Shown here: piece by piece, positions 1 to 64,000 of the stretch
Numbering within the stretch: the stretch's first letter is position 1
Layout: the number at the start of each line of letters is the position of its first letter
NCBI GenBank assembly: GCA_000614405.2
Contig: GCA_000614405.2_3612.1
DNA length: 64,000 nucleotides
From: Escherichia coli O157:H7 str. 2011EL-2287
GTDB taxonomy: Bacteria; Pseudomonadota; Gammaproteobacteria; Enterobacterales; Enterobacteriaceae
Reading direction: 5' to 3' (one strand)
The notes under the pieces: generated by a model
Databases searched by the model: none
What the model saw: the letters and a program-made list of their open reading frames with translations, nothing else
Told to the model about the DNA's origin: nothing
Translations under genes and position numbers: made by a program

Positions 1-2
1 TG

Positions 3-1373
3 GACCAGAACAACAATATGATGGGTGTTGATCCTCGACAGGTGAGAAGGATTTTAATACCGCTTATGCCTAAAGATTGGGTAAGCAATAGCACAAACCC
101 AAGAACGGAAAATGTAGAGTGTGAGTTGCGCCTAGATCTGCTTCAGCCAGACACAGGCTGGAAAATGATGCAACTTAACAATATTCAGGTGAAAGAACAC
201 GACGTTGGGATCTGCACAGCATATGACGATATGTGGAACGTGTCTCCTTTAAGGGTGTTGAACAATATCAAGCGTCTGGGCTATACCGGAACCATAAACC
301 ACTATGTTGGTATGAGTCATTATTATGACTACACATGGTCAGGAACCCAATGGTCTATAAACAGAACAGGGGCGCTAAACGCTGCAGCTTATAAATGGCA
401 TGATGATTTTATGTACAATGCCAAACGACATAACTTCGACGTTATGCAGTCTGTAAGTTTTGAGCTTTACAGCGATGCCTGCCCGTTGGAATGGACCCAA
501 AGAGACTGGAATGATAACTACGCTAAAACAGGATATACACCTTGTAGCTACCTCCTGTCTCCAACCATTGAAGAGGGTATGAATTTCCTTACGGCAGTAT
601 TTAAGAATTTTGCATCAGCCGCTATGAGAAACAACCTGCCAGTGATTATGCAGGTTGGTGAACCGTGGTGGTGGTTCAATACCGATACTCGTAGACCTTG
701 TATTTATGATTACCCTACAAAACAGGCGTTTTATGATGAGACAGGTGAGTATGCATTAGATATTGGGACTATTGACGATCCTAAAACTGGCGGTGTTTAC
801 GACAAGTATGTAGCATTTTGTCGTGGTAAGCTTGGCGCTCGTATTGCGGCTATTTCAAAGGCAATAAAGGCACACGCTGCATCAGCTCAGATGACAGCTC
901 TGCTGTTTTTCCCAACCATTATGGAAACCGAGCTTACGCAAAAGCTGAACCTTGCTGACCAATATAAAAAAGAAGCAGGTGCTCTTGATTTCTTCTGCAC
1001 CGAGTGCTACGATTGGGTGATGCAGGGAGGTATTGAAAAGGCAAAAGAGTCTGTAAACATACCTATCGTTAAGCTAGGTTGGCAACCGTCTGAAATACAA
1101 TACCTTGCAGGGTTCGTTCCTAGTAAAGAGCTTGCTCCGGTATATGGATACGACCCAACTAGGAATTACCAAGAATTTTTATGGAGATGTATTTGCGGAA
1201 ACATGGCAACTATAGAGTATAGATACCCTGAGGTAAAACAGTATGTGTGGGCATACCCGCAAGTAATGTCTGACAGCATCACTGTTACCGCTAGAGATTC
1301 TACCGTGCTTCATATGGGGCAGGTTGCTCTGAAAGGGTATGTAGAAGATGTTGTCCCGCCAGACTTCTCATAA
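3..1373 (+). CDS. virion structural protein (tail/baseplate-associated), 5'-partial
   Basis: Reading frame is open to the window start; lies directly upstream of the tail-fibre genes; no catalytic motif recognised. Confidence 0.4.
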   Translation, partial: DQNNNMMGVDPRQVRRILIPLMPKDWVSNSTNPRTENVECELRLDLLQPDTGWKMMQLNNIQVKEHDVGICTAYDDMWNVSPLRVLNNIKRLGYTGTINHYVGMSHYYDYTWSGTQWSINRTGALNAAAYKWHDDFMYNAKRHNFDVMQSVSFELYSDACPLEWTQRDWNDNYAKTGYTPCSYLLSPTIEEGMNFLTAVFKNFASAAMRNNLPVIMQVGEPWWWFNTDTRRPCIYDYPTKQAFYDETGEYALDIGTIDDPKTGGVYDKYVAFCRGKLGARIAAISKAIKAHAASAQMTALLFFPTIMETELTQKLNLADQYKKEAGALDFFCTECYDWVMQGGIEKAKESVNIPIVKLGWQPSEIQYLAGFVPSKELAPVYGYDPTRNYQEFLWRCICGNMATIEYRYPEVKQYVWAYPQVMSDSITVTARDSTVLHMGQVALKGYVEDVVPPDFS

Positions 1374-1385
1374 TCAGGAGATAAA

Positions 1386-2426
1386 ATGTCAAAACCTAGT
1401 TTTCCATTAGAGATTTGGGCAGAGGAGGATCAGGTTCTGCCTAACACCCACAGACAGAACAGGCTACGCCCGATTGATGATTTGTGGAGAAAAGGTTGGG
1501 ATCTTGGTCAAAAGCCCTCATGTGAAGAACTTAACTATATTTTCAATATGCTCGGAACTTGGGCAAAATACATTGCTGACGAGCAGATCCCCGCTCAAGA
1601 AGGCCGTTATCTGGTACGTGATAATAACTTGAGTGATCTTTTGAACATCCCTGTTGCCCGTAGAAACCTTGGGATTATTACTAAGGAAGAGGCAGACGCC
1701 AGGTATGTAAAAGTTACAGGTGATACAATGACAGGCCCATTGGGTTTGCAGCGTATCAACTTTAAAGCTGCCGAGACAGATAAGGCTTGGATAGAGACAA
1801 CTATTGGCCCAGATAAGACAACTCTCGACTTTGGGTTAAGTGATAATACTGGGTCGTTTGATGATGGTGGTACATCTACGGTAGATGCGTTTCGTTGGAG
1901 ATTCCAGCCAACTCAGCCGGATATTAATCCAGAGTTCACTTTGATGTACCTTAACGCGATCACGGCTAACCGTGCGCTGTTGAAAGTGGTAGGCAATGTT
2001 GAAGTTGTCGATAACATGAGGTGCAATAACCTTACTATCAGCAATACAGCAACATTCACCAACTGTAATGTGGCTAGTCAGTTGACGACTGGGTCAGTGT
2101 ATGTTAATGGTGGTGCAAGTTGTGACAGTATGGTTGTAAGAAGTCAGCACTGTGTTGTCGGTAACAGAAATGTGGTGCGCTCTGTGAATGGAGTGACGGC
2201 TAACGGTAACGGTGATGTAACAATCACTATCCCGCAGACAGGTGTGCAAGACATCAGAATCGGTGCAAGACTTGTTGACGGCGTTTCTGAATCTCCAATT
2301 CGCAACGGCTACGTTGTCACAGGCTGGCATTTCGGTGACAAAAAAGAGATGCGTGGTTCAACCTACTGGGCAGGACCTTTACAAAAACTTGTAAATGGTC
2401 AATGGATCACTGTTAATTATGCATAG
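1386..2426 (+). CDS. tail fibre protein, paralog 1
   Basis: NLSDL..ARRNLG and GDTMTG tail-fibre motifs; C-terminus LQKLVNGQWITVNYA shared with ORF 3441-4484; AGGAGA RBS. Confidence 0.7.
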   Translation: MSKPSFPLEIWAEEDQVLPNTHRQNRLRPIDDLWRKGWDLGQKPSCEELNYIFNMLGTWAKYIADEQIPAQEGRYLVRDNNLSDLLNIPVARRNLGIITKEEADARYVKVTGDTMTGPLGLQRINFKAAETDKAWIETTIGPDKTTLDFGLSDNTGSFDDGGTSTVDAFRWRFQPTQPDINPEFTLMYLNAITANRALLKVVGNVEVVDNMRCNNLTISNTATFTNCNVASQLTTGSVYVNGGASCDSMVVRSQHCVVGNRNVVRSVNGVTANGNGDVTITIPQTGVQDIRIGARLVDGVSESPIRNGYVVTGWHFGDKKEMRGSTYWAGPLQKLVNGQWITVNYA

Positions 2427-2440
2427 ATCGGAGGACTAGC

Positions 2441-3025
2441 ATGAAAATACTTCAAGAGTTTAAACTTTACCAACCGGGATCTGGCGAATACCACTCCAAC
2501 AAGGAAACCAAGGAGCTGACCCCTCAAGAGGTTGAGGATTACACCGCATACACTGGGTATTTTTTACGTAATGATGATGGCGATTGGTATGTGCAGTCAC
2601 GAACATTACGACAAGAAAATCCGGGTTGTATCTTCCTACTTGTTGACGAGAAGGGAATTCTTAAGACATCTACAGAAGAACCTGATGCCTTATGGCCTGC
2701 TCCAGGTCTTCGTGTGGTTATCGCCAAAAAAGAAGAGGTACCAGAAAACATTATGCTTCACCACGACGCTTTGCGTTTAGTTGGTGATGAATTTGTCACA
2801 GATAATGAATTCTTTGTTCAACAGGCAGAGGGTGTCATAGAGACAGAACTTGCTTGGGCTACTGCTAGAATTGGTGCCTATCAAGACATGATTGACCTTG
2901 AATATGATCTTACTGATGACCAGAAACGTAACATCAGAGATTTGAAAATGTACAGGGTAAAACTTCTTGAAATAGATACATCTAAAGCCCCTGACATTTT
3001 CTTCCCGGAGCGACCTACCCTCTAA
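2441..3025 (+). CDS. tfa: tail fibre assembly chaperone (Tfa-like)
   Basis: C-terminal KMYRVKLLEIDTSKAPDIFFPERP matches the Tfa signature (YRVxLxxVDxSxAPDIxWPxxP); immediately downstream of a tail fibre gene. Confidence 0.75.
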   Translation: MKILQEFKLYQPGSGEYHSNKETKELTPQEVEDYTAYTGYFLRNDDGDWYVQSRTLRQENPGCIFLLVDEKGILKTSTEEPDALWPAPGLRVVIAKKEEVPENIMLHHDALRLVGDEFVTDNEFFVQQAEGVIETELAWATARIGAYQDMIDLEYDLTDDQKRNIRDLKMYRVKLLEIDTSKAPDIFFPERPTL

Positions 3026-3036
3026 GAGGAGGTGTT

Positions 3037-3351
3037 GTGGAGTTGGATTTGGCGGCATTGTACGGTATCTGCATGGGTACCGTTGTCCCGATCTGTGTAT
3101 GGGCTTTCAACCAGTGGCACACCAAATGGAAAGGCATTTCCAAGAGGTTGGATGAACTGGAGAAAGACCTCATCTTAGTGAAAAACAGTATGGTTACAAA
3201 AGATAAACTTGATTCCGTTATCGAGACCCGGTTAAGCAAGCTAGAGGCCGATATTAACGACCTTAAGCAGGATGTCAGGACAGATGTCTCCGGTATCCGA
3301 GCTGATGTACAAAAGATTTTGCACATGCTCGTAGAGCATAGTAAAAGGTAA
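3037..3351 (+). CDS. membrane-anchored coiled-coil protein
   Basis: N-terminal hydrophobic segment then charged heptad-like region; RBS GAGGAGG upstream. Confidence 0.4.
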   Translation: MELDLAALYGICMGTVVPICVWAFNQWHTKWKGISKRLDELEKDLILVKNSMVTKDKLDSVIETRLSKLEADINDLKQDVRTDVSGIRADVQKILHMLVEHSKR

Positions 3352-3440
3352 ACAAAGGTCAGAACGGAAAGGACTCCGTTCTTGCATTTTGTTCTCTAAA
3401 GTGTTAAAATAGTCCTAAGGAATTTTCTCAGGAGAACGCG

Positions 3441-4484
3441 ATGACTAAACCAGTTATCCCTCTTGATATTTGGGCCAATCAGGATGTTGTGCTTGAAAAT
3501 ACGGGAGAGTTGAATAAGTCTCAACCAAAAAAAGAAGAGAGATTGAAAGGTTGGGATATGACACAAAGAGTGGCATGTGAAGTTGTTAACTTTGAACTTC
3601 ACATGCTTTCTGCGTGGTTAAAGCATCTAACAGAAGATGTTGTCCCAGGATGGGATAATAGATTCTTAAGGGTCACTAATAATCTAGCAGACGTTCCAGA
3701 CAAAGCTGCTGCACGTCAAGTTCTCAATGTATACTCGCCTGAAGAAATGGACGATCTGTATGTTGACAAGTCTGGAGACATAATGACTCAGACTCAAACT
3801 TTAGGTCTTCAAAGAATCGAGTTTGCATCTGCGTCAACAGACAATGCGGCAATATATACCACCATAACTCCAGACAAGACGACGATGGATTTCTGGATTA
3901 TGGACAACATCGGTGGTGCTGACGGCACAGACCTTGATGATCCTTCTCACCAAATAGACGGGTTCCGTTGGAGATTTCAACCTTCTGGTGGGCAGCCTGT
4001 GTTTTCGGCTATGAAGCTCAATGCTATAACTGCCAACCGTGCAAGACTGGCCATCCAAGGAAATCTTGAATGCAACGATGCAAAAAGTTCCTCTGCAAAT
4101 GCCAATGCGGTCACGATACCAAGAGCCACTGTTAACGGACAACAATCCTGCGGAAGCGCTCAAATAGGTGGAAGAGTTGATTGTAACGATGAAACAGTCA
4201 GGGGTCAATATGCAACAGTTGGTGGAAGAAACGTGGTCCGCAGGGTAAATGGTAACGGCGCAGACAGTAGTGGTAACCTTACTATCCCTATGCCCAGCAG
4301 AGGGGTTGATGATGTAAGGATAGCAAACCGTTTCAAAACCACCTACAGAGAGTCAAGAGTCTACCCTGGACATGTGATGTGCTCTGGTAACTACGCTTAT
4401 AAACACCCTTATCAAGGTGATTACTGGACAGGTGCTATCCAAAAACTTGTAAATGGTCAATGGATCACTATATCTTATGCTTAA
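3441..4484 (+). CDS. tail fibre protein, paralog 2
   Basis: N-terminus and C-terminus (AIQKLVNGQWITISYA) parallel ORF 1386-2426; NNLADV..AARQVLN and GDIMTQ motifs; divergent central region. Confidence 0.7.
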   Translation: MTKPVIPLDIWANQDVVLENTGELNKSQPKKEERLKGWDMTQRVACEVVNFELHMLSAWLKHLTEDVVPGWDNRFLRVTNNLADVPDKAAARQVLNVYSPEEMDDLYVDKSGDIMTQTQTLGLQRIEFASASTDNAAIYTTITPDKTTMDFWIMDNIGGADGTDLDDPSHQIDGFRWRFQPSGGQPVFSAMKLNAITANRARLAIQGNLECNDAKSSSANANAVTIPRATVNGQQSCGSAQIGGRVDCNDETVRGQYATVGGRNVVRRVNGNGADSSGNLTIPMPSRGVDDVRIANRFKTTYRESRVYPGHVMCSGNYAYKHPYQGDYWTGAIQKLVNGQWITISYA

Positions 4485-4495
4485 AAAGAGGGTAA

Positions 4496-4762
4496 ATGAA
4501 ACTAACTCAGTTTTTATGGGGACTGGTTGCGGCATCTGATGACCCTACGAAAGTGTCCCAAACTAAGCTATGGTCGAACATAGGCATGGCGGTGATGACT
4601 GGGGTGTTTATTCATATGGGGTATAATGATACGCTTCCTGAATGGTATGCGTGGATATACGCGCCTTCAGTAGCTTGCCCCCAGCTTATTAGCAAATTCA
4701 TCTCGCTCCGGTGGGGTTGCCAGCACCCTGACCACGTTAAAAACGAAGAGCAAAAAGCTTAA
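4496..4762 (+). CDS. hypothetical small hydrophobic protein
   Basis: ORF with hydrophobic core, between tail fibre genes. Confidence 0.35.
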   Translation: MKLTQFLWGLVAASDDPTKVSQTKLWSNIGMAVMTGVFIHMGYNDTLPEWYAWIYAPSVACPQLISKFISLRWGCQHPDHVKNEEQKA

Positions 4763-4771
4763 GGAGAAATC

Positions 4772-6517
4772 ATGGCGCAAGACATGACAAGCTTTGAGCA
4801 GGCGGTAGATCAAGTAATTGTTGATTCTGAACGTTTGCACTTGGTTGTCAACGGTAACGCTGTGGATGAAGTTGTCGTAGAGGATGGGACCACCATCCCT
4901 ACGGTACGAAAAGCCATGCTTGACAACCTTTATTTTAAAACGCCACCGATCCCTTGGGCGTATGGTGCATCCACAACAGTTTTTAACCAGCTGTACGAGT
5001 TTAAAGGGGACACAGGCCCTCAGTGGTGGTACGCTCCCGCAGCATCAAAATCTAACCCGGTTAGAATGCCAGCAGATCCTTCACAATCTCCAAACTGGAG
5101 ATTATATACCGACTCTGCAGTAATGGCAAAATACTACGCAAAACTTAACAGCCCGAGGTTCGAAGGTGACCCACGAGTACCTACACCTCCAATGGACGAT
5201 AAGTCAGAGTCCATAGCAAACACAGAGTTTGTTGTTGACTATGTTGATAGCATATTTAAAGCCATGGAGGGGATGAAAGTTACTGTAGGGTCTTTGGTGG
5301 TAAAAGGTCTTACAGAACTCGCTAACACTATAGTTGGTGGCACCCTTACCTTACATGGACCTGTTAATGGGGCAGATTCTACTGCACGCTTTAGGAATCT
5401 AATCCTCACGGCAAATACTTCTACACTTACTTTTGCGTGGAGCGATCCTAAGCATGCAGACTGGAGAAGTACAGAGCTGCAACCTCATGAAGTGTCCACC
5501 CACAGGGTTATAGCTGACACTATAACTTCTGGGAAACCAGTGGCTAATAATAACGATGTGCATTTTGATGGTCTGGGTAATAACTTTTTTGACTACGTGT
5601 ACATTCGTGGTAATGCCATGAAGGCAGCAACCGAACCGACATTGCAGGTCGATGGGACCACCAGGGTTAAGAACCTTGAGGTGACAGGTACCGTTACAGG
5701 GATAACATACTCTGTCGATGGCACCATGATCTACCCTAGCTATATTGAAAGCACGGGTGATGCATTGATAAATGGCGATTTGGAGGTTGGCGGGTCTGTA
5801 GTTATTCGAGGTACAGCCTCTATCCAAAATATAGCTCTGAATACTCTAAGAGTCAATGAGCGTGCAACTTTTGAAGGAGAAGGGCTTACAGCCAATAAAG
5901 GTACAATTACCGAGCTAACCACCACCACTTTAACTGCAACAACTGCAAACTCTGAAAACTGCAACATTACCAGAAACTTGCAGGTAAATGGAGATGTTAG
6001 TTTAAACGCCGCAGGGACTGGCACCACCCACCTTCACAACCTTGAAATATCCGGCACAGTGACCGGGTGGCTGCCAGACTTCTCTAATGTCAACTTTGTC
6101 TGTAATGGCATTAACTCCAGTGGTAAGATAACCACCTCTCAAGAAATTGAGGCGGGTAAAACCATTACTGCCCCTACTTTCCACGCAGGAAAGGTAGATT
6201 TTGACTTAGAGGAGGTTGACGCGTCCAGTGGGACATGGACACCTAACGGGCAGGCCAGCATGTATGTTGTCCACTCGAAAGGGGATTTTACAATAGGACA
6301 GTGGCCTGGGACATCAGCGGAAGATAAACCTTATCCATTCACTGCAGTTATCTATGTCATTCAGGATGCTGTAGGTCACAACGTGACTTTGCACGATAAG
6401 TATGCTATCCTGTCGGCAACACCTGTTATTAACAACAAGGCTAACAGTGTTACCTTGCTGCAATTAACGTATTGTGGTGTTGGTGATATTGTAGACGTAG
6501 TAATTGCACAACGTTAA
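4772..6517 (+). CDS. beta-rich tail fibre / tail spike-like protein
   Basis: Repetitive Thr/Gly/Val-rich segments (VTGTVTG, TTTTLTATTAN) typical of fibre shafts; located in tail module. Confidence 0.5.
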   Translation: MAQDMTSFEQAVDQVIVDSERLHLVVNGNAVDEVVVEDGTTIPTVRKAMLDNLYFKTPPIPWAYGASTTVFNQLYEFKGDTGPQWWYAPAASKSNPVRMPADPSQSPNWRLYTDSAVMAKYYAKLNSPRFEGDPRVPTPPMDDKSESIANTEFVVDYVDSIFKAMEGMKVTVGSLVVKGLTELANTIVGGTLTLHGPVNGADSTARFRNLILTANTSTLTFAWSDPKHADWRSTELQPHEVSTHRVIADTITSGKPVANNNDVHFDGLGNNFFDYVYIRGNAMKAATEPTLQVDGTTRVKNLEVTGTVTGITYSVDGTMIYPSYIESTGDALINGDLEVGGSVVIRGTASIQNIALNTLRVNERATFEGEGLTANKGTITELTTTTLTATTANSENCNITRNLQVNGDVSLNAAGTGTTHLHNLEISGTVTGWLPDFSNVNFVCNGINSSGKITTSQEIEAGKTITAPTFHAGKVDFDLEEVDASSGTWTPNGQASMYVVHSKGDFTIGQWPGTSAEDKPYPFTAVIYVIQDAVGHNVTLHDKYAILSATPVINNKANSVTLLQLTYCGVGDIVDVVIAQR

Positions 6518-6565
6518 TATATCTAACCGCTCCTGACGGGGCGGTTTTCTTATCTGGAGAACACA

Positions 6566-9500
6566 ATGCTTCCAATCCCTTTGCTAAAACTTGGTCGTCA
6601 TTTCCTCGATAAGAGGGGTGGAATTAAGGAACTTGCTGTTCTGTCATACCCAATAGACAACAGTGATGGTACAAGCAACACAGTATCCTATGTAAATAGC
6701 TTAGCTATACTTTTTGATGATGGTCAGCTTAATATTACTGGCTATAATAGGTTCGGAGAGTGTCGGACTGGAGATCTTGATACAATAAACTATCCTAATG
6801 AGGCAGCTTGGAACGTAGACCATGTTTGGAGAGCTGACCGTGCATTTGTAATCCGCACATTCGATAATAAATTTTTCTATATTGGTTGCACAGCTGGTCT
6901 TATCGGATCGGAGGCAGCAGGTGGAAACGATGTTTGTGTCAGAGAGTGGACACCTTTGCCGGAACAGATCGTAACAGGGTTGCATTTGGACACCCATCCT
7001 GAGAGACTTGTTGAAGTAATGGGTGGCGTAAACAATACAGTGTGGGTAATTGCTGCACCAGAGGCTGATGGTATGCTTCACCTGTACGGCTCTGGCAATA
7101 ATACTTACGGCTCTCTTCATGTTGACAAAAGTCAACACGCTACTCCAGTTAAGATAGGTGAAACATCTGAAAGTCCAGAGACAGGTCCTTGGAAAAATCC
7201 AAGAATTAATTGTGAAGTTCATGACAACTCGGTTATTTTTGGTGGTCCTAACGGATTCTGGATTGCAGGTTATGATTTCTTAAGAAATAACAGCAAAAAC
7301 ACACTAGTTTATCCAGCCGAGCATGTGACTCTTGACCAGTTTAAAGGCATCCCGGTGGGCGAGACATGGAAAGGGTTCATGTGTGGACCTAATGGTGCAA
7401 TTATAGCCACAGAAAGGATGCACAAACCTGATGACCAACAGCTTGTTAATGTGTTTTATGGTCAGGATGTTTGGGGTGACGACACGTGGAGAAGCCTTAA
7501 CATCACCTATACCCATGAAGTAATTATGGCTCGCGGGTACGGGACTAGTGGAATTTTCTTCAATAATGGTACAAAACAGTACCGTGGTTTCTCCAGAAAC
7601 CTGTGTAACGATATTGGTGCTCAATCTGCTAATAATAGTCCTAGGGCCAATTTTATTCATTACAGAGCGCTGGCAACAGCTAAGTTTGTTGAACAGACAG
7701 AGCCAGTAAGCTGGACAGAAAGCGTTTATTTTCAAGGGATCCACAGGGAAGGTTTCTTAGGCACATTCTGTGTGGTAAATGGAAAGCTTTGGTGGTCAGG
7801 AATACCACGTGGTAGTTTTTCAGGATCTAATAACCTCTTTGGCGGCAGACTTAACAGCCAAGGGTTCACAGAGATTCCGGAGAATTGGTATAAAAATGTC
7901 CCGGTAGATAGCTGGGGTATCGAAGACATCTTTGATGTCAATGGTGTGAGCAATGTTAGCAACATTTACATCGGAGATACTGTCAAGATGAAATTGAAAC
8001 CTCAGCCGGAGGGTGCTACGTTCATTATTGACAAGATTGAGTTGGTAAATGCTGCAGGCACTGTTGTTACAGATGCAAACTATCAGTTCTCCACTAACTG
8101 GAACCATGGTGGTGCTAACGAAGTTGTGGTCACCCAGTATAACCGTAACATCAACAGACGTGGTTTGTATTCTATCAAGATCACCTACCATGACAAGCAT
8201 GGCACTGGAAGAACCTATACGACAAGGACTTTGAACTGGAACACTATAGTTCCTGCGTATCCGTCCAACGGCAAGTGGCATACCGTTGGTAGAAACAAGC
8301 AGTTCCATGTTAACGATACTGTATACTTTGGGCTGAATGGGACCCAGCCTGCAGTAGAAGGGGATACATCGTATATGGTCAGACTCCACAGAATGGATGC
8401 TGGATCAGTCACTTATGATGTGACCCAAGAGATCTACGATCAAAGACGCGCCACGTATGACAATATTGTGAAAACACAAGCCTTGTGGGAGTTCAATCCT
8501 AATGGCAAGGGTGGTAAAATGTTGCAGGTTAATGAGCAGAACGGAACGTCGTTGACTGTTCACGAACACCCAGACCCTTGGCCTGATCCTGGAAAACCTC
8601 ACCCGGGAGCTCGTACACTGAAAATTGTCAGCCATGATGCAGGATATTTCGGAATACGCTGGGAAGCTACAGTAAGATATGTCGACGGGACAACAAACAA
8701 CATAGGGATTACACTTGGCGGCACTAGTGAAGATAACTCGCTGAAAATTGCCTACACGCCCAGAGGTATCTCTATTGATAATATGGATGTTGTTCGCAAT
8801 GGCTACGGCGATGTGAATGTCAAAGTTACTCTTGGCGAACATCTTGGTGGGGAAAGGATCATCATGTATGCCTTTGATCATGATCCACGCACCAATGGAA
8901 CTTATGCAAATCAGGCATGGAGTTACCTGATAAATGCACCTGAGCCGAATACTAAAGAGTTCTACTATGGTATGAAGCGAGATGTGTGCAAGAAAACAGG
9001 AACACATGACTGGATTGCTATCTGCGTTAAAGATGAGCGCACAGCTTGGGATGAGCCTGTTAACAGATGGTTCATAGGTATTCCTACCAGAAGTGATAAG
9101 TATGTCGCAGAATATATTGTATGCATGGGCGGTACCAACCTAAACATGTGTTGGAACGAAGATGTAAACAAATACTCTGATTATGACTATATGAGGGATT
9201 ACTCTTGTAATTTGTGGTTTAACCAAACTACAGGTTACCCTCCAAGACAGGCAAGGGTAAATCCTGCAATCTTTACAGATACTCAGGTTTTCTTGACAAA
9301 ACAGGCAAACGAGGTTCAGACCTTCAAGAATAACTATGACCCTAACAAGTGGTTCTATAATTGTTACGGGGCATACTTTTGGGGGCCTGCTGAACTGCCT
9401 GACAGCGGTTCTTGCTTCGAGGCTGCAACCTACGGCAGCGACTATATCATGGGACAGGTCAAGAAGTACAAGATGATCCCAGGGCCTGAAACTTTAGGTA

Positions 9501-12202
9501 ACGCTGTTGACCCATACATAAATTTCGCAGCTTTGCATGCGAATATGGATGGTGCAAGGTATCCGTTCGACGTTCCAGTTGCCAATGGGTACAAACGTGT
9601 TGTGATGATCATTAAGTGCGACCTGATAGGTAAACAAGTTCTTGCAGAAAACGGGACATCCACACATCCTTTTGAGATCGCTCTGCACTATCAGTTTGCT
9701 GACTCACCTTTTGCAGGGGATAAGAGAATATCTGATACAGACGCACAGCGTTGTAAGAAAGTATTGTTGGGTGCAGGTTGGTGGTGGTATGAGTTTGATT
9801 TAACAGATAAGTTCACAGATGATACCAAGACTCTCACAGGTATCCGTCTGGATCTTGGTGAGAACATGCACAAAGCTGTTTGTGATGGCACCTACGGTGA
9901 TCCTACAGTATACTTGAAGTATGTCTCTCTTGAGCATCCAGAGGATGCCGTAATCGGTCCTAAACTGAAATTATTCGGCGCATGGATTGCCAAGGATAGA
10001 GTAGGTATGGGTAAGAAAGTGAGAGGATTCCTGATAGATGCAGGAACAGAGGACATGCTGGTTAATGCAGTGTGGCCTACGCTAGAAGGAACTGCCTACA
10101 ACAATGCAGCCAGGTCTATAAATTGGTTCAACATTCACAGAGCTATGTGGACTACCAACTGCTACTTGTGGAGAGAGCTCAACGATCAGGCCTTTGGCTT
10201 TAGTAACGGCAGAAGGATGGCGATCATCTGCTGGACAACACTGCAAAGATGTTATGACCATGACTACGAGATTGGCGGTAGAGCATGGAAAGATATCCGA
10301 GATAGAATCATATACAATTTTGCAGATGATAATGGTGGCGGGGCATATAACTTTGGCACAAGCCGACTTATCCACTTGAACGGATCTTCAGCCTACAAGA
10401 AAGAAGGTTACTCTGGATCCATGATCGAGTGGGGTCTGGTGAAAGATGCTCGCGTATTGATGGGCCAGCAACTTGCTGCCGCAATAGGTCCCAGCGCAGT
10501 GCAGTCGGTTAAACCAGCGTGGTTTGATATTCCATTGTGGTCACCCGGAACACCGGGAACTGCTGCAATCAACCCTACCACTGGGGATCTAGAAATCTCC
10601 TGGGAGGACTTGAAGCAGGTCGGCGGTTGGGACAAAACAGGGTATCAGGTTCAGTGGTGGAGAGCTGATGGATCTTTAGCTGCTGATGAGTTTGTTAAGG
10701 ACAATTTCTACACTATGTCCTCTGCAAAAGCACAGCAATTATTTGGTCAGGCCACTCCGTCAACAATCACCATGTCTATGTGCTGTAAAGACAACAGGAC
10801 TGGAGCTTTGGGGCCAAGGGTTGCTAAGGTTTTCTCAGGTATTAAATGGAATCTTCCTGTTCAAAGTGTTTCATGGAAGCAAATAGGTGATAACAAGCTG
10901 CTGGTTACCCCTGCCTGTCAGTTCAACGCAACTCTTAACGTTAATCCTGCTGTTGCGGCAAACTCAGCTAAAGCTTCTGACTTCTCTGTGTCTAACACCG
11001 CTATGGCAGATGTGAGGAAGATTGACACACTGAACGCCAGAATTACCTGTAAAAACACTTATGGCACATTCCAGATCATCAACAACTTCACAGATGCTGA
11101 TTCTAAGGTAGTGAGGACAGCAAGCCAGACTTTGAGTTTAGGAACTCTGGCCTATGCGGCCCTGATCACTGAACAGTCGGCAACACTCCAAGGAGGTGGT
11201 GTAGGCAAGTCCATTACAACACCTGTGTGGAAGCCAAATGAGTGGGTTGTGTTTGATTTGACTGTGGACTTCTCCAGCGATAATAACTGGACATGGGTAA
11301 GGAATTGTTTGTCACAGTTGATGGGCGGTCCAAGCTCCGTTAGTGATAGTCACGACTCTACTGACCCGAGTGTGTTCCAGGTAGGTAAAACTCACCCAGA
11401 GACTGGAGAAACGTTGCCTGACAGGAAGTATGCTTTGGTTTGCATCTCTTACGGAAAAGCAGATGTCACCTTCTCAGGGACACACACTTATAACGGAACT
11501 TACAACTTCTCAAGGAAGTATAGTCTCAAAGCAGGGAACATTATAGACGAGGTTGGTGTGCTGTATAATCCGGGCAACGGCATAGGGATTGTTGGTGGTA
11601 AACTGCAGATGCAGGAACCTTCTATTACCCCTTCCAACGTAGCCGGGATTAGAAAGACTTGGGAAAGTAGTAATACCAACATTGCAACAGTGGATGCCAC
11701 CACAGGACTGGTAACATTTAAAGCTACTGGGAATGTCACCATAAAGTTTGTAGTTACTGATGATGCAGGGCGCAAAACGTCTTCAACATCTTTTACTGTC
11801 AAACAGATGGCACCACAGTGGAGAATGTGGATAGGTACAGCAACAAACGGGGCATACCCTAATCCGGCAGGTACTTCTGGTATGAAGACTTTCTCTACAA
11901 GCAAACCGATGGAGTACGGCAGCGGTCCTAAGGTAGGGCAGATGGTGTACTTTGGTGCGTATATTCCTGAAATTATAGGGCTTCCGAGAAGTCAGCTTCA
12001 GTTGCTGTTTGGGGCTGGTGTTGACGATCTTGCCACTTTCGGGTATAGCGACAACATCGAGGCTGCAAGGAGTTCAGGATGGGTAGGGTTCAGAATGGAG
12101 CCTGGAAAGGAAGGCAGGATTCTAGGGACAGCCTCTATAGGTGTTATGTTCCCTGGTGACCAGCAGTATCGTCTAGAAGCCTACGCAACCTTTTCTCGTT
12201 AA
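6566..12202 (+). CDS. giant virion/tail-associated protein with Ig-like (Big_2-type) domain
   Basis: 1878-aa ORF; Ig-like segment (TWESSNTNIATVDATTGLVTFKATGNVTIKFVVTDDAG); N-terminal Gly-rich repeats; last gene of late operon. Confidence 0.55.
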   Translation: MLPIPLLKLGRHFLDKRGGIKELAVLSYPIDNSDGTSNTVSYVNSLAILFDDGQLNITGYNRFGECRTGDLDTINYPNEAAWNVDHVWRADRAFVIRTFDNKFFYIGCTAGLIGSEAAGGNDVCVREWTPLPEQIVTGLHLDTHPERLVEVMGGVNNTVWVIAAPEADGMLHLYGSGNNTYGSLHVDKSQHATPVKIGETSESPETGPWKNPRINCEVHDNSVIFGGPNGFWIAGYDFLRNNSKNTLVYPAEHVTLDQFKGIPVGETWKGFMCGPNGAIIATERMHKPDDQQLVNVFYGQDVWGDDTWRSLNITYTHEVIMARGYGTSGIFFNNGTKQYRGFSRNLCNDIGAQSANNSPRANFIHYRALATAKFVEQTEPVSWTESVYFQGIHREGFLGTFCVVNGKLWWSGIPRGSFSGSNNLFGGRLNSQGFTEIPENWYKNVPVDSWGIEDIFDVNGVSNVSNIYIGDTVKMKLKPQPEGATFIIDKIELVNAAGTVVTDANYQFSTNWNHGGANEVVVTQYNRNINRRGLYSIKITYHDKHGTGRTYTTRTLNWNTIVPAYPSNGKWHTVGRNKQFHVNDTVYFGLNGTQPAVEGDTSYMVRLHRMDAGSVTYDVTQEIYDQRRATYDNIVKTQALWEFNPNGKGGKMLQVNEQNGTSLTVHEHPDPWPDPGKPHPGARTLKIVSHDAGYFGIRWEATVRYVDGTTNNIGITLGGTSEDNSLKIAYTPRGISIDNMDVVRNGYGDVNVKVTLGEHLGGERIIMYAFDHDPRTNGTYANQAWSYLINAPEPNTKEFYYGMKRDVCKKTGTHDWIAICVKDERTAWDEPVNRWFIGIPTRSDKYVAEYIVCMGGTNLNMCWNEDVNKYSDYDYMRDYSCNLWFNQTTGYPPRQARVNPAIFTDTQVFLTKQANEVQTFKNNYDPNKWFYNCYGAYFWGPAELPDSGSCFEAATYGSDYIMGQVKKYKMIPGPETLGNAVDPYINFAALHANMDGARYPFDVPVANGYKRVVMIIKCDLIGKQVLAENGTSTHPFEIALHYQFADSPFAGDKRISDTDAQRCKKVLLGAGWWWYEFDLTDKFTDDTKTLTGIRLDLGENMHKAVCDGTYGDPTVYLKYVSLEHPEDAVIGPKLKLFGAWIAKDRVGMGKKVRGFLIDAGTEDMLVNAVWPTLEGTAYNNAARSINWFNIHRAMWTTNCYLWRELNDQAFGFSNGRRMAIICWTTLQRCYDHDYEIGGRAWKDIRDRIIYNFADDNGGGAYNFGTSRLIHLNGSSAYKKEGYSGSMIEWGLVKDARVLMGQQLAAAIGPSAVQSVKPAWFDIPLWSPGTPGTAAINPTTGDLEISWEDLKQVGGWDKTGYQVQWWRADGSLAADEFVKDNFYTMSSAKAQQLFGQATPSTITMSMCCKDNRTGALGPRVAKVFSGIKWNLPVQSVSWKQIGDNKLLVTPACQFNATLNVNPAVAANSAKASDFSVSNTAMADVRKIDTLNARITCKNTYGTFQIINNFTDADSKVVRTASQTLSLGTLAYAALITEQSATLQGGGVGKSITTPVWKPNEWVVFDLTVDFSSDNNWTWVRNCLSQLMGGPSSVSDSHDSTDPSVFQVGKTHPETGETLPDRKYALVCISYGKADVTFSGTHTYNGTYNFSRKYSLKAGNIIDEVGVLYNPGNGIGIVGGKLQMQEPSITPSNVAGIRKTWESSNTNIATVDATTGLVTFKATGNVTIKFVVTDDAGRKTSSTSFTVKQMAPQWRMWIGTATNGAYPNPAGTSGMKTFSTSKPMEYGSGPKVGQMVYFGAYIPEIIGLPRSQLQLLFGAGVDDLATFGYSDNIEAARSSGWVGFRMEPGKEGRILGTASIGVMFPGDQQYRLEAYATFSR

Positions 12203-12218
12203 CAAGAGGGGGTAAATA

Positions 12219-12250
12219 AAAAGGGGCCAAACGGCCCCTTTCTTTTTATA
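12219..12250. terminator. bidirectional rho-independent terminator
   Basis: Hairpin AAGGGGCC-AAAC-GGCCCCTT flanked by T-run on + strand and A-run (T-run on - strand); sits between convergent clusters. Confidence 0.6.
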
Positions 12251-12251
12251 G

Positions 12252-12452
12252 TTAGTAATACTCCCAACATGCACCATCTTCAGACGGCTTGACGCGCTTA
12301 CCTTTATGGTCAACATAGGTATAGCCACAACCTTCACAAATAACAGGTGCTGCATAGCCTTCCTTCCACTGATCCTCAGTGATCAGACCTTCCAAATCTT
12401 TGCAGTCAAAGCCAAACAACTCTTCAGAGCAATCTTTACAAAAATCAGCCAT
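12252..12452 (-). CDS. zinc-ribbon protein
   Basis: CxxC ... CxxC cysteine pairs (CKDC, CEGC) in a 66-aa ORF. Confidence 0.45.
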   Translation of the reverse strand: MADFCKDCSEELFGFDCKDLEGLITEDQWKEGYAAPVICEGCGYTYVDHKGKRVKPSEDGACWEYY

Positions 12453-12455
12453 TTC

Positions 12456-12863
12456 TCAGTCCTCGCATTTAACAAATTTTTCTACAGATCCACCAAGCAC
12501 AGCTTGTTGTTTGATGGCACTTTCTTCATCATAGTGAATAGACTTATGTTCCGTACCTCCAAACTTACCTGTGTGGAAGGTGTGCACCCAAATCTCTTTA
12601 GGAAGGGATTTATTCTCTTCTTCCACCAACTCCCACATTCCCCATAAGTGATCTGTGATATCTCTGATGAAATATCCCTCGCCTAGGTTTGTATTCACAC
12701 TATAAGCTGATTCGTGATCTCCACAAATATAACGGAAGGCTGTGTACTCTTTACCTGGTGTGAAGTGGGTATCCATTAGTATAGCTGTTAAAGAATAAGG
12801 GTCTCGAAAGCCCAAGAACTTTAGTTTAACAATTTCGACATTCACACTTGCAAGATTCTCCAT
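12456..12863 (-). CDS. hypothetical protein
   Basis: ORF tightly packed with neighbours; no motif recognised. Confidence 0.4.
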   Translation of the reverse strand: MENLASVNVEIVKLKFLGFRDPYSLTAILMDTHFTPGKEYTAFRYICGDHESAYSVNTNLGEGYFIRDITDHLWGMWELVEEENKSLPKEIWVHTFHTGKFGGTEHKSIHYDEESAIKQQAVLGGSVEKFVKCED

Positions 12864-13026
12864 GGCAGTCTCCTCTGTTTGGTTGGTGAGATAATCCTAT
12901 ACAAATCTGTTGTTGGTGTCAAGATTAATTTTAAGAGATCTGAGAGGGTATTTTATTCAGGAAGGCAATCGCACAGGGTGGGGCAATTTATGAAGGCACA
13001 GGCCTCGTTTGAGGCCTTAAATTATA

Positions 13027-13407
13027 TTATGACACTTTGACATAGCGCTCTGACAAAGCTGGGAAGCCAAAAGTAGTGCCTATACTACCATAGGCTATCC
13101 ACCATTGAAGTTCATCGTGACACCATTTTCCGATCAGGAAGGTGCTGGGATAGCGGGTCAGTATTTTGGCATAAGCTTTAGGATCTGCATCTTCTGGGAT
13201 AATGATGCTTGGAACATCTTTGTTATGACCACAGCAGCAGTTTAGCGTTTTCAATCCTGCCGCCCATAGACTCATGATAGGCTTAGCCATGCACTTATCA
13301 AGGCACACACGTTTTTTGCCGTCACGGAGCTTTTTAGGCACATCAACGATAACATTTTGATGCTTGGCACCTTTCACTTTCCAATTATAGGATTTACACT
13401 TGCACAT
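13027..13407 (-). CDS. cysteine-rich hypothetical protein
   Basis: Multiple Cys clusters (CKCK, CLDKC, NCCCGHN). Confidence 0.4.
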   Translation of the reverse strand: MCKCKSYNWKVKGAKHQNVIVDVPKKLRDGKKRVCLDKCMAKPIMSLWAAGLKTLNCCCGHNKDVPSIIIPEDADPKAYAKILTRYPSTFLIGKWCHDELQWWIAYGSIGTTFGFPALSERYVKVS

Positions 13408-13434
13408 TTAATCAGTCTCCATCTAGAAAGCAAT

Positions 13435-13608
13435 ACTTTACTTAAAATCTTTGTCACCTATTACGATTGCACGAATCCACTCATTGTGATGTTCAATGGC
13501 GGTAAGGTGTAACATAATGCAGTGATTGTCATTACCAAACACGGTGCGGTAAGCTTTAGCAGCACCATGATATAACTTCCACATCAGGTAATGATATCTT
13601 AGCCTCAT
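13435..13608 (-). CDS. small hypothetical protein (57 aa)
   Basis: Below ORF-track threshold; start codon overlaps stop of upstream gene (ATGA) suggesting translational coupling. Confidence 0.3.
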
Positions 13609-14084
13609 GGCTCTTTCTCCGGTTCAGGATCTGGGTAATCTTCAATAATAAAAGGCCATCCATTACGCTTTGCTTCAGACTTATACTTAATCTCCTTCAT
13701 TGCAAACTCTAATTGATTCTTAGCCGGAATACATGCCGGAGAATCATCAATCCAGATATCTGGGTAGATATCAAACTGAGCCAGATAGGCTGCCTTCTGA
13801 ACACCTCCAGTATAAAACACACCAACATCAAGCTCCTTGCGCCAATACTCAATGTCTACATTGTCTTGAGTAATGAATCGGAAAGTCACAAGGTAGACTG
13901 CCCACCCCTCCTTCTTCAGATCCCTGATCAGGCGGGAGAAGATGAAAGGGCTCGCATTAAACGTTCCATCAAAGTCAATGGCAATGATGTGCGTGCCGTG
14001 GCGAGTCTCATATGGATTGCTTGTGGTAAGATTGCTGTAGTTAAAAGGAACTTCTTCCCCGCAGTAGCTGTAGTCCATATTCAC
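13605..14084 (-). CDS. HAD-superfamily phosphatase
   Basis: HAD motif I IAIDFDGT and distal IWIDD motif. Confidence 0.6.
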   Translation of the reverse strand: MNMDYSYCGEEVPFNYSNLTTSNPYETRHGTHIIAIDFDGTFNASPFIFSRLIRDLKKEGWAVYLVTFRFITQDNVDIEYWRKELDVGVFYTGGVQKAAYLAQFDIYPDIWIDDSPACIPAKNQLEFAMKEIKYKSEAKRNGWPFIIEDYPDPEPEKEP

Positions 14085-14356
14085 ACCTTCTCGTTGATAA
14101 ATTTACGGGCGGTTTGGTGAGTTGTTTCTGCTGTCTTCAGAATGATATTAATCTTATTGTCAAGATCATTCATCTCTGCAGTTAATTCAGGAATCTCTCC
14201 GGCATGCATAGTGAAATCATACATAGACATGCCCAGAATCTCATTGATTCGGCGGTTGCATTCTGCAGCACGCTGGTTCATTTTCCAAGCTAACACCAGA
14301 GCCTCTTGCGTAGCCTCCAGTGCAAAGTCTAATACGTCAGCTTCTTCTTTCGTCAT
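14081..14356 (-). CDS. hypothetical protein
   Basis: Overlapping stop/start with neighbours in leftward operon. Confidence 0.4.
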   Translation of the reverse strand: MTKEEADVLDFALEATQEALVLAWKMNQRAAECNRRINEILGMSMYDFTMHAGEIPELTAEMNDLDNKINIILKTAETTHQTARKFINEKV

Positions 14357-14411
14357 CTCAGTCTCTCTTGTTGTATTGTTGGTAGGTGCATGAACACCTT
14401 ATATCTCACTT

Positions 14412-14978
14412 TTATTCAAACTGCAATAGCAAGTCCACCACCGCACTAGGCCTGTCAACAAATTCCCCAGGCCCACATGCCCATAGAGGGTATCCATCAA
14501 CATACCGCCATATCCAACCTGCAGTGTGAAGCTCAAGCAGGGCAGTGCCGTCCTTACTGTCAACCACCCTTTCCCACAGTGTTGGGCAGCGAAGCTTGAG
14601 AATCGGGTCCCCGCCCTTATACCCGTCCATGTAGATACCCATTGCAAAGTTCAGCATCATCTTTTTGTGCACTGATCTCTTACTGAGAGTGCTCATCACT
14701 TCCTCTTTGTGAATGTTTGTAAGCTTCTCCTTGGCTACCCGCAGATTGTTGCAACCATTGTTCAGCAGATCTTCCAGACACTTGATCCGAAGGTCGTGAA
14801 TGTCTTTGTCGTGTACCGTTGGCACAGGGTCGTAGCGGTATAGCACTGTTGATACAAGGTTGCTCGGGTGTGGGTCTGACAGCAACCCATAACCCCAATA
14901 CTCTTCTGTATCTGAAAGGACAAGACACCCAATGTCTCTGTCAAGCTTTCCTGTGTTGTAAGCCACATTGACCGCCAT
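14412..14978 (-). CDS. hypothetical protein
   Basis: 188-aa ORF in operon context. Confidence 0.4.
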   Translation of the reverse strand: MAVNVAYNTGKLDRDIGCLVLSDTEEYWGYGLLSDPHPSNLVSTVLYRYDPVPTVHDKDIHDLRIKCLEDLLNNGCNNLRVAKEKLTNIHKEEVMSTLSKRSVHKKMMLNFAMGIYMDGYKGGDPILKLRCPTLWERVVDSKDGTALLELHTAGWIWRYVDGYPLWACGPGEFVDRPSAVVDLLLQFE

Positions 14979-14980
14979 GA

Positions 14981-15226
14981 CTATAGCTCCACTAGCAAAG
15001 TGCTTTCAAAGTGCCGTTCATGCAAACCGTTGTAAGGGACCACTTCTACAACGCCATCACGGACATATGGGGCCATCATGGTGGTATAATCTCCAAACGG
15101 GTTGGTATTGTCACTAACCACAACCACCTTCTGCCCTTCCTTGGCAGAGTGCCAAATAGATCTGCACTTCATCAGGTGTTCGAGAGCTCCAGGTAAAATT
15201 TTGTTACGTTCTTTACGGGTCTTCAT
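14981..15226 (-). CDS. hypothetical protein
   Basis: ORF in operon context. Confidence 0.35.
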   Translation of the reverse strand: MKTRKERNKILPGALEHLMKCRSIWHSAKEGQKVVVVSDNTNPFGDYTTMMAPYVRDGVVEVVPYNGLHERHFESTLLVEL

Positions 15227-15672
15227 AACAGATATAGCTCCTTATGAAAGTGGTCTTTTAATTTCTCACTGAGAAACTTCTTGATACCTTCCTCTAAAGT
15301 GTTTTCGATGTAGTCCAGCTTAACTGCTTCGATGGACATATCATAGATCGCCAGCTCTAAGCTGTCAAGTCCCATCATAGCATGAACCATAAGATTTTCA
15401 TCTTCAGATACATTCAGGGGACTTCCTATAACATCTGTAGGTAGGATAGTTTCCCAATTATTCTGGGGGGTAGTTCTCCCACCATCCACTTTACGGCGCA
15501 GTTCGAAGGTGTTCTTAGTGTAGAACACTTCATAAGAAACGATACGACTATCGCTCTCATAATAAACGAAGTTCAGGTAGGAGCCTAGCCGCAGTCGGCA
15601 AACTTCTACCCCAAACCATTGTTTCTTATAAGAATTCAGGCTAATGCTGTCGCATTCACGCTTGCTCAACAC
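15223..15672 (-). CDS. hypothetical protein
   Basis: ORF with overlapping stop/start. Confidence 0.4.
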   Translation of the reverse strand: MLSKRECDSISLNSYKKQWFGVEVCRLRLGSYLNFVYYESDSRIVSYEVFYTKNTFELRRKVDGGRTTPQNNWETILPTDVIGSPLNVSEDENLMVHAMMGLDSLELAIYDMSIEAVKLDYIENTLEEGIKKFLSEKLKDHFHKELYLL

Positions 15673-15688
15673 GGCTATCTCCTTTTTG

Positions 15689-15922
15689 TTAATCTTCGTA
15701 AATCAGGATTTCTGCTTTAGGTTTTCGTGCTTTCAAGTTCAGCTCTATCCAGTGCACCATAGCTGTTTCAAGAAAAACAGCTTGGATGCATCCGTCCTCA
15801 GCGTGCCCCACCAACATAACAAGATCTTCACCTTCGTCATCTGCATCACGAACATACAGAATCTCTCCAGATTCAAAGTCTTTCACAACCTGATTGCTGG
15901 ATAATTTACGAATTTTTGCCAT
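15689..15922 (-). CDS. hypothetical protein
   Basis: ORF in operon context. Confidence 0.35.
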   Translation of the reverse strand: MAKIRKLSSNQVVKDFESGEILYVRDADDEGEDLVMLVGHAEDGCIQAVFLETAMVHWIELNLKARKPKAEILIYED

Positions 15923-15923
15923 A

Positions 15924-16187
15924 TCAGAAACCCTCTAAAAAGCTCTTGTAGAAAATAATTTCAGTATCAACACCAGTCACGATCTTGTCGTTCCTGATTT
16001 CATCGGTAAGATAGGTGTCAAAACGCAGAACCTGTGTGGTATTGTCGCACATCCACTCAGCTGTGACCATGGCGAAAATCTTAGCATCTTCATTATCTGG
16101 TGTAAATGTTACCACCTCACCACATTTAAATTTTTCGATAGGTTGCGTGTTAGCTTTCGGTTCTGCAATAGTGATTTTCGTGGTCAT
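15924..16187 (-). CDS. hypothetical protein
   Basis: ORF in operon context. Confidence 0.35.
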   Translation of the reverse strand: MTTKITIAEPKANTQPIEKFKCGEVVTFTPDNEDAKIFAMVTAEWMCDNTTQVLRFDTYLTDEIRNDKIVTGVDTEIIFYKSFLEGF

Positions 16188-16453
16188 TACTCTTCCTCCA
16201 TAGTTTCACCAAATACTTCGATACGAGCATCGAGCTCGGTTGCTTTCAGCTCCCCAACAAAATATTTTAGTTCTTTCTTGTCCAGATCGTAAGCCCACAC
16301 ACAAGAAGAACATGCAGATTTCACAATCAGCAGCGTAGATACACGACCTGACTCTGTGATCATGCTCACAATGGTTCCCACAGGGAACGTGTTGATAGCT
16401 TTTTTAACTGGGCGTTCAGCTTTAATTACTACCTCTGTTGCCATAAATAACAT
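16187..16453 (-). CDS. hypothetical protein
   Basis: ORF in operon context. Confidence 0.35.
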   Translation of the reverse strand: MLFMATEVVIKAERPVKKAINTFPVGTIVSMITESGRVSTLLIVKSACSSCVWAYDLDKKELKYFVGELKATELDARIEVFGETMEEE

Positions 16454-16459
16454 CCTCTC

Positions 16460-17941
16460 TTACTTAGCGTACTCGATTAATTCCACAGTTTTCCCAAAGC
16501 TAGGGATATAATTTTTATTATACCCTTCGGTGAGAACCCATAAAGTATCGTACTTTTTCCACTTGTTGTCAACAGCCTTTTGTTCAAAGTTATGCTCAAA
16601 GTATAGGTCGGTCAGGACGATGACATCTTTTGCATTCGGTATGTTGGCATCCAGATACTCGAACACGCAAGCAGCTGTTGTGCCCCATGTTGAGTGTACC
16701 TCATAGTTGATCATCTCGTCTATGTTGCCGCGAGTGTATACTTTAACCTCTCCGACTTCAGTTGACCAACAGAACATTGTAACCTTAAACTCTTTATACA
16801 GATTGCACAATCCGGTGATTTCATTGAACATTTTCTTTAAAGTTCTTTGAGAGATCGAGCCAGAAACGTCTAAAGCTACCACAATATCTATGGTGTTTTC
16901 CGGATTACGACCAGGAACAATAACGTGCTGGTTCTTGTTTATAGCCCCAACTTTTCGCATTGTGCTGGTCAAAGACCCAGATCGGCGACCAGGTTTTCTG
17001 TAGGTCAGTTCAGCCTTTCGTTTAGACAACATGCGTTGCTTGATGATGTCTATATAATTAATTACAGGCTTACCTCTATTCTTGACAAACTCACGAACCG
17101 CCTCAGGGCAACGGCCTCCGGAAGCTTGCATTGCTGCCTCCAGCATGTCACCAGAGTCCTGCATGGCCTGATCTTTATCAGATTGACTGATTACAGGTTG
17201 TGGCTGATCATACCCCATAGCCTTTCCAAGATCATCACTGGTGCCACCGTTACCACTCATGTGATCATCGGTTTGTCGCTTATCTTCTTGAGAGTTCTCA
17301 CCTTTACCGCTCTTACTTTTACCGTTATTCTGATCTCTTTGCTTATCAAGAACTGCATAAACGTTCTCAGCAATCCATCCATGAAACTTCATGTCGCAGT
17401 AGCAGCTGGCTAAGAAGCCAAAAGGCTTACCTTTCACGAACGTAGTGCTTTTCCCCTTCGAGAAGAAAACACAAGGAGGTTTGCTAAAGTCAACCACAAG
17501 GCCTGTGTTGATAACGTGATCACAAGCAATATTGAACAGTTCCGGCTCAAAGCTTTTACCACGGACCAGGTGATCACAGATAATATGCCCCACCTCATGC
17601 GACAGAAGAAAGGCCACCTCTTTCACAGATTTGGGGGAATAGAAAACCTCAGCCATCTCAAACTGCTTGTCAGTTAGAGAGGCCTTAAGAATAGCCTTGC
17701 GTTCATCAGCCAATCCCATAATGAACTCAGGGCTGTAATAGATGCGTTTATGGTCGGTTGCCATGGTGGAGCACCATGTGTGGTTTTCTACGAACTGCAA
17801 CCCTGACAGCAGTGTGCCATAAAACGGCAGCTTTTCAAGGAGATACATACGTGCAGCCTGCAACATTCTCAGGGCATCATCTTTCTGTGAGGCAACGATT
17901 TCTGAACTTCTGCTATCCATTAAAACTCCAGAAGGGGCCAT
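16460..17941 (-). CDS. vWA-domain protein with N-terminal HExxH metallopeptidase-like domain (DUF2201-type)
   Basis: HEVGHIICDH zinc-binding motif in N-terminal half; MIDAS motif IVVALDVSGSI in C-terminal half. Confidence 0.75.
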   Translation of the reverse strand: MAPSGVLMDSRSSEIVASQKDDALRMLQAARMYLLEKLPFYGTLLSGLQFVENHTWCSTMATDHKRIYYSPEFIMGLADERKAILKASLTDKQFEMAEVFYSPKSVKEVAFLLSHEVGHIICDHLVRGKSFEPELFNIACDHVINTGLVVDFSKPPCVFFSKGKSTTFVKGKPFGFLASCYCDMKFHGWIAENVYAVLDKQRDQNNGKSKSGKGENSQEDKRQTDDHMSGNGGTSDDLGKAMGYDQPQPVISQSDKDQAMQDSGDMLEAAMQASGGRCPEAVREFVKNRGKPVINYIDIIKQRMLSKRKAELTYRKPGRRSGSLTSTMRKVGAINKNQHVIVPGRNPENTIDIVVALDVSGSISQRTLKKMFNEITGLCNLYKEFKVTMFCWSTEVGEVKVYTRGNIDEMINYEVHSTWGTTAACVFEYLDANIPNAKDVIVLTDLYFEHNFEQKAVDNKWKKYDTLWVLTEGYNKNYIPSFGKTVELIEYAK

Positions 17942-17953
17942 TGGCCCCTGTCA

Positions 17954-18997
17954 TTATTTAACGTGTTTGAAAATACCTGCCAACTCGGTCATTGTCATGC
18001 GGGTGGTCTTCATAAGATCTGTCATAGCTTTCTCCATAATTGGAGATACTACCATAAAGTTTCCTTTAGTGAAACCTTTATTCCAGTCAGTCACCAACAG
18101 CGGTTTAAGTCCAGCTCCGAGACGTTCACCAGTTAAAGCACAGCATTTGCGAATATACGAACCCTTAAATTGGCTGAACGACAGATCAACTTTCATACCT
18201 GCATCGTAGAACGTTTGACAATAGAAAGTGTAAGCCTTAGCAATCTCAACATCATCAGGCAGTGCAGGAACCTCTTCTGCAATCTCCTCTTCGACCTCCT
18301 GAGGCTCTTTTTCTTCTTCAGAGGTCTGTTCTTCAATTTCTTCTGTCACAGTCTCGTTTACGATGTCTGAAATGTGTTTGTTGGCTGCACGATCAGCCAT
18401 GAAATTTTTAAAATCCTGCATCGGTGACATATCTTCTTCCTCTTCGTCAAATAGTGCTAGTTTATCTTCTTCTGTCCCGTATTGCAAGATGAAATCTTCA
18501 AAAGTATAATCACCTTTCAATTTCTCCATACGCTCTTCGCTCAGGTGGAGCATCATCTGCTGGACAATTTTTCGATCAGTTTTGTCTTTAATCAGGATTG
18601 CAGTCTTTTTATCTACCAGACAGTCTTTCAGAGCATTGCACCTCAACCCTACCACACAACAATTGTCAATTGCGTAAGGACCTTCATCATCTATACGCTC
18701 CAGAGATGGGTAGAAAGGATTTCCCAGCCCGTTTTCATCTGTGTGCATGTCAAAAGGTATAAGGGTATAGTCGCATACTCCATCTCCTAAAAGTTTTTTA
18801 CCAAATAGGAGGTATTCTTCCCATGACAGGTCGAACTCTATATCTCGTTTCCGTGCGTTATTCTGTTTGCGTCTATATTTTTTGAGCAAGCGCTCTAACT
18901 CTTCTGGTGTATAATATTTTTCAAGATTCATGAGTCGTCTCTCGTGCTCTGTAAGTGAAGAAATCGTATCAATTGTCTCAACAGATGTCAACATCAA
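17954..18997 (-). CDS. HNH-like nuclease-fold protein with acidic linker
   Basis: SLERIDDEGPYAIDNCCVVGLRCNALK resembles HNH/His-Me finger core; long Glu-rich linker; second related C-terminal segment. Confidence 0.45.
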   Translation of the reverse strand: MMLTSVETIDTISSLTEHERRLMNLEKYYTPEELERLLKKYRRKQNNARKRDIEFDLSWEEYLLFGKKLLGDGVCDYTLIPFDMHTDENGLGNPFYPSLERIDDEGPYAIDNCCVVGLRCNALKDCLVDKKTAILIKDKTDRKIVQQMMLHLSEERMEKLKGDYTFEDFILQYGTEEDKLALFDEEEEDMSPMQDFKNFMADRAANKHISDIVNETVTEEIEEQTSEEEKEPQEVEEEIAEEVPALPDDVEIAKAYTFYCQTFYDAGMKVDLSFSQFKGSYIRKCCALTGERLGAGLKPLLVTDWNKGFTKGNFMVVSPIMEKAMTDLMKTTRMTMTELAGIFKHVK

Positions 18998-19004
18998 AAA
19001 CGTG

Positions 19005-19033
19005 TTGACTTTACTCTAACTCCACAATATAGT
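19005..19033 (+). promoter_or_regulatory. sigma70-like promoter for 19074 operon
   Basis: TTGACT-N17-TATAGT followed by TAGGAG RBS and ATG at 19074. Confidence 0.5.
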
Positions 19034-19073
19034 GCACCCATTCGAAAGAAAACTAACATAGGAGCACTTACTT

Positions 19074-19973
19074 ATGGCAAATCTTAACAGTTTTAGTACG
19101 CGGTGGAAACAGGACATAACAACCAATCTTTCAGCTGGGGACATCCTTTCTGCAATTTACGAGGCTTTAGATGATAAAGCTACTTCAAAAGCGGTTTGTA
19201 CCAACCCACTAATTCCTGTAGTGATGAAGGTTATTGAGCGTAGATTGGTATCTGGGTCTGATAAGTGGACATATTTAGATAATGAAGGACACACCTATTC
19301 CAATGGGTACGTCGATATAAAAGTAGAATACGCGGTATCATACCGCCGGAGCGGTTCTGTAACTTTCAACTTCTCTGGAGGTTTTCGATCTCTGGCTACC
19401 TCACCTTTTGTTTCCTCAGAGGAGAAGTATGAGCTGCCATTTCTTTGGATGATGGCTAACGCGACAGGAAAAACCCCCGTTAGCATCCGAGTAAAATACA
19501 ACTACAACGGATCTAGTAAGATCTGTGCCGAAAGTGTCTCAGCAAGTTTTTATTTTGTGATGGGGGATGGAATCCTCAAACATATAAAGATGTGCGATAT
19601 GCATGATGTTATAAATGAAGTGACTGATAAGAATGTTCTAGTGAAAGACCTCAACAATTTTTATACACCCGGAGACTATTACGTCAGCCGTCCACTGTGC
19701 ATCTTTAATGCCGCACACCCTCTAGGTGAGTATTTGATCGCCAATAGCGATATTGCCAATAACCGCTTCGAGGTAGCAAGAGTTCAGAATGAGGTATTGA
19801 CATCTTGCAAGAGCGGTGATAAGTTTACCGAAGAAGAGATGGGTGTTTTAGAAATGATGGGATATAAGTGTAGCCTTTGGGTAGATGAGGTGTTTAATGA
19901 TTGCATCTATGGACAGGATATTTACCCATTAAAGAAGTATACTGATACAAGTTTAATTTATGCGAGGGTTTGA
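19074..19973 (+). CDS. hypothetical protein
   Basis: 299-aa ORF with RBS, first gene of rightward block. Confidence 0.45.
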   Translation: MANLNSFSTRWKQDITTNLSAGDILSAIYEALDDKATSKAVCTNPLIPVVMKVIERRLVSGSDKWTYLDNEGHTYSNGYVDIKVEYAVSYRRSGSVTFNFSGGFRSLATSPFVSSEEKYELPFLWMMANATGKTPVSIRVKYNYNGSSKICAESVSASFYFVMGDGILKHIKMCDMHDVINEVTDKNVLVKDLNNFYTPGDYYVSRPLCIFNAAHPLGEYLIANSDIANNRFEVARVQNEVLTSCKSGDKFTEEEMGVLEMMGYKCSLWVDEVFNDCIYGQDIYPLKKYTDTSLIYARV

Positions 19974-20248
19974 CTATGATGAAGGCATGTGGTAATGTAT
20001 ATTACGTCGGTGAACATGTTCAGGCAGACAGTGTGTGGAAATCTATTAAGTCCACCACTGACGATGCCTTTCTGAGTGGACTATGTTTCCCCAATCCGGG
20101 AGACATCCTCCCTCATCCTGGAGATTTTGTTGTCAACAAGATGGACGGTTATACCGTGTGCCTGATGGTTGAAAAAATCTTTTTAGACACTAGACACAAT
20201 CACCGTCTTGTGTTAAAATTTCAAGAATGTAAAATGACAATTGCCTAA
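19970..20248 (+). CDS. hypothetical protein
   Basis: ORF overlapping upstream stop. Confidence 0.35.
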   Translation: MTMMKACGNVYYVGEHVQADSVWKSIKSTTDDAFLSGLCFPNPGDILPHPGDFVVNKMDGYTVCLMVEKIFLDTRHNHRLVLKFQECKMTIA

Positions 20249-20618
20249 GGAGACCTTACCGATGTCTAAAGTTACTTATCGTGCAGCTATTTACTGCAAT
20301 GAACACCCAATCAATAATGATGGTCACTGCCTTTTTAAAGAAAATCAATTGGGCTGTATTGTCCTCCCTGATGAAGGGAAAGGTTATCTGATTGCATTGA
20401 CAGGGTTTGAACCTGAAGCTCTGGAAGCCAATCTGGACTACCTGGTAGAAGAGGGTGCTGCAGACCTGGTTGCCAATGGCTTCTCCATAAGCCTTGACGA
20501 AGTGGAGCGCTTCATGGGCAATTACCGTGTAGTGCGTGAGTTTACTATCGAGGTGGAAACTCCAGAGTGGGGTAGCCATGAAACTAATGCCGAAGAAAAA
20601 GAAGAGGAGGTAGAATAA
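20241..20618 (+). CDS. hypothetical acidic protein
   Basis: ORF with RBS AAGGAGA. Confidence 0.4.
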   Translation: MPKETLPMSKVTYRAAIYCNEHPINNDGHCLFKENQLGCIVLPDEGKGYLIALTGFEPEALEANLDYLVEEGAADLVANGFSISLDEVERFMGNYRVVREFTIEVETPEWGSHETNAEEKEEEVE

Positions 20619-20875
20619 TGAAAGTGCAGATCTTGACTAATGCCGAGAAGATGTTTATTGAAGATACACCTTTTGAAGCTGGTGAGCTACAGTTCATTTA
20701 TTTTGTTGACTTAGATAAGGTGTTCCCTGCACTGAATCTTGGTCTGGATGAAGTTCCTCATAAGGTTTTGTGCCAAGTTGTTCGTGCATTAGCGGCAGAT
20801 GGGGAGTTCCACACCCTTGAAGATGTCCAGACCTACGGGTATCTTGAACTACAACGAGAAGAAGAGGTGGACTGA
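20618..20875 (+). CDS. hypothetical protein
   Basis: ORF, start overlaps upstream stop. Confidence 0.4.
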   Translation: MKVQILTNAEKMFIEDTPFEAGELQFIYFVDLDKVFPALNLGLDEVPHKVLCQVVRALAADGEFHTLEDVQTYGYLELQREEEVD

Positions 20876-20877
20876 TA

Positions 20878-21258
20878 ATGGCCCTGTGGAAGACAACAGT
20901 TGACCTTCATGATCAGTGGTTAGGACGCATCACTGAAGACGGGAAGCTAGTGGAGTGGGACAATAAGCATGTTAGCGAGTTGGCAAGTATTGTGGCTGGC
21001 AAGTTACGCTCCAAGTTCCCTGAACAACTGGATCCTGATAGTTCAAAGTTCGATCCTGAGTTGGAGGATGTTGTATACTACTTCGACACCGTTGATGACT
21101 ACGACGCGTGGTTTGCAGCACGGGAACTTTACCCACAAGGCTCTGCTATGCGTCAGATGGAAGAAGATTATCCTCCGTGTGAGCAATTCAATAGTGCAAT
21201 GACTTGCCTCTATGATTGGGCAGATAAGAACCTTGTCTGGATTCGGACTGCATTTTAG
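20878..21258 (+). CDS. hypothetical protein
   Basis: ORF in operon. Confidence 0.4.
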   Translation: MALWKTTVDLHDQWLGRITEDGKLVEWDNKHVSELASIVAGKLRSKFPEQLDPDSSKFDPELEDVVYYFDTVDDYDAWFAARELYPQGSAMRQMEEDYPPCEQFNSAMTCLYDWADKNLVWIRTAF

Positions 21259-21302
21259 TGGGCAGGAATGGCGGCAAGGATGCTGCTTAAGGAGTAGTAG
21301 AG

Positions 21303-21572
21303 ATGTTATACCAGCAATATGAACTTCGTGCAGAAAAAGAGTTAAATTTTGACAAAGATATTCACAGATATTATTATGGGAAAGTTAGAGGGCAAGCAAG
21401 AAAGTGTACTCCAACACTCTTTTATGCCAGCAGACGACTAGCGCCAGAAGAGGCAACAGCAGAAAGGGTTGCGTACAACTGGAGAGTCACGTATGATATT
21501 GACAGATTCGATGTGATATCTGTTTTGGAAAACTTTGAAAACACTTACACACAAGTAGAGGACTTTTACTAA
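21303..21572 (+). CDS. hypothetical protein
   Basis: ORF in operon. Confidence 0.4.
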   Translation: MLYQQYELRAEKELNFDKDIHRYYYGKVRGQARKCTPTLFYASRRLAPEEATAERVAYNWRVTYDIDRFDVISVLENFENTYTQVEDFY

Positions 21573-22756
21573 TGTCAAGAAACGTATTCGAAAGTGGTCA
21601 AATCACTGTCCGTGAGTTGCCAGCTATTATTCAGTTTGCCCAACGTCATAGCCGATCTGTCCTAATTTTGGGACCAATGGGTGTGGGTAAAAGCCAGGTG
21701 ATGAAGCAGATCGCTGATAATATGTTCGGTGAGCGAGATGACAACCTTGTTGACGTGCGACTGTCAGATAAAGATCCTGCCGACTTATCTGGGCTACCTA
21801 TCCCTGTAGAAGCGGATGGAACTACACGTACAGTGTTTGCAATTCCAGAATTTTGGCCTGCGGATCCTGACTGGAGCGGAATTATCTTTCTGGATGAGCT
21901 CACTCATGCAGATAACTACCTGCAAAAGGTTGCAATGCAAATTATGCTTGACCACAAGTGCGGCACCTATGCATTCCCTAAGGGTTCTGTTTTTGTGGCT
22001 GCGGGTAACCGTTCTACAGATGGTGCGGTTCTTTCGGCGCTCGAAGCCCCTCTGGCTAACCGTTTTATCATTGTAGAGGTTACAAGCAATGCAGAGGTGT
22101 TTATTGAGGACTACGCATTCCTCAACGGGGTTCACTCCTCTGTGATTGGGTATCTGAAAAGAGTTCCATCAGCTATTGATAATTATGAGGCTATGGCTGA
22201 GATTAATTGTCCATCTTTTGCCACACCACGATCTTGGGTTGCTGCATCTGACATCTTGCACGATTTTGACAGCGGTATTATTTCTGACGCTATGGCCCGT
22301 GTTCTTCTGCAAGGTGCTATTGGTCACACTGCAGCGGTAGAGATCTGGACATACCACACCAAGAAACGCAATTTACCGGAAATCGGTCGGATTATGGCAG
22401 GTGGCTGCAAAGAATACATGGGTCCTAAGCAGCCAGACATTTTGTGGATTCTTGGATCTGAAGGTTGTATCGCTATTCGTAACATGATGGAAAATGCAAG
22501 TATCTCAGACGAAGATCTTGTCAGCTGCGTGGCAAACTTCCTAGATTTCCTTTGGGAAAACTTCAAGGACGAGAACCGAGATTTTGTATTCTCAGTCTTT
22601 ATGGCGATGATGAAACCTAATGCCTTAGGAAATGCCTTGCTTATCGGTAAAGGGCGTGACAAGATTGTTGCTCAGCTGATCAAAGCATACCCAAACCTGA
22701 TGAAGATTGTAAAAGAGTTTGGTGAAGAGTTTAGCGCCATTTTGGCTAAAGCTTAA
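21572..22756 (+). CDS. MoxR-type AAA+ ATPase
   Basis: Walker A GPMGVGKS, Walker B IIFLDELTHA, AAA_5-like organisation. Confidence 0.75.
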   Translation: MSRNVFESGQITVRELPAIIQFAQRHSRSVLILGPMGVGKSQVMKQIADNMFGERDDNLVDVRLSDKDPADLSGLPIPVEADGTTRTVFAIPEFWPADPDWSGIIFLDELTHADNYLQKVAMQIMLDHKCGTYAFPKGSVFVAAGNRSTDGAVLSALEAPLANRFIIVEVTSNAEVFIEDYAFLNGVHSSVIGYLKRVPSAIDNYEAMAEINCPSFATPRSWVAASDILHDFDSGIISDAMARVLLQGAIGHTAAVEIWTYHTKKRNLPEIGRIMAGGCKEYMGPKQPDILWILGSEGCIAIRNMMENASISDEDLVSCVANFLDFLWENFKDENRDFVFSVFMAMMKPNALGNALLIGKGRDKIVAQLIKAYPNLMKIVKEFGEEFSAILAKA

Positions 22757-22765
22757 GGGGGTTGT

Positions 22766-23146
22766 ATGGCTAAAGTAGGTAAGCGGGGAAACTACCTGGT
22801 GGTATTGACCGAGGAGCCGGAGAAGGAGTACGAATGCAGCTCCACTTGCGTGATCGATATCCGAGAAAAAGATGTAGATGAAATCTGGTTTAAAATATTG
22901 GACGCTTGCGATAGCAGTGATTATTTCTTCATCTATGTCAACGATAAGGCTGGGTTCTTCCATGACGACGGAGAGTTGCCGTATGAAATCTATGAACTTG
23001 TAGAGGCTTGCCATCGTGGAGATGCGGAGTTGTTTGGCTTACGGCTGAAAAGCGGTAAATTCTTCTATCAAGATGAGTGCATGAATCTTCATAACTTTGT
23101 AGAGGGAACTTGCAACGATGGAGAGATTTTGGCACACTACGATTAA
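22766..23146 (+). CDS. hypothetical protein
   Basis: ORF with RBS, ends before terminator. Confidence 0.4.
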   Translation: MAKVGKRGNYLVVLTEEPEKEYECSSTCVIDIREKDVDEIWFKILDACDSSDYFFIYVNDKAGFFHDDGELPYEIYELVEACHRGDAELFGLRLKSGKFFYQDECMNLHNFVEGTCNDGEILAHYD

Positions 23147-23156
23147 TTTCTAAGAC

Positions 23157-23187
23157 CTCCCCCGCTTCGGCGGGGATTTTCTATTTG
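23157..23187 (+). terminator. rho-independent terminator
   Basis: Hairpin CCCCCGC-TTCG-GCGGGG followed by ATTTTCTATTT. Confidence 0.55.
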
Positions 23188-23195
23188 GAGTTATT

Positions 23196-23696
23196 GTGAA
23201 AATTAAGATCTTTGCTATTATTTTGAGCGCATTTTTATCGCTGCCTGTTGTTGCAGCACCAAAACAAAAAGTATATCATACTTGCAAGCCCTCAGATACT
23301 AAGGAAAACATTCTGGCATGCAATATCTACAGGGAGGCTAGAGGGGATGGCACGATGGGTATGCTGGCATCCGGGTTTGCCACACTAAACAGGAAATCTC
23401 ACCCCAAATACCCAGACACTATAAGAAAGATTGTCTACCAACCTAACCAGTTTTCGTGGACAAACCACGGCAAAACTTTTAAGGTGACAGAAAAAGATTC
23501 ATGGGATCACGCTAAAAGTCTTGCAAAGATGCTTCTAAAGGTCTATAATAACAACCATGTTGCATACATGGCTATGGACATAACAGGTGGAGCAACACAC
23601 TACCATACAACCAAAGTACGACCGAAATGGGCAAAAAAGATGCAGAGGACAGCTCAATTCGGGAGTCATATCTACTACAAGGAGCGCAATAAATGA
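23196..23696 (+). CDS. secreted SleB-like cell wall hydrolase (Hydrolase_2 family)
   Basis: GTG start with RBS; N-terminal signal peptide (MKIKIFAIILSAFLSLPVVAAP); motifs NIYREARGD, ATLNRKSHPKYPDTI, QPNQFSW. Confidence 0.7.
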   Translation: MKIKIFAIILSAFLSLPVVAAPKQKVYHTCKPSDTKENILACNIYREARGDGTMGMLASGFATLNRKSHPKYPDTIRKIVYQPNQFSWTNHGKTFKVTEKDSWDHAKSLAKMLLKVYNNNHVAYMAMDITGGATHYHTTKVRPKWAKKMQRTAQFGSHIYYKERNK

Positions 23697-25675
23697 TTGT
23701 AAACAGTAATGAAACTAAAGCAGTACTAACCGGAAATATGGAGGTCACCAGGGGCTCAATTTCTCTGAACAAAGAGACTTTTGGGCTAATCATTAAAGGG
23801 ATTTACGAAGATAAGGTGCTGGCAAGCTGCCGTGAACCAATCTTCAATGCTGTGGACTCCCATGTTGAGTCTGGACGGGGTGATGTACCGATCATCATTC
23901 ACTCCCCTACAGACCTTGAACCATACTTCTTTGTGCAGGACGTTGGATTGGGCATGTCAGAAGAGATGGTCCGCAACACTTTCATGAACCTCGGGGAGTC
24001 AACCAAGCGCAACAGCAACGCTCTGGTAGGTAATAAAGGTGTTGGTTCAAAGGCTCCGTTCAGCATGGTGGACACTTTCGATGTTATCAGTGTGCACAAT
24101 GGTGTTGAAAGCACATATCTATTGTTCTTGGATCAGGGTATCCCAAACGTTACCAAGATCCGCGAGCGGAAGACTGAAGAGCACAACGGGGTAAAAGTTC
24201 AGTTTCATGTTAAGAAAGAGCATGTCCTGAAATATCGCACTGCTATTGCATCGTGCTTACGCTATGCGAAGTTTCCGTTCACCGTCACCGATCCCATGAC
24301 TAGTAAGATGTTAGAAGGTGACAAGGTTGAGGCGCAGTATCGCTACGAGAAAGATGGTTGGAAAATGACTATCCTGAAAGGTTATACCAGCTCTGATGAG
24401 AGCCGTGTGGTGATGGGACACCAACCTTACCGCTCTAAGTTTCTGGAAACATTGACCGATTACCCTGCAATCTGCGTGGAAATTCCTATTGGGGATTGCA
24501 ATATTAACCCTGGGCGTGAATGGACCATAGAGGGCCATGACGACGGTGGATTCCAGGATCGCCTGGAGGCCTTTGTCAAAGAAGGTATACGTCTTCGCGG
24601 GGCAGAAGTTGTTGCAGAACTGGAGACGGCAAAAACCTCCGCAGAAGCACGTGAAATGATGAAGAATAGTGGAGTGTTCGGACACATCTTCGGCAAAAAC
24701 TTTATGTGGAACCGTTGGGAAGAAACAGGGCTTGGCGACTTAGGCGATTGTGAAATTTTCGCTGGCGGCTTAAATAAAGGCCGCATAGGCTATGCCAGTT
24801 ACGGGAAGTCGGAGTTCTTACGAGGCGTATACCTTGTATTTAACGACGGAGACGGCAAATATAACCGAAATAAGTGTAACTACTTAAGCGAGATCACCGG
24901 ACGCAACGTTTTCTATTGCCGTAACACGGATCTGGTGGAAGAGTTTAAAGAAGCGGCACACCACCCGTTCTTTGCAGATACGGTCAAATTGTTATCAGAA
25001 CTCCCTCGCCGACCTGTCAAGAAAGGTGAAACAAAAACTCGTTATGAGCCAGGCTATTGGGTTAAAAAACTTGAGAAGGATGGTTACTTCCGCCGTGAGC
25101 GTATTACTAAGGCAGAGTTCCGGAAGATTAAACACTGCATCCCTTATGAGGGTGATATCCAACGTGGAAGTTGTTGGCTGGGGCAGATGAGTAACATCTA
25201 CCAGCAAGATTATGACCGTGTACGTGCGGCACTTCAGATTCCTGAAGGTGAAGATCTGTATCTGGTATCTGAATCTCGTCTGCTTTGGACTGATCCTGAT
25301 TGCCAGTATGTTACAGAGAAGAATGTGGAGCACCTGTTGAAAGAGGATGCTTGGAAATTCTTACTGACCCGTGCAGCAAATGAGACTTCTTATGACAGCC
25401 TGTATAGACAATTAGGGAAAATTATTCCCATGCAAGATTTTGGAAATTATCGGCCACATTTCCACAAGTGGGAAGGTAACACCACGTGGAAGCACAGTGA
25501 GCTAAATCATCGTGCCAAAATCTTAATCGCCAACCGAGTTAAATGCGGGAAGGCCTATATTGCAAGATTGGAAAAGAAATACCCGCTTTTGAAGCATGTA
25601 GGCTTGAAATATTGGGACACTCCTGCTATGATTGAATACCGTGAACTGATCGATACAAAGAATAACATCAAATAA
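23693..25675 (+). CDS. rIIA-like protein with N-terminal GHKL ATPase domain
   Basis: GHKL boxes: N-box REPIFNAVDS, G1 VQDVGLGMS, G2 GNKGVGSKA; ~660 aa followed by a ~400-aa partner, as in rIIA-rIIB. Confidence 0.55.
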   Translation: MIVNSNETKAVLTGNMEVTRGSISLNKETFGLIIKGIYEDKVLASCREPIFNAVDSHVESGRGDVPIIIHSPTDLEPYFFVQDVGLGMSEEMVRNTFMNLGESTKRNSNALVGNKGVGSKAPFSMVDTFDVISVHNGVESTYLLFLDQGIPNVTKIRERKTEEHNGVKVQFHVKKEHVLKYRTAIASCLRYAKFPFTVTDPMTSKMLEGDKVEAQYRYEKDGWKMTILKGYTSSDESRVVMGHQPYRSKFLETLTDYPAICVEIPIGDCNINPGREWTIEGHDDGGFQDRLEAFVKEGIRLRGAEVVAELETAKTSAEAREMMKNSGVFGHIFGKNFMWNRWEETGLGDLGDCEIFAGGLNKGRIGYASYGKSEFLRGVYLVFNDGDGKYNRNKCNYLSEITGRNVFYCRNTDLVEEFKEAAHHPFFADTVKLLSELPRRPVKKGETKTRYEPGYWVKKLEKDGYFRRERITKAEFRKIKHCIPYEGDIQRGSCWLGQMSNIYQQDYDRVRAALQIPEGEDLYLVSESRLLWTDPDCQYVTEKNVEHLLKEDAWKFLLTRAANETSYDSLYRQLGKIIPMQDFGNYRPHFHKWEGNTTWKHSELNHRAKILIANRVKCGKAYIARLEKKYPLLKHVGLKYWDTPAMIEYRELIDTKNNIK

Positions 25676-25685
25676 GGAGACCAAG

Positions 25686-26891
25686 ATGATTTTCATCTAC
25701 GAACATTTCAAAACTCGTAAAGAAGCACGCGACCGCCGTGCAGAACTTGAGAAGAAGGGTTTCACATGTGCCATTGAGAAAGGTGACACAACCTGGACAC
25801 TGGCAGTGGGTGCCCCAGAATTGTTCGATCCTGACCGTGACAGCGTCTGCTACACCCGTGAGGATTTTGAAACCCGTGAAGAGGCCCGTCTATTTCGATA
25901 TGGGCTGGAAGATAACGGTAAGTACGCCATGATCTTAGACTTAGGCGAAGGTTCCGTTAAACGTTGGGGCGTGATATACCCACTGTGTGTTGTTCACGGT
26001 GTGGGGTTCACCGGGGTGGCAATCAAGTCAGAAGAACCTTTAGTAGAAGTCAAAGACCCGGTGCTGGAGGTGGTGAGCAGTGTGTCTCAGCAACAGACTC
26101 GAAGCATCGAGCCTTTAGTAGTTATTTGTGGGGAACTCCTCCAGATCACCTGCAACGAAGGCATTTTTGAAATTCGCCGCAGCGAAAGTGAGGAAGTTTA
26201 CCAGAAAGTCTTCGACCATATCTCTGTTCAGGAATATGATGAGGCAATTGGTGAAATCCTTGTCTGGCTGGAACGCAAGAATGAGTTCACCACACTTGCA
26301 GACAACCTGATCATGAAAGATGGTAAGCTCTACTACTACGGTGTAGAGATGCGATCCACCATTGCAAAGAAAATTGAGAAAGACTATGCAGACGGAACAC
26401 TGGATGACCGCTATGTGAAATTCCTCGTTCGCCTGCTACGCAATCCTTCTGCAAAATCTGTAAACATGCTCTACGATTTTATGCAGGCCAACGATATCCA
26501 GATTGCAGAAGATGGTCGAATCATTTGCTACAAAGGGGTTCAGTTTAACGGCAGCAAGTGGGTGGATTGGCACAGTGGTAAAGTTCCACAATACCAGGGT
26601 GCTTTTGTATCCATGCCTCGTAACTTTGTAGAGGATGATCCTGAAGCTGCGTGCTCCTATGGCTTACACTGCGCCAGCAAGGAGTATGCAAAGAGCTACG
26701 GCACTGTAATGACTGTCATGGTTGACCCTGCAGATGTGGTTAGTGTGCCATACCAACACAATAGCGCTAAGTGCCGTGCATGCCGCTATGAGATTGTGGT
26801 AGCTCCGGAAGCACGCAAGGACGGAGACCCGATTGAATACGTGGTTGACCGAGACGGTAACACTATCGACATTCTTTACGAGGAGGCGTAA
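25686..26891 (+). CDS. putative rIIB-like protein
   Basis: Assigned by synteny only (immediately downstream of rIIA-like gene, size ~400 aa); no motif verified. Confidence 0.35.
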   Translation: MIFIYEHFKTRKEARDRRAELEKKGFTCAIEKGDTTWTLAVGAPELFDPDRDSVCYTREDFETREEARLFRYGLEDNGKYAMILDLGEGSVKRWGVIYPLCVVHGVGFTGVAIKSEEPLVEVKDPVLEVVSSVSQQQTRSIEPLVVICGELLQITCNEGIFEIRRSESEEVYQKVFDHISVQEYDEAIGEILVWLERKNEFTTLADNLIMKDGKLYYYGVEMRSTIAKKIEKDYADGTLDDRYVKFLVRLLRNPSAKSVNMLYDFMQANDIQIAEDGRIICYKGVQFNGSKWVDWHSGKVPQYQGAFVSMPRNFVEDDPEAACSYGLHCASKEYAKSYGTVMTVMVDPADVVSVPYQHNSAKCRACRYEIVVAPEARKDGDPIEYVVDRDGNTIDILYEEA

Positions 26892-28261
26892 TGGAAAAAG
26901 GGCAGTATGATGTAGGCACAGATGCTGCCCTCGTTGCAATCATGAGCGGTGAGAATGTCTTCGTTTCAGGACCCGCAGGTTGTGGGAAGACGTACCTCAT
27001 CAACATGATCCAGTCAATGTATGGAGACTCTTGCATAACGGTTGCCCCGACAGGGGTAGCCGCTTTAAACGTTAATGGAGCAACAGCACACCGAACCTTC
27101 GATCTTGCAGCAGGTGTGAGCATGGAGTCAGACTGGACCGCAATAAGGGCAAAAACAGCAAAGCCTTTGAAAAGCAAGGCATTTACCATCCTAATTATCG
27201 ATGAAATCTCTATGATCCGTGCTGATAAGTTTATAGAGATGGATAGGAAACTCCGCTTCCTTCGAAAAAATGACAAACCTTTCGGAGGCATACAGGTCAT
27301 ATTGTTTGGCGATTTTTACCAGGCACCTCCTGTTGTCTCTTCTATGGAGAAGGAAGCCTACTTCAACTTCTACCATACGGACCTGTGTTGCTACACCGAA
27401 TCTTGGAAAGAACTTGACCTCCACAACATAGCTCTAATAGATCAGTTCCGACAGGAGTCTATTCGATTTGCCACAATGCTCAACTGTGTTCGTGAGGGTC
27501 GTCGCATAAAAGAGGTTGTAGCAGAACTTAATGCTCGCTGTTACAAAGGCGGTGTACCAACAGACGCTCTCACAATTTGCGCCACCAACAAACAAGCAGA
27601 GGAAGTGAACAGAAGGTTCTATGATGCCATCAACGCCCCAGAGAAGGTATACACTGGTGAAATGAAGGGTAAGTTTCCCTCCACCCTGCCAGTTGAGCAG
27701 GAGATGAAGTTGAAAATTGGCATGAAAGTTATGATAACCGCCAACGATGTTGACCCGACGCACAAAGTACCTTATTATGTTAACGGAACACGTGCCACAA
27801 TTGTTAAATTTAAGAACAAGGCAGTGGTGGTAGAGCTTGAAGATGGAACACAGGTTGACATAGAGCAGAGGTTGTGGGAGAATAACGAGTATAAGCCCTC
27901 TCAGAGATACAACATTGCAGAAAGGAAGATGGAGAAGTTTATAGAGAGGGTAGTGATTGGGTCATACAAGCAACTTCCTCTGAAATCTGGGTACGCCGTA
28001 ACATCTCATAAAAGTCAAGGACTTACTCTAGATTGTTACAACCTAGACCTTGGAAAGAACGGAGCTTTCTCTCCTGGGATGACGTATGTCGCTTTGAGTA
28101 GAGTTAAGACAATACAGGGAATAAACTTGTTGCGTCCACTAAGAGAAGTTGACATTATTGTTGACCCGCGAGTCGTAGAGTTTTACAATACAACATTCCC
28201 TGACTTAGACAAAATTGTCAGGAAAGATTTTGAAACCAGAGCAGAAGAGGGGGACGTATGA
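26891..28261 (+). CDS. dda: Dda-like SF1 DNA helicase
   Basis: Walker A GPAGCGKT, Walker B IIDEISM, GDFYQAPPV, motif VI VTSHKSQGLT; ~456 aa. Confidence 0.8.
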   Translation: MEKGQYDVGTDAALVAIMSGENVFVSGPAGCGKTYLINMIQSMYGDSCITVAPTGVAALNVNGATAHRTFDLAAGVSMESDWTAIRAKTAKPLKSKAFTILIIDEISMIRADKFIEMDRKLRFLRKNDKPFGGIQVILFGDFYQAPPVVSSMEKEAYFNFYHTDLCCYTESWKELDLHNIALIDQFRQESIRFATMLNCVREGRRIKEVVAELNARCYKGGVPTDALTICATNKQAEEVNRRFYDAINAPEKVYTGEMKGKFPSTLPVEQEMKLKIGMKVMITANDVDPTHKVPYYVNGTRATIVKFKNKAVVVELEDGTQVDIEQRLWENNEYKPSQRYNIAERKMEKFIERVVIGSYKQLPLKSGYAVTSHKSQGLTLDCYNLDLGKNGAFSPGMTYVALSRVKTIQGINLLRPLREVDIIVDPRVVEFYNTTFPDLDKIVRKDFETRAEEGDV

Positions 28262-28599
28262 GTTTGTGGAGAAATATCGTTAACTACGTGTGTGGCAATC
28301 CAACTCCTGAAGAGAAGGATGTTGTGATTCACGATTTTACTAAAAGATCTCGTGAAAAAGATCTACTGCTAACAAAGGTGACTGATAAAGATCCTGCAGT
28401 AGGGGACTGGGCAGGTTTTGCGTTTACATCGGACGAATACACCTTTAACAAAGGTGACTACCTTGTTGTGGATTTTAACGAAGACATTGAGGGTGCTGAA
28501 CCTTACTATCAAACCCTTATTGTTGCAGGGTGTGTTAATCTCTCTGCAGGTATGCACAGTTTGATTCTTTTTGAGCTTGACTCTGAAGACCTTCAGTAG
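28258..28599 (+). CDS. hypothetical protein
   Basis: ORF overlapping dda stop (ATGA). Confidence 0.4.
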   Translation: MSLWRNIVNYVCGNPTPEEKDVVIHDFTKRSREKDLLLTKVTDKDPAVGDWAGFAFTSDEYTFNKGDYLVVDFNEDIEGAEPYYQTLIVAGCVNLSAGMHSLILFELDSEDLQ

Positions 28600-28659
28600 T
28601 AAGATGTAAGTCTAAAGGGGAGGCACTCCTCCCCACAAAAACTAAGGAAGCACTAAACG

Positions 28660-29868
28660 ATGAGTAAAACCAAATTAGAACTTACCTGGATAGGTAAAAA
28701 CGAGCGCAAAAAGTTAGAGCCGCACATTTTGTTAGAAGATTCTAGCAAATCTTACCACAGCCAGAAAGTGACCGAAAACGATATTTTTGATAATAAACTG
28801 ATTTTTGGAGATAACTTATTAGCATTGAAGGCGCTAGAGCAAGAGTATGCAGGTAAAGTGAAGTGTGTTTACATAGACCCGCCATTCAATACCGGGAGGG
28901 CTTTTGAGCACTACGATGATAGCCTGGAGCATTCCATTTGGCTGGGCTTAATGAGGGATAGGTTAGAAATAATTCGTAATCTTCTAAGTGATGATGGGGT
29001 AATATTCGTTCACTTAGATGATTGCGAAATGGCGTATTTAAAAGTTTTGATGGACGAGATTTTTGGTCGTGCAAATCAGTTAAATACCATATCGATGACC
29101 ACAAATTCCCCTTCGGGATTTAAGGCAACAGGAGCCACAGTTTTCTCCACAGCAAACTTTTTGCTTGTATATGCAAAAGATCGCACCCAGAAACCGCTTA
29201 ACAAAATCTATATACCTAAAGGGTATGATACAGGGTATAACAAATACTTATTAAACCCGGACGACCATTATAAAAATTGGACGTGGTGCGGTATTGCCGA
29301 TGCGTTTGCAAAGGCCAATGGCTATAAAGATGCAAAAGAAGCCAAGAAAAAACTGCCTGATACATTCGATGATGAATTAGCACAATTCGCAATTGATAAT
29401 GCAGAACGTGTATTTCAATCTGTTGCAATTGGTGGTGGAGCTAAAATAAAGAGAAAAGAAACTATCGAGAAGTCAAAGAGAGATAGGAATAAGGTTTATG
29501 TACATCCAAATGAGGATGTTGAAGGATTTTATATCGCAAATGGTAGGCAAATGGTCTTTTACTCCAATAGACTTTTGGAAATTGACGGTGAGATGCAACC
29601 TGCAGAACTAATAACTGATGTTTGGACAGACATTAGTTGGAATGGAATAGCAAATGAAGGCGGCGTTAGTTTCAAAAATGGGAAAAAACCAGAAGCTCTT
29701 TTGAAGCGGATTTTCGAAATGTGTACGCTAGAAGGCGATTTGGTATTGGATTCATTCGGTGGTTCGGGAACTACTGCTGCTGTAGCTCACAAGATGAAAA
29801 GACGTTGGATCTCAATCGAGCTAGGTGATCATTGTCATACCCATATTATTCCGCGCTTGGAAAAGTGA
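28660..29868 (+). CDS. Mod-like (beta-class) N6-adenine/N4-cytosine DNA methyltransferase
   Basis: N-terminus LTWIGKN...DNKLIFGDNLLALKAL; motif IV IDPPFNTG precedes motif I DSFGGSGTT (beta-class order). Confidence 0.8.
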   Translation: MSKTKLELTWIGKNERKKLEPHILLEDSSKSYHSQKVTENDIFDNKLIFGDNLLALKALEQEYAGKVKCVYIDPPFNTGRAFEHYDDSLEHSIWLGLMRDRLEIIRNLLSDDGVIFVHLDDCEMAYLKVLMDEIFGRANQLNTISMTTNSPSGFKATGATVFSTANFLLVYAKDRTQKPLNKIYIPKGYDTGYNKYLLNPDDHYKNWTWCGIADAFAKANGYKDAKEAKKKLPDTFDDELAQFAIDNAERVFQSVAIGGGAKIKRKETIEKSKRDRNKVYVHPNEDVEGFYIANGRQMVFYSNRLLEIDGEMQPAELITDVWTDISWNGIANEGGVSFKNGKKPEALLKRIFEMCTLEGDLVLDSFGGSGTTAAVAHKMKRRWISIELGDHCHTHIIPRLEK

Positions 29869-29997
29869 TCGATGGTGAAGATCAAGGGGGTATTTCTAAG
29901 TCTGTAAACTGGCAAGGTGGTGGTGGCTTCCGCTATTACAAACTTACTCCGACCTTAATTACGAAAGATAAGTCTGATCAATAAAGAGTACAATCAA

Positions 29998-30303
29998 ATG
30001 ATGAAACGTTATAAACCATACACTTTTGAAATCGATTTCGAACTTGACGATATGTTCACTGTGGAAGCTCAGGCAGTTGTCCAGTTGCCAGACCCAGAGT
30101 GCCGTGATTCTGATGTTGACTATTATGGATTTAGACAAATCACTGATGTGCATGTTTACCACAACGGTGAAGAGGTGGACTTCCACCAACTGCCAAACGA
30201 TATGCGCCACTCAATTTACAAACGTGCAGCCCGTGAACTAGAGTCATATCTGGATGCAGCGACGACAGCAGCTGCATTTGCTGAAGAAGTGGGAGGTTTC
30301 TGA
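29998..30303 (+). CDS. hypothetical protein
   Basis: ORF with RBS. Confidence 0.4.
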   Translation: MMKRYKPYTFEIDFELDDMFTVEAQAVVQLPDPECRDSDVDYYGFRQITDVHVYHNGEEVDFHQLPNDMRHSIYKRAARELESYLDAATTAAAFAEEVGGF

Positions 30304-30698
30304 TGATTACAGGTGTGAAGATTATCCAATACCACTTAACCAAATTGGAAGATGCTGAAAAAGAGCTTGCAGAAGTTCTGAATAGTGGATATACTTTACT
30401 ATCATGCGCCTGCTCAGACACCTACGCTGTGTGGACACTTATCCGGAAGGAAGAGCCTGCGGGGATCTTGGTGCCAAACCCTAAGATCATTAGTGAGGTG
30501 GATGACTACGCTCAGGACGGCCTGCCAGAAGGCTGGGAAGTATGGGAAGGTGGTGAAAACCCTGCACCAGGTAAGTGGGTAAAATACAAACTGCGTAGTG
30601 GCGCACAGTACGCTGACTATTCTGATGACCTGGACTGGAGTCATTCTTCACCAGAATCATCTGCAAGTTCCTATGATATCATAGCTTTTAAGGAATAA
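30303..30698 (+). CDS. hypothetical protein
   Basis: ORF, start overlaps upstream stop. Confidence 0.4.
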   Translation: MITGVKIIQYHLTKLEDAEKELAEVLNSGYTLLSCACSDTYAVWTLIRKEEPAGILVPNPKIISEVDDYAQDGLPEGWEVWEGGENPAPGKWVKYKLRSGAQYADYSDDLDWSHSSPESSASSYDIIAFKE

Positions 30699-30710
30699 GG
30701 AGAAGGCGGT

Positions 30711-31193
30711 ATGTCAGATTTTATGTGGAAAGTAGGTTACGCAGCCCCTGAAATGTGCGAAGCCTGCTTTGTGAAAATAGGCCGCGAGGATATCGACAAG
30801 GTGATCCTTAAGTTTCGTGATGTGGCTGTAATCGGCAACCGAGTGCTTAAGCACTTGAAGAATCTGAAGCTCACCAAAAAGAAGTTCTTCGGGCTTTTCG
30901 AAGAGAAGGTTGATGCTTGGACGCATTGCATTCAGGAAGCTAAATCTCACTACAGTGCTATCGTTACCCCAGAACGGGTAGCCAAGATGGAAGGGTTCAT
31001 CAACAGCACAGAGTTTGAGTGCCTGAAAGCTGCACTTGATAGTTATCCGAAATGCCTCAAGCACTTGGACAAATATGTAGAAAAGGATGGGGAAATGTAT
31101 CTCACCCTGGACGCATACTATGAGATGCAAGAAATTTTAAATTTAGATTTGACATTGGTATCCACCGAGTATACAATAGGTATCCGGGTTTAA
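30711..31193 (+). CDS. hypothetical protein
   Basis: ORF with RBS AGGAGAAGG. Confidence 0.4.
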   Translation: MSDFMWKVGYAAPEMCEACFVKIGREDIDKVILKFRDVAVIGNRVLKHLKNLKLTKKKFFGLFEEKVDAWTHCIQEAKSHYSAIVTPERVAKMEGFINSTEFECLKAALDSYPKCLKHLDKYVEKDGEMYLTLDAYYEMQEILNLDLTLVSTEYTIGIRV

Positions 31194-31198
31194 CATTA

Positions 31199-31228
31199 GG
31201 CCCTGCCCGAAAGGGTGGGGCTTTTTGC
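31199..31228 (+). terminator. rho-independent terminator
   Basis: Hairpin GCCCTGCCC-GAAA-GGGTGGGGC followed by TTTTT; same sequence recurs at 41622. Confidence 0.6.
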
Positions 31229-31242
31229 ATTAGGAGACAGCA

Positions 31243-32009
31243 AATTGAAATTCATCTACAAAGAACACTACCACAAAGGTGTTGTGTGGAGCCTATTTGA
31301 CGGGTCTGGTGGTGCAGTTATTGACTGGGCAAAAGCTGGGTACCTGTGCCTGTGCTTTAATGCAGAAGGTGCTGACCACGGCAGTTATGCAGAGGTGATC
31401 ACCGATCATCCAAATATTCACTATGTAGATTATTGGATTGATCCATGGTTCCCTCAGGAAACTTTCTGCATGTACCCAGCTCCGGACTTTGTTCTTGCAT
31501 TTCCTCCGTGCACCCACTTAGCGGTGTCAGGTGCTGCACACTTTAAGAAGAAGCTGGCTAAGGACCCGCTGATCCAGATTAATGCTGTAAAGGATGCTCG
31601 GGTTGCAGAAGAGTTGGGAGAGATTTACGATTGCCCGTGGCATGTAGAGAATCCTGTGGGTGTTATGTCCACACTGTGGCGCAAACCTGATTACCGTTTT
31701 CACCCTTCTGACTATGGCGGGTATTTACCGGAGGATGATGTAAACCCCTGGTTTCCTGAATTTATAGCTCCACGTGATGCCTATCCAAAAATAACTTGCG
31801 GCTGGATAGGTAATGGATTTATAATCCCGGCCACAAAACCTGTCCCGCAAATAGTTGACGCGGTTAGCGGGTATTCCATGCAACACGCCAAGCTGGGTGG
31901 AAAGAGTGCAAGAACGAAGATGATCCGAAGCCTCACACCACGTGGCTGGGCAAAAGCCGTATTCTTAGCAAACGAGCCTGTAGTAAGGAGCAGAATTAAT
32001 GGGAAGTAA
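31243..32009 (+). CDS. DNA (cytosine-5) methyltransferase
   Basis: Motif I SLFDGSGG, motif IV FPPCTHLAVSG, motif VI HVENPVG; probable TTG start after AGGAGA RBS (ORF track starts at 31215). Confidence 0.65.
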
Positions 32010-34077
32010 ATTTATGGCATCTGCATACAACCGTTTCGGTGAGCCAAACCCGAAAGCAACTAAGTATAAAAGTGGGGGAAGTGTGAAACGAGACTATCGT
32101 GATGAAAAAGAAGTTGAAACTGTAGAGACTGTTTTAGAAAATACTAAAATTGTCCCTGTCCCACAACAAAATATCGGTCTGATGGCTGCACAATATTTTG
32201 GTGTGCGATCAGCATTGTCCCAAGAAGACGGTGTGACAGTCACTGCAACATATTTCCCATATTACGACCGCTACGGAAATCTGTCTGGTTTCAAAAAGCG
32301 TGACTGGACTATTCCTAAAGAGCAAAGGGGCCATTTCTCCGTTGTTGGCATCGTAAAGGCCAACTCCCAGATGTTTGGTCAAAAGCTGTGTGCATCTTCC
32401 AACAACCGTAAGCAGATTAACGTTTGTGAGGGAGAAGGTGATGTTATTGCAGCATGGCAGGCTGCATATCAGATACAAGTAAAAGGGATTCTCACCAACG
32501 CTAAAGCCCCGGCAAAGGTGAAGCAGTGGGCTAAAGAGGTCCAGGACGGGATCGACGCAGTTATCAACGGTGGTGATCTGGCAGGAAAACCCTGCCTGCC
32601 TTTTGTTGGAATTAACTGTGGATGTGCAAACGCAGTAGATACTTTTGCAAACAATGAGAAGTTTATCCGTAGCTATGGAACAGTTGTGCTGGCAATGGAT
32701 AACGATGCAGCTAACGAGGTAGAGAAGCAAAAACACGTCATTAAAGGTGTTGAGGCCACGCACAATATCGCAGCATTTTTGATGGCTGATAACGTTTACC
32801 ACGTAGAATACCCTGGTGAAGTAAATGACCCTGACGGTGTAAAAGATATCCGAGACATGCTGAAGGCTAAAAAGCTGGAAGATATTGTCAACATGTTCCG
32901 GCACCCTGTTAAATATGTGCCTGATGCTGTGTCGGATTTAGAAGACTTCTCTATCGAGTCTTTGCGGAAAAAGACTTCCAACGGGGTAGATATCAGTGCA
33001 GAGTTCCCAAAACTGCAAAAAATGCTAAAAGGCTTGCACAAAGGGACACTCGTAATGCTTACAGGTCCATCAGGCGGCGGTAAAACAACCGTGGCTAAAA
33101 AACTGGAACACTGTATTGCAAGATACCTAATGGACCCGACATGCCCGAAGGCCGATGACTATGAAGAGGATGATCGTCTATGCATGATCCATCTTGAGGA
33201 GGATCCAGAGGAAGCAATTAACTCCTTGTATGCAAACCAGTTAGGGTTTGATGTTAAAGAGTTTGTTGAAGATCCTAGCCAGTTTTTAACTGATCAAGAA
33301 CATGCAGAGATTCACCAATCATGGGCAAAAGCTGGAAAAATCAAAGTGTTCAAACATTTCGGGTCTATTCCAGTGGACGAGTTGATTACCAAGCTTAAGC
33401 AAATGGTCTGCCTATACCATTGTCGCTATATTGTGCTGGATCACCTGTCTATGGTAATTTCAGGGCTTAATGTTAAAGATGAGCGAAAAGAACTGGACAT
33501 GGCTATGACTCAGCTGGCTGCGTTTTGTAAGCAGTTTAACGTGTTTATCTTGGTGATCGCTCACCTCAAACGTACAGAGATTGTGCCTCCTAAGGACAAG
33601 GATGGTAACCCATTACCTTTCTGGTATCCTGTGCGAAAAGAGAATTTGCGAGGATCGGCTGGGCTTGAACAGTTGAGTTGGGTAGTCATAGGTGTCGAGG
33701 CCGAAGAAATGGTGGATCGTTCTCGTGGGCGTGTCCGTCTGGTAGGTCTTAAAAACCGTCCAGCAAAAACTTTAGGTATTGCTGACACTTTAGTTATGGA
33801 CCCACATACAGGTAAGTTCCATGATGCCAGTAATTGGTACTGGGACAAAGAAATGCAGATGTTTACAGACGGAGAAGGTGGGGAGATTGTTTGGAGACCT
33901 CAGGCCATGTTTGAGGACCAAGAGCATGCAGTTGTAGAAACACCTATGGGCAAGGTTGTAGCCGATAAGGTTGTAACTCCTACTATTAAGCCTGTTGACA
34001 CGCAGGAAGACCTCCAGTACGATGATCCATCCTCTGATCCGGTCCCCGGTTTTGAGGATGATGAAACACCTTTTTAA
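31999..34077 (+). CDS. bifunctional DNA primase-helicase (TOPRIM + SF4, T7 gp4-like)
   Basis: TOPRIM Glu (VCEGEGD) and DxD (LAMDNDAANE); helicase Walker A LTGPSGGGKTT, Walker B RYIVLDHL; acidic C-terminus FEDDETPF. Confidence 0.8.
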   Translation: MGSKFMASAYNRFGEPNPKATKYKSGGSVKRDYRDEKEVETVETVLENTKIVPVPQQNIGLMAAQYFGVRSALSQEDGVTVTATYFPYYDRYGNLSGFKKRDWTIPKEQRGHFSVVGIVKANSQMFGQKLCASSNNRKQINVCEGEGDVIAAWQAAYQIQVKGILTNAKAPAKVKQWAKEVQDGIDAVINGGDLAGKPCLPFVGINCGCANAVDTFANNEKFIRSYGTVVLAMDNDAANEVEKQKHVIKGVEATHNIAAFLMADNVYHVEYPGEVNDPDGVKDIRDMLKAKKLEDIVNMFRHPVKYVPDAVSDLEDFSIESLRKKTSNGVDISAEFPKLQKMLKGLHKGTLVMLTGPSGGGKTTVAKKLEHCIARYLMDPTCPKADDYEEDDRLCMIHLEEDPEEAINSLYANQLGFDVKEFVEDPSQFLTDQEHAEIHQSWAKAGKIKVFKHFGSIPVDELITKLKQMVCLYHCRYIVLDHLSMVISGLNVKDERKELDMAMTQLAAFCKQFNVFILVIAHLKRTEIVPPKDKDGNPLPFWYPVRKENLRGSAGLEQLSWVVIGVEAEEMVDRSRGRVRLVGLKNRPAKTLGIADTLVMDPHTGKFHDASNWYWDKEMQMFTDGEGGEIVWRPQAMFEDQEHAVVETPMGKVVADKVVTPTIKPVDTQEDLQYDDPSSDPVPGFEDDETPF

Positions 34078-34135
34078 TGTTTAACAAAGAGTGGGAGGGG
34101 TAGTACAACCGCCTCCCCTTTAAGGAGAACTGTAT

Positions 34136-36559
34136 ATGAGCATGTGGTCGTTCGACTTTGAGTCATCCGGTTTGCTGGAAGACCCAGATCTTTATTATCA
34201 CTGCGGCCTGTTTAAAGAGCTGAATAAGAACCGTTTTATGCTGTTCCTTCCTCTAAATGACCGCACACACTACTCCGAGGAGGATATAGAAAAGGCTAAG
34301 AACTTCATTCTGGCAAAGAAAACTCTTTATAAAGATTTTGAAGTTCGCATAGCAGATTTTTCAGAGTTGGAAGGTTGGCTTACAGGAAATTCTGACTGGT
34401 CACCAACAGCTTTGAACTGCCATAACTGCTACAGTTATGACTTTATGCTGATGGAAAGATTATCTGGTATTCATTTTGATATGTTCCGTGATCCTAAATG
34501 TATGGGGACTATCAACGATCACCAGGTTAACCTGTTTGATACGTTGGCGATGAGCCGAATCTTGTGGCCTGATCGCCCTTTACCAAAAGGTTGTCCGGAC
34601 TCTGTATTCAACCCGGTTACTAAGAAAATGCAGCCTGTTGGTCCTCACGGCCTTATGGCATGGGGCTACGCCCTTGGTAACCAGAAAGTTCAAATTGATG
34701 ACTGGCGCGATCTTCCGTTATGGAAGTATGTGGATCGTGTATTTGAGGACGTTATCATCCAGGAGCTGCTCTGGAAAGAGCTGGTAGCGGAATCAAAAGG
34801 TGTATTCTACGGCAAATCTGACATGCAGAACTTTATGTACGATCCTGCCAAAGAGAAGCCGAAAGGGTTCAAGAAGATCACCTGGAAGAACGCATTACGT
34901 CGAGGCATGTTGCAGCACTTCCTGATGGAGCTGCAGGCCCGTCAGGGTGTATACTTCGACATAGATGGAGCTATTGCTTTACGTGACCGTTGCGATGCGT
35001 GGATGAAAGAAATCGCTGATCGTGTTGAACCACAACTGCCTTTAAAAGAGCTGTTAATGTCTCAGCGGCCCAAGTTCCCTGAAAAGCCGTTTAACCAAGA
35101 TGGGACAATCTCTAATAATGGTTGGAAATGGTTAAAAGATAAGCTTGGCTATCCTGTGGACATGAGTGCTTTAGAGTTCAAAGCCCCACCTAAGCGAGCA
35201 TTTACCTCTACAGGAGATGTCAGTAAGATGGGGATAAAATGGTGTGAAGAGATGGGCTGCAAAGACCACGATAAGATGGCTGATTTCTTGAGAGGCTATA
35301 TTAAGGGCACCTCCACACCACAACCTTTACCTAAAGAGCTGATGGATCAGGCAATAAGCGATCTGCAGCAGAAGCGAATGCCTGACTGCAAGATACCTAT
35401 GAAAATCAGCAATCAGGACGATATTAAGCGATACCTGATCAGTGCTGGTTGGCTTCCGACAATGTGGAGAACTAAGGATGTAACTAAAGACAGCAAGAAG
35501 AAAGCTTTACCTGATGCAGATGTTGATGCACGAGTATATGCATATATGGACGAGCTTTTGGAGTCAGAGTATTGTGACCTAATTATCAACTTCTGGAACA
35601 AAACTGATGCTAAGTTCCAGACAACCGTGCACAAGTTCCGAAGCTTTCCTAACTCCGAAAGGATTAAAAAGGAAGTATTCGGGAAAATACGTAGAAAAGC
35701 TAGGGCACTTATTACTTCTCCGCAACTGAAAGATACGTTTGGACACCTGTGTCCGAATCTTGAAAAATTGAACGGAGAGATGGCTAAAGATATCGTCTTA
35801 TGGTTATCATTGCGAAACCGCAGATCGGTCCTTGATCCACTCAAGGAGGATAAGGTTGACACTGGTCTTCTTAATCACCCACGCTTGAAGATTGACCATA
35901 AGCTTCCTGCTAAAAGTTCTGGGCTAACAAACACTTCCAGACAGAAACACAGTATTTGTGCAAACATGCCTAAACCATCTCCTAAAGTGGTTATGGGTAA
36001 AGAGATGCGTAGTCTATGGGGTGTTCCTCCGGGATACTTTGAGATCGGTATTGACGGGTCCAACTTAGAGCAGCTTATCGGAGCTTGGGGTGCCTTTGAG
36101 TTCGACAACGGCTTGTATTATGATGTTGTAAGTAACGGGGACGCACACCAAAACAATGCTGAGGCATATACAAAAGTAGCAGGTAGAGAGGTGTCTCGTA
36201 ACGACGGTAAACCTATCACGTATGGGGTTATGTACGGGGCACAAAAAGATAAAGTTGCAGACATGCTGGATATCTCTCCAGAGTTGGGACAAAGGGTAAT
36301 CGATGCACTCTGGGATGCCAACCCTGGTCTTAAGGGGCGCAAAGAGGATCTGGAGAAATTCTGGGAAGCAACAGGTAAGAAGTTTATCTACTCTTTTGAT
36401 GGTCATGCTATCTGGACCCGATCTAAACACTCTTTACTTAATGCATACCAACAGAATGGTGGTGCATCGCTGTGTGACTTAGTTGGGATACTCATGCACC
36501 ACCAAATGGTGAAGCGTGGGTGGTACGATGAAGGTGTTCGTCGTATTATTTATTACCAT
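34136..36559 (+). CDS. family A DNA polymerase, exon 1 (3'-5' exonuclease + polymerase motifs A and B)
   Basis: Exo I FDFESSG, HCGLF and WGYALG align to T7 gp5 as I recall it; motif A GIDGSNLEQLIGAWGAFEFDNG; motif B RNDGKPITYGVMYGA; ORF stops right at the His of motif C. Confidence 0.85.
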
Positions 36560-36835
36560 AAATAACATTGTGGCTTCATAGAGTAATCTATGTCGAATAA
36601 CCTCTTTAACTGCGGGAAGCCTAAACCTTATGGCAAGGTAATCCGCAACGAAGCGCTCAAAAGAGCGAACGCTCAGAGGCCATTCCGAAAGGAAGTAGAC
36701 CAGCAAGTGCGGTCGAAATGGGAGGATTCCTGTGGTTGCTTATCATAGGAATATGAGATGGTCCGATCCTACGTGAAAACGTATGGCTATGCACGTAATG
36801 GTGCGGGGTAGCTTAACGACCTACCTGAACTATTG
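36560..36835 (+). ncRNA. group I self-splicing intron (no ORF) in DNA polymerase gene
   Basis: Inserted between His and Asp-Glu of motif C; follows exon U, ends with G; GUGG guide near 5' end pairs with exon CCAU; core elements AACUGCGGGAAG, AAUCCGCAAC, GUAGACCAGC, GAGAUGGUCC. Confidence 0.7.
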
Positions 36836-37189
36836 GATGAGTACCAACTTCAGGTCCCTGACACACCTAAGTATAAGACTGTGTACACCTTCGACACAAT
36901 TGAAGAACTGGAAGCATTTAAGGCAGAGCAGGAAGCCAAACTTCATGTGTTCGACGGTCATAAGTACAAAAAGGCACGCAAGGATGAAAACGGAAACGAG
37001 GTGGTTGACAGAGACGGAAACACGGTGTACGATCCTATCCTGAACGATGACGGAAAGCTTGAACTTATCTGGAGCCCTGTGGGCGAGATGGTGGTACATT
37101 GCTTCTGGCAAGCTTCTAAAATGATGGGAGTCCCGTTCCAGATCACAGGTGAATACTTGTGTGGTCGTAACTGGGGTGATTGTCACTAA
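36836..37189 (+). CDS. family A DNA polymerase, exon 2 (motif C Asp-Glu to C-terminus)
   Basis: Begins DEYQLQV (cf. HDEIQV of T7 gp5); ends GRNWGDCH, matching the conserved Pol A C-terminal NW..H. Confidence 0.65.
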   Translation, partial: DEYQLQVPDTPKYKTVYTFDTIEELEAFKAEQEAKLHVFDGHKYKKARKDENGNEVVDRDGNTVYDPILNDDGKLELIWSPVGEMVVHCFWQASKMMGVPFQITGEYLCGRNWGDCH

Positions 37190-37238
37190 TGTAAACTATC
37201 AGCACAGGGAGGTGCTGTTGAGCAAAGAGGAGACTTTT

Positions 37239-37523
37239 ATGGTAGTAGAGCCAACAAAAACATTTACATCCATGACCATTCCTGTTATTATGCAGGTGGA
37301 GTGTGTTCAGGTATCTCAAGTGTGGCCTGGCACCAAAATCCCAACAGGGCCTGATTTCTTTCAGGTTGGGAAAGTGTACAATGTCTGGAAGGCACCAGAT
37401 TGTTACCCTTTCATTAAAGATGACCGTGGGATGCTGTGGTATCTTGGAAATGACTTGACACTGCACCTTGGGAATGCTATTATTGCAGTATTCAGACTTA
37501 ACAAGAAGGAGACCGATCAATGA
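37239..37523 (+). CDS. small paralog-family protein
   Basis: RBS AGAGGAG; shares GKxYxV...IKDDxGxxW pattern with neighbours. Confidence 0.4.
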   Translation: MVVEPTKTFTSMTIPVIMQVECVQVSQVWPGTKIPTGPDFFQVGKVYNVWKAPDCYPFIKDDRGMLWYLGNDLTLHLGNAIIAVFRLNKKETDQ

Positions 37524-37747
37524 CAACTTTGGTTAAAGCTACTTTTGTAGAAGAAAAGATGACAGACCTGTCCTTCTTTAAAGAAGGAAAGACCTACGAG
37601 GTTTATTACGATAAAAATCGTGCAAACAAGATGATTAAAGACGAGGAAGGGATTGCCTGGTTTATCTCCCATCTGGCAAACGGTGAGTATCATATCTACG
37701 GAACCGCCCTGCTTGCCAAGTTTGTAGCTGTTGAAGAGGGCCTATGA
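37520..37747 (+). CDS. small paralog-family protein
   Basis: ATGA start-stop overlap; KEGKTYEVYYD...IKDEEGIAWF pattern. Confidence 0.4.
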   Translation: MTTLVKATFVEEKMTDLSFFKEGKTYEVYYDKNRANKMIKDEEGIAWFISHLANGEYHIYGTALLAKFVAVEEGL

Positions 37748-37938
37748 AAGTAAAGTATCTGGCTGAGGGTATGAGTAGGTATTTCACCCTTGGTGAAGAA
37801 TATTGGCCCTTTACAAGCAACGGCGATGTCTACGTGAAAGATAATTTCGGCACGCCGTGGTTTCTGCACTCTAATGGGTTGGGATATTCCATTTACTGCG
37901 GTGCAGTGAACAACACAACTCTTGCAGAGTTCGTTTAG
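37744..37938 (+). CDS. small paralog-family protein
   Basis: ATGA overlap; GEEYWPF...VKDNFGTPWF pattern. Confidence 0.4.
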   Translation: MKVKYLAEGMSRYFTLGEEYWPFTSNGDVYVKDNFGTPWFLHSNGLGYSIYCGAVNNTTLAEFV

Positions 37939-37948
37939 AGGAGGTAGG

Positions 37949-38320
37949 ATGTTAGTAAAAGGTACCCACACAGTCAAACAACGTATCGAAGTTGAGATCG
38001 ATGACTGCGAGCTGAAGCATATTTTACGGTCATGTTCTAACGTTTTGCTACTCAGTATTCTCCAGGAGCGAGCGGAGAACGAGTTCTTAAATGCATTGGC
38101 AGGCCGTCCTGGTGACTTCTGCGTGCGTAAACGTGAAGGTCATAAGTCATGGTTGTGGGAAATCGATGCCGACTGGGATTACCACAAAAATGAGGGTATA
38201 GATGAGCCTATTCGTGAACTGACGGACAAAGAGATTCAGATGTACAATGAAGTTTGTCATTGGGCAACACGCCAACAAATTTACCTCGACCCTGTGTGGC
38301 TGATTGAAAATAGCCATTGA
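37949..38320 (+). CDS. hypothetical protein
   Basis: ATG after RBS AGAGGAGG (ORF track start 37922 lies upstream of it). Confidence 0.4.
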   Translation: MLVKGTHTVKQRIEVEIDDCELKHILRSCSNVLLLSILQERAENEFLNALAGRPGDFCVRKREGHKSWLWEIDADWDYHKNEGIDEPIRELTDKEIQMYNEVCHWATRQQIYLDPVWLIENSH

Positions 38321-38396
38321 CAAGAAGTAAGATTAGATATAAGATGCTTCACACAAACAGAGCGTTGATTTTTAAATAACTAAGGAGACTGCCAAG

Positions 38397-38651
38397 ATGA
38401 AAATTACTTTGAAGCCAGAATGCGTTGCAAATGACCGAGCTTTTAAAGATTGCACAGTCGGTGCAATTTATGAAGCAGAGTTTTGTGAGAACCCTCTGGT
38501 AAAAGCCCTTCTGGAAGAAGGGGCCCCTTTATCACAAGAAGAGATCGATGAGCTGGAAAACTCAGCACAGTGCCTTACCTTTAAAGATGATGAAGGAGAC
38601 TCTGTCTGGTGCACTGTTAATGAAGTCGTTTTTGTAAAACCTGAACATTAA
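38397..38651 (+). CDS. small paralog-family protein
   Basis: RBS AAGGAG; NDRAFKDCTVGAIYEA...FKDDEGDSVWCTVNEV pattern. Confidence 0.4.
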   Translation: MKITLKPECVANDRAFKDCTVGAIYEAEFCENPLVKALLEEGAPLSQEEIDELENSAQCLTFKDDEGDSVWCTVNEVVFVKPEH

Positions 38652-38714
38652 TACTTGACAACAGCGATAGGACCTAATACAATGGTCCTATCAAAACGAA
38701 AGGGGACCACAACA

Positions 38715-38987
38715 ATGACCAAACAATACCAACGAATTAAAGCCAAGGTTAAGCCAGACTATCTGGAGAAGGACTCTGCTTTTCGGGACTGCACAGCTGA
38801 CAAAGTTTACACAGGGGCCGTCCTGTTGAACGATGAACTTGAAGTAGATATTCTTGGTAAAGAGGCCACTATTAAGGACGACCAAGGCGATTATGTTTGC
38901 TGCACCACACGGGAGCTAGAAATCTTAGAATACTTCGGTGAAATCTTCACCTCTCTTGATGATTACTTAGATGACGAGGAAGCGTAA
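38715..38987 (+). CDS. small paralog-family protein
   Basis: DSAFRDCTADKVYTGA...IKDDQGDYVCCTTREL, paralog of 38397 ORF; promoter-like TTGACA upstream. Confidence 0.4.
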   Translation: MTKQYQRIKAKVKPDYLEKDSAFRDCTADKVYTGAVLLNDELEVDILGKEATIKDDQGDYVCCTTRELEILEYFGEIFTSLDDYLDDEEA

Positions 38988-39376
38988 TGAAAAATATTTG
39001 GGATATTGATATCTTTGAAGCCTCTAAGCTTGACGGTGCTGATGGAGTGATTATGGTGTCTGATGGCAAGGCAACACTAACTTCCGGAGATATCATCTAT
39101 GCCTTGGACGAGCTGGCGCTTCTGAAGTCTACCGGTAACACTCTAGAGGAGCGTCTTCAAGGCTTCGCCTTCAAAGAAGGCACAAATACCGCCATGATGT
39201 GCACCACACGGACAGTTCAGGTGGGTAACGGTGTCTATATGATCATTGCTGTGTGTCCTAAATTCAGCAACGTCAACAAAGATGATACTGACGCTGTCAA
39301 CGATGTGGTTGTTCTCTTCGTTGGTGACGCTATGGCAGATCTGATGAATGCAGGAGAGGCAGCAAATGAAGACTGA
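38987..39376 (+). CDS. hypothetical protein
   Basis: ATGA start-stop overlap. Confidence 0.4.
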   Translation: MKNIWDIDIFEASKLDGADGVIMVSDGKATLTSGDIIYALDELALLKSTGNTLEERLQGFAFKEGTNTAMMCTTRTVQVGNGVYMIIAVCPKFSNVNKDDTDAVNDVVVLFVGDAMADLMNAGEAANED

Positions 39377-39668
39377 AAACATCACCCCCGCAGGGTTCTT
39401 AAAAGTATACCGTGAACTGCTATACACTACAGAGGACAGTATTCTAGAGTATCCAGAGTATCTTTTGCTGTATAAGTATCTGCAGGAGGCTGGTGAAAAT
39501 CTGCCAGTTAGTGCAGAAGGTGGTCCGAACTGGATATACAGCGCATGGAGAAAGGTTGACATTCTCCCAGACCCAGGTAAAGATATGGTAGTTTGGCAGC
39601 TTATCAACAACATCGGGATTCCAATCTTTGATGAAGCTGTTAAAATCTATTTTGAACTTGACGATTAA
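39366..39668 (+). CDS. hypothetical protein
   Basis: ATG after GGAGAGG RBS (ORF track start 39348). Confidence 0.4.
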   Translation: MKTENITPAGFLKVYRELLYTTEDSILEYPEYLLLYKYLQEAGENLPVSAEGGPNWIYSAWRKVDILPDPGKDMVVWQLINNIGIPIFDEAVKIYFELDD

Positions 39669-39685
39669 TATCAGGAGACCTTAAG

Positions 39686-39931
39686 ATGGCTGAAGTAGTT
39701 GCTCGCGCAGGACAGAAAGTACGTTGTGTGGAAGTAGGTTTTGGTGGCAAAGGGTGTCAAAACTTGACTCAAGGTAAGGAATACGCTGTTATTTCTGGTG
39801 GTGGCGACGAGAGTATTGTGTTCGAGGGCCACATCCTGGATGCTGAAAACTTTGAAATCTTTGACGACGATGGAGATCCGATCACCTGCCTGCTGGACGG
39901 GAATTGGGGAACTTTCGAAGTGATTGGCTAA
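39686..39931 (+). CDS. small paralog-family protein
   Basis: GKEYAVIS...FDDDGDPITC pattern; RBS AGGAGA. Confidence 0.4.
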   Translation: MAEVVARAGQKVRCVEVGFGGKGCQNLTQGKEYAVISGGGDESIVFEGHILDAENFEIFDDDGDPITCLLDGNWGTFEVIG

Positions 39932-40014
39932 CAAATACCTATTGTAATTTACAGAAGGGGATGCTAAAATAGTGTCTCCTTCTATGTTGTTCAAATAAAA
40001 TCGGAGATTCCATA

Positions 40015-40380
40015 ATGGAACAAATGAACGATCAAGCGTCGGTTGCGATGAACGAGCAAGAACAACCTCAAGAATTTTTCTTAGGGTTAAGTAAAGATCA
40101 AGTGTCTCTTCTGCTAGTGCTTTCTTCTTTCATGGGAAGACTTCAGGAGCTCACACAACAGCCAGAGGCTGAACAATTATTCCAAGCTTTGCGTGAAGAA
40201 GAAAAATATCGTCGTTTGGACTATGCCTTAGGTTGGGTAGCTCAACAACGGGATATGCTGATGGCCCTCTCTGGGACCACAAGTTTTGCAATGGGCCTGT
40301 TGGCTCAAGTTCAGGACAAATTAATTCAAGCAGGGTTCGCACACACGGCAAGCACTAACGAAGAACAAGGAGACAAATAA
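40015..40380 (+). CDS. hypothetical protein
   Basis: ORF with RBS GGAGA. Confidence 0.4.
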   Translation: MEQMNDQASVAMNEQEQPQEFFLGLSKDQVSLLLVLSSFMGRLQELTQQPEAEQLFQALREEEKYRRLDYALGWVAQQRDMLMALSGTTSFAMGLLAQVQDKLIQAGFAHTASTNEEQGDK

Positions 40381-41606
40381 TGAGCGTTATTCAACAATTC
40401 GCTAACCCAATGAATCCGCGTGAAACTGTTTTACTAGCTCACGGCATGATTAAACGTGTTAGCATCAAGCCTATTAAAGGTGCTGATCCTACAACAGGTA
40501 TTAAAACCACTGTGTGGCAAGGTAAGAAAATTGAATCCAGCCACACCATCTCTTTACTGATTTCTGAACTGGATTCCTCTGATAACCTGCTTCAAGGTGG
40601 TGAAGAAGTCTGGATCAGCATGGGTGATAAGCTGCTTAAACCCGGTCATCAAGACTCTGTCTCTGTTAAGATTGATGACAAGTGGGAAACCGTAACGCCA
40701 GGATGGATCGTAAATATCCCTTTGAAGGCAAACGAGCATAACGGTAAGACCTATTACAAGGGCTCACTGGCTAAGATGGTTAAGCTGGGTGCAGGAGAGG
40801 CTCCAGCAGCGACTCAGCAGCAAAAACAGCAACAAGGTGCACAATCACAAGGCCAGAAGCAGAAACCTCAGCAGAATGCCAATCAGGACGTTTTACGCAT
40901 CTATGGTGATGTGACTCAGATTGTTGGCAACGTGGTTACTGTTAATGACCACAAGATTGGCGAAGGTGCTATGGTTGTAACTGATGAGCAGCTTAAAGAC
41001 CTGGTGGTAGGTGGTCGTGTTGCAGCCATTGTTGACAAAGACACCGGAAACATTATCAGTGGTTTCAAGGCCTATCCTCCTAAGGCAGAGAACGGCACTC
41101 AAGGATCTGGTGGCAAGCGTAAATCCTCTTACGACCCTATCGGTGTGGAAACGGGGCATAGCATCAATGCGTTGCAGATCATCCTGGATCGCGGGTTTAA
41201 GGTAGACGACCCACTGGGCGTGGCTAAAACACTGCACGTAGTCACCATTGAGCTTAAGAAAGAGTATGCTCAAGCCACCAACCGAACTGAAGATGAAGTA
41301 GGTGCCAGTGTCGGTAATGCGGTGTTGAACGCTTGTCGCCGTATTGACAAGAAAACGAAAGTTGATGATTTTGCAGCGGCAATTACTGCAGAAGCAAAAG
41401 ATGTCTTGACTAATCTGGCTGAACCGTTGTACGATTGGATCAAGAACGGTGCTGGGTCAACCGACCATCAAGAACCTCAGGCTGCCAAACAGGAAGCAGC
41501 TCCACAGCAAAACACTGTAGACGCTCCTCCTGTAAATGATGCGGAAGATGACCCAATGGATCAGAATCCAGCACAGTACGCCTTTGATGATGACATCCCT
41601 TTTTAA
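40380..41606 (+). CDS. ssb: single-stranded DNA-binding protein
   Basis: C-terminal acidic tail ...AFDDDIPF identical in form to bacterial SSB tail; Gln/Gly-rich linker; replication-module context. Confidence 0.6.
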   Translation: MSVIQQFANPMNPRETVLLAHGMIKRVSIKPIKGADPTTGIKTTVWQGKKIESSHTISLLISELDSSDNLLQGGEEVWISMGDKLLKPGHQDSVSVKIDDKWETVTPGWIVNIPLKANEHNGKTYYKGSLAKMVKLGAGEAPAATQQQKQQQGAQSQGQKQKPQQNANQDVLRIYGDVTQIVGNVVTVNDHKIGEGAMVVTDEQLKDLVVGGRVAAIVDKDTGNIISGFKAYPPKAENGTQGSGGKRKSSYDPIGVETGHSINALQIILDRGFKVDDPLGVAKTLHVVTIELKKEYAQATNRTEDEVGASVGNAVLNACRRIDKKTKVDDFAAAITAEAKDVLTNLAEPLYDWIKNGAGSTDHQEPQAAKQEAAPQQNTVDAPPVNDAEDDPMDQNPAQYAFDDDIPF

Positions 41607-41621
41607 CAATTAGTTAACATA

Positions 41622-41650
41622 GCCCTGCCCGAAAGGGTGGGGCATTTTTG
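41622..41650 (+). terminator. rho-independent terminator (copy of 31199 terminator)
   Basis: Hairpin GCCCTGCCC-GAAA-GGGTGGGGC + ATTTTTG. Confidence 0.6.
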
Positions 41651-41668
41651 TATAAGGAGATCTGAAAA

Positions 41669-42085
41669 ATGACATTAGAAGATATCATTGTTAAACCTGA
41701 GAACTATGACCAATACAACCTGTCAACTCAATCTGTAGACCTCGGATGCGCCACAGTCAGTGCATGGCTGGTTAACGGAAAAGAGCTTGACGAGTGCCTG
41801 GAAGCACACATGTCGGTGAATAAATTTCTTGATGAAAATACCCACTGGATAGAGGGTGCAGGAGTATATGCTTCATGGTTGGAGAGTATGGGATTCGACT
41901 ACCAATCTGAAGAGGGGTGGTGGAGCTATTTAGCTGTCTGCCCAGAGACGCTGCAATGCTTCATGAAATATTCTGAAGATTTGGAGTACCGGGCGGTGGT
42001 TGATAGTGCCATTGCCCGTTATAGCCGTAAACCTTTTTCCCACGACATTAAAACTGTGGAAGAATTTGTTGAAGTTTTCTGTTGA
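41669..42085 (+). CDS. hypothetical protein
   Basis: ORF with RBS AAGGAGA. Confidence 0.4.
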   Translation: MTLEDIIVKPENYDQYNLSTQSVDLGCATVSAWLVNGKELDECLEAHMSVNKFLDENTHWIEGAGVYASWLESMGFDYQSEEGWWSYLAVCPETLQCFMKYSEDLEYRAVVDSAIARYSRKPFSHDIKTVEEFVEVFC

Positions 42086-42181
42086 CACAGGTTGAAAGGT
42101 GTGCAATTATAACTTCATATAACGGGAGGACGCGATGAACGAAGAAAACTGGGATGTATAACTAACAGGAGGCCACTGCCC

Positions 42182-42379
42182 ATGATTTATCGAATCCGTG
42201 TAAGAGAAGACGCACCAGGCTGTTACTTTGACTGGCGTGGGTGGTGGTTTCTCCACCCAATGGATGGACTCACAGATAGAATGCTGGATGCTGCCCTTTA
42301 CACAGATACCGACATAGAATATAATCTCTATCTGAAGGACGGTATAGATAACGGCCTGTTTGAAGCAATTCCTGTGTAA
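42182..42379 (+). CDS. hypothetical protein
   Basis: ORF with RBS AGGAGG. Confidence 0.35.
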   Translation: MIYRIRVREDAPGCYFDWRGWWFLHPMDGLTDRMLDAALYTDTDIEYNLYLKDGIDNGLFEAIPV

Positions 42380-42447
42380 GAGACTGTGATAACTATGTTT
42401 TATGATCTTCCTGTAGCGCCACCACCTGTTGAACCCGGAGAACTAAG

Positions 42448-42873
42448 ATGATCTATGAAATGCCAAAACTGATTCGTGACGATGCCCAAAACGCTCACAC
42501 CATTATTATGGGCAAACGCATGGATATTATTTGTCATAAAGATTTCTGGGAAGGAAGTTACTTCACAGAGTATTTTGGTAAACTGGACAATGGTCTGCTG
42601 ATCCAGTTCTACACCGATGCGGAAAACAATATCTGCTGGGAGTTCGAAACTGAAGATATCCATAAACTTTTCACCTTCCTCGGTATTAAGGTTGAGGCCA
42701 AGTTTGAAGAAGGTGAGTGCGACGATTGTGGATTCTACGAGGTAACAGATTTCTACCTCCCGAGCGGTGAGAACCTTTACTATGAAAGCCACTTCGGTAA
42801 CTCCAATATGCCACAGTGCTGGACTGAGTTTTTTGAAATTGCGGAAGAGGAGCTGGCATACCGTGATTATTGA
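42448..42873 (+). CDS. hypothetical protein
   Basis: ORF immediately upstream of macro-domain gene. Confidence 0.4.
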   Translation: MIYEMPKLIRDDAQNAHTIIMGKRMDIICHKDFWEGSYFTEYFGKLDNGLLIQFYTDAENNICWEFETEDIHKLFTFLGIKVEAKFEEGECDDCGFYEVTDFYLPSGENLYYESHFGNSNMPQCWTEFFEIAEEELAYRDY

Positions 42874-42922
42874 TACTGTAGGGGGAGATCTAATCTCTCT
42901 TTTCAAGAAAGGGTCGGGCCAC

Positions 42923-43321
42923 ATGATCCACGGTTGTAACTGCTTTCACACAATGGGTGCAGGCATAGCGAAAGACATTGCCCGTGAGTTCCCTCAAGCA
43001 CTGGCAGCCGACAAAGAGACTGCTTATGGTAATCTAGACAAGCTGGGTATGTTTTCTTGTTGGGAGCATTTTGCCAAGAACAGGGCCGTATATGGAATCA
43101 ACCTGTATACCCAGTTCTACCCAGGGCCCAATGCTGAATACTTCTCAATCATGAAAGGTTTTGAGCGAGTCAACGAGGTATTCAAAGGTGTGTCATTGCC
43201 GTTCTACATTCCTAAAATCGGATGCGGTATTGGCGGTCTAAAGTGGGAACATGTAGAAGATGTAATTAATCTTGCAACCACAGATATTGATGTGGTTGTA
43301 GTAGAGTACAAAAAGTGTTGA
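42923..43321 (+). CDS. macro-domain (ADP-ribose binding/processing) protein
   Basis: HGCNCFHTMGAGIAKDI and IPKIGCGIGGLKW resemble macro-domain Gly-rich loops; start uncertain (ORF track frame opens at 42767). Confidence 0.55.
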   Translation: MIHGCNCFHTMGAGIAKDIAREFPQALAADKETAYGNLDKLGMFSCWEHFAKNRAVYGINLYTQFYPGPNAEYFSIMKGFERVNEVFKGVSLPFYIPKIGCGIGGLKWEHVEDVINLATTDIDVVVVEYKKC

Positions 43322-43375
43322 CGACCATCTTCTGAGGTGATATAGTCTCCACAACAACTAAGAGAGGAGAGCACT

Positions 43376-43546
43376 GTGGAGACTAAAATCTTAATTCTTG
43401 CTGTGGTAGATACAACCGAAGGAGCTATATTCGAATCTGCAGGAGGGTATTTCTACCTACCATACGGAAAAAGAACTTCCGAGCCAAGTAAAGATTCAAT
43501 CCGCAAAGTGTTCCCGTGTGCTTTCTGGCTGGAGATTTTGGTATAA
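43376..43546 (+). CDS. small hypothetical protein (56 aa, GTG start)
   Basis: Below ORF-track threshold; strong RBS AGAGGAGAG 7 nt upstream of GTG. Confidence 0.3.
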   Translation: METKILILAVVDTTEGAIFESAGGYFYLPYGKRTSEPSKDSIRKVFPCAFWLEILV

Positions 43547-43572
43547 GATTGCAGAGGATTTGGGAGAGAATT

Positions 43573-43767
43573 ATGAGAAACAAGAAAGAGCTTTACTCTG
43601 GTGAGTGGATCAACGATCAACAGGTGGGAGAGGTAACCTGCTTCCGATGTTTTACCAGGTACAATCTTAAAACTGCACCAAAAAGTGTTCCAAAGACTGA
43701 TGGTTATTACATAAAAGAACCTTATTGCCCAAAATGTAAATGCCGATTATACTGGAGTAACCTGTAA
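43573..43767 (+). CDS. zinc-ribbon protein
   Basis: CFRC ... CPKCKC cysteine pairs; ATG after GGGAGAG RBS. Confidence 0.4.
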   Translation: MRNKKELYSGEWINDQQVGEVTCFRCFTRYNLKTAPKSVPKTDGYYIKEPYCPKCKCRLYWSNL

Positions 43768-43830
43768 AAGATTGACATCTGAAAACTGCAGTGTATAATA
43801 TATGCATAAACTAACAGAGAGTGATGTATT

Positions 43831-44022
43831 ATGGTAATTTTTAACCGGGATGGTATCATAGTTAGACAGCACCCGTTCCTTGAATACTATCAAATTGAGC
43901 AATGGTGCTACGGGGATTGCAGTCACTCCTATGGGCAAAGTTGGGGATATCGTACAGTTTTTGAATCCACAGACCTTGACAAAGTAAGACAGAAAGTTTT
44001 AGAACTTATTAACAACAAGTGA
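43831..44022 (+). CDS. hypothetical protein
   Basis: ORF with RBS. Confidence 0.35.
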   Translation: MVIFNRDGIIVRQHPFLEYYQIEQWCYGDCSHSYGQSWGYRTVFESTDLDKVRQKVLELINNK

Positions 44023-44029
44023 GTATGAT

Positions 44030-44362
44030 ATGGTAACATTAGAAAGACGTAAAGCTATCGCCGCCACACTGGCAGACATCTTTTGGGAGTGCAATTTAAA
44101 AGATACTAGATATTGTGGCGCATCTGTAGATGCATTGTTCCCACGGCCTACTATTGTTGCAATGGGCAACCTGCTCGATGTGGTATATGGAGCATGGGAC
44201 AAGGAAGGTGGATTCTATATCTGGCAACCTGACTACGGGACTTGGAAAGAGGTTAGTGGTTCTTCGGACTTCACTCCTGCAGTGGCTAAAATGGATGGCT
44301 GGAAAATCTATGTCGGTAACGACATGGAACTGAAAGGCGAAATTGTTTACTGGTTACCTTAA
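44030..44362 (+). CDS. hypothetical protein
   Basis: ORF in operon. Confidence 0.4.
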   Translation: MVTLERRKAIAATLADIFWECNLKDTRYCGASVDALFPRPTIVAMGNLLDVVYGAWDKEGGFYIWQPDYGTWKEVSGSSDFTPAVAKMDGWKIYVGNDMELKGEIVYWLP

Positions 44363-44383
44363 GAAAGTCCAGGAGATAAAGTT

Positions 44384-44629
44384 ATGAACAAAGGGTGGAC
44401 ATTTGTAGACGGCGTTAAAAACATGCCTCTAGGAAAGTATATTGTAGCCATGGCAGATGAGAATGGCAATGTGGATTTCGGAGCTTGCGAGGTTGTTCTT
44501 GCAGGATCTGGTAACTATGTGGACAAAACCGGGATAATTAACGGTCAGTTCTACTTTGATCACAACCCTGTTGTAGCGTATATGGCTATGCCAGAGTTCA
44601 AGTTCCCAAAGGAGGGTGCAGATGTTTAA
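44384..44629 (+). CDS. small paralog-family protein
   Basis: RBS AGGAGA; beta-rich small protein. Confidence 0.4.
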   Translation: MNKGWTFVDGVKNMPLGKYIVAMADENGNVDFGACEVVLAGSGNYVDKTGIINGQFYFDHNPVVAYMAMPEFKFPKEGADV

Positions 44630-44819
44630 GCTTAAATCTGCATGGAACATCGCTGTGGGGGACGAGATCCGTATCCCAGGTGGAAAGACCATTATGAAGA
44701 TATCTCGTATCGAGTACGAAGGTGATCGTGTATTTCATATCTTTGCAGAGGATGGTCGAGAAATTTATATACAGGCAGGCTCTCACATCTATATTCGTAA
44801 GAAAGGGGACGACAAATGA
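44616..44819 (+). CDS. small paralog-family protein
   Basis: Overlaps upstream stop; AEDGREIYIQAGSHIYI pattern. Confidence 0.35.
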   Translation: MQMFKLKSAWNIAVGDEIRIPGGKTIMKISRIEYEGDRVFHIFAEDGREIYIQAGSHIYIRKKGDDK

Positions 44820-45145
44820 CAGAGATCATCATTTCAACTGCAGGGTATGTGTTCCTGACAATCATTGCACTGACCATTCTGGTGGTGGTATATGGAATTG
44901 TTATTCTCCCTATTCTTGAGACAATTAGTTTGTGTCGGTGTTGGAGAAAGGCTTACGGTCCACAGCCGTGGAAGGACTGGCCCCACCTGGTGCACATAGC
45001 GTTCTCTTATGCTTATGATCACGCCAGCAGTGCATGCATAACCGGGTATCACGCCCACAACTGGAGCTGGGAAGGGTTGAGGAAATGGAATGTTACAAAG
45101 ACCATACCTCTGCGCATGTACAAACCTAAAAACAAAGACAGCTGA
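44816..45145 (+). CDS. membrane protein
   Basis: N-terminal hydrophobic helix FLTIIALTILVVVYGIVILPIL; ATGA overlap. Confidence 0.4.
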   Translation: MTEIIISTAGYVFLTIIALTILVVVYGIVILPILETISLCRCWRKAYGPQPWKDWPHLVHIAFSYAYDHASSACITGYHAHNWSWEGLRKWNVTKTIPLRMYKPKNKDS

Positions 45146-45454
45146 TACTTGAAAATTCCTGGCATATCAAGTATAAGGGGGATTTCTAAAATGGATTTCC
45201 TCCTTTTGATATTTCACCGGGCCGGATATTTTAAAATTCTTAGAAAATCAGAAAATGGATCGAAAACTAAAATGGATTTTTCAGAGTAGGCGCGACAAGC
45301 TGAATAACTCATCCTATCGTTTGCACCATATTCCAGACCACCATTATAGATTTCCCGCACATGCTTACATCTCGCTACTAGAACTTCCTCCACTTACCCT
45401 TGACCTTTTATAGCAATAATCCAACCACTATCTTGAAGTTGCGGTGCAGCTTTC

Positions 45455-45620
45455 CAGGTACTCGATCTGTTTTTCGTTTCAAAGATTGAATTTTCTGAAA
45501 ATTTTTCTCGATAAATTTCTCAGTACTCGATCTGTTTTTCGTTTTCTGAATCGGATTTTCTGGAAATCGCTCCGGCTCTTGGCCTAAACTTTTTGGGGAC
45601 GAAATCGATTTTTCGTTTTC
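45455..45620. repeat. direct repeats (CAGGTACTCGATCTGTTTTTCGTTT x2 plus related CGAAATCGATTTTTCGTTTTC)
   Basis: Near-identical 25-bp copies at 45455 and 45521; related copy at 45600; AT-rich non-coding context. Confidence 0.5.
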
Positions 45621-45747
45621 AGAAATGGATTTTTAAAATTTCTATATGGGAATATTTTAGTGGATACTATTTTATAGGAAATTGTTACGGAGGGTAATTA
45701 GCGTGCTAATTAAATTTATTAAATGCGAGGAGTTCTCATTTAGAATT

Positions 45748-45766
45748 TTGAATGATAATCATTCTC
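45748..45766. promoter_or_regulatory. Fur-box-like operator (copy 1)
   Basis: TTGAATGATAATCATTCTC matches the Fur consensus GATAATGATAATCATTATC at 15/19. Confidence 0.45.
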
Positions 45767-45780
45767 GTTTGCAGAATAAC

Positions 45781-45821
45781 GGGCAGGCCCGGTGATTGTC
45801 TCCCGGCCCCTACTGCCCCGG
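45781..45821 (+). repeat. GC-rich structured element (copy 1)
   Basis: GGCAGGCCCGGTGATTGTCTCCC core shared with 45921 and, inverted, 54594. Confidence 0.5.
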
Positions 45822-45883
45822 CTTGTTATTATAGTAACACACAGGACAAAGAAAGCAAGAAGTTTTTGCATAAATTTTTAGAC

Positions 45884-45902
45884 GATAATGATAATCGTTC
45901 TC
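45884..45902. promoter_or_regulatory. Fur-box-like operator (copy 2)
   Basis: GATAATGATAATCGTTCTC matches Fur consensus at 17/19; overlaps a GATAAT -10-like hexamer with TTGCAT 18 nt upstream. Confidence 0.5.
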
Positions 45903-45920
45903 ATTTCATGCAGCGCCCAT

Positions 45921-45957
45921 CCCCGGTGGTTGTCTCCCCCGTCACCGGTGCCTGCCG
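45921..45957 (+). repeat. GC-rich structured element (copy 2)
   Basis: CCGGTGGTTGTCTCCCCCGTCACCGGTGCCTGCCG; internal inverted repeat CCGGTG/CACCGG. Confidence 0.5.
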
Positions 45958-46164
45958 TCCTTTCGATAGGTATATTTTGCCACCTGGCGGGGCCGCTGTC
46001 AACACTTTTCAAAAAAAAAAATTTCTAACCTGATGCGCTGACCGCTGCAACCTGGCGGGGCCAGCCTGGCAGGGCCTAACTGACCAGGTAGGAGAGAATG
46101 AAGGCTTGCAAACCTGGTGGGCCTATGCTATAGGATAGGTAACAATTGAAGAGGAGGTACAAAA

Positions 46165-46341
46165 ATGGAAGGTAATATGATCCCCCTGGAAAATGTAGCT
46201 ATTAATGACGCTGAGGCTATCGCCCTGGTTGAAAAGGCTATGGCGGGAGCGTTGGAACATAAAGAAGAGTACGAAAAAATGATGGTTAACCTGGCAGGGG
46301 CGGCGGCTGGAGAATTCTACCCAAAAAATAATTTTAACTAA
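46165..46341 (+). CDS. small hypothetical protein (58 aa)
   Basis: Below ORF-track threshold; strong RBS GAGGAGG before ATG. Confidence 0.45.
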   Translation: MEGNMIPLENVAINDAEAIALVEKAMAGALEHKEEYEKMMVNLAGAAAGEFYPKNNFN

Positions 46342-46344
46342 TGG

Positions 46345-46373
46345 TTGACAGCTCGGACAGTTCTTGTTATTCT
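46345..46373 (+). promoter_or_regulatory. sigma70-like promoter
   Basis: TTGACA-N17-TATTCT upstream of 46429 gene. Confidence 0.5.
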
Positions 46374-46428
46374 TATCCTCGCAAGGTGAACAACACCACA
46401 CCAATTAACAGAGAGGATAAAAAAAATC

Positions 46429-46626
46429 ATGAACGCCTACGGAATTAAAGTACGTCGCAACACTCGCCAGGTGGTCACCAATCAAGTGATTTGCCGGGTG
46501 GATGTAACCATCAACAACGGGCAAGGCCTTTATAAATTTCGTCGCGGTCATAGCTATACCCTGCAACAGCTTAACCGTTGCGCCCTGACAAAAGGTCAGA
46601 TCAACCACTGGTTTAATAAAAAATAA
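46429..46626 (+). CDS. hypothetical small basic protein
   Basis: RBS AGAGGA; own promoter. Confidence 0.45.
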   Translation: MNAYGIKVRRNTRQVVTNQVICRVDVTINNGQGLYKFRRGHSYTLQQLNRCALTKGQINHWFNKK

Positions 46627-46628
46627 TG

Positions 46629-46657
46629 TTGACATATGGTCTGACACAAAATACACT
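46629..46657 (+). promoter_or_regulatory. sigma70-like promoter
   Basis: TTGACA-N17-TACACT upstream of 46690 gene. Confidence 0.5.
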
Positions 46658-46689
46658 GAAATCGCAAAAGACACTAAGAGGATAAAATC

Positions 46690-47088
46690 ATGAAAACCAC
46701 TACCTTTAATTTTGATAATGCGGACTTTTCTTTTTCTGATGTCAAGAACTGCCGCCGTGATCGTGGATTTTACAAGGCTTATAATCTGGTGGGCCTGGAC
46801 GATGACAATAATTTGCACGAAGTAGCTGAGATCCGGTATTATGCCGCCGCCAGTGGTAACACTCACTACTGCGTGTTTTGGATTCACGACAACAAGAACA
46901 ATAAGTACGGTTATACTGGCGGCAAGGCGAGCGGTCACGGTTACGATAAAGCTAACGCAGCACTTGAGAGTGCATTAAATGCTATGGGGATCACTGCCGA
47001 CGGCTGGATCTACGAAGAAGAGTTTTTGTCGGCACTTGCTGACCACCTGGGCTATAAAAAGCACATTGTGACATGCGCCCACGAATAA
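46690..47088 (+). CDS. hypothetical protein
   Basis: RBS AAGAGGA; own promoter. Confidence 0.5.
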   Translation: MKTTTFNFDNADFSFSDVKNCRRDRGFYKAYNLVGLDDDNNLHEVAEIRYYAAASGNTHYCVFWIHDNKNNKYGYTGGKASGHGYDKANAALESALNAMGITADGWIYEEEFLSALADHLGYKKHIVTCAHE

Positions 47089-47102
47089 AAATCATTGACA
47101 CG

Positions 47103-47130
47103 CTGCAAAATTTAAGTAAACTAGACACAA
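47103..47130 (+). promoter_or_regulatory. sigma70-like promoter
   Basis: TTGACA-N16-TAAACT then leader hairpin GGCGGGAA-TGT-TTCCCGCC. Confidence 0.5.
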
Positions 47131-47170
47131 AAGGCGGGAATGTTTCCCGCCAGCACAAAGGAAAAAGATC

Positions 47171-47575
47171 ATGAATAAGAACGTACGCCGCATCATGAAC
47201 GAACTGGCAAACGATGAAAAAATTATTGACATGCACTTAGTGAACATTTGCCGCCGTTGTGTAACCTATAACAACCGCGCCGCAAAAGCGCGTGAGATGA
47301 ACGCAAAAGGCACCTTAAAGCCCTTCCAGGTGGTGGTAAAGGCCATTAAAGATGTAGCTAATACGGCAAACCAGGTACAGGGGAACACCAACGAGAGTAC
47401 CAATATTGATCCGGCTTACATCATGAAACGGATCCGGACCTGCAAGAACAAAGAGCAAGTGTATAACGTCATAGACTGGTTGGATTCCATGGGCGACGTG
47501 GTTTATAATAGGTTTTCTGCAGCCATTGAGATCCAGCTAGACAGGTTGGACGGGAAAGTACTAAAAACTTATTGA
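47171..47575 (+). CDS. hypothetical protein
   Basis: RBS AAAGGAAAAAG; own promoter and leader hairpin. Confidence 0.5.
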   Translation: MNKNVRRIMNELANDEKIIDMHLVNICRRCVTYNNRAAKAREMNAKGTLKPFQVVVKAIKDVANTANQVQGNTNESTNIDPAYIMKRIRTCKNKEQVYNVIDWLDSMGDVVYNRFSAAIEIQLDRLDGKVLKTY

Positions 47576-47576
47576 G

Positions 47577-47623
47577 TTTATTTTTAGATGGCCTTGACTC
47601 CAGGGCCATCGATAAAGTAAACT
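47577..47623 (+). repeat. promoter-stem-loop repeat (PeSL-like) copy 1
   Basis: TTTATTTTTAGATGGCCTTGACTCCAGGGCCATCGATAAAGTAAACT; hairpin GATGGCC/GGCCATC with TTGACT in loop. Confidence 0.55.
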
Positions 47624-47655
47624 AATCTCAGTTAAGCGAAAAAGGGGGCTTTAAG

Positions 47656-47775
47656 ATGGGCACTACACGCCAATACACAAAGGTAACTATTATCGTCTGC
47701 GTTGTCGGTTACATCCTGGCGCAAATGTTAATGAGTAGCGCTAACAGTTTTGCAAAATTTTTCTTAAATTTTTAA
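47656..47775 (+). CDS. hydrophobic micro-protein (39 aa)
   Basis: Below ORF-track threshold; RBS AAAGGGGG; central hydrophobic stretch VTIIVCVVGYILAQML. Confidence 0.35.
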   Translation: MGTTRQYTKVTIIVCVVGYILAQMLMSSANSFAKFFLNF

Positions 47776-47803
47776 TTGACAAGCTAACTTAGATCGGTAT
47801 ACT
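47776..47803 (+). promoter_or_regulatory. sigma70-like promoter
   Basis: TTGACA-N16-TATACT; leader hairpin GGGAA-AAC-TTCCC. Confidence 0.5.
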
Positions 47804-47854
47804 TAAACCCGTAAACGGGAAAACTTCCCAGAACACACAAAAGGAGAAAACACC

Positions 47855-48196
47855 ATGACCACTATGACCGCCGCAGAAAAAGCTATTCAGGTTGCCGCAC
47901 TGAAAAAACAGATCGCAGACCTTGAGAACAAGATCGATACCTTTGAAATCGACGAGGACAAGTACGACGAAAACTATGATGAATGGTTAGACGAGATCTA
48001 CGGAGAAATCATGATCGGAAACATTTCTTTTCTTCCGTCGCGTATCCTCAAGGAGCTAGATCCTATCGCTTACCGCTGCGGATTTAGCGACTACATCGAC
48101 AGCCTGGATATTGAGGACGATGAAGAATACCAGGAATTACAGACAGAGTTAGAAGAAGCAAAAGAAGAGCTTGCGGAGCTGGAAGAAAACGAGTAA
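47855..48196 (+). CDS. hypothetical acidic protein
   Basis: RBS AAGGAGAAAA; Glu/Asp-rich C-terminal half. Confidence 0.5.
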   Translation: MTTMTAAEKAIQVAALKKQIADLENKIDTFEIDEDKYDENYDEWLDEIYGEIMIGNISFLPSRILKELDPIAYRCGFSDYIDSLDIEDDEEYQELQTELEEAKEELAELEENE

Positions 48197-48198
48197 GA

Positions 48199-48244
48199 TT
48201 ATTTTTAGATGGCCTTGACTCCAGGGCCATCAATAAAGTAAACT
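48199..48244 (+). repeat. promoter-stem-loop repeat (PeSL-like) copy 2
   Basis: Near-identical to 47577 element (single G/A difference). Confidence 0.55.
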
Positions 48245-48285
48245 TTATACTGTTAACACTGAACTAATGCATAGGAGTTAAAACC

Positions 48286-48531
48286 ATGGCAGCACTAATC
48301 ACCAAATATTATGCCCCTACCAACACCAAAAGCGCCCGTATCATGGTAAAAGGCTTCGGACGTAAAAAGGTTTACACCTGGGATTATGCCTTAGACACGG
48401 AAGACAACTACACCAACGCGATGACAGATTTTATTAATGAGCTGAACACGCGGATCTTGACAAATTATAAAATTACCGATATTGCCTATATAGGGGAAGG
48501 CGGGATCTGTTTTGTCGGTATCGTCAAATAA
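48286..48531 (+). CDS. hypothetical protein
   Basis: RBS TAGGAG. Confidence 0.45.
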   Translation: MAALITKYYAPTNTKSARIMVKGFGRKKVYTWDYALDTEDNYTNAMTDFINELNTRILTNYKITDIAYIGEGGICFVGIVK

Positions 48532-48532
48532 G

Positions 48533-48580
48533 CTGTTTTTTCGGTGGTCCTGGTAGCAGGGCCATCTATAAAGATAGTTT
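48533..48580 (+). repeat. degenerate promoter-stem-loop-like element
   Basis: GGTCCTGGTAGCAGGGCCATCTATAAAG shares GGGCCATC-ATAAAG core with PeSL-like repeats. Confidence 0.3.
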
Positions 48581-48606
48581 ATCAACACAATGAAAGGAGA
48601 AAGTAC

Positions 48607-48960
48607 ATGATCAGCGGGGCAAGTTTTATTATTGGCGCTATTGCTACGGCTTTAATTGTAAACAAGATCCAATCTAAAAACGAAAAAGAGAGCAACGCGC
48701 TCACAGAATACCCATTTTGGGTATTCAACGACAATGAAGACTACATTATCAAGTACAAGAATGAGAAGGGCGACCAGGTAACACCGCGACCGATCCCGGC
48801 TTACAAGATGCAAGAAACACTATACCGCCTAAAGGCTGGAGGCGCAAAAATCGTAGACTTTTGGGGATATGATTGCAAGGATCAGGAGGTTATAAAGCGC
48901 CGTATCCGGGCTATTCAGGCCAATATTGAAGTTAGCAAGGGGGGAATATATGAAGATTAA
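48607..48960 (+). CDS. membrane protein
   Basis: ATG after AAAGGAGAAAG RBS; N-terminal helix ISGASFIIGAIATALIV (ORF track start 48544). Confidence 0.45.
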   Translation: MISGASFIIGAIATALIVNKIQSKNEKESNALTEYPFWVFNDNEDYIIKYKNEKGDQVTPRPIPAYKMQETLYRLKAGGAKIVDFWGYDCKDQEVIKRRIRAIQANIEVSKGGIYED

Positions 48961-49147
48961 TTTTGAGAAGATTGTAAAGCGATCTCATGATTCCGAAGAG
49001 CTGCCGGAACGACGCCAGCGTAACAATAAACTGAATAAGCCGAAAAGATTTGGGAAGATCTGGCGAAATCACTATGATCGCAAATTACCCAGCCTGCTTT
49101 TGGAACGTGAACGACAAGCGGAACGATACCGCCACAAAGACAAATAG
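48950..49147 (+). CDS. small basic protein
   Basis: ATG after AGGGGGGAATAT; Arg/Lys-rich; overlaps upstream gene end. Confidence 0.35.
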   Translation: MKINFEKIVKRSHDSEELPERRQRNNKLNKPKRFGKIWRNHYDRKLPSLLLERERQAERYRHKDK

Positions 49148-49154
49148 CAACCAA

Positions 49155-49184
49155 CGCCCCGCCATTGTGCGGGGTTTTTTATTT
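49155..49184 (+). terminator. rho-independent terminator
   Basis: Hairpin CCCCGC-CATTGT-GCGGGG + TTTTTT. Confidence 0.6.
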
Positions 49185-49328
49185 CTATCCTACGAATAGC
49201 GCCCCTGGTTGGCCCCACAAACGCCACAAAAGCCCCTACCTATGCAATCCCCTTTATTAACCTGAAAACATCACCCAGGGCCGTTTTATGGTGTTAAAAA
49301 ATATCATTGACAGTGATTTTATTTAAAG

Positions 49329-49357
49329 CTTGACACCTTGGAATAGTCCGGATATAC
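49329..49357 (+). promoter_or_regulatory. sigma70-like promoter
   Basis: TTGACA-N17-TATACT upstream of 49394 gene. Confidence 0.5.
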
Positions 49358-49393
49358 TAACCACATCAAAGCAAGAAGGAAGGAGTAAACGCC

Positions 49394-49654
49394 ATGCGTA
49401 AATTAAAAAATTTTGATAAAGTTGATGTTGTCCTGAATAATTTTTACTACTGCAATAACAAGGCCATTTGGTGGCGTGATAGTTCCACCGATAAAGTCAA
49501 GGCGCGCTTTCTCCAGGGGCACTGGCAAGGCCGTCCAGTGATTAAAATCATGGGGCAATTGGTAGCGTTTAAAAATTGCCGCCGTGTTGATGACGTTGAA
49601 GAGATTTTAAGCATTTTGCGCCACAATAATTTAAAAAATAGTGTTGACAAGTAA
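49394..49654 (+). CDS. hypothetical protein
   Basis: RBS AAGGAAGGAG. Confidence 0.45.
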   Translation: MRKLKNFDKVDVVLNNFYYCNNKAIWWRDSSTDKVKARFLQGHWQGRPVIKIMGQLVAFKNCRRVDDVEEILSILRHNNLKNSVDK

Positions 49655-49671
49655 ATCTCGATAAGTATACT
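49644..49671 (+). promoter_or_regulatory. sigma70-like promoter
   Basis: TTGACA-N16-TATACT; leader hairpin GGCGGGAA-AAC-TTCCCGCC. Confidence 0.5.
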
Positions 49672-49728
49672 TAAACACACAGGCGGGAAAACTTCCCGCC
49701 ACTAACAAAGAAAATAGGAGAAAATATC

Positions 49729-50352
49729 ATGACCACCGTTAACATTACCACAGGTTACAATTTATCTTTCGACGTGCTGACCGATGAACAAAAAGAAAAA
49801 GCTATTGAAATGGTCCGCGAAAGAGAAGAACACAGCGGGGATAACTTTTTTGCAGAAAGTGTAATTGAAGACTATAAAGAACATATCTTTCCAGAGTATG
49901 GCCTTGAAGATACCAAGGTACATTGGTCCGGCTTTTGGTGCCAGGGCGACGGCGCGTCAATCAGTGCGGAAAACGTGGATTTAGAAAAATTCTTGCGTAA
50001 AGTCAAGTCTCTGACTAAATTCCGCTCAATTCGTCACTTGTTCGGCACAATGCACGATGGCGAGCTATCCGCAAGTGTTGAGCGTGATCCATATAGCCGC
50101 TATAGTCACGAAAATACTGTGAGCGGGTACATCGATACTACATGGCTAGACCTGACAGCCAAGCAAGAAAGTAAGGTTGAAGAGCTGGAAGAGTTGATCA
50201 CCGAGAACGTACGGGAACTATCCCGCAAGGTTTACGTAGACCTGGAGCAAGCTTATCTTGAACAATTTACTACCGAAAACCTGATCGGCCTTATCGAGGC
50301 CAATGATTGGCGGTTTGATGTGGATGAATATGGAGAGATGAGTTTTTCATAA
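49729..50352 (+). CDS. hypothetical protein
   Basis: 207-aa ORF, RBS TAGGAGAAAA. Confidence 0.5.
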   Translation: MTTVNITTGYNLSFDVLTDEQKEKAIEMVREREEHSGDNFFAESVIEDYKEHIFPEYGLEDTKVHWSGFWCQGDGASISAENVDLEKFLRKVKSLTKFRSIRHLFGTMHDGELSASVERDPYSRYSHENTVSGYIDTTWLDLTAKQESKVEELEELITENVRELSRKVYVDLEQAYLEQFTTENLIGLIEANDWRFDVDEYGEMSFS

Positions 50353-50360
50353 ATAAAGTG

Positions 50361-50388
50361 TTGCAATAATCTAAAAACCTGCTATATT
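50361..50388 (+). promoter_or_regulatory. sigma70-like promoter
   Basis: TTGCAA-N16-TATATT; leader hairpin GGGGCAA-GACG-TTTGCCCC. Confidence 0.45.
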
Positions 50389-50442
50389 AAAACTCAAGGG
50401 GCAAGACGTTTGCCCCCCACACAAAACAAAGAGGAAAACATC

Positions 50443-50823
50443 ATGAAAAACACTACTAAAGCTATTGACACCGTCATGTTTAACCTGGTTACCTTTCGCG
50501 AGGATATGAAAGATCTTCCACGTGAAACAGTGTGCGATCACATTGAAAACTATCGCAAACTAATCAAAGAGTTGCCTTTAAAACGTGATCAGTATGCGGC
50601 TAACGCCATGCTTAATGCCATGATCAAAAAGATGATCCAGTGTGATTTAACTCTGGCCTATGACTATGCGGGTGGTCGTTTTGCAGTATACAATCAGCCC
50701 GTGCCCGGTATGGGCACCACCGAAGAATTGCACGCGTTAAATCTGAAGCAAGATGTATGGGATAACATGCCCCGCGTGGTGGTGTGGGCAGAAAGCGGAA
50801 AGATTTACGGCGATAATTTTTAA
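50443..50823 (+). CDS. hypothetical protein
   Basis: ATG after AAAGAGGAAAACATC leader (ORF track start 50410 lies within the leader hairpin). Confidence 0.45.
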   Translation: MKNTTKAIDTVMFNLVTFREDMKDLPRETVCDHIENYRKLIKELPLKRDQYAANAMLNAMIKKMIQCDLTLAYDYAGGRFAVYNQPVPGMGTTEELHALNLKQDVWDNMPRVVVWAESGKIYGDNF

Positions 50824-50832
50824 TCAGGTAAC

Positions 50833-50860
50833 AGGCGGCATATTTGCCGCCTTATTGTTA
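50833..50860 (+). terminator. putative terminator hairpin
   Basis: AGGCGGCA-TATT-TGCCGCCT followed by TATTGTT. Confidence 0.45.
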
Positions 50861-50887
50861 AACAGAGTTGCAAAAGAGGTACATAGA

Positions 50888-51259
50888 ATGGAATTTATTA
50901 TTTTGGCTGTAGTAGTTGCCTTGTTCAACGCCTGGATAGCTGGCAAAATAGGTAGATCCGCTTTTCTATGGTTTGTTATATCTATTTTCCTGGGAGTGGT
51001 TGCAACCATTGTACTAGTTATCCTTGCAATTGTTGACAAGGATAATAATAAGAAGGGTAAAGTATTTTCCGACCTGTATGACGCCCAAACTTTTGTTAAC
51101 GCCTATTATAGTGATCTTCCGGTCTCCTTGCGCTGCAGCCTGGCGCAACAAGTTTTTGATGAGGCTAAAACCAGAGATCAAGCCCATGAGATATGTTTAA
51201 CTGAGGCGGATCGCCTATTTGAGAGGAATAGAAAATATGTGGGCCAGCCGTTTAAATAA
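50888..51259 (+). CDS. membrane protein
   Basis: ATG after AAAAGAGG; two predicted TM helices (ORF track start 50753). Confidence 0.45.
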   Translation: MEFIILAVVVALFNAWIAGKIGRSAFLWFVISIFLGVVATIVLVILAIVDKDNNKKGKVFSDLYDAQTFVNAYYSDLPVSLRCSLAQQVFDEAKTRDQAHEICLTEADRLFERNRKYVGQPFK

Positions 51260-51482
51260 TACCACGTTAATTAATCCCTTTAATGAAGATTTGAAGCCAG
51301 CCGCCTGGCGTGATGGATTCAATAACGAACGCTTTATTTTCAGGCCTGATCTTGAGGAATTTTATAACAATGGATCGAACAACGACAGAGATAATTTTTC
51401 TTGTGATGTGCGTGGTGATGGTACTCCTGGGGGACATTGTAAACCACGTCACTACTACCAGGAGGAAAGGGGGAGACGATGA
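51237..51482 (+). CDS. hypothetical protein
   Basis: ATG after AGAGGAATAG; overlaps 3' end of upstream gene; start uncertain. Confidence 0.3.
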   Translation: MWASRLNNTTLINPFNEDLKPAAWRDGFNNERFIFRPDLEEFYNNGSNNDRDNFSCDVRGDGTPGGHCKPRHYYQEERGRR

Positions 51483-51598
51483 CAACCAAGGATAAGCCCC
51501 GCACCGATAAGGTGCGCCAGGTTATGGTATGGCTTGAGATCATCGCCCTTGAAATATTGTTAGGGGTAGGAATGTACTTTATTGCTATAAGTAACTGA
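51479..51598 (+). CDS. hydrophobic micro-protein (39 aa)
   Basis: Below ORF-track threshold; ATGA overlap; RBS GAAAGGGGGAG; TM segment WLEIIALEILLGVGMYFIAI. Confidence 0.35.
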   Translation: MTTKDKPRTDKVRQVMVWLEIIALEILLGVGMYFIAISN

Positions 51599-51602
51599 TA
51601 AC

Positions 51603-51631
51603 GCCCCCGATCATGGGGGCTTAACTTTTTC
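51603..51631 (+). terminator. rho-independent terminator
   Basis: Hairpin GCCCCC-GATCAT-GGGGGC + TTAACTTTTT. Confidence 0.5.
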
Positions 51632-51653
51632 AAAAAATTTTTCTTCCAGGGTG

Positions 51654-51681
51654 TTGCAATCTGGTCCGCAATATGGATAAT
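51654..51681 (+). promoter_or_regulatory. sigma70-like promoter
   Basis: TTGCAA-N17-GATAAT; leader hairpin GGGGA-AACA-TCCCC. Confidence 0.4.
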
Positions 51682-51737
51682 AACAATCAACGGGGAAACA
51701 TCCCCACCAACACAAAAACCAGAAAGGAGAAACAAAA

Positions 51738-51938
51738 ATGAGCAACAATATCCGCGTTATTAACTTCAAAAAAGAAGAAAAAATTGCCGTGCTGATTGAC
51801 GGTCAAGAAATCTTCAAGGGCGACTATGAAGATCATCAAACGGCGATTAGTATCACTCGCGTGATTGGTTACCATAATTTTTACCCCCAAGGCGCTGAGG
51901 CGGCGGTTAAACGAATCAAAGAGATTGTAGGCCTGTAA
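51738..51938 (+). CDS. hypothetical protein
   Basis: RBS AAAGGAGAAA. Confidence 0.45.
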   Translation: MSNNIRVINFKKEEKIAVLIDGQEIFKGDYEDHQTAISITRVIGYHNFYPQGAEAAVKRIKEIVGL

Positions 51939-51939
51939 A

Positions 51940-51985
51940 ATTTATTTTTAGATGGCCTTGACTCTAGGGCCATCAATAAAGTAAA
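51940..51985 (+). repeat. promoter-stem-loop repeat (PeSL-like) copy 3
   Basis: TTTATTTTTAGATGGCCTTGACTCTAGGGCCATCAATAAAGTAAAT; near-identical to copies at 47577 and 48199. Confidence 0.55.
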
Positions 51986-52031
51986 TTTAAACCCTGTTAA
52001 AATACCACGCAGTTAACAAGGAGTGATAGAC

Positions 52032-52331
52032 ATGTTTATCCAGGCTAATAATCTTTATTTCTTTGATGGTCAGATCGTAGATGGTGTGGAAGTGGAGATC
52101 ACTGGGTGCCCTGGTGGTCAGGCTATGACTTTTCGGAATAATGCCTTTGATGATTCTCATATCGTTATGAGAATGGAAGTTACAAAGCTGGACGACAAGA
52201 AAACGCTCATTGACTATTCCGTGAAAGATCATCCAGACTACCACATGATCTATGGTGATTTGTGCATTGTTGACCGTGACAAGGTGGGCGGCATTGTGAT
52301 CGCTATTGTGAACGATGTTTTCTCTGTATAG
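52032..52331 (+). CDS. hypothetical protein
   Basis: ATG after AAGGAG (ORF track start 52023). Confidence 0.45.
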   Translation: MFIQANNLYFFDGQIVDGVEVEITGCPGGQAMTFRNNAFDDSHIVMRMEVTKLDDKKTLIDYSVKDHPDYHMIYGDLCIVDRDKVGGIVIAIVNDVFSV

Positions 52332-52389
52332 TTCCGGCAAATGATGCAAAATAAGGCCCCTAGCAGGGCCTGCAGCGATATAATCACAT

Positions 52390-52425
52390 AAAGGCCATGC
52401 GGTTGCATGGCCTTTATTATTTTGG
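52390..52425 (+). terminator. rho-independent terminator
   Basis: 10-bp stem AAGGCCATGC-GGTT-GCATGGCCTT + TATTATTTT. Confidence 0.65.
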
Positions 52426-52471
52426 CGTTACAACGGCCTCCAAGGCGCTTAAAAATTTTTTAAAGAAGTAC

Positions 52472-52500
52472 TTGCATCAAGCCCTACAATATGGATAATA
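52472..52500 (+). promoter_or_regulatory. sigma70-like promoter
   Basis: TTGCAT-N17-GATAAT; leader hairpin GGGGGC/GCCCCC. Confidence 0.4.
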
Positions 52501-52552
52501 GTACGTGTCAGGGGGCGGCCCCCAATCATTAACAGAAACAGGAGTTAAAACT

Positions 52553-52837
52553 ATGGCTATTGTTACCGCTGGCGATGTAGTAGAAATGGAAGCAAAATAC
52601 TTAAAAGCGGGTATGCATATCCTGCGCAACGATCTTGAACTGGTCTTGACAATGGTTGACTATAACCCAGGGCAAGATTATCCAAGTGTTGACTACTTTT
52701 TTGAGTATGTTGATGAAGAGTTGAAAGAGGATGAGGCCTATTGCGGTGAGTTCTGCAACTTCTTTTGTCCTGATGAGGTTGTAAAGGTTATCTATCAACC
52801 TGGCGTAGCTTTCCCGCTGCACGCTATCAATAAATAA
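52553..52837 (+). CDS. hypothetical protein
   Basis: ATG after ACAGGAG (ORF track start 52505). Confidence 0.45.
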   Translation: MAIVTAGDVVEMEAKYLKAGMHILRNDLELVLTMVDYNPGQDYPSVDYFFEYVDEELKEDEAYCGEFCNFFCPDEVVKVIYQPGVAFPLHAINK

Positions 52838-52899
52838 ACCTGGCGGGGCCGAAAAGGCCTCCGCCTGAAATTATGAAAAATAAAAAGAGGCAAACTATC

Positions 52900-53130
52900 A
52901 TGATGGAACAAATTAAACGCGCTGAGGCTATTAATGGCAATGTGATCTATTTTGTCAGCAATAACGAAAAAGGCGTACCATATGCGGCGGTAATAGTACA
53001 GCCTGACGGCGATTATTGGTTTACTGTGTACGGCGCTTACTCTTTTGGGCGTCCAGTGCATGATAAAATTTTGAAAGTAGCGAACCCTACCGGGAAGAAT
53101 ATCACAGCAGAAAAATTTTTTGAAAAATAG
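52900..53130 (+). CDS. hypothetical protein
   Basis: ATG after AAAAGAGG (ORF track start 52873). Confidence 0.45.
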   Translation: MMEQIKRAEAINGNVIYFVSNNEKGVPYAAVIVQPDGDYWFTVYGAYSFGRPVHDKILKVANPTGKNITAEKFFEK

Positions 53131-53158
53131 TTGACATGGCCTTATAAGACTGTAGAAT
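53131..53158 (+). promoter_or_regulatory. sigma70-like promoter
   Basis: TTGACA-N16-TAGAAT; leader hairpin GGGGGC-AACAA-GCCCC. Confidence 0.5.
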
Positions 53159-53210
53159 ATAAATCAAAGGGGGCAACAAGCCCCACCAACCACAAAGAGG
53201 ATAAAAAATC

Positions 53211-53390
53211 ATGGCTATTATTGCAAAGACTGAGATCGTAGGCTTAGATTCTATTCTCCTCGCATATGAGGAAGCTATAGAAATGTATGTGGTTTCCTAT
53301 GGTGAATATATCCGTGAATATAAATCTATTGATCTGGCTTTTGAATGTTATATTCGCCAGGTTAATAAAGCGTACGATGATTATCGTTAA
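53211..53390 (+). CDS. small hypothetical protein (59 aa)
   Basis: Below ORF-track threshold; RBS AAAGAGGATAAAAAATC. Confidence 0.35.
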   Translation: MAIIAKTEIVGLDSILLAYEEAIEMYVVSYGEYIREYKSIDLAFECYIRQVNKAYDDYR

Positions 53391-53480
53391 AATAGCTTGA
53401 CAACAAACAACCATCTAACAAAGCATAATACATAAGGCGGTGGAATGGTCCGCCACCTGGAACAAGAAGAGGAAAACAAG

Positions 53481-53585
53481 ATGAAACAGAAATTAATTGA
53501 TGCGGTGATCCTGGTTATTGCCCTGGGTATTGGCCTGATTGCAACCATGTCTAATATGATCTTGTCTTCCAACGGTATCGGGTGA
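53481..53585 (+). CDS. hydrophobic micro-protein (34 aa)
   Basis: RBS AAGAGGAAAA; single TM-like segment AVILVIALGIGLIATM. Confidence 0.35.
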   Translation: MKQKLIDAVILVIALGIGLIATMSNMILSSNGIG

Positions 53586-53594
53586 GGTTGGCAA

Positions 53595-53810
53595 ATGATC
53601 ACTAACAAAACAGGCAAAACAGAATTTTTACGCAACTTACAGATCGGCAAGCCTGAGATCTGGTATTGCACTAAAACACCACGTGACGAAATGAAAGACT
53701 TCACCGCCACGCTGCAACGGGTAAAGATATCCATCACGCAGAAAAAGGCCTTATTAGTGGTGGAAGGTGAGATCCCCCAAACCGTTGTTATAGTTGAGCG
53801 TACAGCATAG
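53595..53810 (+). CDS. hypothetical protein
   Basis: ORF with RBS GGTGAGG. Confidence 0.4.
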   Translation: MITNKTGKTEFLRNLQIGKPEIWYCTKTPRDEMKDFTATLQRVKISITQKKALLVVEGEIPQTVVIVERTA

Positions 53811-53901
53811 TTTAATTTATACCGATACCCGAAAATTAACCAACAAAGCATAAACAGGCGGTTACCGCCGCCTTAAACGTAGCAGAAAGAGGATAGACAC
53901 A

Positions 53902-54186
53902 ATGAAAAAGATGATCGCAGCGGTTGCCCTGGTTGTTGGACTTAATGCGCCTGTAATGGCTAAAGAGCTGGCAAAAGAGGTTAATCTAACGGATATTCAT
54001 GCCGTCAATCAAATCGGGGTTACTTATCGCTTATGCCTTGCCGCTAAAACTTTCCAGGACGGCACGACAGAGTACTACGGATTCGAGGGTATCCGGTGCG
54101 GTGAGCTTGCTCGCGACCTTAAGGAAGATCCAGACCTGGAAGATCTGCCCATCACCGTAAACGGTAAAGCTTACGTAAACCGTTAA
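53902..54186 (+). CDS. secreted small protein
   Basis: Signal-peptide-like N-terminus MKKMIAAVALVVGLNAPVMA; RBS AAAGAGGA. Confidence 0.45.
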   Translation: MKKMIAAVALVVGLNAPVMAKELAKEVNLTDIHAVNQIGVTYRLCLAAKTFQDGTTEYYGFEGIRCGELARDLKEDPDLEDLPITVNGKAYVNR

Positions 54187-54188
54187 CC

Positions 54189-54323
54189 ATGAGAAAGATA
54201 ATCATCACCTTGGGGATTGTGGCGGGATCGCTGGCGCTCTTTCCCATTATGGTTAGGTATGTGCTGATCAGTATTGTCCTGGTAGTCAGTGATCTATTGG
54301 AAACGGTTGGCACCTTGTTTTAA
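54189..54323 (+). CDS. hydrophobic micro-protein (44 aa)
   Basis: Start overlaps upstream stop region; two hydrophobic stretches; weak RBS. Confidence 0.3.
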   Translation: MRKIIITLGIVAGSLALFPIMVRYVLISIVLVVSDLLETVGTLF

Positions 54324-54342
54324 AGAGCGATAAAAAAAAAAA

Positions 54343-54534
54343 ATGAATGTCGAACAAGTTAGAAAGGTATTGGCGGTACTGCGTTATCATAATCATAGAA
54401 AGGTCATAGACGATCCTGATTATGTCGATTCAAACCTGGAAGAGGATACACTACAAGCCATAAGTAACATGCAAGAATTGCTAAAGCGCATGACAGAGAA
54501 AAACCGACCGGACTACATAGGCGAAAAAATATAA
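54343..54534 (+). CDS. hypothetical protein
   Basis: ORF; weak RBS. Confidence 0.35.
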   Translation: MNVEQVRKVLAVLRYHNHRKVIDDPDYVDSNLEEDTLQAISNMQELLKRMTEKNRPDYIGEKI

Positions 54535-54550
54535 TATTTATAAACTACAA

Positions 54551-54580
54551 AACAGGGCTTGCAATGGTCCTGTTTTTTGT
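54551..54580 (+). terminator. rho-independent terminator
   Basis: Hairpin ACAGGGC-TTGCAATG-GTCCTGT + TTTTTT. Confidence 0.55.
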
Positions 54581-54593
54581 TATACTTATTCCA

Positions 54594-54640
54594 CGGCAGG
54601 CACCTGGCGACGGGGGAGACAATCACCGGGCCTGCCTGTC
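54594..54640 (-). repeat. GC-rich structured element (copy 3, inverted)
   Basis: Reverse complement GGCAGGCCCGGTGATTGTCTCCCCCGTCGCCAGGTGCCTGCCGT matches copy 1 (23 nt exact) and copy 2. Confidence 0.5.
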
Positions 54641-54661
54641 ATATAAGAACTATAAAAACCG

Positions 54662-54690
54662 TTGACATCTGCCATGGGGTGGGGTAACAT
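54662..54690 (+). promoter_or_regulatory. sigma70-like promoter
   Basis: TTGACA-N17-TAACAT; leader hairpin GGGCA-AAAG-TGCCC. Confidence 0.5.
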
Positions 54691-54744
54691 TTATCTTGAA
54701 GGGGCAAAAGTGCCCACACAACACCCAGGAGAGAGGAAAACATT

Positions 54745-55017
54745 ATGTCAAGCTGGATTAATCAAGAAGTCGAATCACGTTTTAATGCTATATGGGATCT
54801 CATCGAAAAAGAGGACGGAACATCAAGCCCCTACCTCAACAATTTGGAATTCCATTTTGTGGAAGCGATGAACGCAGAACATGATCACGAAGGTGGCGCA
54901 GATGAGTTCGCTAAAGGTTATGGCTTTAACAATGCCAACGAAATGATCGAGGCGGTAGTACTCCAGGCTGAGGAAGATTATCAATTAAAAACGCTTGAAT
55001 TCTGCCGCCGTAAGTAA
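54745..55017 (+). CDS. hypothetical protein
   Basis: RBS AGGAGAGAGG. Confidence 0.45.
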   Translation: MSSWINQEVESRFNAIWDLIEKEDGTSSPYLNNLEFHFVEAMNAEHDHEGGADEFAKGYGFNNANEMIEAVVLQAEEDYQLKTLEFCRRK

Positions 55018-55077
55018 TAAGATAATGACACGGGCCAAAAGGCCCACTAATCAGAACCACACAAAGAGAGAAAGAAA

Positions 55078-55296
55078 ATGACAACCCGTAAAATTAAAGT
55101 TGTTTGCATTGAATCGACTGGGGGCGCTTTTGTAGTTGGTCAGGAATATAATGCGGTTTTAATGGGTACGGATTGGAAGGTTAAAGGCCTTAATGGTTAC
55201 GAGTACGGCACTACTTGCGGCTTGCGTGGTCGAATCGGATACGTGAGTTTAGACAATAAAGAAAAATTTGTTTTCGACACCCTTGTGAGTAAATAG
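55078..55296 (+). CDS. small paralog-family protein
   Basis: RBS AAAGAGAGAAAG; beta-rich small protein similar to the 37-39 kb family. Confidence 0.45.
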   Translation: MTTRKIKVVCIESTGGAFVVGQEYNAVLMGTDWKVKGLNGYEYGTTCGLRGRIGYVSLDNKEKFVFDTLVSK

Positions 55297-55373
55297 CATG
55301 AATTGCTAAAAACTGATCTGCGAACTGCTGTATTATCAACTAATCAAAACGAACCACATAAAGAGGAAACATC

Positions 55374-55637
55374 ATGAAACGTCTGGATCAGCTTAAACTA
55401 GTTCAGTACATGGCCTACAAAGTTCTTGAAGTCCAAAAAGGTAGCAAAAAAGAGGTTTGCGAGAAAGCTTATAAGATCTTTACCCGCAAAAAAGATGACT
55501 GGATGCTACGCCAGACCAAAAAGGCTGACATCTTGGGGTACCTGGAAGAAGAGATCCGCCTTGAAGAGCAAGAAGAGATCCGCCGCAGTGAAGCAGATTA
55601 TCAGGCAGCCTGGGAAAACTGGATGAATAACAAATAA
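55374..55637 (+). CDS. hypothetical protein
   Basis: RBS AAAGAGGAAA. Confidence 0.45.
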   Translation: MKRLDQLKLVQYMAYKVLEVQKGSKKEVCEKAYKIFTRKKDDWMLRQTKKADILGYLEEEIRLEEQEEIRRSEADYQAAWENWMNNK

Positions 55638-55704
55638 TACAACAAGTTACATGGTCAGGGGGGCAATAAAGCCCCTTGATCACATAAAAATTATGCTATC
55701 CTTA

Positions 55705-55733
55705 TTGACAAGGATCGGCAGTTTTGCTATATT
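55705..55733 (+). promoter_or_regulatory. sigma70-like promoter
   Basis: TTGACA-N17-TATATT upstream of 55783 gene. Confidence 0.5.
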
Positions 55734-55782
55734 CTTTTTTAAAGGGAAGTTGTAAGAAAATTAACTAAGAGGTAAAAACACC

Positions 55783-56202
55783 ATGAACATTAAATCTAAT
55801 AATCCGGCATATAGCTTTGATAACGCTTTTTGTCACGGTCCGGCGGCGAAAGGATTCGAAATCGATGGTAAACTAATTATTGTCAATGTTGACGGGGAAG
55901 AGGTTGCAGTATATCCGGTGGCAGACGTAAAAAGCCGTTTACAATGCCGCATTGATGTTACCGCCTATCAGCTTGATCCGGTCCGCATAGTTGCCCTGGT
56001 CCTGGAAGAAGAAATTAAAGCCATGCACCATAGCAACAGGTTTATTGGTGACGCTCAGGATAATATGAAGGTGTGCCGCCATAAAGTTAATGAAGTGCTT
56101 AAAGAGTACGGCTATAAAGATCTTATGATCAAACGTGATGAAAAATTCCGGTACCGTAACGACCTGGCAAATCGGATTTTTGAAATATACGAATCATTAT
56201 AA
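55783..56202 (+). CDS. hypothetical protein
   Basis: RBS AAGAGG; last gene before non-coding region. Confidence 0.5.
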   Translation: MNIKSNNPAYSFDNAFCHGPAAKGFEIDGKLIIVNVDGEEVAVYPVADVKSRLQCRIDVTAYQLDPVRIVALVLEEEIKAMHHSNRFIGDAQDNMKVCRHKVNEVLKEYGYKDLMIKRDEKFRYRNDLANRIFEIYESL

Positions 56203-56220
56203 TTTTTTAACTGAATTATC

Positions 56221-56246
56221 AAGGGGCTTAGGCCCCTTTCTTTTTG
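56221..56246 (+). terminator. rho-independent terminator
   Basis: Hairpin AAGGGGC-TTAG-GCCCCTT + TCTTTTTG. Confidence 0.6.
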
Positions 56247-56854
56247 TCTGATCTTCCCCCTACCATAAACGGCCCTACCTGGCAAGTGGAATAATTGACG
56301 AGCCATCAACCCCACACACTGTACAAATATACATGGAAAATAACTATTGCATAATTTTTCATTGTGTGGTAGCAAGTCCATTTTTACCCGTTTTCTCTCC
56401 CAAAAGTGCACGTAATGCCGCTATTGCACAAATTTTAACCTGATGCACATCTCCAATATCTTGTCAACAACTAAAAATCTTTATAAGTCATACACTTACA
56501 CAGCATCGAAAGCGTGTTCTACGCGAAAAATCGAGTATAACTATAGCCGCCAGATCTCAGAATTCACGTACGCACGCCATTCTATAGCCTGCAAAGTATT
56601 TATTCCAACCACAGAATAACGGAATAGTCAATACCTGCATAAAATAATTATTCGTGTAAACTGCATAACATAAATCAGCTCAGGTGTCAACATTTTTCGT
56701 AAACAGTCCGAAATTATCACGATGAGTTATCATAAACAGAGAAATCTTTAGTCGTCTAATGTTTACTGTACATTACTATATTGACTGGAATCATTAGATG
56801 ACTAATAGAAAGATAAGAAATAATTAACAATACAATTATTTTATCTGTAACAAT

Positions 56855-57052
56855 AAGGCAACTATGCAAACGAATGGCATGGCGCGACGGAGTCGCGACA
56901 TAATATAAAAGCAGTAACCATCACCCCCGTGATAGTTTGTCTGCAATCTATTAATCAGATCATAGTTGCCTTGTATTTAGTTAATCATGACATAACAAGC
57001 AAGGCAACTATAGATCTGCTAATAGTTGCCCTGCTTTTATATTATGTCATAG
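56855..57052. repeat. nested palindromes / inverted iterons (AGGCAACTAT x4 alternating; 18-bp inverted repeat)
   Basis: AGGCAACTAT at 56856 and 57002, inverse at 56962 and 57023; GACATAATATAAAAGCAG (56893) inverted at 57031; GCAAACGAATGGCATGGC repeated at 56865 and 57127. Confidence 0.5.
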
Positions 57053-57157
57053 AAACACCCGAAGGGGTGACCAAAGGTCACCTGGCATAGCCAGTGAAAT
57101 ATTGTAAACAAGTTAATTATTGTCATGCAAACGAATGGCATGGCTTATCATCTCTGT

Positions 57158-57289
57158 GTAAACAGTTTGTTTGTAAACAGTTTATACGTGAACAGTTAAC
57201 TATGTAAACTATTGAGAATGTAAACAGTAAAGGAAGTGAATAGTAAGCGAGTGAATATTAATAGCGTGAATAGTGACAGCGTAAACAGT
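57158..57289 (+). repeat. iteron array: nine 9-bp direct repeats GT(A/G)AA(C/T)A(G/T)T at ~15-bp periodicity
   Basis: Copies start at 57158, 57173, 57188, 57205, 57220, 57236, 57251, 57266, 57281; non-coding context. Confidence 0.6.
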
Positions 57290-57873
57290 CAGGCATGTCA
57301 ATTAAGTCTAAAGTGTCAAAGGTGTCATATTATGTCACCATTATGTCAGACAAGTTTTTCTCCTCTTTGTCAAGTGCTGCATGAAAATTTACAATCTGGT
57401 ATGGTAGCATTTTTGCGGCCCTGTTTACATTCAGTTGTGTATGTATAAGCCTTGTTGTGTGGGCGTTTAGACGTCTAGACGGTTGGAAGTCTACAGGTCA
57501 ATATCTAATCTATTGGTTGCTAACTATATCCCACACAAATAGTAAGAAATATAATTGTTATGTGTGTAAACTGTAACTCATGTTATCAATCCCTGTATGG
57601 ATCGCCAGTGGTGCGCATAATGGGTATTATGTTAAATTGCCCGTAATGATAACAGTTCTCACAATGATAGGTATTCTCATTCACCCCACAAGATAGGTTG
57701 CAAATGTTGTGCCACTGTGTGAACGGCCTCACCTATTAATTTGCCTCACTGCCTCGATATTTGAGAATTATTATAAGAATGAGAAGTATTCCCATTCCGT
57801 CCGCCTGGCAGCACTCCTGTCGGTCAGGTCAAAATCGTGGTAGAATTGGGCCTATTCAGATATTTCTGGCTGA

Positions 57874-58068
57874 CTCTTCAGGTCTGTGTGGGAAAAGCCA
57901 ACCTCTCCGGCGGGGCAGGGGGAGGTCAATTAAAAAATTTACGTGGTGTATGAAGCGCTCTTCAGGTAAGGCAGGTATTATGGGATGAAACCCTCTTCAG
58001 GCAATGATATTTGTGGGTGTGATATTTGCTGGAAAGCCAGATATGACGGGACTCCCGGCGGGGCAGGG
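57874..58068 (+). repeat. direct repeats (CTCTTCAGG x3; CCGGCGGGGCAGGG x2)
   Basis: CTCTTCAGG at 57874, 57958, 57993; CCGGCGGGGCAGGG at 57907 and 58055. Confidence 0.4.
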
Positions 58069-58765
58069 GTAGTACAGACAGGGAAAATATGGGGATGTAG
58101 TTGGGTGAATTGATCGGGCAGGTAGAGTATGGAATATGTTACAAGTATGTTAAATATGGAGGTTGAATATCTGTAGGATTTGTGTGTAAAATCAAAGACT
58201 TAAGGGGTGTTGTGGTATTTTCTATAAATAATTCAAGTTTAATAGGCAATATTTGTCTCTATCCGCTTTGTGTGGTAAACAGATTCAGATTAGATTGGTT
58301 TACAAGTGTATACATAATATACAAATTAAAGATACAAGAAACCCCCCTCCCCCCTTCGGCTACCATTCACCTTTTCCTCTGACTGGTACTTAAACACTTA
58401 TTCAGACTCTTCAGGTTATCACCCATATATCATATGGCAGTGACTGGTGTCCTCCGGCCCCTCTTTCGTCACCCGTCCGCTTCGCCATGCTAATGCCATA
58501 GCTAATGGTTCGGTTGTTCACCCTGTTCACTCAGGTGTATCTCTATACCCCTTCAAACCGAAGAGAACAGAAAACCCGAATTACTCGGTAAAAGAAAAGA
58601 GAAGAACTTAATTTTATCAGGATAGGCAAGAATGTCAAGGCATGACTGCTCACTAAACAAGCAAACAGTCATGTGTGGGAGGTAAGTGATTGTGGTGGTA
58701 GGAAATTTAGTTGAAAGATGTGTTATAGGTGCTTCCAGCACTTTAGCCGGGCAGCTAATTGTGTG

Positions 58766-58981
58766 TCAGTCCAGCGGTTCATCCTCTACTTCACTGAAAT
58801 CAATGTTCATGGTCTCTTCCCAACCATCGATCTCAGCACAAGAGTGGAGTTCTTTAGGGTTTACTCCCAAAGCCTCAGCAACAGAGTCTATATTTAACAC
58901 CTCTGGCAGGTATGATTCATCGAATTCAAGGTAAATCAGGCCACGAGTGTTGTCAGCTCCACCAAATATTTCTATCTTCAT
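58766..58981 (-). CDS. small acidic protein
   Basis: ORF at 3' end of leftward cluster; Glu/Asp-rich. Confidence 0.4.
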   Translation of the reverse strand: MKIEIFGGADNTRGLIYLEFDESYLPEVLNIDSVAEALGVNPKELHSCAEIDGWEETMNIDFSEVEDEPLD

Positions 58982-59102
58982 AAAATCTCCTCTGGGAATG
59001 AAAGTGTGAACAGGGTTTTATACGTTCTAATGCACAGGAATTATACACGTTTGCCTCTTCAGGCCATGCTTTAGCATGAGGAACCTGTGTGGGCTCGGTG
59101 CT

Positions 59103-59516
59103 TCATAGTCTACCACCTCTGAACTCTTCGTGCTCAGGCATAATAGAGAACCAGATATCTACGATGTCCTCCCACGTCAGGTCATCAGCCTCAGGATCTG
59201 TCTGGGACGAAGATGAAGAGTCCTCAGAATCTAAGTTTTCCTCTTTAACTGGCTCATCCAAGGGACATATGGTCACTCCTTCGGATGTCTCTTCAGATGC
59301 ATGTGTGTTGATCATGTTCCACCCGTGAGTATTCCGGCAACAGCCGCTATGGAAGTAATGATCATCAGGATCACCACTAAAACTTCGGACAATGTTCTCA
59401 TTGTGTATTCCATATTCTCCAAATGATGTGTGGATATTATCACTGGAGCGGCAATGTGTCAACAGAAACGCCGCGAGGGTTTGGTTAAAATCCGAGCGTA
59501 TGGTGATTTGGGTCAA
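59103..59516 (-). CDS. hypothetical acidic protein (start uncertain)
   Basis: ORF with Ser/Asp/Glu-rich C-terminal half; alternative internal start near 59315. Confidence 0.3.
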   Translation of the reverse strand: MTQITIRSDFNQTLAAFLLTHCRSSDNIHTSFGEYGIHNENIVRSFSGDPDDHYFHSGCCRNTHGWNMINTHASEETSEGVTICPLDEPVKEENLDSEDSSSSSQTDPEADDLTWEDIVDIWFSIMPEHEEFRGGRL

Positions 59517-59617
59517 AACGGACGTGCGTTCTCGCTACGCTCGAAAAAGAGAGTTGTTTGTAGGAAGCTCTTAAACGCTCTGTAAGGAGATTATCTGTCC
59601 AAGGTATGCAATCGTGC

Positions 59618-59652
59618 ACCAGATAAAGAAAAGGACGCCACAGAGCGTCCTA
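59618..59652 (-). terminator. putative rho-independent terminator
   Basis: Hairpin AGGACGC/GCGTCCT with T-run TTTTCTTTATCT on - strand. Confidence 0.45.
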
Positions 59653-59675
59653 GGTGTCTTAAATTTGATATTTTG

Positions 59676-59987
59676 CTATACCCATGAGGGCTTATCAAGG
59701 TTGGAGTAGCTAAAAGGTGTCAAAAGGTGACTGTCAAAATCTCTCAAACTATCCAAATCTTTTTCCTCGTCCTGACACCATCTGTGCCTACATTTATTGT
59801 TGTAGTGCATAGAATGCATAGCGTTCTGCAACTTAACAGGCACAATTGATTCAGGAGTAGTTAGTATTGTTGGGTATGCCAGAACCACCTCAAACAGTGG
59901 AAACACATCGAAACTAAAATCTACCTCTGCAGAGGTTGATGGCATGTAGGAGTATTTAGCCGTCTTTGTAGACATAATCCACCTCAC
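59676..59987 (-). CDS. hypothetical protein
   Basis: ORF; overlapping start/stop with next gene. Confidence 0.4.
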   Translation of the reverse strand: MRWIMSTKTAKYSYMPSTSAEVDFSFDVFPLFEVVLAYPTILTTPESIVPVKLQNAMHSMHYNNKCRHRWCQDEEKDLDSLRDFDSHLLTPFSYSNLDKPSWV

Positions 59988-60310
59988 ACAGGTTTGATAA
60001 TACCTTCACCGAATAACTCTTCATATCTAATCTTATCCGGATCCCACTCCTGGATAATTTCGAAGACAATATCCAACCCTGGGATAATCACTTCTCCAGT
60101 GTCAAGTTTGGCAAGAACAAAACCAGAAGGCTGAATGGTTTCCCAGTTGCGACGATTGGAATAGAAGACCTCGAAAATATCACCGACCTTGATCTGTTGA
60201 TCAAGATGTTCAAGGTTCTCTTTCATGTAGACGCAGCGTATTTTTCGTGCAGGCCATAGACCACCTGCATCGCGTTCATTCAATTCTTTTACAGTGATCG
60301 GTATACTCAT
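59984..60310 (-). CDS. hypothetical protein
   Basis: ORF in leftward operon. Confidence 0.4.
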   Translation of the reverse strand: MSIPITVKELNERDAGGLWPARKIRCVYMKENLEHLDQQIKVGDIFEVFYSNRRNWETIQPSGFVLAKLDTGEVIIPGLDIVFEIIQEWDPDKIRYEELFGEGIIKPV

Positions 60311-60327
60311 CTCAAATCTCCTTCATA

Positions 60328-60358
60328 GATAGTAAAAAGAGGGGCCCAAGCCCCTCTC
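60328..60358 (-). terminator. putative intra-operon terminator/attenuator
   Basis: Hairpin AGAGGGGC-TTGG-GCCCCTCT followed by TTTTTACT on - strand. Confidence 0.45.
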
Positions 60359-60365
60359 TTTGTCA

Positions 60366-60671
60366 TTATTCTACAGAGCGTTTGAACAGAATGTCTGCCT
60401 CGGACATGTGCTCAACCTCTTCTTCGATTTTAGCTCGACGTTTTTCAGCCTCATATCGAATATCGAACTCGGTAGCCACCAGAGATTTGATGAATTTAGG
60501 AGAATACAGATGATCCTGCTTCTCAACAAGAATGATATCCTTGATGGCATCTTTCAGATCTTTAATCTGAAGTTGGAGTTCCACCAGTTCTTCGATTGTT
60601 TTGCGAAGGCGATCACGCTCTGCAGTGTCAGAAGGAAGAGAGGTGAACAGTTCAACTTTAGATTTAGCCAT
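60366..60671 (-). CDS. coiled-coil protein
   Basis: Charged heptad-like sequence (ELVELQLQIKDLKDAIKD). Confidence 0.45.
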   Translation of the reverse strand: MAKSKVELFTSLPSDTAERDRLRKTIEELVELQLQIKDLKDAIKDIILVEKQDHLYSPKFIKSLVATEFDIRYEAEKRRAKIEEEVEHMSEADILFKRSVE

Positions 60672-60699
60672 AGTAAGAGTCTCCTTATGTTGTTTTAAA

Positions 60700-60951
60700 T
60701 TAACGTTCTACAAAAATACCGTTCAGTTCAATAACCAGGAATTTCTGGTCTTCACTATCGTCTCGTGCCAGCACCTCACAGACGTATCGGTCATCCCCAT
60801 CATCATCGCAGTCAAATACAAGACTGAGGACTTTATCATGATAAACCTTCGCCACTACCGCCTCGTAAGTATTGCCGATTGTGAATCCAAGATAATCTCC
60901 GATGCATTTGACAACAACATGGTCGCCAGCATTCAAGTCAATCTTCGTCAT
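60700..60951 (-). CDS. small acidic protein
   Basis: ATG after AAGGAG RBS on - strand (ORF track extends to 61017); DCDDDGDD acidic patch. Confidence 0.4.
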   Translation of the reverse strand: MTKIDLNAGDHVVVKCIGDYLGFTIGNTYEAVVAKVYHDKVLSLVFDCDDDGDDRYVCEVLARDDSEDQKFLVIELNGIFVER

Positions 60952-61106
60952 TACTGCGCTCCTTGGGTAATAATACTGTATGTAAAACTTTAACCAGAGA
61001 TGTGAATAACGCCCCAAAACACACCGATAGCGCTAAAACAGACAAGGCCATCATTAAAGCTTCAGTAAAATCTGTCATTCCTCACCTCTTGTTAGTCACT
61101 ATACTA

Positions 61107-61370
61107 TCATTTATCCTTACCGTCAAGAACTTTTTTAAATCTTTCAGGGATATCTCCCGTTCTTAGATAGTTCATGACCTCACAAGGTTCCCACTTGAAT
61201 TTCTTACAAAGCAGGGCGGCTGATATTGTCTCATTGCGAAAAGAAAGGATATTAATATCCCATTCTGAGAACCCCAACTTCCGAAGGGTAGCTACAGAAA
61301 TCCTCACCGCAACCCAGCAGCAAAAACATGCAACAAACGCCACTGCTATAACCCACATCAGGATGTTCAT
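61107..61370 (-). CDS. membrane protein
   Basis: N-terminal TM helix ILMWVIAVAFVACFCCWVAV. Confidence 0.4.
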   Translation of the reverse strand: MNILMWVIAVAFVACFCCWVAVRISVATLRKLGFSEWDINILSFRNETISAALLCKKFKWEPCEVMNYLRTGDIPERFKKVLDGKDK

Positions 61371-61459
61371 ACAAGCACCTCACTGAAATACAAGACACAG
61401 TGTTAAGGTTACTGACCAGCAAATAATTAACAGTGCCGTTGCAACCTTGGCAAGATTTA

Positions 61460-61747
61460 TCATAGTGCCTCTAAGATTTCATATCCTTCGGGTCGGAATA
61501 CAAGCCACTCCGTGGCTCCGTTTGGTCGATACGCTTTATACAGAACAACCTGATCTCGGCACATGCACATAGCTACATAGTTTTCATCCACACCTGCAGC
61601 CTGCATTGCAGCTTCTTCTCCGGCAACTGCTTTGCTTACAACCTCCTTGGTAGGCAGGTGTGCGATCAGCTCGTCACCATCATTAATTCCAAAATGGCTG
61701 AGCTCTCCATTGGTATCTTTAATCTTAATCTTAACCAGATCTTTCAT
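61460..61747 (-). CDS. small paralog-family protein (leftward cluster)
   Basis: ORF; acidic, similar size and composition to neighbours. Confidence 0.4.
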   Translation of the reverse strand: MKDLVKIKIKDTNGELSHFGINDGDELIAHLPTKEVVSKAVAGEEAAMQAAGVDENYVAMCMCRDQVVLYKAYRPNGATEWLVFRPEGYEILEAL

Positions 61748-62076
61748 TAGTCTTCCTCCAGGTTCAAAGGCCCTAAGATTTCATATGCCAGATTAGAAGT
61801 TACCAGAGGGTCTTCTGCATCTTTAGTATTATACCACCCGTGAATAACCAGAGTCCCACTCTGTTTCATATCCAACTGGAACTGTTCTGCAGTTTCCTCA
61901 TCCATCTCTAAGATCTCCATGAGGTATTTGATGTTAGGAAGGTATGCAGCTGTTACAGTTCCCTCCACCAAACCTTCGGGCCAACCTACATCTGGATGAC
62001 AAGTAGGAACCAGGTTGGTCAGCTTAATGGTGTACGCTTTTTCTGCACGAGCCTTCAGTAACGGGTCAATCTTCAT
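61747..62076 (-). CDS. small paralog-family protein (leftward cluster)
   Basis: Overlapping start/stop. Confidence 0.4.
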   Translation of the reverse strand: MKIDPLLKARAEKAYTIKLTNLVPTCHPDVGWPEGLVEGTVTAAYLPNIKYLMEILEMDEETAEQFQLDMKQSGTLVIHGWYNTKDAEDPLVTSNLAYEILGPLNLEED

Positions 62077-62426
62077 TATTCGTCCTCCTCTTCGGTGCCT
62101 GCTTCCAGTAATAAGTTAAGAATATCTTCTGCACAAGGCTCATAGAACTCTTGGCCTTCATTATCGATGATTTTGTAGTCATCTCCACGAATAATCAGAG
62201 GATCACTCTCAAAATTATCGAGACCTTTAACAACGACAACACGATCGATTGCCATCATTGTAAGAACTTTATCAACATCTTCCTCTGCTACACCATACTG
62301 CAGCAGAATGTCTTTGGTAGGAGGAACAGCATCCACCACAACACCGTTACCAAAACCTTCCGGCAATTTAGATAAAATATCTTCCGGAACCGCATTCACA
62401 TCAAAACCGGTAATTTCTACTTTCAT
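62076..62426 (-). CDS. small paralog-family protein (leftward cluster)
   Basis: Overlapping start/stop; acidic. Confidence 0.4.
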   Translation of the reverse strand: MKVEITGFDVNAVPEDILSKLPEGFGNGVVVDAVPPTKDILLQYGVAEEDVDKVLTMMAIDRVVVVKGLDNFESDPLIIRGDDYKIIDNEGQEFYEPCAEDILNLLLEAGTEEEDE

Positions 62427-62687
62427 TTACAGCACCTCTTCGTCGACTACTTCATAAAAATGGCTTGGGATTGCAATAGCGTTCTCACCTTCACCTACAA
62501 ACACAGTTCCGTCAAGAATCAACATCATAAGAATTTCTGGAATATCCTCTTCCGGAACGTTGCCAAAACCTTTAATCAGCGTGTAGGTTGGAAGATTTAC
62601 CTCTAAGATGTCACCATCTTTAGAACGGAAATCTACACCGTCCTGAATCTCTGCCGTTTCAAGGTTTTTCAATTTAATCTTCATCAA
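62427..62687 (-). CDS. small paralog-family protein (leftward cluster)
   Basis: ORF; ...ILMMLILDGTVFVGEGE... resembles neighbours. Confidence 0.4.
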   Translation of the reverse strand: MMKIKLKNLETAEIQDGVDFRSKDGDILEVNLPTYTLIKGFGNVPEEDIPEILMMLILDGTVFVGEGENAIAIPSHFYEVVDEEVL

Positions 62688-62763
62688 TCGGTCTCCTGTC
62701 TTGTTAAGATGAAGGTATTATTTCACACAGGGTTGGCGTTGTCAACACCTGTGTGCAAGAAAA

Positions 62764-63159
62764 TTACTGAAACAGTGCGGATAAATTACCTTCTGGTGGA
62801 AACTTATCTGCCAAAAACGGTGTTAGCACAGTAGCCTTCTGAAGATCTGGGGTCCACTCGTTGTTCAGAACATCCCAGTAGTACGCAATGTTGCTGTGTG
62901 GGTGCCGCATTACGAACTTTTTCCCTTCGTAGTCATCTGAAACCTCTACAGAAGAAATAACAACAGAATCTTCAAGGGTTTCTTCATAGAAAGATCCACC
63001 TTCAAATTTCCAACGAGATGCAAGAGCCCCTGCCTTGAACGCTGCAGATAACGGACTGTCGGCAAGAACATACATTTCTTGCACTCTGTCGCTGCGATCT
63101 TTGCTTCTTACGTTGTATACAGTATCTGAGCTATACTCAACACGGTATAGTCTTACCAT
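62764..63159 (-). CDS. hypothetical protein
   Basis: ORF in leftward operon. Confidence 0.4.
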   Translation of the reverse strand: MVRLYRVEYSSDTVYNVRSKDRSDRVQEMYVLADSPLSAAFKAGALASRWKFEGGSFYEETLEDSVVISSVEVSDDYEGKKFVMRHPHSNIAYYWDVLNNEWTPDLQKATVLTPFLADKFPPEGNLSALFQ

Positions 63160-63491
63160 TACCGCACCTCCTCAATAACTTCCACATCTGAACCTACCAC
63201 AAATGCAAAAGGACAGGTTTCATGAAAGACATCCGGATCGCCGCCAAGCTTGCTAACAATTTCTCCACCACTAATAAACACAAGCTCACCGATATTCATC
63301 AGATTGCTGAAATAGTATCCATAATGATTAAAGAATGCAGCAGGGTCAGGTAAACTAGTAGCCTCAAGTTCTACATCGTTTGAGATTACTTTCTTATCAT
63401 AACCTCTCGCCTTCTGAGATGCAAGATCTGCAGAATCTTCAGGCGACCGGAGATGCACAGGAATTGTTTCACCAATAAATCGTACTTTCAT
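63159..63491 (-). CDS. hypothetical protein
   Basis: ATG at 63491 after GGGTGAG RBS (ORF track extends to 63518). Confidence 0.4.
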   Translation of the reverse strand: MKVRFIGETIPVHLRSPEDSADLASQKARGYDKKVISNDVELEATSLPDPAAFFNHYGYYFSNLMNIGELVFISGGEIVSKLGGDPDVFHETCPFAFVVGSDVEVIEEVR

Positions 63492-63495
63492 ATTC

Positions 63496-63759
63496 TCACC
63501 CAACAACCATAGCTTCAAAAGGAGTCATGAACGAATAAACGGCATCATCATCTGCTTCAGGGAATGCTCCCAAAGACTTCATGTCTGAGCCCTTGACAAA
63601 TACAAGGTTTTGATCAAAAGCTTCTTGGGGATCAATCCGATACATATCTCGTAGAATATCGCTTACCTCCTCATCAAGAGGTGAGTATGCTGTGCACGTT
63701 TTTCCGATCAAGCTTTGAGAATCAGGGTATCCACCTGAAGTTTTAAAATAAACAATCAT
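63496..63759 (-). CDS. small paralog-family protein (leftward cluster)
   Basis: ORF in operon. Confidence 0.4.
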   Translation of the reverse strand: MIVYFKTSGGYPDSQSLIGKTCTAYSPLDEEVSDILRDMYRIDPQEAFDQNLVFVKGSDMKSLGAFPEADDDAVYSFMTPFEAMVVG

Positions 63760-63854
63760 ATAGTATCACCTCTGGCAAGAGATGGGGATTCCTTTCCCAC
63801 AAATAATTACAAACTTTTCTTTTTATTGAGAGAAGTATGCTAATCCAAGCAGGA

Positions 63855-64000
63855 TTACTCTTCTACAATCTCATACACATCAGGAGTTACAATCAACTCT
63901 TCTCCGTTACCCGGTGCAACAAACACCACCAAGCCTTCAGGTGTGTGCTTTTTAGCCATCTCGATAACATCTTCCCGCAGAGCTGGCTCCATCAGATCAA
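63855..64000 (-). CDS. small paralog-family protein, 5'-partial (runs off window end)
   Basis: Open frame from window end to TAA at 63855; C-terminus ...LVVFVAPGNGEELIVTPDVYEIVEE resembles 62427 ORF. Confidence 0.35.
   Translation of the reverse strand, partial: DLMEPALREDVIEMAKKHTPEGLVVFVAPGNGEELIVTPDVYEIVEE

Follow-up and report, generated by a model that had tools for sequence, protein, structure and literature searches.

A conserved gene-free repeat segment of an rV5-like phage as a possible control cassette near the genome end

What might a stretch of about 1 kb that carries several conserved repeats, but no gene, be doing in a phage genome? We examined this question in a 64,000-nt stretch of DNA (the window), which belongs to a Vequintavirus, that is, an rV5-like myovirus. 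A sequence-only reading had described the segment at 45150–45750 as an AT-rich, non-coding region with direct repeats that could be origin-like or regulator-binding. The repeats lie inside a 1,019-bp gene-free gap (45146–46164) and the region is single-copy, with one matching place in the near-identical genome C7. Upstream is a cluster of helicase, primase-helicase, and DNA polymerase genes. The block on that side had been called late/replication; its replication character stands, but it is a replication and early/middle operon rather than a late one. Genes flanking the gap gave only PHROG matches of unknown function, no conserved ORF was found in the gap, and a tRNA/tmRNA search found none. 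Because the gap has strong sigma70-like promoters to its left and right, it is not a simple border between early and non-early genes. Our literature search found no description of the region and, for rV5-like phages, neither a transcriptome nor an origin map.

The answer we favor, tentatively and from comparative sequence evidence, is that the segment may form the inward half of a ~0.9-kb cis-acting control cassette situated at the inner border of an end-proximal early-gene block. Features of the cassette are collected in Table 1.

Table 1 Features of the gene-free gap and their positions in the window.
Feature	Position	Strand	Details
First hairpin	45142–45177	+	Inverted repeat with arms CTGATACTTGA and TCAAGTATAAG; directly after stop codon of upstream gene 44816–45145
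Intrinsic-terminator-like hairpin	45175–45215	+	Stem 45175–45182/45198–45205; T-rich tail TTTTGATATTT; AAAATGGAT (45188) in loop
Two GATATTT repeats	45208–45231	+	At 45208 and 45225; left border of cassette
Near-invariant A/T-rich block	45224–45283	+	AAAATGGAT copies 2 and 3 at 45252 and 45269
Variable spacer	45291–45440	+	Three haplotypes, diversity ~0.26; C-rich, G-poor composition kept, sequence not
Tandem unit 1	45451–45515	+	Core GTACTCGATCTGTTTTTCGTTT at 45458; aligns with units of GAP31, KP12, CR3, phiTE
Tandem unit 2	45516–45589	+	Core at 45523; best-conserved unit
Tandem unit 3	45590–45665	+	15-bp G-U-containing hairpin 45590–45625; U-rich tail; GAAATGGAT at 45622; second small A/U hairpin
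Palindrome TAATTAGCGTGCTAATTA	45695–45712		Perfect TAATTAGCATGCTAATTA in some relatives; conserved in 12/12 relatives (alignment)
Degenerate box AAATGCGAGGAGTTCTCATTT	45721–45741		Left end of box array, right edge of repeat segment
Box 1 TTGAATGATAATCATTCTC	45748–45777	+	7-1-7 core in promoter-like spacer: TTGAAT 45748, 18 nt, CAGAAT 45772
GC-rich hairpin GGGCAG...CTGCCC around CCCGGTGATTGTCTCC	45781–45818		Conserved in W70, CR3, phiTE, GAP31, FBKp34, BME3, KP12
Box 2 GATAATGATAATCGTTCTC	45884–45902		17/19 match to E. coli Fur-box consensus
Leftward sigma70-type promoter	45974–46002	-	TTGACA, 17 nt, CAAAAT, TG upstream; points into boxes and units

The non-coding character of the segment held up on comparison. 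GenBank annotations of relatives conflict with one another, and no ORF is constant in frame or length among 12 relatives; the ORF that opens with the ATG at 45192 is anywhere between 7 and ~84 codons long, and its frame shifts between haplotypes in the alignment. Since frames and lengths vary in this way, a protein-coding reading of the gap is ruled out, and several ORFs annotated there in public genomes are probably spurious. The gap sequence had no E. coli match, and host origin was dropped on that ground. A synthetic query of two boxes against E. coli genomes returned a few strain-specific intergenic matches, which were uninformative. The AT-rich description applies to 45150–45300 and 45450–45750 (27–39% GC) but not to the middle of the segment (44% at 45300–45450).

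At the left edge the gap opens with two hairpins. In relatives, the position of the first is taken by a hairpin with another sequence (alignment). In the second, 98.3% of cells are paired and four of eight pairs have changed on both sides, compared with 0–1 in slid controls. Its G-U pairs fit a + strand RNA only, and RNAalifold gives −13.5 kcal/mol on the + strand versus −4.8 on the opposite one. A hairpin and U-tract following a gene are the expected configuration of an intrinsic terminator, and 45175–45215 has both, although the terminator stems are weak and A/U-rich, with large loops. On these grounds the left edge is a putative + strand intrinsic terminator, with a hairpin backed by covariation from which we infer termination itself.

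Inward of the terminator, GATATTT is found one to three times (four in KP12, twice in BME3) at the equivalent position in W70, CR3, phiTE, GAP31, BME3, and KP12, in most of those phages immediately behind the stop codon of the upstream gene, and FBKp34 has one exact copy further in. The four motif copies seen previously were all recovered, three as exact AAAATGGAT and one as GAAATGGAT. The segment holds four of the five AAATGGAT occurrences in the 64-kb window, counting both strands, and all three exact AAATGGATTT occurrences. Motifs related to ATGGATTT or ATGGTTTT, in either orientation, are present in GAP31, KP12, phiTE, and FBKp34.

The variable spacer includes the most C-skewed 140-nt segment of the window, with (C−G)/(C+G) = 0.54. 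Its C/G ratio is 2.5–4.1 in 12/12 relatives, and W70 has the same skew; in CR3, GAP31, and FBKp34 it is weak. Across 45300–45440, C is 30–35% and G 9–13% in each of the 12 relatives, a composition that matches a rut-type tract (≥80 nt). Spacer indels are 1 and 2 nt long, and no ORF frame is kept. The left half of the segment resembles intrinsic and Rho-dependent terminators at operon ends, in that a covarying hairpin and U-tract after the last gene are followed by a C-rich, G-poor tract of ~150 nt. However, termination leaves unexplained the three highly conserved units of 65–75 bp and the repeated AAATGGAT and GATATTT.

The direct repeats in these units had been given as 25-mers 66 bp apart. 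They are real, but the exact core is the 22-mer GTACTCGATCTGTTTTTCGTTT and its two copies lie 65 bp apart, the second reading CAG-TACTCG with one G missing. Allowing up to three mismatches, the 19-nt core pattern occurs at two sites only in 64 kb, versus 0.02 expected. The related third copy also proved genuine, as a degenerate copy within 45590–45641. The cores belong to longer units (45451–45502, 45516–45567, and 45590–45641) spaced by 65 and 74 bp; over 52 nt, copy 2 is 79% and copy 3 is 62% identical to copy 1. They are interspersed direct repeats that do not run head-to-tail, and TRF calls no array.

A hidden Markov model of the unit (unit HMM) detects only three sites in the window. Unit 2 scores E = 6e-9 with nhmmer, a value to be read knowing that unit 2 itself is in the training set, and unit 1 is less conserved among relatives than unit 2 in the alignment (e.g., GATCTACTTTTCATTTC). 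Units 1 and 2 have no hairpin, and the units are not dyad-symmetric in Vequintavirus. By-eye inspection of the units in Vequintavirus found no usable -10/-35 promoter elements. Helical phasing of A/T-tracts, as in curved DNA, was not significant after multiple testing, and local alignment of the left block with the units for an inverted relationship scored within the shuffle range. A CRISPR-like mini-array was considered and dropped, the units being unequal and the gap having no host match.

The sequence-only reading had named lack of conservation as part of what would refute it, but 117 Vequintavirus records carry the region in conserved form. Pairwise diversity falls to 0.02–0.03 in three blocks, at 45236–45265 (0.02), 45506–45565 (0.03), and 45596–45655, compared with ~0.26 in the adjacent spacer and 0.05–0.2 in flanking genes, which places the blocks ~10-fold below the spacer. 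The units were found by blastn in 80 records from Vequintavirinae and related enterobacterial phages, and the unit HMM aligns them across Vequintavirus, Seunavirus, Certrevirus, and Klebsiella phage KP12. The order of GATATTT repeats, spacer, three tandem units, Fur-box-like boxes, GC hairpin, and leftward sigma70 promoter recurs in other Vequintavirinae (Certrevirus, Seunavirus, W70, KP12) and in phi92-like phages, so that the three-unit layout extends across genera and subfamilies; modules are collinear, with similar offsets, in six lineages. Unit sequence, meanwhile, varies between lineages, and the equivalent place in phi92-like BME3 is occupied by three units that differ in sequence from those of the window. 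Unit homology beyond Vequintavirinae is not claimed, because the unit HMM found no significant match in T5, BME3, or FBKp34. Architecture that is kept while sequence changes is the pattern that would be expected of co-evolving protein-binding sites. Because the blocks are conserved and the three-unit architecture is recurrent, it is reasonable to view the segment as a putative regulator-binding region. Beside the cassette in phiTE, W70, and FBKp34 is a small leftward ORF of HTH-like appearance by eye, without a Pfam match and matching only PHROGs of unknown function; the window lacks it.

The right side of the cassette is marked by palindromic boxes that resemble the E. coli Fur box (consensus GATAATGATAATCATTATC; 7-1-7 form TGATAATnATTATCA). 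Box 1 matches the consensus at 15/19 positions, somewhat below box 2, and perfect 7-1-7 copies exist in T5 and BME3. Many of the phage boxes differ from Fur boxes in having G at position 4 (TGAGAAT). Save for the degenerate copy at its right edge, the boxes lie outside the repeat segment. CR3 and W70 show the same combination of box and promoter elements, which other lineages have in part. The -35 element of the leftward promoter is invariant in 12/12 relatives, and an equivalent promoter (TTGACA/TTGACG/TTGCAA, 17–18 nt, yATAmT) was found in W70, CR3, phiTE, GAP31, FBKp34, BME3, and KP12. A scan for + strand sigma70 promoters in 45146–45970 returned none.

Eight of nine box matches in the window fall in the end-proximal 12.7 kb, four of them inside the DTR, against a Markov-1 random expectation of 1.4 per 64 kb; the terminal boxes include those at 57647–57780. 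In Gotham, BME3, KP12, and T5 (position 233), too, boxes lie close to the physical end. The segment had been considered distinct from an iteron array at 57 kb, but what lies at 57 kb is the genome's terminal-repeat region, and the two are not fully separate, since they share one type of palindromic box.

We hypothesize that these elements work together. The terminator would end the long rightward replication/early operon, and the C-rich spacer could act as a Rho-loading (rut-like) back-up for RNA that reads through. The three units, along with AAATGGAT and GATATTT, may be binding sites of a lineage-specific, probably phage-encoded, DNA-binding protein. Together with the adjoining Fur-box-like operators, GC hairpin, and leftward promoter, they would form a nucleoprotein boundary that might keep inner-genome transcription out of the terminal early-gene block and set the timing of the border promoters. 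In position, module order, and box sequence the cassette corresponds to Repeat Region 3 of phage T5, where lineage-specific direct repeats (DRD) sit beside the same boxes.

A replication origin, the other function suggested for this segment, is weakly supported, and we consider it unlikely. In one version, RNA from the leftward promoter (46002→45974) would cross the AT-rich repeats and form an R-loop at 45440→45291, where the RNA is G-rich and the template C-rich, and a persistent R-loop would prime DNA synthesis as at T4 oriF/oriG or ColE1. In the other, the units would be iterons that bind an initiator. The setting is compatible with either version, as the region is AT-rich (27–37% GC), single-copy, and downstream of the replication gene cluster. 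GC content at 45450–45550 and 45600–45750 is 27–32% versus ~44% for the window, as is typical of an AT-rich unwinding element, and lineage-specific repeats are typical of iteron/initiator pairs. Iteron origins such as those of theta plasmids, lambda ori, and P1 oriR likewise have direct repeats by an AT-rich stretch, in single copy and near replication genes. However, their repeats are spaced by ~20–22 bp and accompanied by DnaA boxes and an initiator gene, whereas the cassette has three imperfect repeats at 65–74 bp. Iteron arrays comprise at least three repeats of 17–22 bp at a spacing of ~20 bp, or two helical turns; here there are two exact cores and a degenerate third. DnaA boxes (TTWTNCACA) are absent from 45146–46164, the three in the 64-kb window are fewer than expected by chance, and no initiator gene was recognized next to the region.

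The R-loop version draws on a leftward promoter conserved in every lineage examined and on a skewed composition kept while sequence diverges. The T7 primary origin and T4 oriF/oriG similarly pair a conserved promoter facing an AT-rich region with a stretch of G-rich RNA that favors R-loops. This likeness is purely compositional and positional, and for the opposite transcript the skew could equally well mean a site where Rho loads. In rV5, the only changes that skew analysis revealed go along with the direction of transcription (PMC3606486), and T5 origins map near the genome center rather than at its region of matching boxes and position (10.1101/866236). An origin would also not require the fixed distance of ~11–12 kb from the genome end that is seen in two subfamilies.

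That distance invites comparison with T5 Repeat Region 3 (9194–10409 of AY587007), a set of untranslated repeats holding the injection stop signal. The cassette is ~11–12.7 kb (~8–9%) from the physical genome end, versus 9.2–10.4 kb for the T5 region. The record of Gotham has the DTR at each end, and there the cassette is 10.9–11.9 kb from the end; the Gotham DTR maps to window 57349–57805, placing the gap 11.6–12.7 kb from that end, and the BME3 cassette is 11.4–12.4 kb from its end. The box array of CR3 matches T5-like long terminal repeats by blastn at ~8.7–9.9 kb, which is T5 Repeat Region 3, and in the window local similarity to the T5 DRC boxes extends over 45690–45779. Each is a repeat- and palindrome-rich non-coding stretch of ≥1 kb, ~8–9% in from the physical end, and each exceeds its flanking ORFs in conservation, as reported for T5 (10.1101/866236). 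Both stand between the remaining genome and a block of small genes that host RNA polymerase transcribes, and both have arrays of AAATGAGAATCATT(A/C)TCATT palindromic boxes with lineage-specific direct repeats immediately inward.

The differences are also substantial. The cassette does not lie in a long terminal repeat, since the DTR is 459 bp and ~11.6 kb away (PMC7471380). The paired DnaA-box inverted repeats of T5 (IRD'-spacer-IRC') are absent, and there is no similarity to that part of T5. A tblastn search of T5 LTR proteins against the window gave nothing below E = 0.3, and thus no A1, A2, or dmp homologue at the sensitivity of tblastn. Because the unit HMM detects no homology between the cassette units and T5 DRD, the correspondence rests on boxes, module order, and position. 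The rV5-like host phage is, furthermore, a myovirus with a contractile tail, for which two-step transfer has not been reported. To our knowledge, two-step transfer is documented for T5-like siphoviruses only.

If the cassette did what the injection stop signal does in T5, DNA entry from the nearby end would pause after ~8–9% of the genome, the boxes and lineage-specific repeats would be cis-acting stop or anchor sites, and the terminal early genes would be expressed first. We regard this as rather improbable. Its fractional position does match that of the T5 region, and AAATGAGAATCATT-type boxes are common to the cassette and to T5 DRC/palE-I, at the FST shear point (10.1101/866236). The order is also the same, running from the genome end through small sigma70-driven genes, mostly towards the end, to boxes and direct repeats, and the boxes near the physical ends noted above agree with it. 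The missing IRD'/IRC' boxes, the lack of A1, A2, and dmp homologues by tblastn, and a 459-bp terminal repeat that excludes the cassette all speak against it. Vequintavirinae are also ‘exceptionally susceptible’ to restriction-modification (PMC8594841), which argues mildly against a protected second-step entry. For the T5 repeats themselves, experimental studies of function are lacking (PMC10644984). A more general form of this hypothesis holds that rV5-like and phi92-like myoviruses share a T5-like early domain of ~10–12 kb with box clusters at both borders, and that the cassette gates delivery, by a pause or as a topological anchor, with the tandem repeats as lineage-specific stop or anchor sites. 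We would give this form little credence as well.

We think it very unlikely that the conserved blocks are a non-coding RNA, transcribed either rightward to the unit 3 hairpin and U-tail or leftward from 46002, with the repeats as RNA modules. Consensus folds are consistently more stable on the + strand than on the − strand, and the leftward promoter is conserved. The unit 3 hairpin, which the terminator scan also reports (45590–45640), folds at −17.8 on + versus −7.9 on − (RNAalifold) and tolerates pairing-preserving substitutions only. Those substitutions are, however, one-sided with no compensatory change, and covariation is almost nil outside the terminator hairpin. Folding energies of the whole region are not significant on either strand (z −1.4 to +0.4), no + strand promoter was found upstream of the units, and units 1 and 2 are hairpin-free. 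No Rfam match was found at E ≤ 1 in 44000–47000, and nothing meaningful in five related loci. Finally, the repeats could be a functionless leftover duplication hitch-hiking with neighboring operator/promoter elements, as might be suspected from the differences between units 1 and 2 in many relatives and from the lack of a TRF call, but the conservation pattern, with units 2 and 3 ten times less diverse than the adjacent spacer and three units kept across genera and subfamilies, makes this scarcely credible.

The control cassette remains our preferred, if tentative, reading, and its correspondence to T5 bears on a wider problem. For decades it has been asked which cis elements bring about the T5 injection stop. 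Vequintavirinae and Stephanstirmvirinae, which are distantly related myoviruses, have T5-type boxes, T5 module order, and the T5 fractional end distance without the DnaA boxes, which gives comparative leverage on that question; on this comparison, the conserved core consists of the palindromic boxes together with the lineage-specific repeats next to them. Tractable phages, such as BASEL isolates, are thereby opened for work on staged entry, Fur dependence, early-domain insulation, and origin function.

The window carries a Vequintavirus, an rV5-like E. coli myovirus of ~137 kb, and a database search placed 44800–46200 at 94–99% identity to many rV5-like genomes. The closest records (MG0656xx), unannotated genomes with 98–99% identity to E. 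coli Vequintaviruses, bear the name ‘Campylobacter phage’ and give the host as Campylobacter jejuni, which probably reflects mislabelling or sample contamination. The repeat segment at 45150–45750 lies within a single-copy, gene-free gap of 1,019 bp (45146–46164) flanked by small + strand genes (44816–45145 and 46165–46341) whose only matches are PHROGs of unknown function. Upstream on the same strand are rIIA/B, a helicase, methylases, a primase-helicase, DNA polymerase and many small genes, and downstream are small genes up to a 2.5-kb non-coding terminal region. Direct terminal repeats (DTRs) of Vequintavirus measure 458–459 bp (PMC7471380, PMC6658697, PMC6563267), and the 459-bp DTR of phage Gotham, annotated at both record ends, has its homologue at 57349–57805. 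The gap thus lies 11.6–12.7 kb from the physical end (about 8.5–9% of the genome), and the intervening genes are transcribed towards that end. What the sequence-only reading took for an iteron array at 57 kb is therefore the genome-terminus region.

GenBank annotations of ORFs in the gap conflict among relatives, and no gap ORF holds its frame or length when 12 Vequintaviruses are aligned, which bears out the segment's description as non-coding. A 93-aa ORF at 45752–46033 (rV5 ORF198, FV3 ORF182, other GenBank records) overlaps GC hairpins and the palindromic Fur-box-like sites (boxes) right of the repeats. No Shine–Dalgarno sequence precedes it, conservation extends to all codon positions, and it is unlikely to be a gene. 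Across the same 12 genomes, the conservation analysis that had been proposed as a check found pairwise diversity of 0.02–0.03 at 45236–45265, 45506–45565, 45596–45655 and 45746–45985, against ~0.26 at 45146–45175 and 45296–45445 and 0.05–0.2 in the flanking genes. Judged from this contrast, the gap is a series of discrete elements under strong purifying selection with near-neutral spacers between them. Sequence searches returned no E. coli counterpart and no Rfam match for the gap, and neither whole-region RNA folding (both strands) nor A/T-tract phasing was significant.

The stop codon of the upstream gene is followed by two hairpins. In the second, 98% of cells are paired, four of eight pairs change on both sides (0–1 in slid controls), and the G–U pairs are possible in + strand RNA only. 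Covariation establishes this hairpin, and we infer that it ends the upstream operon by intrinsic termination. The variable spacer farther right has 30–35% C and 9–13% G (C/G ratio 2.5–4.1 in 12 of 12 phages) and includes the window's strongest C skew over 140 nt. On a rightward RNA it would resemble a Rho-loading tract; a leftward RNA would be G-rich here and prone to R-loops.

Three direct-repeat units follow, at 45451, 45516 and 45590. The repeats originally described as 25 bp long and 66 bp apart are real, but their exact common core is a 22-mer, GTACTCGATCTGTTTTTCGTTT, at 45458 and 45523 (spacing 65 bp). Nowhere else in 64 kb does a 19-nt pattern taken from this core occur (0.02 expected). 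The related third copy is also confirmed, with identity to copy 1 over 52 nt of 79% for copy 2 and 62% for copy 3. TRF called no array because the likeness is confined to the first half of each unit. The four reported motif copies are present as well, four of the window's five AAATGGAT lying at 45188–45632, and all three exact AAATGGATTT copies fall between the same limits. The segment is AT-rich on either side (GC 27–39%) but not centrally (44%). Unit 3 contains a 15-bp hairpin with G–U pairs and a U-rich tail, in which substitutions keep pairing but are one-sided.

The box at 45884 matches the Fur-box consensus at 17 of 19 positions, perfect 7-1-7 copies occur in T5 and BME3, and by sequence the boxes are close to that consensus; the T5 paper does not mention Fur. 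A leftward promoter is placed here within an otherwise rightward gene array. From this promoter to the first downstream gene, a GC-rich motif, (A)CCTGGCGGGGCC, has four to five copies (45981–46122 and 46288), with a further copy at 52838 (4 matches at ≤1 mismatch vs 0.46 expected); the stretch has indels among relatives. We refer to the putative terminator hairpin, spacer, units, boxes, GC hairpin and leftward promoter together as the cassette.

Positions of cassette elements and related features, and the modules common to seven lineages (window coordinates unless a comparison-phage locus, L-number, is named)
Feature	Position	Strand	Remarks
Second hairpin	stem 45175–45182 / 45198–45205	+	first AAAATGGAT in loop; T-rich tail after stem
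GATATTT x2, then near-invariant A/T block	block 45224–45283		two further AAAATGGAT
Variable spacer	45291–45440		three haplotypes; composition conserved, sequence not
Right edge of segment	45695–45750		palindrome and degenerate box copy
Leftward sigma70-type promoter	46002->45974	minus	TTGACA, 17 nt, CAAAAT; TG upstream
End-side boxes, window	57647–57794; 54190; 54969		57647–57794 inside DTR homologue (57349–57805)
End-side boxes, other records	L013 12–160; L024 55, 250, 1161, 1219; L026 400–1185; L020 (T5) 233		
~110-nt element	L018 (CR3) 3855–3965; L019 about 1490–1610; L021 about 2170–2290; L023 about 1860–1970; L024 about 11670–11790	minus in L019 and L024	
Small leftward ORF	L022 1877–2308; L021 2308–2574; L019 946–2205; L024 11402–11614	minus in L022 and L021; locus plus in L019	
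Module 1			stop codon and GATATTT repeats, one to four copies
Module 2			short motifs ATGGATTT/ATGGTTTT
Module 3			spacer, lineage-specific
Module 4			three tandem units of 60–80 bp
Module 5			palindromic boxes, two to five, type AATGAGAATCATTCTCATT
Module 6			GC hairpin around GGTGATTGTCTCC
Module 7			leftward promoter: TTGACA, 17–18 nt, yATAmT

In Certrevirus, Klebsiella phages and other relatives, homologues of a gene that lies downstream of the gap have a comparable gap upstream of them (958 bp in CR3, 1,260 bp in FBKp34). Module order and similar offsets are common to seven lineages: the window, W70, CR3/phiTE, GAP31, KP12, FBKp34 and the phi92-like BME3. The units align well within Vequintavirinae (consensus GGGTnCTCGATCG..TTTTC..ATCGTATT.., frequently ending in AAAAAATTTTT) and were matched by blastn in 80 records of Vequintavirinae and related enterobacterial phages; BME3 has three units of different sequence. 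Boxes, hairpin and leftward promoter, the last at the same cassette position in W70, CR3, phiTE, GAP31, FBKp34, BME3 and KP12, are universal across lineages, unlike the unit sequence. A constant layout with lineage-specific sequence suggests that the units are sites co-evolving with a lineage-specific binding protein.

In Certrevirus, Seunavirus, W70, FBKp34 and BME3, the leftward promoter is closely followed by a highly conserved ~110-nt element (..CTACCGGCGATCCACCTTCCGACCTGG...GGTACGTTAGCCCCGCCTTTnCGCCGTGGGGTGGC..) that has no Rfam match and is a candidate new ncRNA; Vequintavirus has a second box-plus-hairpin unit in its stead. Adjoining the cassette in phiTE, W70 and FBKp34 is a small leftward ORF (MxTxTLHLMHxLxWQGGTVHQVAxxTGLxV...), HTH-like by eye, with matches to PHROGs of unknown function and no Pfam hit; BME3 has an ORF alike in position and orientation, and the window has none. 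In the phiTE, W70 and FBKp34 lineages, the product of this small ORF is a candidate for the DNA-binding protein of the cassette. The record of Salmonella phage R7 (PQ002170.1) is cut exactly between units (141571–142007) and box array (68–304), with ‘attR’ and ‘attL’ annotated at its ends; the cut may reflect a genuine end or a break in the assembly at the repeats.

Boxes of one type cluster both at the cassette and at the physical genome end. With the pattern TGAKAATnATTMTCA (up to 2 mismatches), eight of nine window matches fall within the end-proximal 12.7 kb, four of them inside the DTR (1.4 expected per 64 kb). Gotham, BME3, KP12 and T5 likewise have boxes within the first 12–550 bp of the end or record start and a cluster at 9.5–12 kb; the end-side box of T5, a perfect copy 233 bp from the left end, lies inside dmp. 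Since the BME3 record ends are redundant, its cassette can be placed 11.4–12.4 kb from the end.

Searched by distant blastn, the CR3 gap matched 516 phage records. T5-like Demerecviridae were among them, matched over the box array only and at ~8.7–9.9 kb, within their long terminal repeats. This is the position of T5 Repeat Region 3 (9194–10409), an untranslated region where the shear point of first-step transfer (about 9618), the 7.9% nick and the injection stop signal are located (10.1101/866236). Its direct repeat C copies and palindromes E–I, TTTTTAAATGAGAATCATT(A/C)TCATT, are the same box as in the cassette, and six copies of the T5-specific repeat DRD lie directly inward of them. Compared directly, T5 and the window are similar over boxes only (45690–45779 and 45875–45908). 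The cassette thus corresponds to Repeat Region 3 in shared boxes, module order and position, not in unit homology.

In our reading, the segment forms the inward half of a conserved boundary/control cassette of the end-proximal early-gene block, in which the hairpin would end the upstream operon, the C-rich tract would load Rho on rightward RNA and the units would bind protein. An origin of replication is a viable alternative, because the promoter, itself conserved, faces an AT-rich region with a skewed stretch beyond. Yet the repeat spacing is wide, no initiator gene was recognised, T5 origins, by analogy, lie near the genome centre (10.1101/866236), and skew analysis of rV5 found transcription-linked changes only (PMC3606486); our search of the rV5-like phage literature found no description of the region and no transcript or origin maps. 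A strict T5-type injection stop is made less likely by several points: the gap lacks DnaA boxes, no A1 or A2 homologue was found in the window, the DTR is short with the cassette outside it, and Vequintavirinae are markedly sensitive to restriction-modification systems (PMC8594841). Both flanks of the gap are densely populated with strong sigma70-like promoters, and the cassette therefore does not simply divide early from late genes. Predicted terminator hairpins number 31 downstream (46165–57000; 11 expected) and 6 upstream (33000–45200; 10 expected).

On the sequence comparisons, the segment is a genuine non-coding element that is strongly conserved and clearly constrained, and it is best filed with T5-type untranslated repeat regions. 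Experimental work on the function of these repeats is lacking in T5-like phages (PMC10644984), and the main interest of the segment is as a comparative handle on the old problem of the T5-type untranslated repeat region.

Follow-up and report, generated by a model that had tools for sequence, protein, structure and literature searches.

Two near-consensus palindromes in the largely gene-free gap of an rV5-like Vequintavirus genome (positions 45748-45769 and 45884-45905) are probably genuine operators for the host metal sensor Fur. On the best reading of the sequence comparisons, they have been kept by selection and represent the rV5-group version of an old array, of one to four boxes at a 29-bp spacing, that would lie in the main non-coding control region of the Vequintavirinae and their relatives.

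The window (the whole 64-kb stretch of DNA that was analyzed) belongs to an rV5-like Vequintavirus, and the 1.2 kb around the boxes is 96-99% identical to ~120 rV5-like phages, including Bas54 MaxBurger and rV5. We noted that 16 GenBank records (MG0656xx) carry the name 'Campylobacter phage' and share 97-99% identity with rV5-like phages of E. coli in this region, a resemblance suggestive of mislabelled or contaminant genomes. The boxes sit in a gene-poor gap of ~750 bp (45420-46165) with small plus-strand early genes on either side; the map in the rV5 genome paper shows only a "non-coding" box here and gives no function (PMC3606486). Short ORFs are called in this gap by some GenBank records. 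A 93-aa ORF annotated in Bas54 (45752-46033) was rejected as coding: it reads the two copies of a conserved core, described below, in different frames, and hence is not conserved as a protein. The first-pass annotation, made from the letters of the sequence, had called the region non-coding, and this result bears it out. Capture of the box unit from the host was also rejected, as blastn against 5,426 E. coli genomes returned no meaningful match. Elsewhere in the window, a Group I catalytic intron was found on the plus strand at 36550-36785 (Rfam RF00028; it scored 64.7 bits, where the gathering score is 50); no tRNA or tmRNA was found in the window.

Fur-box-like palindromes in the gap and their conservation

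Candidate sites were scored against the classical 19-bp Fur consensus (GATAATGATAATCATTATC), a symmetric 9-1-9 form (AATGATAATnATTATCATT), and a 7-1-7 inverted repeat; none of the boxes is assigned a strand. Fur box 2 (GATAATGATAATCGTTCTCATT, 45884-45905) contains the 19-mer GATAATGATAATCGTTCTC (45884-45902), which has two mismatches to the classical consensus (17/19) and is the sole site with three or fewer mismatches in the window, where 0.03 are expected. Fur box 1 (TTGAATGATAATCATTCTCGTT, 45748-45769) contains the 19-mer TTGAATGATAATCATTCTC at 45748, a 15/19 match, and the TTG at its left edge is conserved even though it falls outside the palindrome. Each box scores 16/18 on the 9-1-9 form, the two best values in the window, and 13/15 on the 7-1-7 form. 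The two boxes belong to a tandem duplication with a period of 136 nt for the box block (90% identity) and of 134 nt for CCCGGTGRTTGTCTCCC, the core of the neighboring GC-rich element (94%). Both matches to the classical consensus, and the tandem duplication of a ~75-bp unit about 135 bp apart, had been reported in the first-pass annotation and were recovered here at the same positions.

For calibration, promoter regions of E. coli K-12 with established Fur control (fepA-fes, fepD-entS, fepB-entC, fhuA, and ryhB) were scored identically. Their operators reached 13-16/19, 12-14/15, and 14-16/18 on the classical, 7-1-7, and 9-1-9 forms, respectively, and the window boxes lie within or above that range. 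The operator of ryhB is AATAATAATCATTCTCATT and that of fhuA TATAATAATCATTCTCGTT; the commonest phage box, AATGATAATCATTCTCATT, is one nucleotide away from the ryhB sequence. Like the enterobacterial operators of ryhB, fhuA, fepB-entC, and iucA, the window boxes are 19-bp dyads, with an ATTCTCA half-site identical to that of ryhB and fhuA. Unlike them, they lie on a virulent phage, in a gene-free region with no regulated iron gene attached, and are discrete sites 29 bp apart, whereas host Fur operators cluster as overlapping sites at a 6-bp phase (PMC2189734).

The window holds four weaker Fur-like boxes in addition to the two strong ones. A decayed distal box (AATGCGAGGAGTTCTCATT, 45722-45740; 12/18, hand-counted) lies exactly 29 bp to the left of box 1 and is the homologue of the distal box in phages 4MG, BIS47, and ESCO13. 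The other three form a cluster at 57645-57796 (13/18 at 57645, 15/18 at 57663, and 14/18 at 57778) in a separate non-coding region of ~1.3 kb, and this cluster is conserved only within Vequintavirus. We noted that this second large non-coding region (57450-58750) lies at a switch of gene orientation and also carries GTGATATTTG repeats (58005-58035). In CR3 and 4MG the GTGATATTTG repeats adjoin iterons, an arrangement which suggests that one ancestral control region was split in the rV5 group.

The iterons of the window, three direct repeats (ACTCGATCTGTTTTTCGTTT...) of ~52-65 nt on the plus strand, lie immediately to the left of the boxes at 45451-45641. CR3, CB7, 4MG, 18-1-2, and the Aeromonas phage have kept homologous iterons, each with two GATC and with AAAAAATTTTT at the end. 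The iterons are the sole hint of a replication origin and indicate that function weakly; the gap contains no DnaA box and there is no GC-skew turn at 45.5 kb, and an origin here is at best a weak candidate. Physical genome ends at the boxes were rejected: two records start near the region, and their annotation offers no sign of termini.

A 111-nt query comprising box 1 and its GC-rich element matched 266 phage records, including CR3, PVP-SE1, CB7, Hena1, BIS47, ESCO13, and Aeromonas phage 2L372X. In other genera of the Vequintavirinae (e.g. CR3, CB7, PVP-SE1, 4MG, BIS47, and Hena1), a stretch of ~60 nt covering both the box and the beginning of the GC-rich element is 84-89% identical, and the unit is still recognizable in the Stephanstirmvirinae (ESCO13 and relatives, ~75% over 89 nt) and in the Aeromonas Plateaulakevirus (85% over 41 nt). 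The proximal box and ~35 nt to its right are conserved in all of these groups and in a jumbo-phage contig. In a box-anchored alignment of 13 lineages, the mean frequency of the top base was 0.96 in the box, compared with 0.52 in the left flank and 0.74 in the next 18 nt, as expected if selection had kept the dyad symmetry; the conserved pattern to the right of the box reads T...GAAT..C.GGCA....CGGTG. Lineages differ in box number: CR3, CB7, and ESCO13 carry four boxes each, BIS47, 4MG, and the Aeromonas phage carry two, and PVP-SE1, Hena1, and 18-1-2 have a single one. The spacing is constant at 29 bp in ESCO13, CR3, CB7, BIS47, 4MG, and the window. A box of 4MG is a perfect palindrome (AATGATAATCATTATCATT, 18/18). 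The first-pass annotation had proposed Fur operators, and, as far as sequence comparison can speak to this, the consensus-level match, the dyad symmetry, the 96% conservation, and the fixed spacing all support it.

Each of the relatives whose sequence was retrieved has the unit within a gap of 0.7-1.3 kb that bears no annotation. Proteins that flank these gaps gave no tblastn match in the window, hence the non-coding unit has outlived its neighboring genes. A phage regulator encoded next door was considered and rejected: the small minus-strand genes beside the gaps of relatives belong to at least three unrelated families with no tblastn match in the window.

Several variants of the arrangement were seen. 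In some rV5-like contigs (L119, at about 1000-1060, and L032), box 1 is replaced by another palindrome, GTTATTACnTnAATAAC, and box 2 is kept. A 347-kb jumbo-phage contig (L152, 1264-1289) has the same box and GGAATAGCAGGCAGG linker as the Vequintavirinae, with an opposite-strand TATAAT only ~50 nt off. The gaps examined in genera other than Vequintavirus carry, after unit 1, a second highly conserved C-rich unit, CTACCGGCGATCCACCTTCCGACC...GTTAGCCCCGCCTTTTCGCCGTGGGGTGGCG (L122 2640-2760, L123 2650-2740, and L124 2650-2740), with its own opposite-strand consensus promoter and a tandem TCTTTACAnnTCTTTACAAA; it has no Rfam match. This second unit is not in the window, where the duplicated Fur-box unit occupies its place.

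The GC-rich element, its promoters, and a possible Fur-gated interval

To the right of each box lies a GC-rich element, which we assign to the minus strand: element 1 at 45781-45822, with the core CCCGGTGATTGTCTCCC at 45788-45804, and element 2 at 45912-45959, with the core CCCGGTGGTTGTCTCCC at 45922-45938. The conserved part of the element consists of the sequence core CGGTGnTTGTCTCC and a linker with the pattern GAAT..C.GGCA (CAGAATAACGGGCA, 45772-45785, plus strand, in unit 1). The inverted repeat CCGGTG...CACCGG that had been ascribed to both elements is present in copy 2 only; copy 1 has CCGG...CCGG and GGGCAG...CTGCCC instead. A third unit (54559-54640) lies inverted 8.7 kb from copy 2, with ~89% identity over 45 nt by hand count. 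It consists of a plus-strand promoter, TTGCAA (54559-54564)-N16-TGtTATACT with the -10 at 54581-54586, that is co-directed with the local plus-strand genes, and a GC-rich element (54593-54640) that includes an exact core copy on the minus strand (54614-54630). This third unit has no Fur box, hence the core can occur without one. Scanning IMG/VR for the GC core yielded mostly a coincidental match inside a prophage gene, unlike the unit.

The first-pass annotation had suggested that the GC-rich elements are structured non-coding RNAs, and the structure searches spoke against this. Rfam, at gathering and permissive thresholds, returned nothing relevant to the unit in the window or in three relatives, and RNAalifold on 20 aligned units predicted no pairs and no consensus structure. 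A hand-drawn two-helix model paired 68.4% of cells, compared with 68.8% in shuffles, with covariation not above controls. No intrinsic terminator follows either GC-rich element on the plus strand. For a RyhB-type sRNA we thus found neither the terminator nor a conserved structure or curated family. Folds of single sequences were mostly within 2 sd of shuffles, the exceptions being copy 3, CR3, and ESCO13; on the plus strand, the z-scores were -0.8 for copy 1, -1.1 for copy 2, and -4.5 for copy 3. Predicted leftward RNAs would fold into a 5' hairpin that encloses the core, with z-scores (-1.4 to -3.8) that are suggestive at most.

An opposite-strand, near-consensus sigma-70 promoter accompanies 12 of the 16 units, and same-strand candidates are poor. 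In unit 1, the leftward promoter (45828-45858, minus strand) has a -35 TTGCTT (45858-45853), a 19-nt spacer, and a -10 TATAAT (45833-45828); that of unit 2 (45974-46002, minus strand) reads TTGACA-N17-CAAAAT with a TG before the -10, a 10/12 match. Corresponding opposite-strand promoters are TTGCAA-N17-TATATT in CR3, CB7, and BIS47, TTGACC-N17-GATAAT in Hena1, and TTGACA-N16-TGgTATTAT in the contigs L019 and L119, the last resembling the early-promoter consensus of Certrevirus, AAAA(N3)TGTTGAC(N19)TATAAT (PMC7344957). Across the units of the Vequintavirinae, the leftward -10 ends 78-82 nt to the right of the box start. No intrinsic terminator was predicted between the leftward promoters and the boxes, nor further left. 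On the plus strand, TTGAAT (45748)-N18-CAGAAT brackets the proximal box and may be a weak promoter in which the box occupies the site of a classical repressor. It is not called by promoter scans, and the key A at position 2 of the -10-like CAGAAT is missing in 5 of 13 lineages, although the TTG and GAAT are conserved. The earlier view that each box drives a short, structured plus-strand RNA is not supported; good promoters near the GC-rich element occur only on the opposite strand. We also noted five copies of CCTGGCGGGGCC-like GC-rich 17-mers at 45981-46127 and 46288, two of which form the spacers of sigma-70-like promoters (minus strand, 46002-45974; plus strand, TTGCAA-N17-TATAGG near 46105-46133).

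We tentatively favor, at somewhat below even confidence, a reading in which the Fur operators gate transcription in the interval where a strong early promoter pointing leftward faces a weak promoter pointing rightward. The sequence match, conservation, spacing, and promoter geometry are observed; from them we infer Fur binding and its effect on transcription. The rV5 unit would comprise a Fur operator, a linker and C-rich core (GAAT..C.GGCA....CGGTGnTTGTCTCC), and the opposite-strand early promoter. The GC-rich element would then be the interval between facing promoters, with a Fur box in the spacer of the rightward one, rather than an sRNA made from a Fur-controlled promoter. A leftward transcript would start ~70 nt to the right of the box and run back through the core into the box; it would begin with the G-rich complement of the GC-rich element (~45 nt in unit 1) and meet the proximal box after ~50 nt. 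Since the 29-bp spacing approximates one Fur footprint, Fe-Fur would be expected to coat the operators in an iron-replete host. Bound Fur would occlude the rightward site and block the path of the leftward early transcripts toward the iterons (45451-45641), and transcription across the region toward those iterons would thus depend on the iron status of the host.

The gated-interval reading has weak points. In the face-to-face geometry, the leftward promoter is well supported and the rightward one is a weak match, with the loss of the -10-like A noted above; moreover, the spacer of the leftward promoter in unit 1 is 19 nt long. Some rV5-like contigs (L119 and L032) do without box 1. Unit 3 has a promoter and core without a box, hence the core does not need Fur. 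We know of no precedent for Fur as an elongation roadblock.

Arrays in other phages and competing explanations

Scanning IMG/VR for two tandem boxes returned 79 stretches in ~70 contigs, whereas no stretch was found with either of two permuted palindromes of matched composition. Between 2 and 13 boxes make up an array, and the contigs range from 21 to 65% GC. Arrays of 4-13 near-perfect boxes were found on uncultivated viral contigs (L205 10759-11325, L147 620-900, L145 1970-2115, L199 8696-8831, and L161 6851-6956), with a period of 89 bp in L205, 35 bp in L147, and 29 bp in L161; several of these regular arrays lie upstream of GP88, small-terminase, or large-terminase genes. Promoters pointing into the array were not found to be a general rule in other phages: among 136 flanks, 7 point in and 14 away.

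Several of the array contigs have T5-like genome sizes, and phage T5 itself (NC_005859, L239) has Fur-like boxes at 9552-9709 (15/18, 13, 13, 17/18, and 15/18) at a 35-bp spacing. In the T5 record the injection stop signal, as annotated, encloses these boxes (9552-9745), which adjoin the shear site at ~9618; the palindrome GCAGGGCAATTGCCCTGC and TTTTG come after them. The boxes seem to be the DRD repeats of Davison's analysis, in which Fur is not mentioned. An in-silico study of the T5 injection-stop region interpreted it through DnaA boxes and never mentioned Fur or iron (bioRxiv 10.1101/866236). The T5 region shares with the rV5 gap a large, highly conserved, untranslated stretch of repeats on a virulent phage, in which Fur-like boxes precede a GC palindrome; it differs in phage family and in position, being in a terminal repeat.

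The main rival to a gated interval is a Fur sponge, which we regard as somewhat unlikely: the boxes would be promoter-independent decoys that titrate Fur as phage DNA replicates to high copy, thereby derepressing host iron uptake and RyhB and supplying, for example, iron for the phage ribonucleotide reductase. The near-consensus boxes of the arrays, the variation of their number from one to four between lineages, and the second cluster in the window all accord with titration, as do the arrays of up to 13 boxes in other viral contigs against none for the control palindromes. Stop-rich gaps, of median length ~800 bp, house 59 of 78 such arrays, the flanking genes are ordinary phage genes rather than iron cargo, and most have no consensus promoter nearby, which fits a promoter-independent role better than a gated interval. 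Against the sponge, the rV5 group has only two strong boxes, one of which is lost in some relatives, and Fur is an abundant protein, with thousands of molecules per cell. The position of the proximal box is also fixed relative to the GAAT..C.GGCA linker and the leftward promoter, and such a position counts against a pure decoy, which would not need it. The principle of titration is itself established for plasmid-borne Fur boxes (Stojiljkovic et al., 1994, as cited in PMC2189734). The Fur titration assay (FURTA) likewise relies on high-affinity boxes on DNA that reaches high copy; it is a laboratory assay, and we found no natural phage example in the literature searched.

Explanations that dispense with a sponge or a gated interval fared less well. 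We consider it unlikely that the palindromes merely resemble Fur boxes and are instead binding sites for a phage protein, or architectural repeats belonging to an origin of replication, a packaging site, or a site of DNA entry. The adjoining iterons, the arrays upstream of terminase genes in small phage contigs, and the location of the T5 boxes inside the injection stop signal would suit such a role, but this palindrome is found again in phage groups that are unrelated and have no obvious DNA-binding protein in common, and its commonest form is a single nucleotide from a validated host operator. The unrelated small minus-strand genes of relatives, absent from the window, likewise argue against a dedicated phage protein, and the lack of a DnaA box and of a skew turn in the gap argues against the origin version. 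It is quite improbable, in turn, that the box is the operator of the plus-strand promoter and the GC-rich element a short, structured, Fur-repressed RNA with RyhB-like logic. The bracketing of the proximal box by TTGAAT-N18-CAGAAT, with its conserved TTG and GAAT, and the strong plus-strand fold of copy 3 favor such an RNA; yet copy 3 is the one without a box, copies 1 and 2 fold no better than shuffles, and the family, consensus-structure, pairing, and terminator searches described above were negative. Furthermore, the A of its -10 is not conserved, and a stronger facing promoter lies 40-50 nt ahead. Least probable by far is that intergenic DNA rich in AT happens to resemble a consensus that is itself AT-rich, with no function involved. 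A score of 13/15 on the 7-1-7 form is indeed reached in about 1% of 746-nt samples with matched base composition, but the two top-scoring sites of the window lie 136 nt apart, the box is 96% conserved in 13 divergent lineages, and the array spacing is fixed; these comparative data effectively refute chance as an explanation.

Relation to known systems and implications

Host Fur sites on phage DNA have precedents in temperate phages. The stx1 gene on a temperate phage has a Fur box. Another lies upstream of sitABCD on lambdoid prophages (PMC6969025). These boxes control a cargo gene at its promoter, whereas the array described here lies in a control region of a virulent phage with no cargo gene. 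In the literature searched, Fur boxes on phage were found only at sitABCD on lambdoid prophages, no Fur sites were reported in virulent phage genomes, and no Vequintavirus transcriptome was found. A deeply conserved Fur-box array in a gene-free control region of virulent phages is thus unlike known Fur boxes and apparently unreported. For the gated-interval reading, the closest parallel is the face-to-face promoter switch pR/pL of coliphage 186, which likewise has a strong and a weak promoter facing each other within ~40-80 bp with an operator between them. In the rV5 unit, by contrast, the rightward promoter is a weak match, the regulator would be a host metal sensor, and there is no lysis-lysogeny decision.

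It is possible, though we hold this view with reserve, that arrays of host Fur operators are a widespread and unrecognized class of cis-element in virulent phages, located in their large non-coding regions, where they would sense host iron status or sequester Fur to reprogram the iron metabolism of the host; the groups that bear them may include myoviruses of the rV5-like and phi92-like types, T5-like phages (within the injection-stop region), jumbo phages, and many phages that are uncultivated. If the arrays are this widespread, Fur would rank with IHF and DnaA among the DNA-binding proteins of the host that are routinely recruited by phages. Finding the motif within the injection-stop region of T5 suggests a new hypothesis for that site, which still lacks a mechanistic explanation.

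For the rV5 group itself, the conservation of the boxes suggests that these phages may read or manipulate the iron status of their host. If Fur binds, rV5-like phages would either couple early transcription to iron availability or alter the host iron regulon by titration. These are broad-host-range phages that are considered for therapy, and both the gut and infected tissue are poor in iron; either way, their performance in vivo would be affected.

Follow-up and report, generated by a model that had tools for sequence, protein, structure and literature searches.

Background

The primary origin of phage T7 and oriF and oriG of phage T4 are phage origins activated by transcription. Phage HK022 carries two related copies per genome of a short transcribed element (50 - 70 nt), putL and putR, in opposite orientation; these lie just downstream of host-type early promoters and need no linked protein gene (PMC9378689). 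Phage rV5 codes for a T7-type gp4-like primase-helicase and a family A polymerase, its origin being unmapped (PMC3606486). The rV5-like, phi92-like, and PVP-SE1-like phages are common candidates for therapy and biocontrol, but in the annotations their early regions amount to series of hypothetical genes. The window considered here, i.e., the whole 64-kb stretch of DNA that was analyzed, represents the early region of a coliphage of the rV5 type (Vequintavirus). It contains three copies of a GC-rich element, further referred to as E (45781-45826 and 45910-45962 on the minus strand, and 54592-54642 on the plus strand; Table 1), which appears to be an undescribed non-coding element located at putative transcript starts in rV5-like and other large phages.

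Table 1. Features of the two loci carrying element E and of the neighbouring hairpins
Feature	Position	Strand	Details
Iteron-like repeat array, five units	45144..45641		Downstream of E1, in the element's direction
AT-rich stretch, 23-30% GC	45610..45759		Between repeat array and Fur box 1
Fur box 1 (predicted), TTGAATGATAATCATTCTC	45748..45766		15/19 to E. coli consensus
E1 (copy 1)	45776..45826	-	Core GAGACAATCACC = reverse complement of 45791-45802; UGCCCG = reverse complement of 45780-45785
E1 fold	45776..45826	-	-21.6 kcal/mol, z -1.3
E1 promoter (predicted)	45828..45858	-	-10 TATAAT/TACTAT, reverse complement of ~45828-45836; -35 TTGCTT, reverse complement of 45853-45858
Fur box 2 (predicted), GATAATGATAATCGTTCTC	45884..45902		17/19 to consensus; follows E2 when read along the element
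E2 (copy 2)	45910..45962	-	Core GAGACAACCACC = reverse complement of 45925-45936
E2 fold	45910..45962	-	-20.1 kcal/mol, z -2.25
E2 promoter (predicted)	45974..46002	-	TTGACA-17-CAAAAT with TG; spacer has reversed ACCTGGCGGGGCC copy 1 (45982-45994)
A11/T11 tract	46011..46021		UP-element-like, upstream of E2 promoter; on the minus strand, U-run after hairpin H
Hairpin H	46028..46089	-	Has ACCTGGCGGGGCC copy 2 (46050-46062) and variant GCCTGGCAGGGCC (46064-46076)
Rightward promoter-like site	46106..46134	+	TTGCAA-17-TATAGG; spacer has variant ACCTGGTGGGCC (46112-46123)
Intergenic hairpin	52838..52866		5' arm = ACCTGGCGGGGCC copy 3; -19.7 kcal/mol, z -3.7
Intrinsic terminator of upstream gene	54549..54576	+	z -3.97; loop holds -35 of E3 promoter
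E3 promoter (predicted)	54559..54586	+	TTGCAA-16-TATACT with TG; kept in other genera
E3 (full-length)	54592..54642	+	Core GAGACAATCACC at 54616-54627; UGCCUG at 54633-54638
E3 fold	54592..54642	+	-24.4 kcal/mol, z -3.0

Element E and its promoter

The GC-rich repeats reported in an earlier note on this DNA were retrieved, with coordinates off by 1 - 2 nt at most: GGGCAGGCCCGGTGATTGTCTCCC begins at 45781, CCGGTGGTTGTCTCCCCCGTCACCGGTGCCTGCCG begins at 45923, and the reverse-complement copy spans 54595-54637. An inverted-repeat search paired 45776-45804 with 54614-54642 (29 nt, 93% complementary) and 45922-45946 with 54606-54630 (25 nt, 92% complementary). The 16-mer CCGGTGATTGTCTCCC occurs, allowing up to 3 mismatches, at exactly 3 sites in the 64 kb, versus 0.26 expected, a number reached in none of 100 shuffles. 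E is defined by an invariant core, GAGACAAnCACC-N5-UGCCYG, within a GC-rich and imperfectly self-complementary stretch of about 50 nt, the start of which lies near the transcription start expected from a strong same-strand promoter of the host type (sigma-70). Such a sigma-70-type promoter was found at a fixed distance in all 33 distinct copies of E, the best same-strand promoter of each having TTG in the -35 box, A2 and T6 in the -10 box, and often TGn. From the end of the -10 box to the core, 27 - 31 nt were counted, and 37 nt in E2. The promoter score averaged 9.4 on the strand of E versus 7.7 for the best opposite-strand promoter, and the -10 box of the E1 type is homologous in all genera. 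The most likely reading, with a probability of roughly one half, is that E represents a conserved promoter-coupled non-coding element that acts as a promoter-proximal leader or a small RNA, read-through being gated by Fur. Its transcription is deduced solely from the promoter geometry.

The gene block between the copies

The earlier note considered the inverted copies as possible ends of a mobilisable or recombinogenic cassette. Indeed, they surround small accessory-type genes, and their arms of 25 - 29 nt are 92 - 93% complementary, as might be expected if they were terminal inverted repeats, or recombination sites, by which an 8.8-kb cassette moves or inverts. However, the block was collinear, without any empty site, inversion, or clean excision, in the Vequintavirus records that were listed out of 237 matches; where a record covered the block in part, this reflected local gene replacements or record ends. 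No recombinase or transposase was found among the 10 largest ORFs of the block, which matched only PHROGs and phage families of unknown function and gave no Pfam family above threshold. Target-site duplications or direct repeats were absent too, as the flanks GCAGAATAAC and TGTCATATAA differ. Furthermore, every copy is bound to its own promoter, and the layout is stable across several genera: at least three others have both loci in the same inverted order, at a distance of 8 - 10 kb in Phapecoctavirus, in Certrevirus, and in a Seunavirus-like phage. A cassette is hence hardly credible. The pattern that the earlier note had named as speaking against its proposal, namely unconserved elements around a conserved gene block, was not encountered, the elements being conserved; this conservation indicates function, not mobility.

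The third copy had been described as composite, which is literally correct, since its core-plus-UGCCYG half is as in copy 1 and its other arm as in copy 2. Its interpretation as a recombination product was not supported, as the full two-armed form is standard at the 54.6-kb locus in other genera. E3 is the canonical full-length form. E2 is the derived copy: it takes the position that another conserved block has in relatives, and UGCCYG is gone from it. The 5' arm of E2 corresponds to the type of the 54.6-kb locus, and its 3' arm has diverged, with UGGGCG for UGCCYG.

Folding and strand of element E

RNA structure prediction, as proposed earlier, did not yield a common fold, RNAalifold returning no consensus structure for either the broad set of copies or the 45-kb-type subset. 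Covariation was found in part: although there was no consensus fold, the outer helix of the 45-kb locus type had 82.6% of its cells paired and two pairs with compensatory changes, and its covariation score was 0.176, versus 0.117 in shuffles (reached by 2 of 500) and 0.05 - 0.13 when slid. Stable folds (z -2.3 to -3.3) were obtained for E3, E2, CR3, and L139, and about half of the lineages folded no better than shuffles. E folds into one irregular hairpin, for which the z-scores are mixed, and its invariant part is the unpaired core, not the stem. Neither wobble and mismatch counts nor folding energies of E disclosed a strand preference, and pairing of the inner helix was slightly better on the opposite strand (52 versus 44 cells). 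Given the lack of both a consensus structure and a strand preference, a DNA-level site or opposite-strand transcription may hold.

Hairpins and the recurring motif

The motif ACCTGGCGGGGCC was found exactly at 45982, 46050, and 52838, with variants at 46064, 46112, and 54601, just as the earlier note described. It is enriched, with 6 sites (up to 2 mismatches) versus 0.64 expected, and 0 of 100 shuffles reached 6. Its copies are not one class of sites, being found in promoter spacers and in the arms of different hairpins. Hairpin H folds far better on the minus strand (-32.3 kcal/mol, z -2.94) than on the plus strand (-24.4 kcal/mol, z +0.25), and the intergenic hairpin starts 1 nt after a stop codon. 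The region as a whole is rich in hairpins (26 terminator-like sites versus 10.6 expected), and other hairpin families are present, such as four 49-nt hairpins (z -7.1).

This abundance of terminator-like sites, the existence of other families, and the ACCTGGCGGGGCC copies in hairpin arms would also fit a view of the copies as unremarkable GC-rich hairpins that serve the compact early region as terminators, insulators, or RNase III sites and are alike through ancestry only. This is very improbable, as a U-run after E is absent on both strands in most copies, the unpaired core is invariant and the stem is not, and E and its promoter are conserved together across subfamilies, up to Pseudomonas jumbo phages. 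In addition, E was in no match of the intrinsic-terminator scan, its tails not being U-runs.

Fur boxes adjoining element E

Matching to the 19-bp palindromic E. coli consensus GATAATGATAATCATTATC revealed a predicted Fur box at each of the two minus-strand copies. Read in the element's own direction, Fur box 1 starts 13 nt past the 3' end of the E1 core motif (from the core to UGCCYG, inclusive); for Fur box 2, 0.03 sites were expected at up to 3 mismatches. A predicted Fur box (up to 5 mismatches) lies within 120 nt downstream in 21 of the 42 copies of E, against a background of 0.75%. Upstream, one was present in only four of the 42, all being E1 of rV5-type genomes (the window, rV5, Gotham, and L129), in which this match corresponds to the box adjoining E2. 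In enterobacterial phages, E is usually followed by one to four predicted Fur boxes, and the Fur-box scan found none at the rV5-like 54.6-kb copies or in any non-enterobacterial member. The boxes are situated at about +55 to +110 from the well-supported promoter and at a variable distance from the core (3 to 45 nt); the promoters of the opposite strand, over which the boxes would lie, are weak and lack conservation. The literature yielded no account of Fur boxes for the rV5-like phage group. The idea that the repeats are binding sites for one regulator was partly retained: regulator sites are present, in the form of AT-rich predicted Fur boxes adjoining the element, but the GC-rich element itself goes with the promoter.

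Read in the opposite direction, the Fur boxes lie upstream of E, as for a functional RNA on the opposite strand, i.e., a small RNA repressed by Fur, like RyhB or PrrF, that would start in the Fur boxes, expose GGUGnUUGUCUC as an anti-Shine-Dalgarno-like seed, and end at the hairpin or terminator beyond. The seed GGUGnUUGUCUC presumably resembles the PrrF core, which serves as a lead only. This direction is also that of the neighbouring genes at the 45-kb locus and in PA5oct, the 54.6-kb-type locus runs into a bidirectional terminator in Seunavirus-like and Certrevirus phages, and the pairing of the inner helix favours that strand slightly. Such an RNA is nevertheless quite unlikely, as its candidate promoters are weak and vary among lineages (mean score 7.7, with position 2 of the -10 box variable), the spacing between Fur box and core is not constant, the rV5-like 54.6-kb copies and all non-enterobacterial members lack a Fur box, and Rfam gave no RyhB or PrrF match.

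For E as a promoter-coupled leader or small RNA, the following sequence of events can be proposed. First, host RNA polymerase would fire from the E promoters early in infection. Second, E would be contained in roughly the first 50 nt of the RNA, either serving as a leader signal close to the promoter or forming the body of a small RNA; E may bind a conserved host or phage factor, modify or pause the polymerase, or protect the 5' end. Third, iron-loaded Fur bound just downstream would set stop versus read-through. Lastly, read-through at 54.6 kb in relatives would lead into early genes, and read-through at 45 kb into the repeats and the AT-rich DNA, with possible activation of an origin-like site there.

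Two loci with a different downstream context

At 54.6 kb, E3 points right and is the putative leader of a transcript into the gene at 54745, ahead of the next early genes; the terminator listed in Table 1 lies upstream of E3 and is not E3 itself. The 45-46 kb locus is a control region without genes, about 1 kb long. It comprises a tandem pair of promoter-E-Fur-box units, an AT-rich stretch, and an array of five iteron-like repeats (three units of 52 nt at 65 - 74 nt spacing, plus two at 81 nt spacing), the tandem units pointing left into the AT-rich DNA and the array. The rightward promoter-like site, read by eye and below the promoter-scan threshold, precedes the first cluster gene (46165). 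Since no gene lies ahead of the 45-kb element, this copy is left unexplained by a simple leader or antitermination function. The locus displays the sequence features of an iteron-type or transcription-activated origin (repeats, AT-rich and gene-free DNA, and promoters firing inward), and no better candidate is available at present for a replication origin or control hub of these phages, for which no origin is known.

This raises the alternative that E acts as DNA, being the protein-binding or strand-opening part of a replication origin or another cis site, activated by the promoter next to it in the manner of the primary origin of T7 or of oriF/oriG of T4, with Fur and the iterons as architectural or initiator sites. 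Besides the origin-like 45-kb locus, with its five repeats, 23 - 30% GC, and tandem promoters firing inward over about 1 kb without genes, repeat arrays follow E in four unrelated contigs (L108, L112, L143, and L114) as they do in the window, and it is mainly the primary sequence that is conserved, the pairing being without strand asymmetry. The complement of the E core contains 5'-GTC, which we take to be a T7-type primase site, as a lead for a DNA-level role only. The T7-type gp4-like primase-helicase and family A polymerase of rV5 are in line with such a role as well (PMC3606486). Yet, a DNA-level role is unlikely, as the rV5-like 54.6-kb copy has no repeats and is directly followed by genes, E also precedes genes in L128, L186, and L287, no initiator gene is linked, and a double-stranded site needs no co-varying complementary 5' arm.

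Distribution and significance of element E

Between genera, the E region is the best-conserved non-coding stretch (84 - 88% identity), and flanking intergenic DNA no longer aligns. The promoter-plus-core unit was also retrieved from IMG/VR contigs (L108, L112, L128, L143, and L114), metagenome contigs (L181, L186, L203, L253, L287, and L259), and PA5oct-like jumbo phages, the latter with a Fur-like palindrome. These unrelated members were found by a pattern that fixes the core, so that their membership rests on promoter and context; most IMG/VR pattern matches are due to chance. The genes downstream of E are co-directional in L128, L186, L287, and the 54.6-kb locus of the window. Rfam gave no relevant match for the region at E-values up to 10 or for five relatives at E-values up to 5, and the whole window, at gathering scores, contained only a group I intron elsewhere. 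No copy of E was found in E. coli or plasmids, nor was any paper on E. Some database records annotate ORFs across E.

A conserved promoter-core unit that also occurs in unrelated large phages points to a common interaction with the host machinery at the start of infection. Similarly, the regular pairing of E and Fur boxes suggests that these virulent phages sense host iron, which would be relevant in the iron-limited gut and in infected tissue; if true, this would be the first virulent phage known to wire its early programme to Fur. That E is an undescribed regulatory element close to the promoter, widespread among large virulent phages ranging from the rV5-like ones up to PA5oct-like jumbo phages, and that together with Fur boxes it couples early transcription, and possibly origin firing, to host iron, is a tentative and rather doubtful extension.

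Comparison with known systems

As in RyhB/PrrF and at Fur-repressed promoters, near-consensus 19-bp Fur boxes adjoin a short non-coding unit. Unlike at Fur-repressed promoters, the boxes at E lie downstream of the well-supported promoter and not over it, and unlike RyhB/PrrF, E has no Rfam match and is carried by a virulent phage. E resembles the lambda nut sites (boxA plus boxB), which are promoter-distal leader signals present in two orientations in one phage genome, although the sequence of E, read by eye against the lambda nut consensus, has no boxA consensus or boxB-type hairpin. The second E locus lacks the repeats, and the conserved GC-rich core has no known counterpart in the T7 and T4 origins, with which the 45-kb locus shares tandem promoters firing into an AT-rich, repeat-bearing, gene-free stretch, in a phage with a T7-type primase-helicase. 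The put sites of HK022 form two defined stem-loops (a fold of about 70 nt) ahead of two early operons, whereas E has no conserved two-stem structure and one of its loci points at no gene. Compared by description, not by sequence, E is nevertheless like put in having two opposite copies, each just past a host-type promoter and without a linked protein gene.

Conservation and arrangement of the repeated element

The GC-rich non-coding element, hereafter E, was present in the window as three copies (E1 to E3), and these copies, as well as the 13-mer motif ACCTGGCGGGGCC, lay within 1-2 nt of where an earlier note had placed them. The element 16-mer occurred three times against 0.26 expected, and ACCTGGCGGGGCC, with at most two mismatches, six times against 0.64 expected; this is a genuine feature, and no ordinary one. 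The 10 kb around it matched 237 phage records, about 70 of which were collinear over at least 80% of the query with 90-97% identity, all being rV5-like coliphages (Vequintavirus). In rV5 and vB_EcoM_Gotham, this region is a row of hypothetical genes, all small and on the same strand, and sigma-70 promoters are predicted there.

The main interpretation of the earlier note, namely that inverted copies mark the ends of a mobile cassette, is wrong. Indeed, the block between the copies was collinear in the Vequintavirus records among the matches listed, with neither an inversion nor an empty site seen among them, and its reduced coverage in some records was due to local gene replacements or record ends. 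No duplication was present in the sequence flanking the copies, and the ten largest ORFs of the block matched solely phage families of which the function is unknown. A cassette is extremely improbable. Each genome contained only two or three copies, all at the 45-kb and 54.6-kb loci. In addition, the intergenic DNA that was still alignable across genera and subfamilies (Seunavirus, Certrevirus, Henunavirus, Mydovirus, and Phapecoctavirus) was the element-bearing stretch (77-88% identity), and the inverted two-locus layout, 8-10 kb apart, was kept in Phapecoctavirus, Certrevirus, and a Seunavirus-like phage. The elements are thus conserved in relatives, where the note had allowed for their being absent or unconserved, and this conservation indicates function rather than mobility.

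Nor was the reading of the third copy as a recombination product, suggested by its composite appearance, supported. E3 is the full two-armed form, which is standard at the 54.6-kb-type locus of other genera (Certrevirus, Phapecoctavirus, and the Seunavirus-like phage). The core half is common to E1 and E3 and the other arm to E2 and E3, E2 being without UGCCYG. In relatives, the place of E2 and its Fur box is taken by a different conserved block (CTACCGGCGATCCACC...GGGGTGGCG), so that E2 rather than E3 is the derived copy. The non-coding block at the E2 position of relatives (CTACCGGCGATCCACC...GCCCCGCCTTTTCGCCGTGGGGTGGCG; loci L005:860-960, L007, L008, and L009) was absent from the window; by eye, it displayed a long-range helix (UACCGG/C(C/U)GGUA) with G-U pairs on the + strand only, and it had no Rfam match.

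Core, predicted promoter, and possible RNA structure

The strand of the element was defined as the one reading GAGACAA (- at 45.8 kb and + at 54.6 kb). In a 37-copy alignment, an invariant core, GAGACAAnCACC, was followed by five variable bases, UGCCYG, and usually (C/U)(U/C)AU; the 5' half varied among lineages, yet was GC-rich and showed partial complementarity to the 3' half. Enough flank was available for 33 distinct copies, and in every one of them the best same-strand sigma-70-type match had a TTG -35 box and a -10 box containing A2 and T6, frequently together with TGn, the distance from the -10 end to the core being 27-31 nt (37 nt for E2). Promoter matches averaged 9.4 on the strand of the element versus 7.7 on the other strand, of which the candidates were weaker and inconsistent. 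If these promoters fire, E makes up about the first 50 nt of the transcript.

A coding function was rejected on reading the alignments: in several lineages, the ORFs annotated by rV5 and others across the loci were without start codons or ribosome sites, and variation also occurred outside third codon positions. Comparison by eye with consensus sequences showed no fit at key positions for several further candidates, which were dropped: a sigma-54 promoter, a sigma-70 promoter inside E, sites for DnaA, IHF, and CRP, boxA, ops, mimics of CRISPR repeats, type I restriction sites, and HUH nick sites. No Rfam family was found for E in the window and five relatives, at gathering or permissive thresholds.

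Evidence for a structured RNA was mixed. Fold z-scores relative to shuffles were -3.0 for E3, -3.3 for CR3, -2.6 for L139, and -2.25 for E2, and half of the lineages folded no better than shuffles. In the outer helix, as examined for the 45-kb type, 82.6% of cells were paired and two pairs had compensatory changes, with a covariation score that only 2 of 500 shuffles and no slid control reached; in L259, a metagenome contig, three pairs were replaced through compensatory changes, as read directly. RNAalifold returned no consensus structure for 23 diverse or 14 related sequences, and the combined arms of L230, a metagenomic Vequintavirus, paired poorly. Folding energy (strand X better in 20 of 37), ungapped arm pairing searched without bias (7.06 versus 7.03), and wobble counts for the outer helix (90 versus 90) revealed no strand preference. 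The safest statement is that it is mainly the primary sequence of the core that is constrained, the hairpin around it being loosely maintained.

Predicted Fur boxes

The sequence GATAATGATAATCGTTCTC, adjoining E2, matched the E. coli Fur consensus at 17 of 19 positions (0.03 such sites expected in the window), and the predicted box adjoining E1 at 15 of 19. Relatives contained one to four Fur-type palindromes (consensus AATGAGAATCATTCTCATT) in the same place; such palindromes also occurred 3' of the 54.6-kb-type copy in Certrevirus, SEW_6S, and KP13-26. A Fur match (at most five mismatches) was present within 120 nt downstream, in the direction of the element, of 21 of 42 distinct copies, compared with 0.75% of random 120-nt windows. 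Upstream matches were restricted to four of the 42, all E1 copies of rV5-type genomes, where the box of E2 is the site that lies upstream. Fur may bind these boxes; both this binding and the functions that Fur would regulate are predicted from sequence. A small RNA encoded on the opposite strand and repressed by Fur is one of two main rival explanations; it would be in line with boxes adjoining E and with the equal folding of both strands, and would have to rely on the weaker promoter candidates of that strand. A literature search on Fur boxes, small RNAs, or transcript maps in this phage group found nothing relevant.

The 54.6-kb-type locus of Phapecoctavirus (L094:530-580, L004, and L148) had no Fur boxes after E; in their place stood TTGATAG...CTATCAA together with two additional (C/T)ATCAAA repeats. 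The motif ATCTTTACAA recurred upstream of promoters in several genera.

Organization of the 45-46 kb locus and its surroundings

No convincing gene was found from about 45144 to 46160. ORF199 and ORF198 of rV5 (window 45149-45413 and 45752-46033), also annotated in other records, cross the repeat array and the units of E and Fur box, and are probably not genes. Starting at the right and following the - strand, the order was a hairpin followed by a U11 run, E2 promoter, E2, Fur box 2, E1 promoter, E1, and Fur box 1, beyond which came 150 nt of 23-30% GC and five iteron-like repeat units. Judged from its sequence, this layout has the anatomy of a control region or a transcription-activated origin. 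The second main rival, E as an origin component acting at the DNA level, would account for this setting and for the lack of a strand preference in folding.

The ACCTGGCGGGGCC copies are not one kind of site. In relatives, a CCTGGCGGGG string lies directly 3' of TTGCA(T/A) -35 boxes, and ACCTGGCGGGGCC resembles a GC-rich building block that recurs in hairpin-plus-promoter modules of the early region.

Features of the element loci and related motifs in the window
Feature	Position	Strand	Remark
E1	45776-45826	-	
E1 promoter, -10 TATAAT	45833-45828	-	
Fur box 1 (predicted)	45748-45766		
E2	45910-45962	-	
E2 promoter	46002-45974	-	T-rich UP-like tract before it
Fur box 2 (predicted)	45884-45902		
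E3	54592-54642	+	
E3 promoter	54559-54586	+	-35 within loop of upstream terminator
Hairpin with two ACCTGGCGGGGCC-type motifs	rightmost in locus	-	-32.3 versus -24.4 kcal/mol on +; z -2.9 versus +0.25
ACCTGGCGGGGCC copy	45982	reverse	within E2 promoter spacer
ACCTGGCGGGGCC-type motifs	46050, 46064		arms of - strand hairpin
ACCTGGCGGGGCC-type motif	46112		spacer of rightward promoter-like site
ACCTGGCGGGGCC copy	52838		5' arm of intergenic hairpin; z -3.7
ACCTGGCGGGGCC-type motif	54601		part of E3 5' arm
49-nt hairpins	47575-47623, 48196-48244, 48531-48579, 51939-51987		z -7.1

The four 49-nt hairpins carried a -35-like TTGACT in the loop and a -10-like TAAACT 18 nt further, sharing with the E3 promoter a design in which the -35 box lies within a hairpin loop. 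Two 'Campylobacter phage' assemblies begin exactly at the first of them (47575). About 20 such records (GenBank MG0656xx; host C. jejuni) were 93-99% identical to the window phage over the region, and their host labels look doubtful. Elsewhere in the window, a group I intron (36550-36785, +; Rfam RF00028, 64.7 bits, E-value 4e-14) occurred directly 3' of an 809-aa ORF (34136-36565). After a terminator (56221-56238), about 3 kb (56240-59100) were without convincing genes and contained two tandem arrays of 15-nt units (57158-57209 and 57236-57282) and six (A/G)TGTCA repeats (about 57296-57350). Phage Gotham is annotated with a 459-bp terminal repeat, the homologue of which lies in this stretch at about 57349-57805, so that a physical genome end probably lies inside the window.

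Occurrence outside rV5-like phages

A core scan of IMG/VR gave 58 hits, about as many as expected and mostly due to chance; five were non-coding with a promoter in front (L108, L112, L128, L143, and L114). Among these, L143 was identical to the Erwinia phage copy at 27 of 29 positions over the core region, L114 contained four Fur boxes with three 50-nt repeats behind them, and L108, L112, and L143 had iteron arrays 3' of E. A metagenome scan, which was saturated by one coding-sequence coincidence, added six contigs (L181, L186, L203, L253, L287, and L259), in all of which a consensus-like promoter preceded the core by 23-42 nt. In the 215-kb contig L203 (1249-1380), two E-type cores point towards one another from either side of the palindrome GCATCCTATAATTTATAGGATGC, with about 40 nt between them; they are convergent, whereas the window loci are divergent and 8.8 kb apart. 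Core halves at other spacings (N3-N7, IMG/VR) mostly gave hits resembling chance or coding sequence, with a possible N3-spacing member in L158/L168, both containing UGCCCGCUAU. The next downstream gene was co-directional in L128, L186, L287, and at the 54.6-kb locus of the window, and no protein family common to the downstream genes was found across the E-bearing contigs. Copies of E were found neither in 5,426 complete E. coli genomes nor in PLSDB plasmids.

Possible function of the element

E combines a conserved core, a fixed same-strand promoter, and two inverted loci per genome with Fur boxes downstream of half of the copies, an origin-like setting at one locus, and an occurrence that includes unrelated large phages. 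As infection begins, the host polymerase would transcribe E; its core would serve as a promoter-proximal signal or a small RNA, acting either in the nascent RNA or in the opened DNA, and Fur would gate read-through. No earlier report was found for this phage group of a link to host Fur, as predicted here from sequence. In rV5, the region is included in the long early transcription unit 10-1-238-164, and neither an origin nor special elements were reported for it (PMC3606486). PA5oct-like Pseudomonas jumbo phages, retrieved by BLAST with E3, carry the promoter-plus-core unit as TTGCAT-17-TATTAT, the core, and a Fur-like palindrome, and the four ncRNAs of the PA5oct RNA-seq paper all lie at other coordinates. 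E is apparently a conserved element undescribed so far.
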